Shown here: piece after piece, positions 1-64,000 of the stretch | Layout of the letters: the number at the start of each line of letters is the position of its first letter | Numbering within the stretch: the first letter of the stretch is position 1 | DNA from: Zootoca vivipara | Taxonomy: Eukaryota | Assembly: GCF_963506605.1 (NCBI RefSeq) | Contig: NC_083277.1 | Span: forward strand, 7,812,001 to 7,876,000 | Direction: 5' to 3' | DNA: 64,000 nt | Notes under the pieces: generated by a model | The model's database searches: none | Seen by the model: only the letters and a program-made list of their open reading frames with translations | Told to the model about the DNA's origin: nothing | Made by a program: the position numbers and the translations under genes

Positions 1-39
1 CAAATATACTCCCAAGCCTCAGCAAAATGCAGAATCAAC

Positions 40-2284
40 TGTGACGGGTATAGGACTCCTTTGAGTTGTTTATGACTCAATTAGGAGCCACTGATTACCG
101 CCCGGCACGCTTTCTCTAGCGCCTCTGCTCCGTAGACCCGGGCTGGCAGTAAAACACACAGCAGAGTTCTTCTTCTTCTCACACACAGCGGAAACTTGTA
201 TAGCCATTGGATAAAAAGCCTCTTAAGAACACACAGAGTCCAAGGTGTTCTAATAACTACTGGAGTTTATTTTAAAGAGAAAATAACAAACAACCTGGTG
301 AGAGCGCAGACATCTTGCAACCGTCTCCCAGGCAAAAACGAAACCAACCGATACACATAGAAACACTTCTGGTACATTCTGTAACATGATCTTCCTCAGT
401 GGTCAGGTGCTTCACAGTACACAGTTAACCCCTTCGGTTACTTGTTACTCCTCACACCCCCTCTCACCTGAACACTGGGGATGGCGGGTATCCAAACTTA
501 CCCCAAAACCAACCCTTCACAGAATTCCCCATGCCGTTGGAAACTCAAGGGTTTTGTGAACCCATCTGCTAGGTTCTCCTGGCTTGGACAATACCTCAAC
601 TTTACCAAGCCTACCTGTATGCTTTGACATACGTTTCGGAAGCGGATGTCTAAGTGTTTGGTTCTGGCCTTGAACTGTCCAGACTCTGCCAGTCTCAAAG
701 ATGGTTGATTGTCGCCCCAAACAGTGATGGGCTGGCTACAATCACCCCAGATTTCCTGGACCAAACATCTGTAGTACTCCAACTCAGTGCATGTCGCAGA
801 CAACGCACAGAATTCGGCTTCCGTGGAAGACATTGCTATTAGGCTTTGCCTGCGCGACCGCCAACCAATCAGGGCATTTCCAAACTTGACTACCAAACCA
901 GTCACTGACTTCCTGTCCTCCTGATTGGCCCAATCAGCATCTGCAAAACAAGTGAGTTGTGGCTCACCTTGTGCTGACATTTCCAAACAATACTCTTTGG
1001 TCTCCTGCAAATACCTAAGCACTCTCTTAATGCCATTCCAAGCATGCACGCTAGGTTTCGATGCTTCTCTACTGAGCAAATTGACTGCAAAAGCAATATC
1101 TGGTCTGCTCCATTGTGACAAATACAACAGACTCCCTAGCGCTGACTGAAACACTTCAGGACTCTCAAACGCTACCTTGTCCTTCACTTGTGACTCTTTC
1201 ACAAAGTTTGTCTCCATGGGTGTTCTGACCCCTTTACAGTCAGACATTCTGAACTTCTCCAGCAAATGTTCAATCTTGCCTTTCTGACTGAGCAAAAAAC
1301 TTCCATCCTCAGTTCTGTCTATCTGCACACCTAGATAAACATTCACTGCACCTAGATTCTTGAGTTTGAACCTCTTGCCTAGCTCTTTTGCAAACTTCTG
1401 CACTTGCATCTGGCTCTTTGCTAAGCAGATCAGGTCATCAACATAGACAAGCAACAGTTCTTGCTGTTCTCCTTCACCTCTGAGATACAGACAACTGTCA
1501 GCTAGACTCTTCCTGAAACCTAGGCTCTTCAAAACAGAATCAAGACATGAATTCCAATTTTTAGCGGATTGCTTCAGACCGTAGATCGACTTGTGCAGCT
1601 TCCACACCTGACCTGGCACGTCACTCTCAAACCCTGGAGGAGGCAACATGTACAACTCCTCCTGGAGGTCAGAGTTCAAATAAGCGGTGTCCACATCAAA
1701 GTGGTTGACCACTAGGCCTCTCTGCGCTGCAGTCGCTAAAAGCATCCTGAAAGATTCCGATCTCGAAGTCGGACTAAAGACATCTGTGTAGTGGATTCCT
1801 TTCTTCTGAGTAAAACCTCTAGCCACTAATCTAGCCTTGTACTGAGGCTCTCCAGTCACTGTGGGTTTCAACCTGTAGACCCACCTACAACTGACTGCTT
1901 TCTTACCTTCTGGCAACTGTGATTACCGCCCGGCACGCTTTCTCTAGCGCCTCTGCTCCGTAGACCCGGGCTGGCAGTAAAACACACAGCAGAGTTCTTC
2001 TTCTTCTCACACACAGCGGAAACTTGTATAGCCGTTGGATAAAAAGCCTCTTAAGAACACACAGAGTCCAAGGTGTTCTAATAACTACTGGAGTTTATTT
2101 TAAAGAGAAAATAACAAACAACCTGGTGAGAGCGCAGACATCTTGCGACCGTCTCCCAGGCAAAAACGAAACCAACTGATACACATAGAAACACTTCTGG
2201 TACATTCTGTAACATGATCTTCCTCAGTGGTCAGGTGCTTCACAGTACACAGTTAACCCCTTCGGTTACTTGTTACTCCTCACA
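40..2284 (-). mobile_element. Ty1/Copia LTR retrotransposon, internally deleted (RT-RNaseH only)
   Basis: 5-bp TSD TCAAC at 35-39 and 2285-2289; termini TGTGA...TCACA. The 3' LTR is 40-456 and a partial 5' LTR is 1920-2284. A polypurine tract (GAGAGGGGG on -) abuts 456. Confidence 0.95.
498..1916 (-). CDS. Copia pol fragment: reverse transcriptase plus RNase H (transposon ORF with no ATG start)
   Basis: Copia motifs KARLVARGF, FDVDTAYL, LHKSIYGLKQS, YVDD, SRPDIAFAV, DADWA, SSTEAE, RTKHLDIR and ADGFTKPL; frame open for 472 codons. Confidence 0.92.
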   Translation of the reverse strand: MPEGKKAVSCRWVYRLKPTVTGEPQYKARLVARGFTQKKGIHYTDVFSPTSRSESFRMLLATAAQRGLVVNHFDVDTAYLNSDLQEELYMLPPPGFESDVPGQVWKLHKSIYGLKQSAKNWNSCLDSVLKSLGFRKSLADSCLYLRGEGEQQELLLVYVDDLICLAKSQMQVQKFAKELGKRFKLKNLGAVNVYLGVQIDRTEDGSFLLSQKGKIEHLLEKFRMSDCKGVRTPMETNFVKESQVKDKVAFESPEVFQSALGSLLYLSQWSRPDIAFAVNLLSREASKPSVHAWNGIKRVLRYLQETKEYCLEMSAQGEPQLTCFADADWANQEDRKSVTGLVVKFGNALIGWRSRRQSLIAMSSTEAEFCALSATCTELEYYRCLVQEIWGDCSQPITVWGDNQPSLRLAESGQFKARTKHLDIRFRNVCQSIQVGLVKLRYCPSQENLADGFTKPLSFQRHGEFCEGLVLG

Positions 2285-4540
2285 TCAACAACATAGACTC
2301 GAATAACAGAAATCCAAAGGGGCACAAAACAAGGATGCCCACTATCCCCCTTCCTATTTATACTAGCCCTAGAACCGCTAGCTATCCGAATCCGTGCAGC
2401 CACAGACATCAAAGGAGTGGAAATAAAAGGCAGAACATATAAATTAGGGCTCTTTGCAGATGACCTAATGGTCACAACATCAGACCCCTTAAACACAGCA
2501 ATCTCCCTAACCAGAGAACTCAACACATTTGCAACGGTGTCAGGCCTGCGAGTAAACTTTGCAAAATCAGAAGCCATGTGCTTCAATACTCCTCCCCACA
2601 CCCAGAAAGAACTCGCTAATATCACCAAAATAAAAATCTGTCACACCAAGTTCAGATACCTAGGGGTACAAATAACCAAAAATCTCAACAAATTATACCT
2701 CCACAACTATAAACCCTTGTGGCGACAAATAAACAAGGACCTAAAGAGATGGAACAACATGAATTTCACCCTCTCAGATAAAATGGCAATGATCAAAATG
2801 ATCACTCTCCCAAAATTAACCTACTTATTCCAAACCCTCCCAGTCTGGATCCCCCCAACCCAACTTCGCAGATGGCAGAGAAAACTACACTCCTTCATCT
2901 TCTCACATAAGAAACCAAGAATAAGCACCAAATACCTGCACCTCCCCACCTCACAAGGAGGATGGGGAATCCCTAACATAGAAACATATTACAGGGCCAA
3001 CCAAATTCGACATATAATCCCATATATACTGGAAGACGAGACAAAACAATGGATACACCTAGAGAGAGACACAATTGAAAGTATCTGCACCACAGCATAC
3101 CCACTCCTCCCAAACAAACTAAGAAAGATCCCCACAACACTTAATAGGTACACACAAACCATGTTCAAAGCATGGAAAACAGAAACGGACAAACTATCCC
3201 CAACCACATCCCCACTACTCCCCCTGGTCTACCATCCACTATTCCACCATGCAGCACAAAACATCCAAACAAAAACTTGGCAAACCAAAGGCCTATATCG
3301 CCTACTAGAATTTTATAAAAATAACACACCTCTGACAACACAAGAAATACAAGATAAACTAGAAGACACCCAAATACCCTGGTTAGCACAACACCAATTA
3401 CATGCCCTTTTGAACAAGCCAGCAATAAAACTAGCAGCAACAAGACCCCTGACACCCTTTGAAAATCTCCTCCTAACAACAAAGGGTCACGGCAAAGGGA
3501 TGGTATCTGCAATATATAAAATACTGCTCCAAAATCCCACAAACCCCCCAGACACAATAAAAAAAACAATGGGAAGACGACATAGGCTACGAGATTAACC
3601 CCACTCAATGGACCAGAATGTGGTCTAAACCCCCCTTTATATCCATATCAGCAAAAAGGAAAGAACTCACTCTGAAAACCATCTACAGGTGGTACCTAAC
3701 ACCACAAAAACTAGCACTAATACACCCAGGAACCTCATCAAAATGCTGGAGAGGATGCACCTCAACAGGCACATATTTCCACATGTGGTGGGAATGCCCC
3801 AAAACCCAACAATTCTGGAGAACAACCGTAAGAGAAATAGGTAAAATAACCCAACAAACATTAGAACTTACCCCAGAACTGGCCCTGCTAAACATCTTCC
3901 AGGACAATAACGCCCATCTACATCACAAAGAACTCATAACCCACTTACTCTCAGCAACCAGAAGCATCATAACCAGACACTGGAAAGACCTGTCAGGAGT
4001 AAGCATGGACCAATGGTACCAGACTGTATGGGAAACAGCCCTACTAGAAAAACTAACCAATAAGTTGAAACTGACACGGGGACAAATAGAAGAAGAGGGC
4101 TTCACCCCAATATGGTTCCCCTTCATCACATACACAGGCCAACAAGACAACGACAGAAATCCACCAACAGCATACAAATCAATTTGGCTAACCTGACCCA
4201 GAACACCCACCCACCCCACTCACATAAAACAGACCACCACAGCCAACCACAAAATAAAACTATATCCTAGGCCAACCCCAACAACTCTCACCACCAAAGG
4301 AAAACAAATGCACAACAAGGAACCTATGCAAGCATTGCTGACAACCCCCCCACACACACATTAAGTAAAACAGAAACATTGCCACACCCCCACACCCCCT
4401 TCCCTTATCTACCACTCCCCCCCTTTTCCTCCCCAATGTCTCAACAATTGAAACTGATCTGTAAAAATGTTATGAGAGACATTGTACACGTCTTTGTAAA
4501 CTGAGAAAACCTTCAATAAAAATATTTTTTTTAAAAAAAG

Positions 4541-4770
4541 AAACCCATGCTGACTTTTAGTGATCACAGCGTTTCTTTCTAGGTGCTCACAGACCGTTTG
4601 CTTAATGATCTGCTCTAGAATCTTTCCTGGTATTGATGTCAGGCTGACTGGGTGGTAATTGTTTGGGTCCTCTCTTTCCCCCTTTTTGAAAATAGGGACA
4701 TTTGCACTCCTCCAGTCTGCTGGAACTTCGCCAGGAAGGAATTTTCAAAGATTATTGCCAGTGGTTCCAG
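4541..4770 (-). mobile_element. CR1 LINE ORF2 fragment
   Basis: Minus strand reads the typical CR1 RT-upstream motif ...PADWRSANVPIFKKGKREDPNNYHPVSLTSIPGKILEQIIKQTVCEHLERNAVITKSQHGF. Confidence 0.85.
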
Positions 4771-4927
4771 GGGCGTACCCAGGATCAAAACTGGGGGGGG
4801 GGGAGCCATGGTTGTTCAGGTTGTGACATTTCAGCACAAAAAAGGCGAATGAAACCAAAATTTTATTATATATAATTATAGCAGTGCTTTATCATGGTAG
4901 TTATTACTTGTTATTAGTTATTAGTTA

Positions 4928-5057
4928 TTGTTGTTGTTTAGTCGTTTAGTCGTGTCCGACTCTTCGTGACCCCATGGACCAGAGCACGCCAGGCACTCCT
5001 GTCTTGCACTGCCTCCCGCAGTTTGGTCAAACTCATGTTCGTAGTTTCGAGAACACT
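4928..5057 (-). mobile_element. BovB (RTE) 3'-end fragment with (CAA)n tail
   Basis: Near-identical to the 3' end of the full-length BovB at ~24203-24330. Confidence 0.9.
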
Positions 5058-5488
5058 TTACGGCAGTTATTATTTGCTTGAATTTTTTTTAATTTTTACT
5101 CTAGTTACATGTCTTATTCTAATATCATTTTTTTGGGGTTTCTCTTTGTTTCTCTTGCTTTGTTTCTTTGTTTCTCTTGCTTCAACCACAGACAGAGCTA
5201 AAGCACCTATTACTGCCTGGCAAAAGCACCCAAAAATAGTGCAAAGTAGGAGCAATAAGGGAGGATGTAATCTCTCATACCTGCATGCTGTTTCCGTGAA
5301 CAGCTATAAGTACAATGCTCAAGTACAGTGGATTTAGGTGGTGTCATAGCCCCTCCATGCCTGCAACAAGCCCCGTTGTGCCTTTTTGAAGCCCACAGCA
5401 GGTGTGGGAAAGCCCAGTGGGGATCATCGCAGGCATGGGAAGGCCCGGCTCTAGATCAAGTACCACTCTACTCTGCCTTGGTCAGACC

Positions 5489-5840
5489 ACACAAACAAAT
5501 AAGGAAACAAATAAGCACACAAACTTTCTCACACACAGCCCCAAAAAGACAAACCAACAGAGTGTCTCCCAAGCTCAGCTCCCCTAACTCACCAGAAGCC
5601 CCGCCCCCTCAGACCATGTGCTCAGGGAGAACACACTTCCAAGGACACCTGCAAGGTCACCGGCTAGAAACACACACACACAAGCCTGGACAGTCACCCA
5701 AATCCAAGAGGCAAAACCCTAGAAAACAAGCACAAGCACACAAACAAATAAGGAAACAATAAGCACACAAACTTTCTCACACACAGCCCCAAAAAGACAA
5801 ACCCACAAAACCAACAGAGTGTCTCCCAAGCCCAGCTCAC
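5489..5840. repeat. ~90-bp direct repeat (two copies, ~5489-5580 and ~5738-5840)
   Basis: cacaaacaaataaggaaacaa(a)taagcacacaaactttctcacacacagccccaaaaagacaaacc...gtgtctcccaagc occurs twice. Origin unassigned, possibly a LINE 5' region. Confidence 0.7.
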
Positions 5841-6081
5841 CTTGTGCTCCCTCCTCAGTCGCTGCACTCCAAACTTCTACCTACTTTGCAGATGTTACTC
5901 AGGGATATCAAGGGAGATCCCTTTGTCCCCCTGGCAGAGAGAAAGACTTCAACTCCCTCCTCTCAGTCATCCCAGGAGCCACCAGGCTTCCCCTTGGCTA
6001 CTTTGGATGTGAGAATTAAAAATAAAACCTACAAGAAGAATCCACAGCTATTTCTCCCCTCAAGATCCAGGGATCTCCTAC

Positions 6082-6507
6082 CTTGTACTCCTCAGAAGCT
6101 TCCTCTAGAGGAATCACCTTGTGATTTTCATGTTCCTTTGATTTCTTACACTCCTCACAGATGGGGTCTTCGTGGACTTTGCAGAAGAGCTTCAGCGGCT
6201 CCTGGTGCTCCTCGCAGACTCCTCCTTTTCTTTCTTCTTCTTTCCCTTCTTGAACACTGAGATTCTTGGCTATTTCCACGAACTTTGCCAATTTCCCGCT
6301 GGGGATGAGGCTCCTTCTCTGAACTGTTTTTCTGCAGTGAGGGCAGGAAGCCTCTGCCTCCGATTCTCCTGAGCACTCGATCAGGCAGGATCGGCAGAAG
6401 TTGTGCCCACACTCCGGGCTGATCATTGGATCCTTGAAGTAATCCTGGCAAATGGAGCAAGTGGCTTCATCACGGAGACACTGGATGTAACCCCCAGAAG
6501 CAGCCAT
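6082..6507 (-). CDS. TRIM27/TRIM39-like E3 ligase copy A, exon 1 only (RING + B-box2, 142 codons); downstream exons absent from the window
   Basis: C3HC4 RING (CSICQDYFKDP...CGHNFCRSC...CPHCR) and B-box2 (CEEH...FCKVH...ICEEC...HENH). GT donor at 6081-6080, the same junction as in copies B and C. Confidence 0.88.
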
Positions 6508-6563
6508 GACTTCCTCACCCCAAACAGCCGAGTTAAGTTCTGCCTTCCCAGTTTTCAGCCACT

Positions 6564-6602
6564 GGGAGTTTCCTTTCCCGGAAATGACTCAGTGATCACG
6601 TG
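6564..6602. promoter_or_regulatory. Clustered immune-type TF motifs upstream of TRIM copy A: kB, GAS, AP-1, E-box
   Basis: GGGAGTTTCC 6564-6573 (matches GGGRNWYYCC), TTCCCGGAA 6575-6583, TGACTCA 6585-6591 and CACGTG 6597-6602, lying 57-95 bp upstream of the ATG. Largely conserved in the paralogs. Confidence 0.65.
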
Positions 6603-7117
6603 ATCTTTATCTTCTTTTTTTAAAAAAAAATATCTCCAGGTCTTTGCAGTTGCTGAATGTTTTCTCAAGGAGCAGCGAATGCTTTCTGATTGCTTCCCAT
6701 GTTTTTCATTACACACAAACACACACACACCTAGTAAGCTGTGGTATTCATACTGTAACATTTTCATTCAAAGGCTTCCTTGTCATATTTGAATTCTAGA
6801 AACTCTAACTGGATGGGAGTTCTGGTTTAGCAAACGGGACTTGATTCTGTGAAGTGAACTCCTAAAAGTCTGGTTGCTAATTCTAACTTAATTCGTTTTT
6901 AGCATGCTGGTTAAAGAACTTCAGATTGCAACAGACACTTTCAGCATTGCCAACCTGGTGTCCTCTGTTTGCTTCAGACTACAACTCCCATCCAGTGGTG
7001 GAGCATGTGCCCGCACTGCCCAGGTATAAATAAATCATCATCATCCTCCACCTAGTTCAGTGTTGTCAACAATGACTGACAGCAGCTCTCTAGGGTGATA
7101 GACAGGAAGCTTTTCCT

Positions 7118-7172
7118 GAGACGGTAGAGCATGAGACTCTTAATCACAGGATCATGGGTTCAAGTCCCACTT
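7118..7172 (+). mobile_element. tRNA-Lys(CTT)-derived SINE head, degenerate
   Basis: cggtagagcatgagactcttaatcacaggatcatgggttcaagtcccac resembles tRNA-Lys-CTT but lacks an acceptor stem. Confidence 0.7.
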
Positions 7173-9030
7173 TAGTGTGAATGTGCTCCTCAAACTCTTT
7201 CTTTGAACACAGGCATCTGTTTATGAGGAAATAAGAATGAAGTTTCAAAGATCAACGAAAAGCAAGCTAAAATAGGTGACATAAAAGGAAAGGGGAATGA
7301 GGAGGGAGGAGGAAAGGAATAAGCTCAGTTACTAGTTCTTAAAGTTATAATGACCAGTTGGGGTAGAAACAGTGCAGGGAGCTTGATGGAGTGACTGTTA
7401 CTAGGTGTTAGCATAATATTCTAACACTAGGTGACACTTGCGGAAGAGCCCAAGGTAGCTCTGAGCCGCAGTGATTGAATACCGCTTATTAGTTTCTCTC
7501 TCTGCTCTGCAACCTCATGGAATATTGGCATTTGCTCAGTTCTATGTATGCCTATTTCCAGCATGGCCTACTTTAAAAAGGGTTCAATCTAAGCACTGAT
7601 GTTTCACCCATTGTGTCATTTAAAGTCACACTGTGTTGTGCACCTTCAAACAGCATTCTTGAACATGCTTATTGCTCCCATTGTTTTTCTGCATTCTGAC
7701 TGCCAATGTGTTAGGGACACAGCCAACAACATTCGTGGTTTTCTGGGGGGGCGGGGGCATTGTACATTCTAGGCAAAAAGGCCACTCATGTCAGCTTATA
7801 CCTTGGGTTCCCAATGTGGCCTTTGGCCCCTTCCACTTGTAATGAGGGTTGCTTTTTTCCACTGAGGATGGTGTGGAAGGGGCTGGAAAGTGGTGTGTAG
7901 GCATCTAGGGACACATTTCCCCAGAGTGTCTCTAGGTCCCACATGTGGCCCATAGAGAAAGAATATGGGGCAGACAAGCTAGAGGCCACCAGCATCCTGC
8001 TCGGATCCAGAACATTCAAATGCAGCTTATTTTTATGCTCCTCCCTGTGCTGTAGGGGGGTCCCTCCAAGAACTGATGACGGCCGATGTGGCGAGTTACA
8101 CCGGTAAAGGGTCCCCGGACATTTGACGGTCTATTGACCCAATACCTCCCTCGCCTATTTCTTCCCTTTGCTGCCACCAACCAGTATATCTGTGTACTGG
8201 TACACAATTGATTTGAACTCAGTCAGTTGAACAGTGAACAAAACAAATAAGTTTATTTATTGTGCAGATCTTACAAGCATATCAATTCTTATTGGTTTCT
8301 CAGTTATGTTCACTTTAAGCTTAACCGTTAGACTTAGTTCTCCCCGTTCTCCCTGACTGAAATTCTCTTCTTAACTCTTATAGATTCTGCCCCACCGCTC
8401 ACCTCTCTAGCTTCTCTCTCTATTTCAAAATCCTCTCTACCTCTCTCATCAAATCCACCTCAACTCAACTCCTTCGCTCGCCTTGTGTTGCACACCTTTC
8501 CTGCTGCTCTAAGCATGTGTTGCCTGTTGGCAGTGGGGGTGGGCAGTGGGCAGTACCCCCATCTCAGGGTGCCCAGGGCAAGGGGTGCCTGTGCCAATAC
8601 CAAGGAACAGGGGAAGGTGCTGGAGGTGACCGAAGGCAAGTGATGAAACCAAACCAAATGTGGAGGTGATCATGGCTTATCTGCCCCTCCCCAAGAAAAA
8701 AAGGTTTATTCAAGTTGGCGCCCATGCTTGTAAAATCGGTTGCTGGAGGCTGCAGGGCAGGGAGGGGGAGAGGCTGGTTTTGCTCTCTGGTCCTACTTGC
8801 AGGTTTTCCACAAGAGGGGTCTGGGTGACCCCTCTTGGGTGCTGGACCAAATGGGCCCCTTTTGTGTCCTTCCACAGGGTGAGAGGAGGCTCACAGGGAA
8901 ACATAGGATGACACACAAACCAACATATAGGGGATGGAGCAAGGGGAGGTGTCCCTCAGGCAGGTGGGGGGGGGAGGAAGGTGCATGAATTTTCACAGCT
9001 GGATAAGGTCTTGTGGGGAGAGGAAGGTTT

Positions 9031-9156
9031 CCTAGAATTGCAGAGTTGTGAGGGGCTCTGAGGGTCATCTAGTTCCACCCCTGGCAGTGCAGGAAACATT
9101 TGTCGAACGTGGGGCTCAAACTCACAACCCTGGGATTAAGAGTCTCATCCACTGCC
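9031..9156 (-). mobile_element. tRNA-Lys-derived SINE with CR1-like tail (paralogous copy ~31556-31680)
   Basis: Minus strand: gagactcttaatcccagggttgtgagtttgagccccacgtt head followed by a CR1-type tail (ctagatgaccctc...aactctgcaattcta). Confidence 0.75.
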
Positions 9157-9439
9157 AATTCAGACACGATTGAAGGTGAGGAAATTTATTAGGGCTCCTA
9201 AAAGTGTGACTGTCCTAAAAGTGTGACTGCAGAGGGAATACTGGGGAAAGGAACATGTAAAGCAAGAGCAAACCCATTTTTGTTTTGTTATTTCTGCTGA
9301 TTTTGACTGGAATGAATTCTCTCAAAGGTCCCCTTGAAAAACTGCCCAATGTGCTCTTGGCGGGTAGATGTTTTTTATATCGGTCACTCTGGTCTGGAGA
9401 GAAACTCCCAACAGGGCCTGAGAGGCAGATTTAGTCTCC

Positions 9440-10383
9440 TCAGGAGATACTGAGGGGAGTTTTATTTCCCCACAGACAAAAGAAAGGGAGGAGGGTCTCT
9501 CCAGAGAACGAGGCTCCTGAGAACGTGTAGAGTTCGGCTCCTGAGTCTGCGTCAGAAAAAGACACACGTCCCCCTTCATAGTCCAGAGTCACCCGGATCC
9601 TCCTGGGCTTCAGGGACAGAAGAGAGAAATCAGGGGAGGTGCGGACCCTGAACTCATCTCCCCTCTTCCACACAGCCCAGAACCCCTCCTCAGGGCATAT
9701 GCAGATGATGCCCTTTCTCTCCACAGACTTCCTGGCGACCCCCACTTCCCACCATTCCCCACTTTCCACATTGACTTCCCAGAAATGTCTCCCTGCTGTG
9801 AATCCCTCACGTCCCAACACACAAGGCCAGTTGCTGAATCTCTCAGGATTGTTGGGCAGGTCTTGCTTTTCGTCTCTATATCTCACACTTTTCCGATCCT
9901 CGGACAGGATGAGCCAGGGATGGGCTGTGTCTGGATCCAGAGTAACATTTGCTGTTGGGGAGAAGATGAGGGAAAGAGAAGATTAGGCAGAGTCATCCAT
10001 GAGACAGAAACAGACATCTTCTTAAAAAAACAACAACCCAAAACCCCAGATTCCCTTTCAGATAATTGGGATTTCTTTGCATCACTTGCAAGACTGAGAC
10101 TCCTTGCAGACTTTCATCAGAATAAATATCTTCCTTGTTGGTTTTTAAATCAGTTTTCTTCACTTATTTGATGTGTATTGTGTCTGCCCTCCTCTCAACC
10201 CAGGCATTTTCTAAGAGGAAAAACCACCCATTAAACCTTTTACTCAGCTCTTCTGTGTTAGTGAAGGAGAAAGAGAGGAGAATTGGAGGCGGCAGGAGAG
10301 GAGAGAAGCTGCTTTCCTCTGACAATCTCTGTGAGAATTGGCCTTTGGGGACCTCTGGGTTGGGGTGGGGGTGGGACCCCCCT

Positions 10384-10428
<45 letters not shown>

Positions 10429-10996
10429 TCGCATTTGCCTACTGCCCTTCATCCATAGGTCTCACGGTGGTTCACAGCATAAAAATACAACACAAAACAA
10501 CATATAGGCATCCCGCTCACTTTCACGGGGGTCATGTTCTGGGCCCACAAGTGAAAATCACACTAAGTGAGGAGCCTGTTTATTCCTGCTCTCCATCTCT
10601 CTCACCCACTTGGTCTCTCCTTGTCTTCCTACCATCTTGGAAGTTTAGGGCTTGCCGTCAGGGAAGAGGAGCAAGGTGGCAGGGCAATTTTACAAAGGAC
10701 TACTTATTCCATGATTCTCTTTTGGATTTAACATATAGCAGAAGACTAGTTCCCTGGGGGAAGGGGGGAATAACTCAAAAGGTTACCAGTTAGGGGCTTA
10801 GACAGTCATGATGCGCAAGTGTAGAGTTGCTGTATTCTGAAGAGCAAAAAAGAGGACACATTTGCCAACTTCTACTCTTAACCATGGATCGCTATGACGA
10901 CACTCATTTTAAATACCCCTACTCTATATAGACTTTCAAAGCTGTGATATATTGCTAGTAGCAATGTTCTGAACTTTCAATAATAATAATAATACC

Positions 10997-11037
<41 letters not shown>

Positions 11038-22168: not shown

Positions 22169-24170
22169 CCCCCTTTAAAAAATATATATATTTATTGATT
22201 TTACAAAATAGAACATACAACACAAAAACACACAGAAGAAATACACAAAAACATAAAAACAAATACAAAACACTACAATAAAAATATCAAAACATTATTC
22301 TATCGAAAAATTCTAACTTTGTCGACTTCCTCCCCTCTGTTTCATTATATTACGTCCTTAGTACTTCCATATCTTGATTGCAATCTTCTTAATAATTATC
22401 TTAACATATATATCACTTTCTACCTTATCAATCTTATAATCTCTTATAATTATCTCAAAATACAATTCTATTCTAATTAAATCTTAAAACTGAATACAAT
22501 AACAACACCTAACTAAATCTTAATATATAATAATAACTCAACTAATGCTCTTCCACAACCTCTTTATACTTCCAAAACTTTTAATAAAAACTATTAATCT
22601 TACAATTCTTTTCTAAATAAACTTTAAATTTATTCCAATCTTCTTCCACCGATTCTTCCCCCTGGTCCCGGAGTCTCCCAGTCAGCTCGGACAGTTCCAT
22701 AAATTCTATCAACTTCATCTGCCAATCGTCCACCGTAGGTACAGTGGTACCTCGCTAGACGAATTTAATTCGTTCCGACGGTCAATTCGTCCTACGAAAA
22801 ATTCGTCTTGCGAGGCACCATTTACCATAGGAATGCATTAACAGTTAATTAATGCATTCCTATGGCCTCTGGGGGACTGGCTGCAGTGGCGGTGCTTGCT
22901 TGCTTGCTTGGCTTATGGAAGGCAGGCAGACAGGCGGCAACAGCCCCGGAGCCTTGCCGGGCTGTTGCTGCCTGCCTGCCTGCCTTCCCTGAGCCCGGAT
23001 CTGTTCCTCCGCTTCTCCCCCCCTCTTCCCGCGCTAGTTCCCCGTTGTATTCCGCTGGTCTCTGCCGGTTGCCCCTCACTGCTCGCGGCAACCAGCAGAG
23101 ACCAGCGGAACACAAAGGGGAACCAGCTGCAGCGTGGAGAGAAGACAAAGGAAGACCAGCTGAGAGGCGCTGACAGCTCATCTTCCTTTGCCTTCTTCCC
23201 TTGCTACAGCTGGTTCCCCTTTCACTAGAGGAATACCCTGTAGGTTTTGTGATTGGAGGTCTTTATGGCCATGCTTCGCAAGACGAAGCAGTGGCCATAG
23301 AAAACCTCGTTGTCTTGCGAGGCAACCTCCGATCGCAAAACCCATTCGTCTAGCGAGAAATTCATCTAGCAGAGCATTCGTCTAGCGAGGCACCACTGTA
23401 CATCTTCAGTTTTCCAATTCTTTGCTAATACTATTCTAGCTGCTGTTGTGGCATACAGAAAAAACATATCTTTCTTAGGTAATTCCTCTCTAATTATCCC
23501 AAGTAAAAAAGCTTCTGGTTTCTTAACAAACGTGTTTTTCAACACATTCTTCAATTCATTATAAATCTTATCCCAGAAGCTCTTTACTTGGGGGCAAGTC
23601 CACCACATGTGGTAAAAGGTTCCTTCCACATTCTTACATTTCCAACATTTATTGTCCTGTTTATGATAAATCTTAGCTAGTTTTACCGGTGTAAGATACC
23701 ATCTATACATCATCTTTTCTTTTTTTAAAAACAATCTTTATTTTGATGTCTTAAAATAATACATCAAAGCAAAAAAAACCAAACAAATATATCCAATCAA
23801 CAAAAAAGAAAATTAAATACATCTATAAAAAAACAACCATTCAAAAACATAATTTATACAAATCATAATATAATACAAATAATACATTTTTAACAAAAAA
23901 AGAAAAAAGGAAAAGAAAAGAAAAACAGAAAAACAGAGAAAAAATATATATAATGATACCATCTCTACATCATCTTCATCATATTTTCTTTCAACACATT
24001 ACATGCGGTAAACTTCATATTCTTCTTCCATAACCTTTCCCAATCTTCCATCATTATATTATGCCCAACATCTTTTGCCCAATCAATCATTACCGATTTT
24101 GTTTGTTCATCTTTGGTATGCCTCTCCAGCAATAGATTATACATCTTTGAAAGATTCTTTGTTTTAGACT
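22169..24170 (-). mobile_element. 5'-truncated L1 (ORF2 C-terminus plus 3' UTR) carrying two younger insertions
   Basis: TSD AAAACTGCTCC (22158-22168, 24171-24181); ORF2 motif MYRWYLTP...KCWKC...FYHMWWTCP. Interrupted by a MITE at 22742-23398 and an AT-rich insert at 23717-23954 (22-bp TSD, 1 mismatch). Confidence 0.88.
22742..23398. mobile_element. Tc1/mariner-superfamily (Tigger/pogo-like) MITE
   Basis: TA TSD; 23-bp TIR CAGTGGT(A/G)CCTCGCTAGACGAAT. Confidence 0.88.
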
Positions 24171-24198
24171 AAAACTGCTCCTTTCCCCTAGAGCCTGT

Positions 24199-27100
24199 TG
24201 TTGTTGTTGTTTAGTCGTTTAGTCGTGTCCGACTCTTCGTGACCCCATGGACCATAGCACGCCAGGCACTCCTGTCTTGCACTGCCTCCCGCAGTTTGGT
24301 CAAACTCATGTTCATAGCTTCGAGAACACTGTCCAACCATCTCGTCCTCTGTCGTCCCCTTCTCCTAGTGCCCTCAATCTTTCCCAACATCAGGGTCTTT
24401 TCCAAGGATTCTTCTCTTCTCATGAGGTGGCCAAAGTATTGGAGCCTCAGCTTCATGATCTGTCCTTCCAGGGAGCACTCAGGGCTGATTTCCTGAAGAA
24501 TGGATAGGTTTGATCTTCTTGCAGTCCATGGGACTCTCAAGAGTCTCCTCCAGCACCATAATTCAAAAGCATCAATTCTTCGGCGATCAGCCTTCTTTAT
24601 GGTCCAGCTCTCACTTCCATACATCACTACTGGGAAAACCATAGCTTTAACTATACGGACCTTTGTCGGCAAGGTGATGTCTCTGCTTTTTAAGATGCTG
24701 TCTAGGTTTGTCATTGCTTTTCTCCCAAGAAGCAGGCGTCTTTTAATTTCGTGACTGCTGTCACCATCTGCAGTGATCAAGGAGCCCAAGAAGGTGAAAT
24801 CTCTCACTGCCTCCATTTCTTCCCCTTCTATTTGCCAGGAGGTGATGGGACCAGTGGCCATGATCTTGGTTTTTTTGATGTTGAGCTTCAGACCATATTT
24901 TGCGCTCTCCTCTTTCACCCTCATTAAAAGGTTCTTTAATTCCTCCTCGCTTTCTGCCATCAAGGTTGTGTCATCTGCATATCTGAGGTTGTTGATATTT
25001 CTTCCAGCAATCTTAATTCCGGCTTGGGATTCATCTAGTCCAGCCTTTCGCATGATGAATTCTGCATATAAGTTAAATAAGCAGGGAGACAATATACAAC
25101 CTTGTCGTACTCCTTTCCCAATTTTGAACCACTCAGTTGTTCCATATCCAGTTCTGACTGTAGCTTCTTGTCCCACATAGAGATTTCTCAGGAGACAGAT
25201 GAGGTGATCAGGCACTCCCATTTCTTTAAGAACTTGCCATAGTTTGCTGTGGTCGACACAGTCAAAGGCTTTTGCATAGTCAATGAAGCAGAAGTAGACG
25301 TTTTTCTGGAACTCTCTAGCTTTCTCCATAGTCCAGCGCATGTTTGCTATTTGGTCTCTGGTTCCTCTGCCTTTTCGAAATCCAGCTTGCACTTCTGGGA
25401 GTTCTCGGTCCACATACTGCCTAAGCCTGCCTTGTAGAATTTTAAGCATAACCTTGCTAGCGTGTGAAATGAGCGCAATTGTGCGGTAGTTGGAGCATTC
25501 TTTGGCACTGCCCTTCTTTGGAATTGGGATGTAGACTGATCTTCTCCAATCCTCTGGCCATTGCTGAGTTTTCCAAACTTGCTGGCATATTGGGTGTAGC
25601 ACCTTAACAGCATCATCTTTTAAAATTTTAAATAGTTCAGCTGGAATATCATCACTTCCACTGGCCTTGTTATTAGCAGTGCTTTCTAAGGCCCATTTGA
25701 CTTCACTCTCCAAGATGTCTGGCTCAAGGTCAGCAACCACACTATCTGGGGTGTACGAGACCTCCATATCTTTCTGGTATAATTCCTCTGTGTATTCTTG
25801 CCACCTCTTCTTGATGTCTTCTGCTTCTGTTAGGTCCTTACCACTTTTGTCCTTGATTATGGTAATCTTTGTACGAAATGTTCCTTTCATGTCTCCAATT
25901 TTCTTGAACAGATCTCTGGTTTTCCCCATTCTATTGTTTTCCTCTATTTCTTTGCATTGCTCATTTAAGAAGACCCTCTTGTCTCTCCTTGCTGTTTTTT
26001 GGAAATCTGCATTCAGTTTCCTGTATCTTTCCCTATCTCCCTTGCATTTTGCTTGCCTCCTCTCCTCCGCTATTTGTAAGGCCTCGTTGGACAGCCATTT
26101 TGCTTTCTTGCATTTCCTTTTCCTTGGGATGGTTTTCGTTGCTGCCTCCTGTATAATGTTACGAGCCTCCATCCATAGTTCTTCAGGCACTCTGTCCACC
26201 AAATCTAAATCCTTAAACCTGTTCCTCACTTCCACTGTGTATTCATAAGGGATTTGATTCAGATTGTATCTTACTGGCCCAGTGGTTTTTCCTACTTTCT
26301 TCAGTTTAAGCTGGAATTTTGCTATAAGAAGCTGATGATCTGAGTTACAGTCAGCTCCAGGTCTTGTTTTTGCTGACTGTATAGAGCTTCTCCATCTTTG
26401 GCTGCAGAGAATATAATCAATCTGATTTCGATGCTGCCCATTTGGTGATATCCATGTGTAGAGTCGTCTCTTGTGTTGTTGGAAGAGAGTGTTTGTGATG
26501 ACCAGCTTGTTCTCTTGACAGAACTCTATTAGCCTCTGCCCTGCTTCATTTTGAACTCCAAGGCCAAACTTGCCAGTTGTTCCTTTTATCTCTTGATTCC
26601 CTACTTTAGCATTCCAATCCCCTGTAATGAGAAGAACATCCTTCTTTGGTGTCATTTCTAGAAGGTGTTGTAGGTCTTCATAAAATTGGTCAATTTCACT
26701 TTCTTCAGCTCCGGTAGTTGGTGCATAAACTTGGATTACTGTGATGTTAAAAGGTCTGCCTTGGATTCGTATCGAGATCATTCTGTCATTTTTGAGATTG
26801 CATCCCATTACAGCTTTTGCCACTCTTTTGTTGACTATGAGGGCCACTCCATTTCTACTACGGGATTCTTGCCCACAGTAGTAGATATGATAGTCACCCG
26901 AACTGAATTCGCCCATTCCCTTCCATTTTAGTTCACTGATGCCCAGGATGTCGATATTTATTCTTGTCATCTCATTTTTGACCACATCCAGCTTACCTCC
27001 ACTCATGGTTCTTACATTCCAGGTTCCTATGCAATATTTTTCTTTACAGCATCGGACTTTCCTTTCGCTTCCAGGCATATCCGCAACTGAGCATCCTTTC

Positions 27101-27434
27101 GGCTTTGGCCCAGCCGCTTCATCAGCTCTGAATCTACTTGTACTTGTCCTCCGCTCTTCCTCAGTAGCATGTTGGACGCCTTCCGACCTGAGGGGCTCAT
27201 CTTCCAGCGTCATAACTTTTATATGCCTGTTGTCTTTGTCCATGGAGTTTTCTTGGCAGGGATACTGGAGTGGCTTGCCAGTTCCTTCTCCAGGTGGATC
27301 ACGTTTAGTCAAAACTCTCCACTATGACCTGTCCATCTTGGGTGGCCCTGCATGGCATAGCTCATAGCTTCTCTGAGTTATTCAAGCCCCTTCGCCACGA
27401 CAAGGCATTGATCCATGAAGGCATTGATCCATGA
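24199..27434 (-). mobile_element. Full-length BovB (RTE-clade LINE)
   Basis: 9-bp TSD AGAGCCTGT (24190-24198, 27435-27443); (CAA)n tail; BovB-type 5' end cttcatggatcaatgccttgtcgtggcgaagggg. Confidence 0.96.
24211..27243 (-). CDS. BovB endonuclease-reverse transcriptase, uninterrupted (1010 aa from the first ATG)
   Basis: APE endonuclease motifs GTWNVR, LGISE, GDWNAK, IDYIL, SDH; RT motifs FIDYAKAFD, GVRQGCILSP, YADD. Confidence 0.95.
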   Translation of the reverse strand: MDKDNRHIKVMTLEDEPLRSEGVQHATEEERRTSTSRFRADEAAGPKPKGCSVADMPGSERKVRCCKEKYCIGTWNVRTMSGGKLDVVKNEMTRINIDILGISELKWKGMGEFSSGDYHIYYCGQESRSRNGVALIVNKRVAKAVMGCNLKNDRMISIRIQGRPFNITVIQVYAPTTGAEESEIDQFYEDLQHLLEMTPKKDVLLITGDWNAKVGNQEIKGTTGKFGLGVQNEAGQRLIEFCQENKLVITNTLFQQHKRRLYTWISPNGQHRNQIDYILCSQRWRSSIQSAKTRPGADCNSDHQLLIAKFQLKLKKVGKTTGPVRYNLNQIPYEYTVEVRNRFKDLDLVDRVPEELWMEARNIIQEAATKTIPRKRKCKKAKWLSNEALQIAEERRQAKCKGDRERYRKLNADFQKTARRDKRVFLNEQCKEIEENNRMGKTRDLFKKIGDMKGTFRTKITIIKDKSGKDLTEAEDIKKRWQEYTEELYQKDMEVSYTPDSVVADLEPDILESEVKWALESTANNKASGSDDIPAELFKILKDDAVKVLHPICQQVWKTQQWPEDWRRSVYIPIPKKGSAKECSNYRTIALISHASKVMLKILQGRLRQYVDRELPEVQAGFRKGRGTRDQIANMRWTMEKAREFQKNVYFCFIDYAKAFDCVDHSKLWQVLKEMGVPDHLICLLRNLYVGQEATVRTGYGTTEWFKIGKGVRQGCILSPCLFNLYAEFIMRKAGLDESQAGIKIAGRNINNLRYADDTTLMAESEEELKNLLMRVKEESAKYGLKLNIKKTKIMATGPITSWQIEGEEMEAVRDFTFLGSLITADGDSSHEIKRRLLLGRKAMTNLDSILKSRDITLPTKVRIVKAMVFPVVMYGSESWTIKKADRRRIDAFELWCWRRLLRVPWTARRSNLSILQEISPECSLEGQIMKLRLQYFGHLMRREESLEKTLMLGKIEGTRRRGRQRTRWLDSVLEAMNMSLTKLREAVQDRSAWRAMVHGVTKSRTRLND

Positions 27435-27625
27435 AGAGCCTGTATAGAGTCCTTATGTAGGTTCAGTATCGGCAGGAGAAAAATAACAGAGGCCAACCAG
27501 AGAATATTGAGAAGCAAAACAGCTAGTGAGCCTGATCTTTATTAACTGTTGCAACAGGGTGCTCACACCCCACCCCCACGCAGGAGGGAGGAGGAACTCA
27601 GAACATTGGTATGCAAGCCCTTATA

Positions 27626-27853
27626 CAGTGGTACCTCTACTTACAAATAACTCTACTTACGAATATTTCTACTTACGAATGGAGCTCCATCCGCCATCTT
27701 GGATGCGGTTTAGATAGGATTTTTTCTACTTACGAATTTTTTCTCCCAATGCATTCCTATGGGATTCGACTTACAATTTTTTTCGACTTACAAATGTCCA
27801 TTCGGAACGCATTAAATGTGCATTCGGAACGCAATAAAGTAGAGGTACCACTG
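27626..27853. mobile_element. Tigger/pogo-like MITE (228 bp)
   Basis: TA TSD; TIR CAGTGGTACCTCTACTT. Confidence 0.85.
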
Positions 27854-28225
27854 TATAGACTTTTGAAATTGCCATCCTGTAGCTCAAGTCCACCCCCACA
27901 TCCTGGGGGATACATCACTGAAGGGGCAGTCTACAGCAGAAATCCTGTCTGCCAGAATACCTGATAATGGTCACTGATTGCATTACCTGGGCTATTCTTT
28001 TGTGATGGTAAATACTCAGTTTCTGAATCCAGGTCACAAGCTCACCCTATTCATACACAGATATGCCTTAAGACAGGATTTGTGAGCAAAGAGACAATGG
28101 AGAGGTTTTCCATTTTCCTTCCTCCTTGCAGAGAAACATTTGAGGTCAATTTGGGAGTCAAAATGGCTTCAGGATTGTTCCCCTGCATTATTTCAGACAC
28201 ATGGTTTATATACTTAATTTATATA

Positions 28226-29198
28226 CAGTGGAACCTCTACTTACGAATTTAATCCATTCCGAATGCACATTCGTAAGTAGAAACATTGTAAGTCGAAACG
28301 ATGTTTCCCATAGGAATGCATTGGGAATGGATTAATTCGTTCCGGAGCCTAGGAAAAAGACACTTTTAAAGTTTTAAGACTTTAAAAGGCATGCACAAAA
28401 ACATTACTGTACCTTTCAGTGCAGGGAGCGCGGGCGGGTGGCAGCGAGGCGGCAGGTTAGTGGTGGCAGCGGGGGCCTGATCCGGCCGTAGGCCAAGTGG
28501 GGGAGGCGAGGATCTGGTGGGAGGCCGGCCATAGGCGTCGACGGGGCCCGATCCGGCCATAGGCCGAGCTGCGTAGGCGGCGGGATTCCGCTAGCGGCGT
28601 CGGCGGGGCCCGATCCGGCCGTGCGCCGTGCGCCCAAGGCGACAGGAGGCCGCTAGCGGCATCGGCGGGGCCCGATCCGGCCGTGCACCCGAGGCGGCGG
28701 GAGGCCGCTAGCGGCGTTGGCGGGGCCCATCTGGCTGTGCGCCCGAGGCAGCGGGAGGCTGCTAGCGGTGTCTGCGGGGCCCGATCCGGCAGTGCGCCGT
28801 GAGGCTGAGGCGGCGTGAGGCCGCTAGCGGCGTCGGCGGGGCCCATCCAGCCGTGCGCCGTGCGCCCGAGGTGGCAAGAGGCCGCTAGCGGCGTCGGCGG
28901 GGCCCGATCCGGCCGTGCGCCGTGCGCCCGAGGCGGCGGGAGGCCGCTAGCGGCGTCGGCGGGGCCGATCCGGCCGTGGGCCGGGCGCCCGAGGCGGCGG
29001 GAGGCCGCTAGTGGCGGAGGCGGGGCTCGATCCGGCCGTGGGCCGGACGCCCGAGGCGGCGGGAGGGCGCTAGTGGCTGAGGCGGGGGCCCAATCCGGCC
29101 TTCGGATGTCGAAGAAATTCGTAAGCGGGCCCCAATTCACATCGTTCGTAAGTAGAATTTTTCGTAAGTAGGGTTATTCGTAAGTAGAGGTTTCACTG
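28226..29198. mobile_element. Tigger/pogo-like MITE (973 bp) carrying a GC-rich minisatellite
   Basis: TA TSD; TIR CAGTG(G/A)AACCTCTACTTACGAAT; TIR related to the MITE at 27626-27853. Confidence 0.87.
28470..29100. repeat. CpG-rich minisatellite, 55-62-bp unit, about ten copies
   Basis: Unit ~gcccgaggcggcgggaggccgctagcggcgtcggcggggcccgatccggccgtgcgccgt; tgcgcccgag recurs at 28861 and 28923. Confidence 0.88.
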
Positions 29199-29298
29199 TA
29201 CTTATATACTCTCTCTCTCTATCCTATATAATAAAGTCCCTGTGTCTCTGCGTCCCTGTGTCTGCGCTACTGCGCATGCGCCCCACGGACACAGGGAT

Positions 29299-29786
29299 TG
29301 GACGCAGAGACTTGGAGCGCAGAGACCGGCCCCTCCTCCGCCTCCTCCCGCTGTCCCAAGTGGTGACGGCCTCCTCCACCTCCCTTCTCCTGAGAAGAGG
29401 CCTCTGCCGCCGCCTCCCGCAGCACACCTCAGGTAAGCGCGCTGCCCCTCACTCTCCCACCTCGCTGCCCCGCATCACTCTGCCGCAGCAGGGAGGTGGA
29501 GGAGGCCGTCGCCACTCAGGACAGCGGGAGGAGGCGGAGGAGGGGCCAGTGGGCCTCAGGCGCTCGCCAGCGGGTGGGGCGAGCAGGAGCTGCGGCAGAG
29601 TGACGCGGGGGCGGCGAGGTGGGAGAGCGAGGGGCGGCACGCTAACCTGAGGCGCGCTGCAGGAGGCAGCGGCAGAGGCCTCTTCTCCTCAGGTGGAGAA
29701 GGGAGGTGGAGGAGGCAGTCGCCACTCGGGACAGCAGGAGGAGGCGGAGGAGGGGCCGGTCTCTGCGCTCCAAGTCTCTGCGTCCA
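29299..29786. repeat. Long imperfect inverted repeat (arms ~29299-29489 and ~29589-29786)
   Basis: The arms are reverse complements. The ORF track shows nearly the same peptide (WTQRLGAQRPAPPPPPPAVPSGD) on opposite strands. Confidence 0.88.
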
Positions 29787-29875
29787 TAATGCGAATGTTT
29801 TATTCATAATTTTGCTCTGAAGCTTCTGAACTTGTCATGCCTAATAAAGGTTATTGATTTGATTTGATATACACA

Positions 29876-31320
29876 CTAGCTGGCCCTGGCACGCATTGCT
29901 GTGGCTAATCCGTGATTGCCCCCATCCTGTCCTGATCCATGATCTATTCTGTCTGCTCCCCCCCCCCCGTCAGCTTATCCCTGTGAATCCCCCAAGTCCC
30001 TCTTCCCGGTAACCCCCACCCAGGGGAGGTGTGGTTCCCTGGGTGATCCTGGTATTTGGGGGGTGGGAGGGGAGGGTTGAGGAAAGGTGGGGGTCCTTGG
30101 GTGGTGTTGGTATTTGGGGGTGGGAGGGGTGGGTTGAGGAGAGGTGAGGGTCCTTGGGGGGTCTTGGTATTGGTTGGGGAGGGTATTGTGGGTAGAGGGT
30201 TGTAGTGGGGGTTTGTGGTGGGGCAGGATTCCGAGGGGGTTAGTGTCCATGAGGGTCATGGGTCTTTGATTGTGGAGAGGCGTGTGGAGGGTGTAGGTGT
30301 GGGGGTGTGGAGTGGGTTTGATTGGGGGGGAGGGGGCCGTGGGAGTTAGTTTGAAGAGGGCTAGGGCTGTTGTGGAGGCGGCCGGGTCCGTGGGGGTGGC
30401 TTTATTGGTGGCTGCAGGATCTGTGGGGTGGGGGGGATGGGTACGATCTCCGAGGTGGGGGTGGGTCCTGGAAGGCGGCGGGATCAGCGGGGGTGTGATC
30501 CATGGGGTGTGGGGTTGCTCAGGGGAGGGGGTTGTGGGAGGTAGTTTGGAGCGGGCTAGGGCTGTTGTGGAGGTGGCCTGGTCCGTGGGGGTGGCGTTAT
30601 CGGTAGACGGGATCCATGGGGTGGGCTTGCTTGGGGGGAGGGGGTCATGGGAGGTGGCAGGATGGGGGGCAGGATCTGTGGGGTGGGTGTGGAGTGGGCT
30701 TGGTCGAGGGGAGGGGGTCGTTGGTATGTGATCTCCTAGGCAGGCGCGGGTCCCTGTGGAGCAGCCTGGTCTCGGATGTGTGATCTCCGAGGTGGGATTG
30801 GTTCCCTGAAAAGCGGCTTGGTCTTGGGGCGGTTTGCTCTCTGTTGGAGGCGTGGTTTCCAGGGCGTGAGGGATTGTGGGAGTATGTTTGTCCGTTGTTC
30901 GTTGAATGTCCACTGGAGGGCGCACCTTTTTTGACCACAAATCCAGGTTTTTACCTGTGTTAGGTGTGTCAGTTGGTCAGTGTCAGTGCATGATTACCTG
31001 CTCACATATGAGTCTGAGGTTGTGGCCAAATTTCAGGACGATCGGGTAAGTGCTTGTGAGAGAAAATGGGGAATAACACACATGCACCTTNNNNNNNNNN
31101 NNNNNNNNNNNNNNNNNNNNNNNNNNNNNNNNNNNNNNNNNNNNNNNNNNNNNNNNNNNNNNNNNNNNNNNNNNNNNNNNNNNNNNNNNNNNNNNNNNNN
31201 NNNNNNNNNNNNNNNNNNNNNNNNNNNNNNNNNNNNNNNNNNNNNNNNNNNNNNNNNNNNNNNNNNNNNNNNNNNNNNNNNNNNNNNNNNNNNTTGCTGT
31301 GGCTCAATCTGTTAAATGGA
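29876..31320 (-). mobile_element. Non-autonomous Helitron-like element(s), probably tandem, spanning the assembly gap
   Basis: Minus-strand 3' end is an imperfect hairpin (gccacagcaatgcgtgcc) followed by CTAGT at 29875-29879. The same ttgctgtggct motif reappears straight after the gap at 31294. The interior is strongly G-skewed. Confidence 0.55.
31091..31293. other. Assembly gap (203 N)
   Basis: Run of n. Confidence 1.
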
Positions 31321-31973
31321 CCCTCAGAGTCCCCCTTCAGACTCCCCTCACCTTCAGAGGCCCCCTTCATTTTGTTTGAGATATTTTGCCCTCTCCTCTC
31401 CCCATCCTGTTCAATGTCTTTTACATCTAAGGTCTCCAGAGCAAGGAGCTATCCTGCTTGACATGGGTGAAGGGGTTCATTTTTTAGTCCTCTGTTAATC
31501 CAATGATGCATGCATTTTCACAGCTGCATAAGGTCTTGTGGGGAGAGGAAGGTTTCCTAGAATTGCAGAGTTGTGAGGTGCCCTGAGGGTCATCTAGTCC
31601 CACCCCCTGCAATGCAGGAAACATTTGCCGAACGTGGGGCTCAACCCAAAACCCTGGGATTAAGAGTCTCGTCCTCTGCCAAATCAGACATCTGGAAAGG
31701 AAAACAAGATTTGAAGGTGAGGAAATTTATTAAGACTCCTAAAATTGTGACTGTCTCTTTAAGAAGTAAGCTGCAGAGGGAATTCTGGGAAAAGGAACAT
31801 GCAAAGCAACAGCAGAGCCATTTTTGTTTTGTTATTTCTGCTGATTTTGACTGGAATGAATCCTCTCAAAGGTCCCCTTGAAAAATTGCCCTACGTGCTC
31901 TTGGCGGGCCAGTGTTTTTTATGTCAGTCACTCTGGTCTGGAGAGAAACTCCTGAGAGGCAGATTTAGTCTCC

Positions 31974-34900
31974 TCAGGAGATACTGAGGGGGGTTTGAAG
32001 GTCATTCAGACGAAAGAAAGGGAGGAGGGTCTCTCCAGAGAACGAGGCTCCTGAGAACGTGTAGAGTTCGGCTCCTGAGTCAGCGTCAGAAAAAGACACA
32101 CGTCCCCCTTCATAGTCCAGAGTCACCCGGATCCTCCTGGGCTTCTCATTCAGGGACAGAGGAGAGGAAACAGGGGAGGGGAGGGCCACGTACTCATCTC
32201 CCCAATTCTCCAAAGCCCAGACCCCATCCTCGGGCCTTAAGGAGAAGAAGTAGCTCTTTCTCTTCACAGACTTCCTGGCGACCCCCACATCCCAAAATGC
32301 CCCACTTCCCACATTGACTTCCCAGAAATGTCTGCCTGCTGTGAATCCCTCACGTCCCAACACACAAGGCCAGTTGCTGAATCTCTCAGGATTGTTGGGC
32401 AGGTCTTGCTTTTCGTCTCTATATCTCACACTTTTCCGATCCTCGGACAGGATGAGCCAGGGATGGGCTGTGTCTGGATCCAGAGTCACATTTGCTGTTG
32501 GGAAGAAGATGAGGGAAAGAGAAGATTAGGCAGAGTCAGCCAAGAGACAGAAACAGACATCTTCTTAAAAAACAACAACAAAAACCCCAGATTCCCTTTC
32601 AGATCAATGGGATTTCTTTGCATCACATGCAAGACTCCTCCTTGCAGACTTTCATCAGAATAAATATTTTCCTTGTTGGTTTTTAAAATGGTTTTCTTCA
32701 CTTTCTTATATTCAGTGTGTATTGTGCCTGCCCTCCTCTCTCTCTCTCTCTCTTTTTTGTAGAGAAACTGTCACATCATTTATTTATTTTAAATCGTTCC
32801 GGTTTCATGGAATATGCATTCCAGAAGAATCAGTTATTTTTTAAAAAAATAAATCTTTATTTCAATTCTTTAAAATATTACATAAAAAAGAAAATTAAAT
32901 ACATAAAGAAATAATAATCGATTCGATCATATATACCATTCAAAAACATATAACTGAGAAACAAAAAATGAAAAAATAAACAAAACAATAATCAAAGAGA
33001 AACAAATAATACTCCAAAATTCCTAAATTTCAATCCAATAGCATCACCAAATAATATAAACATTTACAAATAACAGAAAAAAGAAAAAAGAAAAATAGCA
33101 CAAAAAATAAAAAAGATCTTAACATTTTCCTATTGTTTGTGCACCACTTTCCTTTATTTAACTTCTCGTCTTGCTTTATCTAAATTACTATTTACACATG
33201 TTCTCCGTATTTCCCTGCATATCTTTCAATCTAAACAAATAAGCAGATCAATATTTATCTCTTCTTTTTTCAAATAGCCCTCAACACTTTTCTGTGGGAA
33301 TTGGCCTTTGGGGACCTCTGGGTTGGGGTGGGGGATAAGGACCCCCTGTAGTAGTAGTAAGTAGTAGTAGTAACAATAATATCACACTTGCCTACTGCCC
33401 TTCATCCATAGGTGTCAGGGTGGTTAACAGCATAAAAATATAACACAAAACAACACATAGGCGTCCCCACACTTTCGCGGGGGTCATGTTTTGGGCCCAC
33501 AAATGAAAATCACACTAAGTGGGGAGCCTGTTTATTCCTGCTCTCCATCTCTCTCACCCACTTGGTCTCTCCTTGCCTTCCTACCATCTTGGAAGTTTAA
33601 GGCTTGCCACCAGGGAAGAGGAGGCAGGTGGCAGGGCAATTTTACAAAGGACTGCTTATTCCATGCTTCTCTTTTGGATTGAATATATACCATAAGTGTG
33701 CACAGAACAATTTATTAAACTGTTAAACATCTGCATATGGACTCTCCTTAAGGGCAGGGGGATGTTAACTCTTGCCCTCCCAGACTCCTCCTCAAAGATC
33801 TTGTAGCTGAACCAGCGTCCTTTTAGTTCAGCCACAAGAAAAGGGTTGTTGCTAGCTTAAGATGTTGCTCTGTTGCAATACTCTGCTCTAGGCTAGGTGG
33901 CTTACATCTGAATCTAATGCACTGGAAAAATTTTCTAGTCTGAGAAAAAGAGGACACGTGGCAACCAGTCCTGAAAAAGGTCACATGGAAAAACAACCCA
34001 ACTCTAGGCAGGAATGAAACTCTTCCCTACTCAGTCTGATCCTTCTGGGTTATTTATCTCTCCCCCTTCTGCATCTTCAAGTCCACCCTCTCTGCCTTTG
34101 TGGTACAAACAGCAGGGACTAGAGTCAAGTTGTACAGAAGAGACTCTTTACGCCCCCCATGAAACACTAGTCCCCCCCTCCTGTGAATTGGGGTCTCCAT
34201 GTAAAATTTAACTCTCTGAAGATTTCTGAATGGCTGAACATCTGAGGAAGCAAAAATGCAATAGCTAAAAAATAATAAATATTTTTTACAAAACATCACC
34301 ATAACATAGCGTCTGTTGTTTCCTTATTTCAAGCAAAAGATGAAATCATAGAAGAAATAATTGCAAAAACAACAACTGTAGGCCTGTGTAGTGATGTTAA
34401 ATATTCTCCAAAAGATTATTCTCAATAATTTAATATCACTAGGCATAAGGAAATAACTAACTTGTTTAGCTGTAATTCTTGCATTGCAGGGGGTTGGACT
34501 AGATGATCTTTGTGATCCTTTCAAACTCTGCTATTCCATGATTCCATGGGAAAATCAGAAATGGTAAAACATACTAGAAAATGGCGGAATCCAATCATTC
34601 AAAATCCACAAATGAAATGCATAGCTGCCAAGTTATCCCTTTTTTTAAGGGAAATTCCCTTATGCTGAATAGGCTTCCTCGTGAGAAAAGGGAAAACTTG
34701 GCAGCTATGGAAATGGGGACCTGTACTGGAGGGCTGGAGGAAGGTTTAACATCTGCCCCAAGTAAACTGGTGGGGAAAAGCTGTTGAAACCGGAATTTCC
34801 AAGCATGCCGAAGTTTGGGGATGCCTGGACTAGATGATCCTTGGGATCCTTTCAAACTCTGCTATTCCATGATTTCAGAAATGGTAAACCATACTAGAAA

Positions 34901-37900
34901 ATGGGAAAATACAATCATTCAAAATCCATGAATAAAATGGGGACCTGTACTGGAGGAAGGTTTAACATCTGCCCCAAGTAAACTGGTGGGGGGGAAAGAA
35001 TTTCCAAGTACTGTATGCTGACAAACCAGATTGCAGAGGAAGAATCGGCAGAGTTTTGCACTGTAATTCCAAGGGTCTCGTGCAATGGGAAGTCCTCCCT
35101 TGTGGAATGGGGCCGATCTCAAAAGAATTGTGGGGACTCTCAGGCGACTGGGATGGCTGAAGCACCAGAAATGGCTGGTGAGGTTGAAACTGAGGAAGAG
35201 GGGGCTCTGGGAAACCAGCCTGGCAGGAGGTGGAGGAGGGACTGGGTGCTTGCGGGTGCCCCTTTTAACACACTTCACAAGCGGGAAATTCAAGCAAATC
35301 TTGAGAAGCCCCAAAAAGAACCTTTCCAGATTGTGTGGAGGGGAAACAAAATGCAAGGGAGGTTCCATTTGAATCAGAACATTGTAATGATCGAGCAGGA
35401 TTCTCCTTAAGGGCTTTTATAAGATATTTTAAGGCTCTGAGGCTTTTCCCCAGAATCAAGCAATATATAAATTTTATGAAAGAAAGCAAAATCTATTAAA
35501 TCAAGGGGGAAACCAGCATAATAGTTTATAGGCAGGAATGGAACACAAGACTGGCATGCAGGTTCTTCGTGGGGACAAGCTCTGCCTGCAATCCAAGCCT
35601 TCAAACCCTCTCCAGGTTCATTCATGGGACAGACAAAGAACCCAAACACCACTAGAGGACTGTTACCCACAGTTACGCCATTGATGGGGGTCCCAAAGTC
35701 TGCAGAACAGACGGTTCAACACCCATGAAATATCAGCCCCCATCCCTCCTATGAAATTGTTCCCCCTGGAAATTTACCTTTCTGAATCTGTTTTCTGAAT
35801 AACAGAGCATCTGAGGAAGCAAAAAAGATATAAAGTGTAAGGGCAACACTCTTCCACCTGAAATAAATCTCTACACAAAAGTAACACTTCATAACGTGGC
35901 ATCCTTAAATTCAAGTGTGGTCAAACCTCGGTTTTCGATCGTCTCTGTTACTGTACGTTTTGCGAGAGCCGCGCCTCAGAAATTGACCGTTTTGGAAGTC
36001 GAACATCCTTCTGGAGTAGATTACATTCGACTTCCAAGGCTTGACTGTACAATTATTAAATAGTACAGTGGAACCTCAGAAGCCGACCACCTTTGAACTC
36101 AAACGCTTCAGCTCCCGAACTATAGAAAAATGTAAGTGATTGTTTTTCGGAAGCTAAACATCTTGCACGGCTTCCGCAGCTTCTGATTGGCTGCAGGAAG
36201 CTTCTTCAGCCAATCGGAAGCCACACCTTGGTTCTTGAACCATTTCAGGAGTTGAACCGACTCCTAGAATGAATTAAATAAAAGAACCGAGGTACAACTG
36301 TAGAAAAAATAATTAAAAACAAGAAAATAATAGGAAGAATCTATGAAAATAACTAAAGCTTTAAAACTCAGCAATCATAAAGCACGCTTACAAATAATAG
36401 AATAAAAATATTCAGCATGAATCCTGATGGTCTCTGAACTTTGTCCCTGAAATTGGGCTCTACATTCTTGGACTGGAGGGGAGGCAAAGCAATAGGAATC
36501 CTGTAAAAGGAGGCAGAGGGGAGATGGAGGCAGCCTTAACATCTTCCCCAAGCAAAGTAGTGGGGTAAATTATTAAAACCAAAATTGTGAAACATAAGGA
36601 GAAATAAAGGTTGATGAGGAAGGCTTGGCCGAGGTCTCATGCAAAAGGAAGCCCTTCCTCACAAACCTTTTAAAAAAATCTTTCAGATTGTTACCAAGCA
36701 TAATTGTGCCCTTTGGGGCTCATGTGCTCTTGCTTCCATCTTCCATGTGGAAACTCAGGAGATCTTGAAGGCTGAAGCCCTAGATAGGGCAGCTGCAGGG
36801 GGACGTCTGAGGAGGAGACGGCTCAGGCCTTGGCTCCATTGCTGAGAAACAAACCTGAGCAGGAGACAGGGGGTTGGACTGGATGGCCCTTGTGGTCTCT
36901 TCCAACTCTATGATTCTATGACAGAGGGGGAACTGGGGGCTTCTTAATGCCCTTTGACTCCATTCAGAGCAGGAGAACCTCCAAAAGGACAACCCCAGAT
37001 TGTGTAGACTGGTAACCAAAAGGAAAAGGAGGTTCTGTATAATTGACGAGAGATGCACATGGGAGGAAAAAATCCTAACTTTGCTTTCTTTACAAGCTCC
37101 AGCGTCACAATGTACATGGGCCATTCTGGGGGACAGGAAATGAAGGCTGGAGCACCGAGAAGGAAGGTATCCTTGGGTTCCTCAATTCCATGCAATAAGA
37201 GCCTGGCATGTTCAGTTCTGAAGGAAGAATACAATTCCCAGTGTGAAACCCTGGCAGCCATTTTTCATTACCTTTCCATTGTTTCATTGCATCCTCCACA
37301 AGGTGATTTAGATCACAGGATTCCAAGATCCTGTTCCTCAGTTCTGGAGGGAAAGGCAGTGGCTTCTCTGGACTCTCTCTTTTCTCATACCTGGTGAAAA
37401 GAAAAACAAATTATACACATTGCAAAAGTAAAACCAAACCTCACAAAGGAAATGGCACTAATTCATTGGGGAGAATTGGGGTGCTACAAGTTCCAAAGAG
37501 GGGGTCCTGTTTTACCTGGGAAACCAAACAGATTATTATTATTATAAATTCTTATTATACCTGTGAGATGCTACAGGGAGTGAGTTCTAGGGCTGTCTTA
37601 AGCATTCCCCGTTGCTTGTTGATTGAAAATGCCCCGTGTATCTTAAGCACGTGCAGCGCGATCCTAAGCAGGTTTGAATGCAAGAGTGAAACAAAACTCT
37701 GAAGCAAGCTTCCCCCCCGCCCCTTGCCGGCAATAGTCATTTACACTGCCCTAGGAAAGGCCTCCGTTGAACCCAGTGGGACTTACTTCAGAGTAAAGTT
37801 GGTCGCAAGGGATCAGGGCCCTGCCTGCCTTGGGCTTCAAAAGAACTCCTAGATGTCTCCCCAACCTGATCCCAGAGTTTGATGTACCCTTCATATCCTA

Positions 37901-40900
37901 AAGGGGATTGCCTTTCGGGTCTGGGATGAATTTTGAGGGAAAGAGCAAATTTATCCCCGCCTTGAGCTATGAGCTATACTTCACTCAATGGGAGGGGAGG
38001 GGAGGGAACGGAAGGGAAGGGAATGTCTCGGGGGCGAAATTGACCATATGCTTAAAATGAGTGGACGTGGATGGCCGTTGTGTGTTGAGTGTTTGTGCAT
38101 CACTTCCACCAGGGCTCAGGTAGGAGCTAAAGTCTGTAATTTTCTCCTCCGTCGCACCATTAAAAACAGGTTGCTTTTTTCAATTAAGAGCTGCCTTCAG
38201 CCCCAGTCAGTTCTCCTAATGACAATACATTATATTTTCACTGTTCTCTCCCCCCCCCCAACTACACGCACACGCACAACCCCCAACTCCGAAAGAATGG
38301 GAAATCCTATGTTTTCATTAGACGTGATTAGCGAGAAAGTCCAAGAGGGAGGGAAATGATTTAAGGGGGGAGGGTTCTTGTCTGAACTAAATACCGGGAC
38401 CTTCTTCTTGTTTATTACTGTATTATTAAACCACCACGCTTTTAAATAAATTGGGATTTCGTACAGAAAGGTGGAGGGGCGAGGAGGCTGGTCGATGTGG
38501 CTTCCTTCAGATTAAATGCAGACCACAGCGATGGTCATTTAACCGACCTGATTGGATCTGGTGTTGGGGGTGAGGTGCGAGAGAATGATGATGATTTTTT
38601 AAAAGCAACTTTCCTCCACTCTTAGCTGCTGCCGGCAGCTTTGCGGGGCTGGAGGAGGCGGGCAGCGGCTGGAAGGCGGTTCCTCCAGTGGGGAAGAGGC
38701 GGAGGCTCCAGACACGGCGCCCAGCCTCTGCCTCTTCCCTGGCGCCCATGCCTTGGTGGCCACGGCAGGCGGAGGCTTTGGGCACAGCACTGCTTTGGCG
38801 CAGTGGACGAGGGCGGAGAGCTTGGCACTGTGGATCCCCGCGCCACTAGCCTCTATGGCTAAGACGCCCCTGGAGCACCATGTTTGAGGTTCTTGCATCA
38901 CGGCCTCATGGAGGGATGCTAATGAGAATGAGCCAGATCCACTTACCTCTGAAAGGTTCTTCTCATATCCTAGAGGGGGAAAGAGAAGGGAATTCACTGC
39001 ACACCACAGGCCACACTAGGAAGACCCTCTCAGACCCTGGAGTGGACGAACAGCCTGGCCCTCGGATGTCAGTCTGCCTGACACATGCCAAGGTTTTGGG
39101 TAGGGATGGTGGAATCAGCCAGTTTTGGTTTCTCACAGCTTTTATTTTTTCAACCTGAAATTATCAATTTTTCCAATATCAAGTTCTCCACATTTCCACA
39201 TCAGTTTGCAATTCTTGTTTAAAATCCTTATGAAAATCCACCAGCATTTAAGGGAATTTCACATTTGTGGATTCAATAGAAGATTCCAACCCATCTCATG
39301 TCTTAGATTATAATTTATTACAGTAATTTGAATCCAGTTTGCACTGTGCAATTAAGATGTAAGTAAGCCTACAGGATAATCCTACCAAGGAACTGTCCCA
39401 AATTGTCTTCCATAGAAGTCCCCAAATATCAAATTCTATTCTCCAACTGGAAATAAAAAAGCACCTGCAGCATAAAATGCCTCCAAAGGTGTAATAAAAC
39501 AGCTCAGTGTTTATTTGGGCGCATCCACACTTCTGCTTCTCCTGTGCCCAGAAAACACGGGTCCAAGTGGTTTTGCCTTTGCCCTGCCACTTTCCCTCAG
39601 GAAAAACCTGCTCCTTAGTGCAACATCAAAGCAAACGTCAATCTGGAGAAAACCTGGCTGATGTTTGCTCTCATTCAGCAGTAAACTGCGGCTTTTCCTG
39701 GCGGAAAGGGGTGGGACAAGCAGCAGTCTGGATGAGTCCCTCTGTCTTGCTCTTTGATCACTGTGACTGAGCACCATTTTGGGCCGATCTGGATCCATTG
39801 TGAAGGTGATCAACCCAGAAGTTGTGGAGGGAACAGGAAGAGAAGCTTGGTCAAGAGACTGGCTCATGTCGGAAGGAGGCCTGGATGCATCTTTGGCGAA
39901 GCCCAGCCCAGGGTAGGAAGGCAGCATTGCCAAGCAGGAAGGAATTTCGAGACAAATCATCAGCAAAGAGCAGAAAACCACCTCCAGTTCCATCAAGACC
40001 ACAGAAGAATCTCTGGTCTGCATTCAGGTGAGTTAAGCATCCCAGGTCTCTTGGGTCTTCCTGTCCATTACCGGTACAAACCTGAGTAGAGGCTCCATCA
40101 ACTGAGCCCCTGAACTCCTTGTATACATGAAAGGGGCACAGAAAGGATGGCAGGCAGCCTTTTCCTGGAGCCTTGGGCTGTTCCTGCCACCGTCTTACCT
40201 GCAGGAGTTCACTCACTGGCTGCTGACCCTTTTCCTCCATCTCCTGGATTATCTTCTCAAGGGAGGAGAGTTTCCTGGAGAGTCTGGCCAGCTGCTCATC
40301 CCTTCTCCCTGCAATCTCCTTCTCCACCTCTTCCACACAATTCAGCCGTTGTTTTTCTTCTTCTTCCAGGAACTGGCGGAGTTCTTTGAACTTCTCCACA
40401 GTCTCCAGCTTCTCCGTTTCTGCTAATTTCTGCAAAAAAAGAGGAGGTCTGAGTGTGGACGATGGTCAGCCTTCAAAACAGCAGGAAGAAAATGATGAGA
40501 ATTCCACAGGGAGGGCACTTCTGATTTTTCAGAGACATGAAACGTCCAGTGGCTAAAGAAGTAAACATGTATTCTGTGGGGTGGCCCTCTCCATTGCTCT
40601 TTCTGTTGACTTCTATTCGCAGAGGGCTACTGCCTAAAGCAGGTGTAGGCAATCAAAGGCCCAGGGGCTGGATGCGGCCCAATCACATTATCAATCCGGC
40701 CTGCAGACAGTCTGGGAATCAGCGTTTTTTTACATGAGTAAAATGTGTCCTTTTATTTAAAATGCATCTCTGGGTTATTTGTGGGGCCTGCCTGGTGTTT
40801 TTACATGAGTAGAAATGTGTGCTTTTATTTAAAATTCATTTATGGGTTATTTGTGGGGCATAGGAATTCATTCATTCCCCTCCCCAAAAAAAAACATAGT

Positions 40901-43047
40901 CCAGCCTACCACATGGTCTGAGGGACGGTGGACCGGCCCACAGCTGAGAAAGGTTGCTGACCCCGGACAAGGAGCTTTTTCCCTAGCCACGGGTATTTCC
41001 TGCATGTTTTGGGGCATGGCATAAGCAGAGTTCATAGTTGTCCAGAGAACATCCATGGACATAAAACACCCCTCAGTTCAAAGTGGAACCATTAAGGTGT
41101 AGGAAGGCAACAGAAACAGAGGAGGATGAGGAGGAGAAAGTGTAGAGTTTATCCCCATAGCTCCCCTGTTTCCTTTAAAGGTTCAAAATGCCCAGAGTTT
41201 CCTAAAAATGAACAAGAGTGCACATTTAGAAAGACAATTCTTTAGTAATATTTATGGTAAATCCGGATTTGGACTGATTTGCTTCCACCCTGGCCTGGCG
41301 GAGGATTTGTGGAATATCTGAAGGAATATTATGAAAATATGAACACACCAGTAGGTTTACTTTAAAAAATACAACAAATATATGTATAGCCGTTGTCAAA
41401 AATGTATATTTGAAATTGATATATGAGAAAGACAGGCAAGAAAGAGTAAAGCACCGAAACCTGAAAGTTGGAAAAATAAAACCAAGAGAGAGGAAAGAGG
41501 AAGTCAAGTTTGAAAGAACAAGTTTAGAGGAAAAGACTATATAGGAAGAAAAGGAGAGGTAAATAAGGTACGACACATGGTATTATTTGTAAAGTATCTT
41601 TATTTGAGATTTTTTTTTCTGTATGAAACCAATTTTTATTTGTATATCAAAATATCTGTACAATAAATAAAAGCAATAAAAATGGGGGGGGGGAGATTTG
41701 CTTCCACCCTCTCAGCTCACAAGAGTTCAGGCTTCTCCTTGACTACTTTTCACATAATGAATGACAAGGGGAAATAAATTCAATTTAGCTTCATTCAAAG
41801 GTGAACTTACCTAATTTGCTATTGCTGAATAAATATGGAGACCAAAACAGAGCAATCCTATGAAATTCACACCTCTTATATTTTCAAGGTTGACCCAGCC
41901 AGGTAAATCCATTTATGAGGGTAAAGTACAGATCAAAGTATTTATACATTTTCAGAATAATAAATTAATAAACAGAAATAGGGAGAAGCTGAAATGGGCA
42001 GATTTCCCCATCCCTCATCAGTACTGACTCGATTCTTCAAGTGCTTGTTCCCTCACTAGTAACAATACAGACACTTACCAGGAGGTCTTTGCTTTCCTTG
42101 TCCAGGTCTGCTTGATAGGCCAGAATTTCCTCTCTCTCTTTCCTCAGAATCTCCAGACGGCGACAGATCTCTCCCTAAAGAGAAAAGGGAAAACTCAGGT
42201 TTGATTGAGACACACAGAGACAAGATGAATAGTATGCGGGCTTTGCTATGCTGTAGTAGCAAAGTACTGGAGGAAATAAAAGTCCAGAGGTTTCCAACCT
42301 TTTTGGGTCCACGACTCCCTGAACCAGCTACCTTTTTTCTATGGGGCTCAGGGACCCAGTTAGTCCCCTCTTGCTTACAGACTTCTACATAGTCTTTGCA
42401 GATGCTACTCAGGGATATCAAGGGAGATCCCTTTGTCCCCCTGGCAGAAAGATTTCAACTCCCTCCTCTCAGTCATCCCAGGAGCCCCCAGGCTTCCCCT
42501 TGGCTGCTTTTTACATAATAAACAACCACCAATTCATGTCATGCCTACTTTGGACCTGAGAATTAAAAATAAAACCTCCCAAGAAGAATCCACAGCTATT
42601 TCTCATCCTAAAGATCCAGGGATCTCCTACCTTGTATTCCTCGAAAGCCTCCTCCAAAGGAATCACCTTGTGATTTTCATGTTCCTTTGATTTGTCACAC
42701 ACCAGGCAGATGGGGGCTTCGTGGACTTTGCAGAAAAGCTTCAGGGGCTCCTGGTGATCTTCGCAGACTCCTCCTTCTCCCTTTCCCTCTTGAAGGCTGA
42801 GATTCTGGGCTATTTCTACCACATTAGCCAGTTGCCGGTTGGGGATGAGACCCCTTCTCCGGACTCTTTGTCTGCACTGAGGGCAGGAAGCCTCTGCCTC
42901 CGATTCCTCCCAGCACTGGATCAGGCAGGATCGGCAGAAGTTGTGCCCACACTCTGGGATGGTCACTGGATCCTTGAAGTAATCCCGGCAGATGCAGCAC
43001 GTGGCTTCATCACGGAGACGCTGCAATTGACCCCCTGCAGCAGCCAT
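31974..43047 (-). CDS. TRIM27/TRIM39-like E3 ubiquitin ligase copy C (RING, B-box2, coiled coil, PRY/SPRY); 479 aa
   Basis: Exons 43047-42631 (417 nt), 42174-42079 (96), 40429-40199 (231), 38969-38947 (23), 37390-37272 (119), 35810-35778 (33), 32494-31974 (521). Canonical splice sites, consistent phases, no stops. Confidence 0.92.
34620..34709. mobile_element. 90-bp MITE (inverted second copy at 54723-54812)
   Basis: TIR CATAGCTGCCAAGTT. The 54723 copy has an 8-bp TSD CAACTATC, consistent with hAT. Confidence 0.8.
36066..36300. mobile_element. Degenerate Tigger/pogo-like MITE; related copies near 58137-58343 and 59580-59822
   Basis: ta-cagtggaacctc ... gaggtacaactg-ta termini. Confidence 0.65.
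41292..41694 (+). mobile_element. Short L1-type 3' fragment
   Basis: 16-bp TSD GATTTGCTTCCACCCT (41276-41291, 41695-41710); ORF2-end-like codons followed by an A-rich UTR; absent from copy B. Confidence 0.75.
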
Positions 43048-43099
43048 GGCTCCTTCGCGCCAAAGAGCCGAGTTAAGTTCCGCCTTCCCAGTTTTCAGC

Positions 43100-43142
43100 C
43101 ACGTGGAGTTTCCCTTCCTGGAAATGACTCAGTGACCACGTG
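43100..43142. promoter_or_regulatory. E-box, kB, GAS, AP-1, E-box cluster upstream of TRIM copy C
   Basis: CACGTG 43100-43105, GGAGTTTCCC (GGGAAACTCC on -) 43105-43114, TTCCTGGAA 43115-43123, TGACTCA 43125-43131, CACGTG 43137-43142. Confidence 0.65.
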
Positions 43143-43547
43143 ATATTTTTTTTTTTGAAAAAAAATATCAATTGCTGAATGTGTTCTCAAGTAGCAGCGA
43201 ATGCTTCTTGATTGCTTCCCATGCTTTTGGTTACACAAACACACACTTGCCTACCAAGTTGTGGTATTCATATCATATTGAGTGTGTTCAGACTTCGAGC
43301 CAGGAGGTGGCATTGGACACCAGCCCTACTCAGAGTAGCCCTATTGAACTCAGTGGGCATGGCTACTTTGGGGGCATTTGTTTGATTTACAGTAGTTCAT
43401 TTTATCTGCAGCATTCACACATCTACATTCACAGCGGGCAGTTCGATCCATTTTTATGGCATGACCCTAACTGCAAATTTATACATACATTTGAGCTTTA
43501 ACCCGACATGGAAGATACTTCCAGAAATGTAACATAATATAGTGCAA

Positions 43548-43743
43548 TAAAAAAATTCCTTCAGTAGCACCTTAAAGACCAACTAAGTTTTTATTTTGGT
43601 ATGAGCTTTCGTGTGCATGCACACTTCTTCAGAGCACACAAAAGCTTATACCAAAATAAAAACTTAGTTGGTCTTTAAGGTGCTACTGAAGGAATTTTTT
43701 TATTTTACTTCAACTCAGACCAACACGGCTACCTACCTGTAAC
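43548..43743. mobile_element. Penelope-like element remnant: inverted terminal-repeat palindrome
   Basis: 15-bp TSD CATAATATAGTGCAA (43533-43547, 43744-43758); two inverted copies of the same repeat found at ~52290-52385. Confidence 0.8.
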
Positions 43744-45160
43744 CATAATATAGTGCAAGTTTAACACTCATTTACATGTTATTTGCAAAAACGTGGTTTT
43801 TGTGTGTGAAATTCAGGCCAAAGGTTGCCCAGCAAGCCTCCCAGCCAAGTTGCAGATCTGGGCCTTATACTGCAACCCTCTGCATGCTTGATGAGAAGTG
43901 CCATTTAGGTGATTTATTCCCTGGTAATGGTGTACTGTAGTGTATATTTAAGATTGTTGCCTTAGGATCATAGGGATCACTCAGCCTTAGACTGAGTGAC
44001 CTTTGGGCTCATCTAGTCCAGCTTTGTCTATAGCAATTGACAGTGGCTCTCCTGGGTTTCAGGCAAGGGATGTATCCTGCCCTACCTGGAAATACTGGGG
44101 ACTGAACCATGCAAAGCAGATCCCTTACCAGCAAGCTACAAGCCTTTGGATCCAACACACAACCTCCCTTTCTTGGCATTGCTGCCCCAATCCCTATCCC
44201 AAACACAACACTTAGGAATGGAAGCTTTCCTCCCTAAGACTACTGACTTTTTGAGGGAAGTTCCCTTTTTGAGGGAACTGGAATTTCAATGGAAGCGACA
44301 CCAATTCATTAAATTGTGCTTCTGTGTGAAATTGCTCTAAGCTTTGCACTAAGATACGGCTATGTTTTCCACTGCTTAAAGGCAGCGGTCTTTAAGAGGC
44401 TGTCTGAACTGTAGAAACTTAGGAGGGGGTCAAGTTTATCTCCGTGCTCTGAAAAGCCGCTCCTGGTGTGTGTGGTTTCATTTCTGTGGGCTCGGAAGGG
44501 ACGATCAATCAACTAAACAAAAGATTGCAACACACCCTAATTCTCCAGCAATTCCTCTTCCCAAAGGGAACCAGACTCAGGCTGGCAATGCCCCTGGAGC
44601 TTCTCACTGCTGGGAACACATCACATTGGTGTTAGCAATGGGATGGAACCCAAATGGAGAATGGGGGCAGGGACATAGCTAGAGCACAAGGAGCTGATGT
44701 TCCAGCAGCAAATGGGAGGCCTTGTAGTGTCAAAAACAGATGATCTGGTTGTGGACCCCAGTCATGTCGCACCCACACCCACAACTCCACACGGTTCTGT
44801 GCCCTCTCCCTGAATTAGTGAAACAGGCAGTTCAATATATAAATGTTTGCAAGTTGTTTTAATTTACAGCTTTTCTAGGTGTAGAATGTAAGATTCCTTT
44901 CACCGTTTGTTTGTTTGTTTGTTTGTCTGTTTGCTCAATATTTGTTGTCTTCTCTGAATAAAGAGAGCACAGCGGCCCTGCTAGGGCAAGGCAATGGGGC
45001 TTGCTTGGGAGAAAACAAGGAGGGATAGCTTCCTGAACTTCACAATACAAATTTGTGTGTGTGGTTGCGCCCGGGTCACAAAGGGAGAATATGCGACTTA
45101 GCGTATTAAAACCATTTCCGCCACCCTGAAGGCGAAAATATTTTATTTTATTCTAGCCTC

Positions 45161-47188
45161 TTAGAACAGAGTCTGGCTGTTTATGCAGCTCGAGCCGGTC
45201 TGAATTATCTGATGTGCAAGAAGGTTCTGCTCATCGCTGAAACTTTTCCCACAGTGAATACCCTGGTGTCTAGTGAGGCTGGATTCAAAAGCAAAGCTTG
45301 CCCAGCAGAGCGGACACTTGAATCTTTCGTTCCCTGCATGGACCCTCTGGTGCCTGCTGAGACGTAACTTGTAGCTGAAGGTTTTCCCGCAGTCTGCACA
45401 CTCAAAAGGTTCTTCCCCTGCATGGATCGTCTGACGAATATCCAGATTTGAGCTCCACCTGAAACTTTTTCCGCAATTGACACAGTCGTGCGGCTTCTTC
45501 CTGTGGTGGAGCCCCTGGTGCCGTGCAAAGTTTTGGCTGTGGCTGAAGCTCTTCCCGCACGTGAGGCACTCGTGGGGCTCCCCCCGCCCGTGTAGATCCT
45601 CTGGTGTGCAATGAGGCTCGTGTTCCAGCGGAACCTCTTCCCGCAGTCTGAGCACTTGTAGGGCTCCTCTCCTGTGTTGATTCTCTGATGCCAGAGAAGG
45701 TTTGATTTGCGGCTGAAGCCTTTTCCGCAAACACCGCAGGTACTCTGCTTCTTCTCCAGCCGCGGTTTCTGATGATCTCGTAGAACGCTCCAAACTGGCT
45801 TAGCTGGCTGGCGATGAGTTTCTGGTTCCACATCTCCATTCAATTCACTCCCTCGAAGTCGTCTCGATTCTCAGTGTCAGCTTCCTCCTCTCCTCTCTTA
45901 ATTCCTTCCAACCACACCTCATGCAATTCCCAATCCTTCTCAGTTCTCCAAGCGTCATCTGTTGGAATAAAAATAAAATGAGTATGTACGGGTGTGCATG
46001 CACATGTGTTCAGAGCCACAGAATTGTAGAGCTGGAAGGGACCGAAGGGTCATCTAGTCCAACCCCCTACAAAGCAGGAGTCACAGCTAGAGAATCCCTG
46101 GTCTCTACTGGCAGCAGCCATTCCAACCGCCTACAGCAGAAGTCCCAGTAAAGGAAGAACGGATACCAAAACTTATGGAATATGCAGAAATGGCGAAACT
46201 TAGTGGAAGAATAAAAAAACCAAGCTATCAAACTCTTTATAAAAAAATGGAAATGGTTTATTGAATATATACAGAAAAATTGTAAACAGATAAAACCATT
46301 AGTAGGATTATTGTAATAAACTGCGGTTTTATAAGAGTATATATTTATTGTTCTTCCTCTGCCTTTCTTTGCCCCAGAAGGAGCCCCTTGGCCAGGGCCA
46401 CTGCCTGGGAACAGGTCTTCGGGCCTCCTTCCTGGACCCAGCTCTGCATCTCCGGCGGCAAGCCGGCCAAGAACTGCTCCAAGATCACGAACTCCACGAT
46501 CTGCTCCCTGATGTGCCTCTCTGGCTTCAGCCACTGGTGGCAGAGGTACCAGAGGCGGCTGCAGACCTCGCGGGGGCCCTCGGCCTCCTGGTAGCGGAAC
46601 CAGCGGAAGCTCTGGCGCTGGGCCTCCATACCGAGGGCAGCCTCTTCCTTCAGTTGCCGGTCTCTGCCAAGGCCAGCCAGGTTGCTCCTGGAAGGCCAGT
46701 TGGGGAGCCAGCCCCCCTGCTCTGCCCTAATCTGCTGGCCAATGGAACGATGGGGAAGGACGATTTTGCCGCCACCCCACAGTACAGCCTGTGGGTCGCC
46801 CCAATCCGACCCGGGGAACTGCGAGGTCTTCAGGAACGCCTGCTACTAGGCTTCCCAGTGCCGAGACAACACCCCCTCGGTCTGTTCCTGCTTCATCTGT
46901 TCCACGGTCCGCCTCAGAAACTGCCCCATGGCGCCCGCTTGGCCTTCTTCCTTGAGACGACAGGCATATGATTCCTCGCTCTCAGGTGTCAACCCCATTT
47001 GAAGCCCCCGCTCTAACGTAGCTGGGAACTGAAGGCAGGAGGCTGAGGGTTCCCTGACTCATGCTAGAGCCATGTCCGCTTAGAGGGACGATTCGAACAC
47101 AGCTCTGTCCCTCGCTAGTGTGCAGTGTGGCAGAGGGTGATGGGCCTGCGCTTGGCCTTCCAGAAAAAGAGGGGCCAGAGCTCACCAT
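45161..47188 (-). pseudogene. SCAN and C2H2 zinc-finger (ZSCAN-like) pseudogene
   Basis: SCAN domain in ORF 46345-46629. The upstream WEAQWQ motif is mutated to WEA**Q (two TAG codons at ~46844-46849). The SCAN-exon donor is missing, with an L1 3' fragment (~46150-46345) in its place. The finger exon (start 45958) is split over two frames. Confidence 0.85.
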
Positions 47189-47217
47189 GAACTTGGAAAG
47201 GGGTCACCCACATTCCA

Positions 47218-47340
47218 AGGCATGACTCTTGATCTCAGGGTCATGGGTTCGAGTTGGGCAAAAGATCCCTGCATTGCAAGGGGTTGGACTAGATGACCCT
47301 CGGGGTCCTTTCCAACTCTACAATTATATGAATTCTATGC
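47218..47340 (+). mobile_element. tRNA-Lys-derived SINE with CR1-like tail
   Basis: gcatgactcttgatctcagggtcatgggttcgag head, then ggggttggactagatgaccct...ttccaactctac tail. Confidence 0.75.
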
Positions 47341-48540
47341 GGGGAGATACAATTCAGAAAGACGGGGTGCCTGCTACTCTCAGGAACTTTGGAAGCTGCC
47401 TTATATGCCTTATAACGAGTCGGGCTACTGGCTTAGTACTGGCAGCAGCTCTCCAGAGTTTCAGGCAGGGAGTCCATCTCTCCCAGCCCTGGCGATTGTA
47501 CTTGGGAATTTTCTGCATGCTAAGCAGCACATGCTCTACCCATCAGGCAGCACTTTCTGAACATGCACCTCATTTATTGCACCCCATGCACCAACCTCCC
47601 GGCAATGCAAAAAAATAAATCTCAGCCAGGCAGCATTTTAGCTGCAAAGCCAGGCAGGAAATGCATGGGAGGCTGTCCTCTGTCCCGCCCCGCTCCTCCC
47701 CTCACATTTTTTCTTGCCTCGCTGGGAACTGAGCCGTGGCTGTTGATTTAACCATTAACCAGCCACCCACCTCTATATTGCCAGCACGGACTGGCAGCAG
47801 CTCCCTAGTTTTGTAGCCCTACCTAGAGATGCCGGGGATGCATGCAAAGCAGACGCTCTGCCACTGATCTATGCCCCTTGCTGCTTTCCTGCAGCAATAA
47901 AAACCATTGCAAAAATAGCTCACTGCTTGGGAGGCTGCTGGTCCTAATGCAGCTACTGTAAATTCTTCTGTTAGCTTCTGAGTCCGGTCTTCAAGCTCCG
48001 TTTCCTAGAGCGGCCCAGGACATTTGGATGGGGGAAGTAAACAATGAGGACAACTTCCTGGGTCTAAGCCCCTCCCTCCTCCTGGCATTAGACTCCTGCA
48101 GAAGACAGACAGGTGGGTGATTTAAGCCATAAGCTGAAAGCTAGGATCATTCATAGTGGCGTGGTGGAATGGAATTAATTCATGCAATGCAATGCAAAAT
48201 AGGGAGGGGAAACCATTTAAAAATAGTAACCAGGCTCAGATTCATTCTTCCAGAGTCAACCTTTCTCCAGATCCACTTGTTCAAAAATCTGAGAGTGATC
48301 TGAGAGAGATTTCAATACTGCACTTGAGAAATTAGCGCGAATTAAAACCAGGGGATTTTGAATAAATTTGAGTATACTGTACTATCACTAAAGGCAAAAA
48401 TTAAAATAAAAAGTCCCAGAGCGGCCACAGATCTAAAAATGTCAGTAACCTCTACTACTGCGTAGGAGGCAAACAATTCATCAGGAAACTTCTTACTGAT
48501 CTGTAACCTATTTTATTTCTCTCCGACTTGAGCAGGGGAA

Positions 48541-54066
<5,526 letters not shown>

Positions 54067-54435
54067 AACCAGGGAAATGCCCATAGAAAAGAGCATTCTT
54101 GCGACTAGACAGCGAGCAGTCTTTTTGCGTGACAAGTGGTGTATATTTCTTCAAGGAAGAGTCCACAGTAGTCTGTGGTTTGCTCTGTTTCCTAGCAAAA
54201 TTTTGTATGTTGAATCAAGATTTCTGGTGTGCTTAATAAAGATGACTTTTTTTTTAAAAAAAGCTTTCTTTACTGAAGTTTTCAACAGAACGATAACTTT
54301 CCACTGAAATCTTGGAACCCGTTAAAAGGACCTGTCTTTTAGAATAGGGCTGGGACTTGAAACATCGCCCACACAATGCTTTGTAATGTGTAAATTAAAG
54401 CTCAATCTCTGCCATTTGTAGACTTATTTGTAGAA

Positions 54436-54975
54436 CCCGGTCCTGAAAGACCTACATTGGCTCCCAGCATGTTTCCAAGCACAATTCCAAGTATTGGTGC
54501 TGACCTTGAAAGCCCTCAACGGCCTCGGTCCATTATACCTGAAGGAGTGTCTCCACACCCATCATTCAGCCTGGACACAGAGATCCAGCGCCAAGGGCCT
54601 TCTGGCAGTTCCCTCCCTGTGAGATGTGAGGTTACAGGGAACCAGGCAGAGGGCCTTATCAGTAATGGCGCCCATCCTGTGGAACGCCCTCCCATCAGAT
54701 GTCAAGGAAATAAACAACTATCCATAGCTGCCAAGTTTTCCCTTTTCTCTCGAGGAAGCCTATTCAGCATAATGGAATTTCCCTTAAAAAAAGGGATAAC
54801 TTGGCAGCTATGCAACTATCTGACTTTTTAGAAGACATCTGAAAGCAGCCCTCTTAAGGGAATTTTTAAATGTCGGATGCTTTATCACATTTTAATTATT
54901 CTGTTGGAAGCCACCCAGAGTGGCTGGGGAAACCCAGCCAGATGGGCAAGGTATAGATAATAAATTATTATTATT
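54436..54975 (+). mobile_element. L2 LINE 3' end with (TTA)n tail, interrupted by a 90-bp MITE
   Basis: PVLKDLHWLP-like start, L2 3' UTR, ending in aataaattattattatt. Confidence 0.78.
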
Positions 54976-55806
54976 AAATTATATTATTAACCCTGTTATT
55001 TCAGGATACCTTAAATCAAGCTGCTATTAAACTTCTGCACCAGCCACCGCCACAGCTCTCCCCTCCCTGAACTACATCCCTGTCAACAAGACTTGCAAAG
55101 CTAGGTTCAAAATTGTACCGCAATGAACCGAACTGAAAATGACAAAAATAATATAAAGGAGACTTCACTGTGCCGGCTCGTAAGAAAAACTCAAGTCCGC
55201 CATGGGTACTATCTTAGGATGAACCAAAAAAGTCACCTTCAAAAATATGGGTCACTTTTGAGTTTTCCACTCAGTGGATAATATTGTTATACAACAGGGG
55301 TTGCCAAACTTTATAGCCCCAGGGGCACAGTGCGATTTCGGGACAAGTCCAGTGGGCATGTCACTCCCTGTGGTCACATCTTTCCCGGCCTCCCCCAGAT
55401 CAGCATCCCACCCACCCAAGCGACGGAAAGCATGCACACAAACACACACTTGCACTTTGCTTTTCCTGCAGGTGTGGGTCCAAGCCCGTAGAATTAATCT
55501 GAGCATGGAAAAGCACACGTACGGTAACTGCTGCTCTTTTTTTACTTTTCACGGGAGAAAAAGGCAGCCACGTTCCCCAGCTCCTGACCATGCAGAGGAG
55601 AGAGTGGGAAGGCTCAGACGCTTCATGGACGCCAGGGGGAAACCTCAAGGGTGGCTCTGCACCCATGGGTTCACCACATTGGCAAACGTCCTTCAAGATG
55701 AGGATGAGGATGAAGATGAGGATTTTGTTGTTGTTGAAAAAGTAAGGAAATAGGGCTGTTCATTACAGCCCCAAGGTTTGCTTATAGAGTAAGGTTACAA
55801 GATTTT

Positions 55807-56139
55807 TAAACCACTGAGCCTAGGGCTTGCTGATCAGAAGGTCGGCGGTTCGAATCCCTGTGACGGGGTGAGCTCCCGTTGCTTGGTCCCAGCTCCTGCC
55901 AACCTAGCAGTTCGAAAGCACGTCAAAATGCAAGTAGATAAATAGGAACCGCTACAGCGGGAAGGTAAACGGCGTTTCCATGTGCTGCTCTGGTTTGCCA
56001 GAAGCGGCTTTGTCATGCTGGCCACATGACCTGGAAGCTATACGCCGGCTCCCTCGGCCAATAATGCAAGATGAGCACGCAACCCCAGAGTCGGTCACGA
56101 CTGGACCTAATGGTCAGGGGTCCCTTTACCCTTTACCTT
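55807..56139 (+). mobile_element. Sauria SINE (slightly 5'-truncated)
   Basis: High identity to 50755-51084. Confidence 0.9.
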
Positions 56140-56947
56140 AATCCGGGGACACTTTAAAAAAAAGAGAGAGAAAATATATTTTTAAAAAAGTTATTTTAAA
56201 AAATTAAGAAGTAATCTATTCTGTGGCCTCCTCTGTCATGCAGCCTTCCTCTGGACTGCTCTCTTGGAGCGCTAGTCGCTATGGAGTATGAGAAACCATA
56301 TATGCTGCTGTGAGCCTCTTGGAGAAAAATGTGGGATACAAAGTAGGCTTTTATGATGATGATGATGCCACCCTATACCTGGAGGTCTCAGGGTTGTTGT
56401 TGTTTTGTTGTTTTTGATTATGTATTTTGTGGTTTTATATTTTGATCTTATTCTGTGAACTGCCCTGAGACCTCCAGGTATAAGGCATTATATAAATTCA
56501 ATAAATTCATAATAATAGTAATAATAACAAATAAATAAATACAAATAAAAGCAATTTCCAGAGGGGTATCATGTTCTCTCTCGCAGCAAATTCAGAATAT
56601 TGTGGCATCTATTTCCCCCTGTCACAAGCTCTCAGTCCCACTATCCTCACTTGTCCAAATAAAAAGAAAAAAGCTCATGCTATAATAAATGATCTCCGAC
56701 TCTGTTCAGCTCCACAAGACTCTAGAAACAAATACATAAGTAAGATTTAAAAGGAAACAGAAACAGCCAGGAGGAGAAAGAAGGCGATTTACTGATGAGC
56801 CCAGAGACGGGAGGGGAAAAAGCTGGCAAATTGCAATCAGCTTCCCCAAAATCCCACCGTAAAAAAGCCCAGCTGGTAGAGGACTCTGCAGATTCCATGG
56901 TCTCAGCAGAGTCCTAGAGTGGCCCAAAACCATAAAGGTCATAGAGC

Positions 56948-57050
56948 TTTTCCGGTTTCCGGTTTCCCGCCGGGTCAGAGCATTGAGGTCCGTTTCCGGG
57001 AGCGATATCGCCAGTTGCAGAGCGCGGGAAGAGCGGTTGTGCCCAGGTAG
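56948..57050 (+). promoter_or_regulatory. Probable promoter and non-coding first exon of the downstream SCAN gene
   Basis: Tandem ETS-type TTCCGG motifs (ttttccggtttccggtttcccg), local CpG enrichment, and tandem donors cag|GTAG|GTGAGT at 57047 and 57051. Confidence 0.6.
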
Positions 57051-58589
57051 GTGAGTTGCAGAAAGGATAGTTCCATAACCATTGCAGCAGCAGCAGCAGC
57101 AATAAAAATAAGGCTGGCTCCCTAGAGAGGCTGCTTAAGATTGCTGCCACGTGTTTACCCAGAAGTAAGGCCCCGTAGGATTCAATGGGGACCCTTCCCA
57201 AGTAAGTGCGTGCAAGGTTGCAGGTTGTAATCCTGTATCCGCTTCTCTGGGAATAAGCCCCCATTGAACTTCGTGGGGCTCGCCTCTGAGCGGACATGTA
57301 GAGAATTGGGCTCGAAATTTAGAAACTATGTGGGGTTTGTGGGGGTGTTTCTCCCCCACCCCCATATCGACTGGGGAGATTGCATCCAATCCTAAAAGGA
57401 TTCCCCTTTTTTGTTTCCTAAATCGATTGGGACTAGATTTGGGATGTCGTGTTTTCCATTTCCCAAAGGAGCTGGGAAGTGTGCCACGTTAAAGTTAGCT
57501 TGTATCCTGCCATGCAGATTTTTTAATGTCTCCTCTCTGTGACTTTTAACTTATTTTAAATTGGTTTTTAGCGTTCTGTTTTAATTGTTGTAACCTGTCC
57601 TGTGACCTTGGAGTGGAGGGCAGGTAATAATAAATCATTGTAAGTCCTCCTCAGGGTGGGCCCATTAAGTTAGTCATGTCTATTAACTTGCCTATCTGGA
57701 GTGTGTTCATTTGTTGGGGGATGTTCTAAAAGCACATACACCCCCCCCCCAAAAAAAATTCCTTGGCAGATCCTGTATCTACAATTCATGGTTTACTTGG
57801 CAGTTTATTATTATTGTTGTTGTTGTTACTGTAATTGAATTAATCTTGTTGAGTTCATTGGGGCTATGTGTTTAGAATTTTCAGTCCCCGCGAAAGCAAA
57901 CATTTAATCTCCGCTAAAATTTTGTTACTTGCCTACGATACTCAAACTCAAAAATGTTTAAACATTGTTTTATTATTATTTTCTTCTTTTATATAAGAAT
58001 ATTTTGCATTGATAAAAAAGTAAAATTCAATAAAAATTATTTAGTTTAGTGGCGACTAGTGGAAACTTTAGTTTTACCCAAATAGGAAGTTCTAACTGCC
58101 ATGCTGAGTTGTTGATCTGCTGTTTACAAATAAATACAGTGCACCCTCTGGATATGAACTTAATTCGTCCTGGGGGTCCGTACTTACCCTGAACAGTCTG
58201 TATCCAGAGGTGCCGCTTCTGCGCACGTGCGTGGCGTGATAGAGTGCTTCTGCACATGGGCAAAGTGCACAGAGTGCATTTGCAGATGCGCGCGCAGCGA
58301 AACCCGGAAGTGTTTGCTGCGTTTGCAACCTGAAATTACATTATGTAACCTGAGGTACCACTGTACATCTATTCGGGGGGGGGGGATGTTTAAACGTTTT
58401 AAAGAAACAAAAAATCTCAAGTGAGAACCACTGTAACCTTCGTTTGAGGAGCCATTTGGCACCTAGCTTTTATATCTGAGTTTCTAACACTGGTGTTGCC
58501 TTCCCTGAGGCATCTGAAGCGCCACTCTGGGATTCGAGACTTGGTGGATGGATCTCATTGGTGCTGCTGTGTTTATTTTCTTAGATCCA

Positions 58590-61500
58590 ATGATGGATAA
58601 ACAAGAGGAAGTTGATTGCAAGCCGATGATGGATGATGGAGGAGGAAGTCAGTCATTTGAAGCTTCCCTTGGAAGCTCGGGAGATTGGCTTGATGTGAAG
58701 GAGGAACCTCAAGAGAATTCAACCCAGCTATGGGAAACACAGTGGCAACAGTACTTGAATACAGTGGAGCTTTGTCCCTTGGGAACCCCACAGGAACCCA
58801 CCCCCTGGGACGATGCGCCGACCTTCCTGGCCTCCTTCGAGCAAGTGGCTGAAGCCTACCGGTGGCCCAAGGAAGAGTGGGCAGCCCGGCTCCTGCCTGC
58901 ACTGGGTGGAGAGGCCGAGCAGGCCTTTAAAAGCCTGGAGGGCCCAGATAGAGAGGATTATGGGAAGGTGAAGGCAGCCATTTTGCAAGGAGACACCATG
59001 AACAGGGAGAATTACCGCCAGCACTTCCGGTGCTTCAGCTACCAGGAGGCCGAAGGGCCCAGAGTGGCCTATACCCGGCTGCAGGAGCTTTGCTATCGGT
59101 GGCTGAAAGTCGAGAAGCACTCCAAGGAGGAGATCCTGGAGCTGCTGATCCTGGAGCAGTTCCTGGCTGTCCTGCCGTCAGAAATGCAGAGCTGGATGAA
59201 GGGGCACTGCCTCGAGAGCAGCACCCATGCAGTGTCCCTGGCCGAGGATTTCCTGATCAGACACTTGGTGTCCGAGAGAAGAGAAGAGCAGGTAAGAGAG
59301 AGCTGAATCAAGGACGAAATCGGTCTCTGCCTTTATCACGGGCCTTAACTCATAAGTGGACAATTTCCATAGAAATAACTCGGGTCTCGAATATTTGAAA
59401 GACCACCTCTTTTCCTACAGGCCTTCCTGGGTGTTAAGATAAGGAGAGAAGGCCCTCTTGGTACCTCCACCACCCTCAGATGGTGGTGGTCTGGGAATGG
59501 GCCGCCTTTGTGGCAGCTCCTAAGTTGTGGAACTCCCCACAGAGGTGTGTCTGTCACTTTCGCTGTACAGCTTTTGTTGTACAATCGCACCTTGGGTTTT
59601 GAACAGCTCTGTTCTCAAACGATTTGGCTCCCAAACGCTGCAAACCTGGAAGTGAGTGTTGCGGTTTGCGAGCTATTTTTGGAAGCCGAACGTCTTCCGC
59701 GACTTAGGATTGGCTGCAGGAGCTTCCTTCAGCCAATTGGAAGCCGCGCCTTGGTTTCCAAACGTTTTGGAAGCCGAACGGACTTCCGGAACAGATTCTG
59801 TTCTAGAACCAAGGTACGACTATCCTGAAGCTGCACCTTGGTGCTGGGACCTGCCTTTGGAATGATGCTGGTGCTGGTTCAGTCAGCTTAAAAAAATGTC
59901 AGAGAGCCAGTGTGGTTAGCGTGGGACTGAGAAGACCTGAGTTCAAATTCCCGTTTAGCTCATCTCGCTCTCTTGCAGCCTGTGCTACTTCACAGGGTTG
60001 TGACAGGGAGAACATTGGTCCAGGGGTGGCCAACTCCCCAGAGACTGTGATCTACTCACAGAGTTAAAAATTGGCAGTGATCTAACCCCCTTTTTGGGGT
60101 TCAGGTCAAAGTTGTTGAGTTTTTTCAGGGAGGAGGTAGAATGTTGAGCTTTTTTTAGGGGAGCCACAGTTGTTCACCTTCTTTGGGGGAGCCAGTGATC
60201 TACCACAGACCTCCAGTGATCTACCTGTAGATCACAATCTACCTGTTGGAAATGCCAGGATTAGTGCATTGTGGTGAGGGTGGAGGTCCCTGATGTGCTT
60301 TTGATTAGTGAACAAAGCTAAAATTTAAATAAATTTGCTAAATTGAACCCACAGGGCAGCAGATTCCCCCCCCCCGGCAAATCCACGTCACCGGAGATGA
60401 CTTTTTAAAAATCTCATACATTTTGCCCCAATTTCCGCAAAAGTTGATACCCTGCGGCCTGCGCTTCCTTCCAGAAGAGCTCAGGGTAGCAAACACAGTA
60501 AGATTAAAACACCTCTTTAAAACATCTAAAAACAGCAACACACACACAGATGTAAAGCTGGTGTACAACAACAACAACAACAACAACAACAGATGGAACC
60601 AAATCACATGTCAGCCTGCCAAAACAGAAAAGTCTTTTTTTTTTAAATATATTTTTATTAATTTTTCCAATTAAAACCAATTATATCACATTCATTATTT
60701 CAAATTATACACATATATATCAATCAAACCGAATGTTATGCCAAATCATCTAGAAATTTTTTTTTGGGTTCCCATGCTTCAAGAAATTGGGGATTCCTCG
60801 CAACCGTCCACTGCCGTCTTTTTTCTAAAGTTCAAATCGTCTCTCCGAGTTCATAATAATCCAGATCTTTCCCTTACAGTCACATAGATGTTTTCCTCTT
60901 TCAACCGATTATTTCCCAGCTGCTGAGATAAATGTCAAACAAAGTTTCACAAATGTTCTTTCTCCTGTGTGAGTTAATCAGTCCAGCCTCCCCATAAATC
61001 TTCTTGGTCTGGAGCGTCCCTATTGCGTCGACTCTCAACACGAAGCAGCGCCATCTTAAAAAAACTCAAATCACTTTCGTTTTCTCTCATAGATTAACGA
61101 TCTTTATAAAATTTACAGCTTTTCCAGGCAGAAGAACCAAACCTCACACCATGCATAGACTCTTGGTAAATTAATGGATCTCCTTGCCCTATAGCTGAAC
61201 TTAGCTTCAGGTCGCTGCTCCAATTCAAAGTGCGTCACAACTCATAAATCCTCCGAACGTGTCTAGGCACTCCTCCCATCCAACTAGAGGGGGGCTTTTC
61301 TCGTCAGCAACTCCTCATCTTCAAAAAATATGCTCAATAACAACAGTTTATAAAGTTCAACTCACACAGTCTTTTGCTTCTCTTTCACTCCAAACAAGCC
61401 AGGACATCATGTCTGGGAAGGTACGAAGTAACTCATATGAAAAAAAATAAAAAAGACTCGCTTCCCTTATCGCTCCGTCCCCATCAATTCTTCTTCCAGA

Positions 61501-64000
61501 TGAAATACAGCCTTTAACTCCTCACCCTCAGCAGCATAGATTTCTTGGCAGTAAACAGCGCTTCTGCCCCTCCTTCTGAAGTATGTCCATAGATTTAAGC
61601 CTAATTATCTTCTTTAATCATGGAAATCCCCGCCATGCAGATTAGCGTCCGGGAGTCCTGGCCCTCGTAAGTGCTTCAGCCCAAGCTCCCCCCACTCCAT
61701 AAACAGTCGGAGTGGGTCTGGGGGCATCGCGGGCCAGCGGCCCCTCTCCGTAACCCCCGGAGAGGGTAGGGGGTTGCCATTTACTCCCCTAGCAACCGCC
61801 AAATTCCTTACGAAGGTCAGAGGGATGGAAAACAGGTCCGCCATTCCTGCAGGCGGAAACCGGAACCTGCCAAAACAGAAAAGTCATGTAGATTTTCCAG
61901 AAAACGTCCGCTGGATTCCCCAGGAAAAAAATCTAAATTGGTGATTTAGCAGGTATATTAAAGCAACTTTTACAGGTGATTTAGGAGGTTTATTAAAGCA
62001 ACTTTTGGATTTCAATTTCCTCCACTGAAAAGGAACCATGTTACATTTCCATAATGTGCAAATATCTCTAATAGGTGCTAAATGATCGAGGGGAATGGTT
62101 CTGTTAAGAAACGACACCCCCCCCCCCCGCCTGATGGGTTTTGCATTATTCTTGTAGGTGCCTGCACTCCCAGAAGAAGGAGCTATGAACCTGCAGGAGA
62201 CAGAGAGTGAATCCTGGGAAGATGACACTGACATTGGTAAGAATTCCTTCAACCAGAGTTTATTTCTGCAAGCGTTTGGGCTTCCCCCCACCCAAGACTG
62301 TGGCTACTTCCCTCTTTGTATGTGGCTGTTTTGGCCGCAAAGGAATGGCATGCTCAGCCTGATCATTAGAAATAGAAGGAAATGGTTATAGAGGTTAGCA
62401 GGCACAACTTGGGTAATGATACCCACCAGCCAACAAAATCAAACTAAGTTGGGTAAGTTGGGGAAACACTTCTAAATATCTTCAGTAGATGAAATACAGT
62501 TTTGATCCAGTGTAAAGATACATTCAAAACAGATAAAATTGCAAATCATGGTGCATAAAAATCAATGATTTAAAAAATATATGAAAAGAACCGGATTTTT
62601 AAAATTTAAATTGGATTTTTAAAATAAATTGCTTTTGGAGGAAAAATCTTTCTAAAGATAGTTTTCTATTTAAGTTACATTATCGTCGAAAGGCTATTCA
62701 TCAGAAAACAAGGATTTGTTTTAAATTTTTCTTGTGTGCTAAAACTCAGTCTTAATGTTTTGTTTTGTTTTTTTAAAAAGTTTAACCACATCAGTCAACA
62801 AACATGGATACATATGCTATAATGTTATTGTTTTAGTTAAATAAATAGTTTAAATTGTTATTAAGGAAATGATTATTTTTCTCCTCCCAATAAAGTACAG
62901 CAGAAAAGTTGTCCAAATATAAACAACTTATTAAACCTCACAATAATTTCATAATTAGCTGTCTATGTATTTCTAATAGTATAACCAAATCAGTAATTTT
63001 TGATATAACTAAAAACTACTCTGAAAATTCCAAAAATGAAACCCTCATCTGGTTGTAAATATTAAGATTATACCAGCAAGAATGAGTCTTTCGGGGGGGG
63101 GGGATTTAAATTAACTCTTACTGACTAATGATTTAAATCAAATCCACCCTGTTGCAAAGTAAGTACAGTAGCAATCTGACTTTTCTGTTCAAGTCAAAGC
63201 CTGAAGAAAATCCTTATAGAATCAAAACTTAACCGTGAAATTTGTCAAAGGCCAATAGTCAAAATAGATAAAACTACAAAGATGAGAGTTAGTAATAATT
63301 TACTGTTATAGGTAAAGGGACCCCTGACCATTAGGTCCAGTCGTGACCGACTCTGGGGTTGCGGCGCGCATTTCGCGTTATTGGCCGAGGGAGCCGGCGT
63401 ACAGCCTCTAGGTCATGTGGCCAGCATGACAAAGCCACTTCTGGCGAACCAGAGCAGCACACGAAAACGCCGTTTACCTTCCCGCTGTAGCAGTTCCTAT
63501 TTATCTACTTGCATTTTGACGTGCTTTCGAACTGCTAGGTTGGCAGGAGCTGGGACCGAGCATTGGGAGCTCACCCCGTCACAGGGATTCGAACTGCTGA
63601 CCTTCTGATCAGCAAGCCCTAGGCTCAGTGGTTTAACCCACATCGCCATCTGGGTCCCCACCTATTTATCTACTTGCACCTATTTATCTACTTGCACTTT
63701 CGAACTGCTAGGTTGGCAGGAGCTGGGACCGAGCAATGGAAGCTCACCCCATCACGGGGATTTGAACCGCCAAATTTCTGATTGGCAAGCCCTAGGCTCG
63801 GTGGTTTAACCCACAGTGCCACCCGCATCCCATTTACTGCTTTAGTTTCCAGCAAGTCTTAGGTAGACAGGAAAGTGCCCTTCATCATTCTCTTGGTCCA
63901 TGTAAACACTTAACAGGAGAACTCTTTGTCATTTCAACAGATCTTGGGACAGTGCAGGAAGATGGAAGTGAGAATTATCTGCCTGAAGAGAACGGGCAGG
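58590..64000 (+). CDS. SCAN-domain gene with retained Gypsy capsid N-terminal domain (ZSCAN-like); 3' part beyond the window
   Basis: Exons 58590-59291 (acceptor ttttcttag at 58584, donor GTAAG), 62158-62236 (79 nt) and 63941-64000+ (open frame). The capsid-like segment [41 protein letters not shown]...[10 protein letters not shown] is followed by SCAN (RQHFR...LLILEQFL...AEDFL). Fingers are not visible in the window. Confidence 0.85.
60635..61865 (-). mobile_element. Non-coding, non-autonomous L1-like retroelement (1.23 kb)
   Basis: 20-bp TSD CCTGCCAAAACAGAAAAGTC (60615-60634, 61866-61885); 5' end TTCCGGTTTCCGCC...AATGGCGG; AATAAA plus poly-A tail; no substantial ORF. Confidence 0.8.
63310..63831 (-). 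mobile_element. Sauria SINE (63310-63658) plus a tandem partial second copy (63660-63831)
   Basis: Reverse complement of the SINEs at 50755 and 55807; 5' half duplicated. Confidence 0.88.

Follow-up and report, generated by a model that had tools for sequence, protein, structure and literature searches.

A conserved motif block above MHC-linked TRIM genes of Zootoca vivipara, a probable interferon-type proximal promoter

The motif block just above the start codons of three TRIM genes of the common lizard is probably the conserved proximal promoter of an MHC-linked C-IV TRIM family, of interferon type through STAT and IRF factors. The window, that is, the whole stretch of DNA analysed, covers 64,000 nucleotides of contig NC_083277.1 (positions 7,812,001 to 7,876,000 of the forward strand), and the three genes are named A, B and C here. 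The block is a proximal promoter because most RNA 5' ends lie just downstream of it, by the ATG. Judging from the elements in the sequence, genes A, B and C are likely to be cytokine-inducible.

Genes, array and motif block

The exons were located with the help of an intronless full-length relative of 490 aa (L031). The matching exons amount to 479, 486 and 479 aa in A, B and C, with RING, B-box, PRY and SPRY in one open frame, as in C-IV TRIMs. Pfam matches were obtained on exon 1 of all three genes, and on the full-length retrocopy L031 they comprise RING, B-box, PRY and SPRY. A protein identical to L031 is annotated as 'zinc finger protein RFP-like' of Zootoca vivipara, and the closest relatives are lacertid.

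6082-6507, minus strand: coding exon 1 of gene A (RING and B-box), in a 479-aa open frame whose other exons, from exon 2 on, precede the window start
9440-21873, minus strand: gene B, with 8 coding exons (417, 96, 231, 23, 119, 33 and 30 nt, and the PRY/SPRY exon); 486-aa open frame
31974-43047, minus strand: gene C; the donor of exon 7 is TT, not GT, and leaving out this exon gives an open frame of 479 aa

Exon 7 of gene C, with its TT donor, is located at 34210-34241; exons 6 and 7 resemble a tandem exon duplication, and gene A has no exon 7. Intron 1 of gene A measures 8.7 kb, compared with 0.5-1 kb in B and C, because a young LTR element and a LINE fragment were inserted into it. The LTR element (92-2284) has two 365-bp repeats, 99% identical, which flank a copia-type reverse transcriptase frame (RVT_2), and the LINE fragment comes next, at about 2468-4538. 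The DNA that separates genes B and C holds an open frame of 1010 aa from a LINE, encoding endonuclease and reverse transcriptase (24211-27243, minus strand). SCAN-domain exons of zinc-finger genes are also found amid the TRIM array (48541-49443 and 58548-59306 on the plus strand, 46386-46617 on the minus strand).

In the whole genome, 38 matches were found for the promoter region and at least 160 for exon 1 (150 of 221 candidates scored). Of the fetched TRIM loci, about 100 are located on C2, from 6.3 to 17.9 Mb. Exons of MHC class I cluster at C2 4.66-6.14 Mb, the TRIM exon-1 matches begin at 6.33 Mb and the window lies at 7.81-7.88 Mb; this tandem array adjoining MHC class I has the form of the MHC-linked TRIM expansions of reptiles.

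A preliminary description of the window had reported four motifs packed into about 40 bp of copy A, and all four are present at 6564-6602. The block lies 57-95 nt above the ATG at 6507, and genes A, B and C are all on the minus strand. The labels kB, GAS, AP-1, E-box and KLF/SP are given here by general consensus patterns.

6564-6573, plus strand: copy A, kB-like 10-mer GGGAGTTTCC; only the GGAAA part is under constraint
6569-6578, minus strand: copy A, ETS/IRF-type composite GGAAAGGAAA, overlapping the GAS and the kB-like site; in 23 of 29 close paralogs
6575-6583: copy A, GAS TTCCCGGAA; half-sites kept, spacer variable among paralogs
6585-6591: copy A, AP-1 site TGACTCA; in 24 of 29 close paralogs
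6597-6602: copy A, E-box CACGTG; in 24 of 29 close paralogs
6536-6549, minus strand: copy A, degenerate ISRE with 3 mismatches to RNGAAANNGAAACT
21902-21915, minus strand: copy B, perfect ISRE, GAGAAAGTGAAACT
21930-21976: copy B block, with KLF/SP-type box 21930-21935, GAS 21941-21949, AP-1 21951-21957 and E-box 21971-21976
43076-43142: copy C block, with degenerate ISRE 43076-43089, extra E-box 43100-43105, GAS 43115-43123, AP-1 43125-43131 and E-box 43137-43142

For the ISRE, the consensus RNGAAANNGAAACT is taken from PMC2654144, which surveys human TRIMs. In agreement with the preliminary description, B (21941, 21951, 21971) and C (43115, 43125, 43137) again contain GAS, AP-1 and E-box, and GGAAnnGAAA is read on the minus strand of A (6578) and C (43118) only, while B is without it. 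Generally, the GAS pattern TTCnnnGAA is kept in most close paralogs (26 of 29). The same description had let the homology between copies end about 170 bp further upstream and had taken the module to be duplicated with each gene. The distance is right for A versus B and C, but six other paralogs align with A at least to 6890-6900. This end of homology is not a module border, because it is specific to A versus B and C, and B and C are whole-gene duplicates, introns included.

The ISRE, the kB site and interferon data

An element absent from the preliminary list, an ISRE at -42..-29, has 0 mismatches in B, 2 in C and 3 in A. With no more than 1 mismatch and at -62..-19, it is found in 37 of 104 paralogs, while the share of background 44-nt windows with such a match is 0.04-0.3%. 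By group, the numbers are 16 of 29 among close paralogs, 3 of 8 among intermediate ones, 13 of 19 and 1 of 6 in the 12-Mb and the 13.9-Mb clade, respectively, and 4 of 42 among distant ones; L016, L033, L054, L102 and two retrocopies were left out of the motif counts, which are not independent events, as clade members have common ancestry. Copies with an intact ISRE include B, L005, L006, L018, L022-L024, L026 and L030, and those with a degenerate one include A, C, L019, L028 and L029. The ISRE keeps a fixed position across clades with fourfold-site differences of up to 0.57. It is the strongest and oldest element of the block and has been lost in copy A.

From sequence comparison, ISRE and GAS/GGAAAC can be regarded as the old core, and E-box and AP-1 as marks of the young clade, because the 12-Mb clade retains ISRE and GAS (GAS in 9 of 19) while its E-box is absent (0 of 19) and AP-1 is rare (2 of 19). 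The upstream DNA of this clade is mostly beyond blastn alignment, yet ISRE and GAS are retained. Within the young clade the ISRE columns are unconstrained (2.72 changes), because several copies carry a GGGAAGGCGGAAC variant. Such a GGGAAGGCGGAAC-like variant occupies the ISRE place (about -42..-29) in L001, L003, L004, L010, L013, L019, L027 and L029, on different branches, and this replacement may be due to gene conversion or a regulatory switch.

The kB site, which the preliminary description counted in the module, does not hold as a family element. Of the 29 close paralogs, 10 have a strict match, and of the 75 paralogs outside this group 1 does (1 of 8 intermediate, 0 of 19 in the 12-Mb clade, the next one, 0 of 6 in the 13.9-Mb clade and 0 of 42 distant), and the 3' half varies like the flanks (2.5-3.1 changes per column). 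An NF-kB-responsive promoter with a conserved GGGRNNYYCC was therefore rejected. The same place reads ACGCCC or ACACCC in 10 of 29 close paralogs and in 11 of 19 of the 12-Mb clade, compared with 2% in the background, and this frequent form (GGAAAC-N-CCC) looks like a KLF/SP box in sequence.

Two sequence marks of an interferon-stimulated promoter were scored. The ISRE qualifies in B and in the 16 close paralogs counted above, and fails in A and C; the GAS is under constraint, with 0.83 changes per column in the half-sites versus 3.0 in the spacer (28 paralogs). Data from iguana cells treated with interferon for 6 h point the same way: in the accessible supplement of PMC12262214, 23 of the 34 'protein RFP' rows listed, and all 4 'TRIM7-like' rows listed, have log2FC >1 and padj <0.05. 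These rows are isoform clusters tied to the lizard clade solely by automatic gene names, and some probably belong to the harbiTRIM locus. The annotation names in the lizard array are 'zinc finger protein RFP-like' or 'TRIM7/11-like'. The preliminary description considered the genes innate-immune effectors, a role that family, location and the iguana data would favour.

Among the other explanations, a real promoter that is constitutive or tissue-specific, with USF/E-box, AP-1, ETS, KLF or IRF2-type basal drive and little cytokine response, at least in A and C, keeps the most weight, although we consider it unlikely. It would agree with the expression of the family in three RNA runs for which no stimulation is known, with the degenerate ISREs of A and C and the 13 of 29 close paralogs that have at least 2 ISRE mismatches, and with the 11 of 34 listed iguana RFP-like rows that are not induced; moreover, according to the accessible text of PMC6668374, IRF-2 drives basal transcription of human TRIM14 via its ISRE. 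However, the GAS half-sites are under constraint, the ISRE position is fixed across divergent clades, and the majority of the listed iguana rows are induced.

Compared with known systems, the block resembles human ISRE-driven TRIM promoters (accessible parts of PMC6668374, PMC3356915 and PMC2654144) in having an ISRE just above the start, a GC/KLF-type box nearby and a GAS in the same region. In human TRIM14, for example, an ISRE at -27..-17 is accompanied by a GC box (PMC6668374), while in human TRIM22 a consensus GAS and one ISRE are reported as dispensable in the accessible part of PMC3356915. Unlike these human promoters, the lizard promoter exists in dozens of copies, one per tandem paralog, and individual copies have lost different elements; AP-1 and E-box are additions of the young clade, the 5' UTR is very short, and the promoter's role is predicted from sequence.

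The array itself is like the reptile MHC-linked C-IV TRIM expansions (RING, B-box and PRY/SPRY, a lineage-specific array beside MHC class I), for which the accessible text of PMC10445537 gives 67 TRIMs adjoining MHC class I for the eastern fence lizard, with 228 for a turtle. 'ISRE' occurs 0 times in the main text of that paper, and the shared promoter is an addition of the present analysis. TRIM is likewise found 0 times in an Anolis MHC paper (PMC9679377), and TRIM or RFP 0 times in a Python organoid paper (PMC13562644). A literature search, largely of abstracts and thin for subscription journals, found no description of this shared promoter.

The harbiTRIM antiviral ligases are squamate C-IV TRIMs that are interferon-induced in iguana (bioRxiv 10.1101/2025.06.23.661133; PMC12262214 supplements), and the window genes are likewise squamate C-IV TRIMs on the same contig arm. 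By eye, the published common-lizard harbiTRIM N-termini correspond to L066, L067, L077, L080 and L081 at C2 17.68-17.73 Mb. These five loci are about 10 Mb from the window and have 47-53% exon 1 identity with the young clade, which rules out the window genes as harbiTRIMs. In L066 and L067 (C2:17.72-17.73 Mb), an ACGCCC box and an ISRE both fall within 80 nt of the start codon, in an arrangement that resembles the one in the MHC-proximal clades; in the other three of the five, only weaker reverse-strand matches to this layout were found.

Constraint among paralogs and transcription starts

In 150 simulated 64-kb windows (third-order Markov), 0 four-class clusters within 45 bp were obtained and three-class clusters appeared at 0.007 per window, with an analytic estimate of chance of about 2e-6; these figures are inflated, as the motif classes were picked after the sequence was seen. 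Conservation is therefore the better test. If the motifs had been no more conserved than flanking bases, the preliminary description would have lost its ground; in fact, the motif columns are about 3 times more conserved than flanks and intron.

In 28 close paralogs, the 29 motif columns of the preliminary description show 1.16 parsimony changes versus 2.51 in other upstream columns (permutation p 3.5e-4), and this mask ranks 1 of 116 slid positions. By element, the changes per column are 0.83 for the E-box, 0.57 for AP-1 and 0.8 for GGAAA, beside the GAS values given above. In 27 paralogs, 24 core columns show 0.75 changes versus 2.4-2.8 in other upstream columns and 2.2-2.4 in intron 1, with p about 1e-6 on three trees; this core mask, without the kB 3' half, was defined after the first constraint data had been seen. 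Against fourfold sites (1.6-2.1 changes) the difference is marginal for the core (p 0.04-0.05, 27 paralogs), and p is 0.16 for a mask that includes the whole kB site. Neither the columns nor the paralogs are independent of one another, and the trees may be distorted by gene conversion. L012 and L025, with an insertion in the module, were left out of the constraint alignments, and L022 was also left out of the 27-paralog set.

These data bear on the idea that the block is neutral sequence from recent whole-gene duplication and gene conversion, with chance motifs inherited once. The close paralogs are indeed young (fourfold-site difference 0.15), they have the whole upstream DNA to -250 in common, the motifs were picked post hoc and the fourfold sites are slow too. 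However, conversion would homogenise all bases, yet motif bases change 3 times less than the interleaved ones, and ISRE and GAS persist beyond the alignable flanks, so that we regard neutral inheritance as very improbable.

Transcription starts were studied in about 6% of each of three stranded RNA runs, labelled with the same species and from one study (X16, X17 and X18; the contig run X12 was not counted), with reads mapped on A at 88% likeness and on B at 80%.

21874-21900, minus strand: copy B, inferred zone of main transcription starts, from the fall in X16 read depth
6685-6687, minus strand: minor splice acceptor of copy A, with its AG at 6687-6686 and 6685 as the first exonic base, 178 nt above the ATG; 3 X18 reads join 6082 to 6685

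On copy A, the X16 depth is 100 at 6480-6509, 5.6 at 6510-6539 and 0 above; nearly all of these reads come from paralogs, since A has no more than 2 reads at >=99% identity in any run. Copy B has 71 such reads in X16. The non-L037 reads on B in X16 number 97 at +4, 8 at -9, 2 at -23 and 0 at -31, and B-allele reads fall from about 45-50 at +24..+28 to 0 at -10. Most RNA 5' ends are thus within about 10 nt of the ATG, between +4 and -9, at the resolution of RNA-seq as distinct from CAGE. RNA-seq usually loses terminal bases. Because of this loss and of the ends near the ATG, we infer starts at about -10 to -30, just downstream of the elements as in an interferon-stimulated promoter, with a very short 5' UTR.

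Some reads extend further. In X17, about 5 reach -31 and one about -110; in X18, 3-4 cover -130 to -178; and 34 L037-type reads pass through the block. The joint from 6082 to 6685 would represent either a circular RNA of 604 nt or transcription that reads through from an adjacent paralog. In X18, about 1/3 of the depth at 21691-21870 is on the opposite strand, which suggests antisense transcription of some paralog in this sample.

Two intronless copies contain the block. L031 (C4:35253068-35254980) is an intact intronless TRIM retrogene of 490 aa with AATAAA and an A-tract, flanked by a target-site duplication of 13 bp that contains one mismatch. The copy starts 212 nt upstream of its ATG, within the final 35 nt of a dispersed repeat whose insertion at this site is confined to L027 and L029. 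GAS and a near-ISRE are retained in L031, but E-box and AP-1 have been lost. L032 (C6:7382450-7385300) is decayed, with stops and insertions, and includes the block from about -178. As proof of an upstream main start the two retrocopies were rejected, because the repeat in which L031 begins is one that only L027 and L029 have here, and because the RNA-seq disagrees. L031 is like the promoter-inheriting retrocopies that, in the accessible text of PMC4772013, make up about 3% of expressed mammalian retrocopies, as it comes from an upstream start and takes the downstream promoter along; unlike in these, its expression from the carried promoter is a prediction. Two other loci are unusual. L037 (C2:8923400-8923550) has an inverted exon 1 piece at -125..-163 and neither E-box nor AP-1; transcription of this paralog begins upstream and passes through the block. 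L033 (C15:32613090-32613400) is isolated DNA from upstream of -180, with no TRIM exon within the 5 kb fetched.

That the block is part of a 5' UTR or signals a splice acceptor directly before the start codon, with the true promoter farther upstream, is likewise very improbable: L031 and L032 indicate that some mRNAs included the block, the L037-type reads traverse it, 3 reads use the acceptor at 6685 and copy A has TTAAC at -29 and AG at -7, but the depth decays gradually toward the ATG with no joint or loose end near -6 among the rows listed, B-allele reads drop to 0 at -10, and both L031, through its repeat, and L037, with its rearranged upstream region, are special cases. A splice acceptor at -7 as the cause of the RNA ends finds no support in the depth shape or in the loose ends listed.

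Proposed mechanism and meaning

As a proximal promoter of interferon type, the block would work as follows. The ISRE at -42..-29 would be the target of ISGF3 or IRF1/2, the GAS at -76..-68 that of STAT dimers, and the overlapping GGAAAnGAAAC that of an IRF/ETS factor. Basal or stress input would come from the KLF/SP box, AP-1 and the E-box, and transcription would start 10-30 nt above the ATG. Single copies have lost elements (A and C the ISRE, B the composite), and such losses would likely tune the copies differently. The data directly show the motifs and their constraint, intact genes, expression of the family, RNA 5' ends by the ATG and the place beside the MHC; interferon induction, STAT/IRF binding, copy tuning and an antiviral role are predicted from these features.

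A wider proposal is tentative, and we put it at somewhat below an even chance: one ancestral promoter of ISRE and KLF box, common to two genes of the harbiTRIM locus, may have been copied along the 11-Mb array, which would make about 40 uncharacterised MHC-linked TRIMs an interferon-induced antiviral battery, re-tuned per copy as the ISRE was kept or swapped for the GGGAAGGCGGAAC variant and AP-1 and E-box were gained. A repeat-driven upstream start would also have allowed an intact retrogene to reach another chromosome together with an interferon promoter of its own.

The promoter type is textbook and the expansion of reptile TRIM genes is already known; the shared promoter of this family appears to be new. 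Antiviral immunity of reptiles is poorly mapped, and strong flavivirus restriction was recently demonstrated for one squamate TRIM family. A shared, readable promoter predicts which of the roughly 100 unnamed MHC-linked TRIMs would be interferon-induced and gives a priority for tests, and the paralogs form a natural series of promoter variants for studying the regulatory divergence of duplicated immune genes.

Follow-up and report, generated by a model that had tools for sequence, protein, structure and literature searches.

Results

Two intact TRIM genes and part of a third

The window, by which we mean the whole 64-kb stretch of Zootoca vivipara DNA analyzed here (7.81-7.88 Mb of contig C2), contains two complete minus-strand TRIM genes, termed copies B and C, together with the first exon of a third, copy A, whose PRY/SPRY exon (L008) lies approximately 11 kb to the left of the window (Table 1). 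Pfam matches to zf-C3HC4_4 and zf-B_box exceed the cut-off in the first exons of all three copies, a TRIM_CC match (PF25600) is present on one exon of C only, slightly below the cut-off of 30 (27.9 bits, E=2.5e-6), and the PRY/SPRY domain forms the single C-terminal last exon of both B and C with its reading frame open. Both complete copies are intact TRIM genes of class IV, encoding a RING, a B-box, a predicted coiled coil and a PRY/SPRY domain, and the intact RING suggests that their products may act as E3 ligases. The copy C protein corresponds to P0047 (XP_060126764.1), named 'zinc finger protein RFP-like'. Among RefSeq records, XP_060126899.1 (P0001; LOC118080222, 1061 aa) fuses B with A, joining window positions 9440-9450 to 6507, and a second record of LOC118080222 (P0122) fuses C with B. 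As copy B has its own stop codon, these fused models are likely annotation artefacts; similar doubled lengths are common among the database matches, the best of which is a Zootoca vivipara sequence with 100% identity.

Table 1. Positions of the TRIM copies, the segments of their last exons and the neighboring elements in the window.
Feature	Position	Strand	Details
Copia-type LTR retrotransposon piece	92..2284		two 365-nt LTRs, 99.2% identical
RVT_2 frame of the Copia-type piece	501..1922	-
LINE element	2297..4538	+	presumably L1-like
Copy A, first exon (RING + B-box)	6082..6507	-	Pfam
TRIM gene copy B	9440..21873	-	8 coding exons, 486 aa, open frame, own stop codon
Copy B exons	21873-21457, 20474-20379, 18529-18299, 14645-14623, 13766-13648, 12789-12757, 11666-11637, 9951-9440	-	exon walk, GT-AG boundaries
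Copy B, PRY/SPRY (B30.2) exon	9440..9951	-	PF13765 E=4e-29, PF00622 E=6e-22
Copy B codons 159-164, C-terminal variable loop	9461..9478	-	CLWGNK (RLNDLQ in C); 5/6 codons selected
Copy B codons 115-158, scaffold block	9479..9610	-	conserved family-wide; median nucleotide distance from B to paralogs ~5%
Copy B codons 105-127, identical to copy A (L008)	9572..9640	-	includes 6-nt deletion private to A and B
Copy B codons 63-114, variable block	9611..9766	-	holds positions aligned to TRIM21 D355, L370, L371, W381, W383
Copy B codons 4-62, block private to B and C	9767..9943	-	1 silent difference in 177 nt; holds hypervariable PRY/v1 codons
LINE element	24214..27321	-	open 1036-aa frame; taken to be RTE/BovB-like
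TRIM gene copy C	31974..43047	-	7 coding exons in annotated isoform, 479 aa, open frame
Copy C exons	43047-42631, 42174-42079, 40429-40199, 38969-38947, 37390-37272, 35810-35778, 32494-31974	-
Copy C, PRY/SPRY exon	31974..32494	-	shared block 32310-32486; variable block 32145-32309; C-terminal loop 31995-32012
SCAN-domain and C2H2 zinc-finger frames	45164..59303		three SCAN-domain frames

The TRIM copies share the window with retroelements and with frames of other families. The Copia-type piece is likely a recent, internally deleted insertion, and no target-site duplication was found at the ends tried. The SCAN-domain and C2H2 zinc-finger frames lie next to the TRIM copies, an arrangement that also occurs in the mammalian extended MHC class I region.

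Transcription was assessed in three stranded RNA runs from one study carrying the same species label, approximately 6% of each being read. Spliced family reads on the expected strand span the junctions 20474/21457, 12789/13648 and 9951/11637; no reads from the same portions of the three runs cover the B-specific block at 9631-9693, and the evidence for transcription therefore applies to the family and not to B itself. In iguana cells, many 'RFP-like' TRIM transcripts, belonging to a clade that may differ from the lizard array, are induced by interferon and some are not, according to the accessible part of PMC12262214.

A large TRIM array adjacent to the MHC

A genome search for the PRY/SPRY domain returned at least 138 matches among 150 scored candidates, and the best 47 are full-length, retain an open frame and are at least 63% identical to B. 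All but one of these 47 map to contig C2 between 6.34 and 10.90 Mb, the exception being a retrocopy on C4. With 20 of 24 MHC class I domain matches located at 4.66-6.14 Mb of C2, the array begins approximately 0.2 Mb from the class I genes, and B and C belong to a group of at least 46 close class IV TRIM relatives arrayed next to the MHC. In a FastTree phylogeny of 154 domains, picked by motif from the best 120 of 1524 matches, the close clade consists of lacertid sequences only; among the matches sampled, B and C have no one-to-one ortholog and the best identity to either from another species is 81%.

Several members depart from the standard gene structure. Broken copies with stops or split frames occur among the matches. 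The C4 retrocopy (L075/L017; C4:35253279-35254748, plus strand) is intronless, with an intact 490-aa frame followed downstream by AATAAA and then an A-rich run, and is possibly a retrogene. Two pairs of PRY/SPRY exons, L040/L041 (C2:8836885, 8839708) and L004/L038 (C2:8963440, 8959985), are each separated by approximately 3 kb in which no first exon was found, the former pair being a 2.6-kb tandem repeat with 99.3% identity and the members of the latter having plainly diverged. Such pairs might provide a single gene with two pockets through alternative terminal exons, or the exons might be orphans. A more distant TRIM subarray (L051-L070), approximately 52-64% identical to B and with loops variable in length, occupies C2 11.8-12.25 Mb.

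Copies B and C differ in blocks of the last exon

A codon alignment of the B and C last exons, with residues numbered as in B, spans 170 aligned codons and reveals 30 substitutions and two in-frame indels. Their distribution is blockwise: residues 1-62 are identical in protein, with two silent changes in 186 nt, and residues 115-158 are likewise identical, with one silent change, while residues 63-114 contain 25 amino-acid differences and residues 159-164 another five. The middle block accumulated 29 nonsynonymous and one synonymous nucleotide changes (dN 0.29, dS 0.03) as well as both indels, namely an inserted codon in C and the loss of two codons from B, and its excess of nonsynonymous changes is significant (Fisher p=0.0014, or 0.0004 with kappa 2.6). 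Over the whole exon the counts are 37.5 nonsynonymous and 5.5 synonymous (p=0.06, or 0.02 with kappa 2.6), and restricting the comparison to codons with a single nucleotide change leaves 21 nonsynonymous to 1 synonymous (p=0.01-0.02). The block boundaries were picked after inspection of the data; the family-wide tests described below are independent of them.

These counts bear out what the first-pass annotation of this DNA had read from the letters alone, namely an identical N-terminal stretch of approximately 57 residues including v1, an identical later block with few synonymous changes, and some 25-30 substitutions plus in-frame indels in the middle and the C-terminal loop; the peptide strings it quoted are also correct. 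Its placement of the variation in 'loops' needs amending, as 16 of the 30 differing residues sit in beta-strands of the model of the B domain, so that the term 'binding face' fits better. An assembly artefact is an unlikely cause of the pattern, given that a contig of DNA run X2, which may be the source of the assembly, covers 9613-9739 with no differences and that the second RefSeq record (P0122) carries both domains unchanged (170/170 and 173/173). Across seven domains compared between two RefSeq record sets, the difference was zero or one residue.

The PRY/SPRY exon evolves under positive selection

Codon site models were fitted to 47 PRY/SPRY sequences over 172 columns with custom code that applies naive empirical Bayes, obtains its branch lengths by scaling the M0 tree and includes no multi-hit model; its M0 log-likelihood agrees with that of IQ-TREE. 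The data set excludes the more distant matches as well as L048-L050, which show aberrant ends, a truncation or a split frame. The PRY/SPRY codons are under positive selection, with dN/dS of approximately 4.5 at approximately 22% of codons, a conclusion in which we place very high confidence. The single-ratio omega is 1.21, M2a is favored over M1a by 2dL=625 with 22% of sites at omega 4.66, M8 is favored over M8a by 2dL=572, and 35 of 172 columns are selected at posterior >0.95. Each third of the exon analyzed on its own tree yields a significant result (2dL 175, 215 and 134). The RING/B-box exon, analyzed as a control in 26 paralogs, has an omega of 0.45 with 2dL of only 3.3 (M2a-M1a) and 5.5 (M8-M8a); this set comprises 26 of 30 loci after exclusion of L091 (stop), L094 (missed by the motif filter) and L096 and L097 (distant group). 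The omega>1 of the lizard array is concentrated on the predicted B30.2 binding surface and not on the RING/B-box, as in TRIM5 and finTRIM arrays.

In all seven simulations without selection and with heavy mosaicism, 2dL reached 5-55, omega was at most 2.1 and no more than six sites were called. A null 2dL of at most 55 against the observed 625 indicates that recombination inflates the test and accounts for less than one tenth of the signal. An analysis that omitted A, B and C called 33 sites, and these coincide with 19 of the 30 B/C differences (p=1e-9). On the other side of the balance, pN and pS over the whole exon have nearly equal medians across all 1081 pairs (0.156 and 0.149), and median pS at selected codons is somewhat raised (0.21 versus 0.14). 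In the B/C variable block, synonymous divergence is 1 in 36.5 sites against a family median of 0.185. With 29 amino-acid-changing changes against one silent, the middle block shows the reverse of the raised synonymous divergence with dN/dS at or below one that the first-pass annotation had set against its own proposal of strong diversifying selection, and that proposal is upheld by the site models over the family, which place the signal on the predicted binding face.

The same annotation had described the diversity as concentrated outside v1, and here the family tells otherwise. For the v1-v4 labels we adopt what we take to be the TRIM5alpha nomenclature. PRY/v1 codons 13, 25, 28, 29, 31 and 41-43 are among the most variable in the family and are selected family-wide (posterior 0.97-1.0; 2dL=175 for the segment alone), and the identity of B and C in this region is peculiar to that pair. 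The sparing of v1 is not a family property, whether it arose in B and C by conversion or by purifying selection. In the accessible part of PMC2657112, variable loop 1 sits between strands 2 and 3.

Selected positions coincide with the TRIM21 ligand pocket

The model of the B domain (pLDDT 92) superimposes on TRIM21 and TRIM7 with a TM score of 0.95 at 42-46% sequence identity. TRIM21 contacts antibody Fc through W299, D355, L370, L371, W381, W383, F450 and D452, as given in the accessible part of PMC4670481, and by alignment these correspond to B positions 13, 69, 84, 85, 95, 97, 162 and 164; the offset was confirmed for W299, D355, W381 and W383, which fall on the correct letters, with F450 and D452 placed by an ungapped extension of 2-4 residues. 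Seven of these eight positions are selected at >0.95 (hypergeometric p=6e-5), the remaining one, B95, reaching 0.86, and B and C carry different residues at seven of the eight. At the positions of W299, D355, W381, W383, F450 and D452, copy B has W, E, W, R, G and K, and copy C has W, D, E, W, D and Q. These positions are hypervariable within the family, the D355 position taking seven states and the W381 position six in 47 copies. Along the strands, selected residues alternate (67/69, 95/97 and 100/102/104), the arrangement that would be expected if they lined one exposed face of the modeled domain. We also considered whether B or C might be TRIM21, the cytosolic Fc receptor, and rejected this identity as the conserved set of Fc contacts is absent from both.

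The last exon has a mosaic ancestry

Segments of the PRY/SPRY exon have separate histories. Separate trees for three contiguous segments give a better fit than any of the 60 permuted partitions (-7955 versus a mean of -8171, sd 33), and mosaic ancestry within this exon is family-wide. The first-pass annotation had offered diversifying selection or patchwork conversion as alternatives; selection and mosaic ancestry are each present, and the 'or' does not hold. In a GENECONV-like scan, 9 of 1081 pairs are globally significant, all within codons 108-158, where purifying selection confounds the test. A further set of loci at C2 10.78-10.89 Mb includes L043, which pairs with L044 in codons 1-62 (100/99) and with L034 in codons 63-170 (96/97), L033 being the fourth member of the group; this is a second supported case of a mosaic.

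The B-C shared PRY/v1 block is quite likely a gene-conversion tract. In codons 1-62, B differs from C at 2 of 186 nt and from the next paralog at 13-15, and codons 4-53 are identical in just 3 of 1081 pairs, the other two being near-identical duplicates. The B-C identical run is significant pairwise (0 of 300 permutations), with a global p of 0.17. Flanking aligned blocks of B and C differ at 551 of 6830 positions (8.1%). Copy B further shares codons 105-127 with copy A, an identity found in only 2 of 1081 pairs (A-B and one near-identical tandem duplicate), and this is likely a second conversion tract. A distant paralog was rejected as the source of the middle block, since the block contains one silent change where 6.7 would be expected from a typical paralog (p=0.009).

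The identity of B and C over codons 1-62 might instead reflect sister copies whose PRY/v1 segment stayed under purifying selection while the SPRY half diversified, a history that we regard as rather doubtful and under which the placement of variation outside v1 would apply to this one pair. It would agree with an AU test on codons 63-170, which does not reject a B+C clade (p=0.43), with a silent divergence that is even along the exon (2/42 in the shared block, not lower than the 3.5/81 of the rest), with a whole-exon pS of 0.045 that ranks among the lowest 0.3% of pairs, and with the silent nature of both differences in the block. It is at odds, however, with the upstream intron, where four paralogs are nearer to B than C is, with the private deletion block common to B and A, and with the family-wide conflict among segment trees; moreover, family site rates predict 6.7-12 amino-acid-changing differences in the shared block, against none observed.

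Discussion

Class IV TRIM proteins dimerize, bind ligands through the PRY/SPRY domain, cluster, activate the RING and bring about ubiquitin-dependent restriction or signaling. We propose that B and C probably act in the cytosol as receptors for foreign proteins, most likely those of viruses, and that they belong to an MHC-adjacent array under pocket selection with probable conversion between neighbors. Each copy would dimerize via its coiled coil and hold its ligand in a TRIM21/TRIM7-type PRY/SPRY pocket, clustering of copies on a multimeric target would activate the RING, and ubiquitin would tag either the target or the TRIM itself, leading to restriction or signaling. Selected point substitutions would create new pockets and conversion would transfer pocket segments between copies, such that B may be read as a mosaic with a PRY/v1 half as in C, codons 105-127 as in A and a pocket floor of its own.

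We favor a pathogen ligand as the driver of selection, with fair confidence. The same selection could be imposed by variable host molecules or endogenous elements, such as antibody constant regions, MHC-region proteins or proteins of retrotransposons and endogenous retroviruses, and the match of fold and selected positions to the TRIM21 Fc pocket, the proximity of MHC class I and the young-looking retroelements within the window would all fit this reading. We nonetheless judge it unlikely: a few host ligands would not obviously drive at least 46 distinct pockets, and the TRIM21 residues are not kept, as the seven and six states at the D355 and W381 positions demonstrate. Still less probable is that the surface changes serve to escape pathogen antagonists of TRIMs that regulate host interferon signaling. 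Duck MHC-linked TRIM205 and TRIM206 modulate RIG-I signaling, as described in the accessible part of PMC10445537, yet this function leaves the keeping of at least 46 copies unexplained and, with selection falling on residues that line the predicted pocket of the domain itself, a constant host partner would be difficult to retain.

A neutral patchwork, in which blocks arrived from distant paralogs or constraint was relaxed on redundant copies, would account for the broken copies of the array and draws on a mosaicism that is real and that inflates site tests. It is nevertheless largely refuted and in our view very improbable, given the scarcity of silent changes in the middle block (1 against 6.7 expected, p=0.009), an observed 2dL 11 times the largest null value, the continuing constraint on the scaffold and the RING exon, and the coincidence of selected sites with a known ligand pocket.

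Among known systems, TRIM5alpha is the classic positively selected case; its v1 is long, and the lizard loops are short, as in TRIM21 and TRIM7. With the latter two the B domain shares its fold, and its selected sites coincide with the TRIM21 Fc pocket, but the TRIM21 contact residues are not kept as a set. The zebrafish finTRIMs resemble the lizard array in being a large lineage-specific array with selection on the B30.2 domain and recombination: the accessible part of PMC2657112 reports 16-18% of B30.2 sites at omega ~2.6-3.0, in loops matching those of TRIM21 and TRIM5alpha, and detects recombination. That expansion arose independently in fish according to the same part, and its selection is concentrated in variable loop 1, whereas in the lizard array omega is ~4.5 across all pocket segments.

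Among reptiles, expansions of MHC-linked class IV TRIMs have been described: the MHC and TRIM25 loci of the fence lizard hold 77 TRIM genes and those of a turtle 226, many lacking orthologs, and the study terms these genes uncharacterized and places them outside its main tree (PMC10445537, accessible part). The lizard array is of the same kind in its MHC location and its lineage-specific paralogs; the accessible part of that study contains no selection or conversion analysis and no lacertid. Our literature search, whose coverage mostly left out subscription journals, found no selection or conversion study of the lacertid array, and in the main text of PMC9679377, on the Anolis MHC, 'TRIM' occurs zero times.

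The harbiTRIMs are antiviral squamate class IV TRIMs that restrict flaviviruses via the capsid (10.1101/2025.06.23.661133; Boys, Quinlan, Elde). The common-lizard hTRIM XP_060126836.1 matches, by eye, domain L103 (C2 17.70 Mb), which neighbors a Harbinger transposase frame that is intact and lies at 17.656 Mb, with the harbiTRIM locus spanning 17.66-17.74 Mb; other DDE_Tnp_4 matches lie at C2 8.23 and 10.02 Mb, where the named hTRIMs are not found. Both groups are class IV TRIMs of the same species and contig, present as tandem copies with recombination within PRY/SPRY. The harbiTRIMs nonetheless form a separate clade and locus, 9.8 Mb from the window and 43-46% identical to B/C, and number five against at least 46 copies in the MHC-adjacent array; their authors stress conversion over site-wise positive selection, whereas both are present in the array. 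We therefore rejected B and C as harbiTRIMs, given that level of identity and a separate locus away from the endogenized Harbinger element and the nearby BTN and RACK1; the resemblance in presumed mode of action stands. The accessions of B and C have zero occurrences in the accessible parts of seven supplements to version 1 of the preprint.

The lizard array adds a new and strong example to an established category, that of lineage-specific TRIM arrays with an arms-race pattern. Its evolutionary pattern is already familiar from finTRIM and TRIM5; its novel aspects are how large the array is, how strong the signal is, the correspondence to a TRIM21-type pocket and the segments that A, B and C have in common. 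In the harbiTRIM preprint, TRIMs of the MHC locus are portrayed as old and of limited recombination, a picture at odds with this array, which is young, mosaic and next to MHC class I. A small neighboring reptile TRIM locus recently yielded potent antivirals, and the MHC-adjacent array is approximately 10 times larger; its ~35 candidate specificity residues, together with its natural chimeras, mean that expression screens could draw candidates from it directly. We tentatively raise the further possibility that lacertids carry a germline repertoire of approximately 50 cytosolic TRIM receptors by the MHC, with pocket segments hypermutated by selection and shuffled as cassettes. If so, the array would constitute a combinatorial set of intracellular sensors for viruses, far exceeding the harbiTRIM locus in size, and copies B, C and A would amount to domain swaps made by nature, in which the contribution of the PRY/v1 half to specificity is separated from that of the SPRY pocket floor.

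Follow-up and report, generated by a model that had tools for sequence, protein, structure and literature searches.

The window, a stretch of 64,000 nucleotides from Zootoca vivipara (contig NC_083277.1, C2 in the coordinates below), contains a forward-strand gene in which the SCAN domain is preceded by the remainder of a Gmr1-like Gag capsid, the form known as extended SCAN (ESCAN). Two further SCAN loci and two TRIM genes lie upstream. The features, in window positions, are as follows:

58585..59291 (+): first coding exon of the ESCAN gene, with its ATG at 58590, encoding an acidic leader, the W..QWQ motif and, in full, the ESCAN module
58695..58754 (+): VKEE and WETQWQQY motifs, common across the family
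58797..59003 (+): N-terminal lobe of a Gmr1-like Gag capsid (the 'E' of ESCAN), from sequence homology, fold and purifying selection
59007..59258 (+): SCAN domain, the C-terminal lobe of the capsid (Pfam PF02023, E 1.6e-35)
62158..62236 (+): short acidic linker exon, from tblastn of protein model P0036, with AG and GT in the sequence
63941..64000 (+): start of the last exon, which continues past the window to C2:7877940 and encodes 14 C2H2-like fingers
48532..49302 (+): neighbouring SCAN exon whose lobe is eroded, with a likely zinc-finger exon at 53413-54066
45161..46842 (-): SCAN-zinc-finger pseudogene; its W..QWQ motif contains two stops, and its finger exon is frameshifted
31977..43128 (-): nearest TRIM gene, with RING-B-box at 42511-43128, coiled coil at about 40.2 kb and PRY/SPRY at 31977-32498 (Pfam)
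9443..21924 (-): second TRIM gene, with RING-B-box at 21361-21924 and PRY/SPRY at 9443-9955 (Pfam)

The exons of both TRIM genes were linked on the basis of their order; in all, Pfam recognises RING-B-box in three exons of the window and PRY/SPRY in two. Also present are what we take to be a Copia-type RT/RNase H frame (498-1922, -), a LINE fragment (2297-4196, +) and an RTE/BovB-like frame of 1036 aa (24211-27321, -), all unrelated to the ESCAN finding.

The peptide encoded at 58806-59255 (+), on which the initial annotation was centred, is indeed followed by SCAN in a stop-free translation. That it belongs to a spliced gene is supported both by the AG (58583-4) and GT (59292-3) read from the sequence at the ends of the ESCAN exon and by the exon-by-exon fit of a RefSeq-type protein model. 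This model, P0036 (ZSCAN2-like, from Zootoca vivipara, according to its source), does not differ from the gene across the segment in question, and the ESCAN exon corresponds to its residues 80-316 at 99.6%. Mapping of P0036 by tblastn gives exons at 58585-59291 and 62158-62236 and a last exon running from 63941 to C2:7877940. The gene is a zinc-finger gene, which the initial annotation missed, its tandem C2H2 array being assigned through this mapping. It combines SCAN, a contiguous Gmr1-like N-lobe extension and a C-terminal tandem C2H2 array, the features of an ESCAN-zinc-finger gene as defined in a passage of a review (PMC3406341), which is used here in place of the alignment and boundaries of 2011. 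P0036 has no match to PF01352, and a KRAB-A regular expression returns nothing; the KRAB box that marks KRAB zinc-finger repressors was not found.

Residues 1-79 of P0036 map to the upstream neighbouring SCAN gene (49195-51557, +). The joining of upstream SCAN exons to the ESCAN exon looks like either read-through splicing or an annotation artefact in the form of a fused model. Three raw RNA runs from a single study, sampled at about 6% of each, show weak minus-first-mate coverage on the last exon; RNA coverage is low and lies on the expected strand, and these reads contain no splice joint.

The two neighbouring SCAN genes had been described as sharing the W..QWQ motif while having eroded the segment that follows. 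This holds for the exon at 48.5 kb, which keeps the motif ahead of an eroded lobe, but not for the neighbour at 46.3 kb, a pseudogene in which the motif itself is broken; a profile of the lobe scores on neither. The VKEE motif of the ESCAN exon is presumably a SUMO-consensus-like psi-K-x-E, which occurs in 106 of the 198 segments upstream of the module, against 4% in shuffles, and W..Q[WL]Q.[FY] is found in 141 of the 198. Homology of the W..QWQ motif to the coils upstream in Gag is not supported, as 0 of 85 score at 8 bits by profile, even though 62 of the 85 fit a loose regular expression.

Pfam calls only SCAN in this exon, leaving the 69 codons ahead of it without a family; the SCAN domain itself matches solved SCAN domains at E 1.7e-24 to 1.2e-15. 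The proposal that the segment ahead of SCAN is the N-terminal lobe of a Gypsy-type capsid is upheld by matches to Gag sequences and by an alignment to the Arc N-lobe, described below. Among 1.84 billion representatives searched, 5,407 match at E<=0.001; one of them is the fish Gag P0148, to which lobe and SCAN together align over 149 aa, without a gap and at 43% identity. The upstream 72 aa alone match 115 of 119 Gmr1-like Gag or Gag-Pol proteins at E<1e-3, with a median identity of 42% (38% for SCAN against the same set), and none of 200 shuffled lobes passes this threshold. The Gag set comprises relatives of P0148 (120 of 124); these come from fish where a source is named, many being unnamed, and include one lungfish host gene. 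The stretch 58797-59258 is a two-lobed Gmr1-like Gag capsid. Among the other searches, the ESM Atlas offered DUF7041 (0.93) and Retrotrans_gag (0.88), as leads only. A viral fold library gave nothing at E<=0.001, its best entry being ORF1 of a fungal metavirus (E 0.049), and a profile search of solved structures found SCAN, Gag only via parts outside the capsid, and no solved N-lobe by sequence.

An AlphaFold model of the ESCAN module, built from a 70-row alignment, has a pLDDT of 89 and consists of two helical lobes, connected in the monomer by a long single helix (residues 55-78). In the Foldseek comparison with Ty3 and Arc that had been suggested, the capsids of Arc, MLV, Ty3 and PNMA2 appear below the SCAN structures (E 0.011-0.71); whole-length capsid matches, to Arc, Ty3, PNMA2 and dArc1, are weak (E 0.01-1.1), with rmsd values of 13-15 A over the full length. 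Superposed by VIA-align, residues 1-70 fall on the Arc N-lobe (Z 6.4, rmsd 2.4, 67 aligned), a structural match to a capsid N-terminal domain, and on residues 50-119 of dArc1 (Z 6.1). They also align with several capsid C-lobes, the fold being common to both. The module thus has the two-lobe capsid fold of the Arc, PNMA2 and PEG10 type at Z 5-7. Such values are middling, and it is the Gag sequence match that carries the capsid assignment. A single-sequence model of the lobe alone is poor (pLDDT 63) and has no clear match, the best being to AAA lid domains (Z 5.6).

Among the relatives of P0148, the Gmr1-like order of capsid, CCHC knuckle, protease, integrase and RT was found in all eight polyproteins examined; this gene order is described in a part of 10.1101/2025.03.03.638093. 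When three Gmr1 polyproteins were compared with the window and the next 50 kb downstream, only their capsid part matched, and no match to nucleocapsid, protease, integrase or RT was found in that span. The initial statement that there is no pol at the gene therefore stands, and the succession of Gag, protease, integrase and RT that would mark a Gmr1-like LTR retrotransposon is not found there. The likeness to the Gag capsids of fish Gmr1-like elements (Metaviridae) is confined to the two lobes; the window gene is without nucleocapsid knuckle, protease, integrase or RT, and it has introns.

The full-capsid SCAN gene is not new in kind. According to a passage of PMC3406341, SCAN goes back to the domestication of a Gmr1-like element's full-length capsid gene, and mammalian SCAN represents the C-terminal part of the capsid only. 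The same passage, citing Emerson and Thomas 2011, names the full-capsid form ESCAN and reports it joined to zinc fingers in Anolis. These Anolis genes, as described there, resemble the window gene in combining a full Gmr1-like capsid with C2H2 fingers in a lizard host gene; Anolis proteins also occur among the protein-search matches and group in the same clade. The window gene differs in being lacertid and in that no KRAB was found. New here, relative to the Anolis work, are the counts, the selection estimates and the test of distance to TRIM genes. An expansion of SCAN in reptiles is described in parts of PMC8321522 and 10.1101/2025.03.03.638093, and a recent survey of domesticated capsids (PMC10516033) does not include SCAN genes. 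A search of the openly available literature found no functional study of ESCAN.

Mammalian ZNF24, ZNF174, MZF1, ZSCAN10 and PEG3 likewise have SCAN followed by a C-terminal finger array; the solved structures from mammalian SCAN zinc-finger proteins comprise the C-lobe only, whereas the window gene has both lobes. ESCAN also belongs to the same two-lobe fold family as the assembling domesticated capsids Arc, dArc1, PNMA2 and PEG10 and the capsid restriction factors Fv1 and Drt2, from which its origin is separate according to a part of PMC8321522. It differs from these in its 81 kDa DNA-binding tail and in forming a large multigene family.

Nor is such a gene rare, as had been implied. Searched with the lobe as a single protein query, this genome yields at least 44 matches among the 150 scored of 288 candidates, a lower bound, and none contains a stop; 35 of the ESCAN exons lie on C2 at 6.2-11.4 Mb and six on C13. 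SCAN exons number at least 150 (645 candidates). Two ESCAN exons, at C2:8249240 and C2:8250494, lie 1.25 kb apart. The feature is real and was correctly recognised, but it already has a name and, as one of at least 44 copies, is ordinary as a discovery.

One protein search returned 506 matches; those listed, 120 in number, all carry the names of lizards or snakes, from geckos to pythons. Two or more C2H2 fingers are present in 106 of the 120; a scan of three of the other 14 found DNA-binding domains of different types in them (CENP-B/Tc5, Myb/SANT and Brinker). At least two lobe motifs occur in 24 of the 120, some of which are perhaps fused gene models. A quick tree of 60 rows separates the 28 squamate rows from the rest by a branch with SH-aLRT 100, and places the window gene in a group with proteins of Podarcis and Lacerta (99). 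A lungfish protein, P0354 (Protopterus annectens), has a full ESCAN with KRAB and C2H2 fingers and is 48% identical to fish Gag capsid; it is placed between the fish Gags and the squamate ESCANs on a long branch, the position being unsure. Either the ESCAN-KRAB-zinc-finger form is older than tetrapods or the capsid was captured twice. A search seeded with the lungfish protein found three proteins only.

The lobe is conserved. Across 30 genes, made up of the window gene plus 29 paralogues and taken as the best 30 of 44 matches, omega comes to 0.30 in the lobe and 0.23 in SCAN, with lobe dN biased downward because the paralogues were chosen by lobe similarity; dN is below dS in 431 of 434 usable pairs. 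Independent of that choice are two lacertid orthologues, which share 68 of 69 residues in the lobe, 77 of 84 in SCAN and 425-437 of 560 in the finger region. The dN/dS comparison that had been proposed thus points to constraint rather than neutral evolution of the segment, and a lobe under purifying selection is a lobe that does something. Compared with Gag, 19 of the 28 conserved lobe positions are kept in ESCAN, being at least 80% conserved both in 44 ESCAN rows and in 25 Gag rows, and nine are changed.

The protein is probably a nuclear, DNA-binding zinc-finger regulator whose capsid module mediates oligomerisation. This reading is favoured because the partners of ESCAN are DNA-binding domains, because a SUMO-like motif precedes the module, and by analogy with mammalian SCAN zinc-finger proteins, which are described in a part of 10.1101/2025.03.03.638093 as forming selective dimers, binding transposon sequences and anchoring nucleosomes. 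Beside the observed homology, fold, gene structure, family size and purifying selection, we infer a nuclear action, dimerisation, targets and a role of the N-lobe along the following lines, with a mechanism carried over from mammalian proteins that have no N-lobe. The array of 14 fingers would pick the target DNA, likely transposon-derived as in the mammalian proteins; SCAN would dimerise the protein with selected family members; the retained N-lobe may add a second protein-binding surface; and the protein would regulate chromatin within the nucleus by binding DNA. Against this stand the better conservation of the lobe than of SCAN in orthologues and the retention of 19 of 28 Gag positions, which plain dimerisation does not explain, as well as the presence of a young Gmr1-like capsid target in the genome and the thin RNA support.

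Retention of the Gag positions bears also on whether the N-lobe keeps capsomer contacts, forming pentamer or hexamer rings or open lattices that would cluster zinc-finger arrays, or allowing short isoforms to form shells. Both lobes are intact and under purifying selection, the model has whole-length if weak matches to the Arc, Ty3, PNMA2 and dArc1 capsids, and the 24 listed relatives with at least two lobe motifs would also be in keeping with such contacts. Sixty tails of 81 kDa would occupy about 5,900 nm3, against an interior of 1,400 nm3 given for the T=1 PNMA2 shell in a part of PMC10945824; the full-length protein is therefore unlikely to form closed T=1 shells, an argument that leaves open rings unaffected. 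The one long helix between the lobes in the model and the large full-length rmsd to capsids weigh further against capsomer contacts, as do the nine changed Gag positions and the solved SCAN domains, which are dimers by their entry titles. On balance, such assembly is improbable, and oligomerisation of a nuclear regulator by its capsid module is preferred.

It has been suggested, in speculation reported in a 2015 review (PMC4592553), that SCAN targets zinc-finger proteins to capsids; experimental evidence is lacking according to the same text. On this idea, ESCAN would restrict Gmr1-like elements by binding to, or co-assembling with, their Gag capsid. A potential target exists in the genome, given a young family of Gmr1-like elements with open frames. 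With a fish Gag-integrase query, all 55 scored candidates (of 5,629 at first look) have open frames of 924-1496 aa, and six copies (L038-L043), with integrase before RT, are 96.6-99.0% identical in DNA. The LTR family is young, high-copy and spread over many contigs; Gmr1-like elements are said to be depleted in reptiles in a part of 10.1101/2025.03.03.638093. The resident capsid is only about 23-25% identical to the gene and 22-26% to the 16 paralogues aligning over the capsid, compared with the lobe median of 42% to fish elements, and resident elements score 20-22 bits with the lobe profile, the median of the fish set being 62. There is thus no sign that ESCAN tracks the resident element, which counts against co-assembly and leaves a looser binding unaffected. 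Selection over the whole lobe is, moreover, purifying and not diversifying. Distant capsids are able to restrict, as Fv1 does, so the low resident identity only lowers the probability of restriction, which nonetheless seems very unlikely here.

The initial annotation had further proposed a linked defence cluster of capsid and TRIM genes. In its strong form, ESCAN and the neighbouring TRIM-PRY/SPRY proteins would be a dedicated, physically interacting module. The gene lies 26 kb from a PRY exon, ESCAN and PRY exons occur together both on C2 at 6-11 Mb and on C13 at 30-40 Mb, and the two SPRY exons of the window diverge in their middle part. Within C2 6.2-11.4 Mb, the median distance to the nearest PRY is 61 kb for ESCAN exons (n=35) and 54 kb for the other listed SCAN exons (n=62), among which further ESCANs are possibly hidden (p=0.78), and random points are equally close in 30% of 2000 draws. 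ESCAN exons are therefore no closer to PRY/SPRY than other SCAN exons, and a special link to the TRIM genes is not supported. The genome contains 149 PRY matches, most on the same arm, and C13:30-40 Mb is a second region in which the two families co-occur.

The region also flanks MHC class I genes, whose exons form a cluster at C2:4.66-6.14 Mb, some 1.7 Mb from the gene; in mammals, clusters of TRIM and ZSCAN genes likewise flank the MHC. The position of the class I cluster agrees with PMC9679377, which places the squamate MHC at one end of chromosome 2 and makes no mention of TRIM or SCAN. The neighbourhood of ESCAN and TRIM genes likely reflects the expansion of both families within one MHC-flanking immune-gene region, and a dedicated module of the two is extremely unlikely. 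Beside the MHC class I genes, at C2:4.79-5.06 Mb, lie about ten open frames of 566-584 aa that contain SCAN; one of them (L044), on inspection, has no C2H2 finger, CCHC knuckle or lobe motif. The description of the PRY/SPRY array as diversifying is fair for one pair, the exons at 9443-9955 and 31977-32498 (-), whose middle part is divergent (pN 0.096 against pS 0.044). The two exons are identical in their initial 63 aa and across most of their end. The divergence, with pN above pS, may reflect either patchy gene conversion or positive selection.

The value of the gene lies in providing a test case for the proposal that the first function of SCAN was the binding of retroelement capsids. With a strongly conserved complete capsid module and young Gmr1-like elements in one genome, oligomer state and binding to Gag are directly measurable. 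It is conceivable, if rather unlikely, that dozens of squamate transcription factors carry a capsid that still assembles, either into rings that cluster finger arrays or by docking on young Gmr1-like capsids. If so, lizards would preserve the ancestral, capsid-using form of SCAN that has been lost in mammals.
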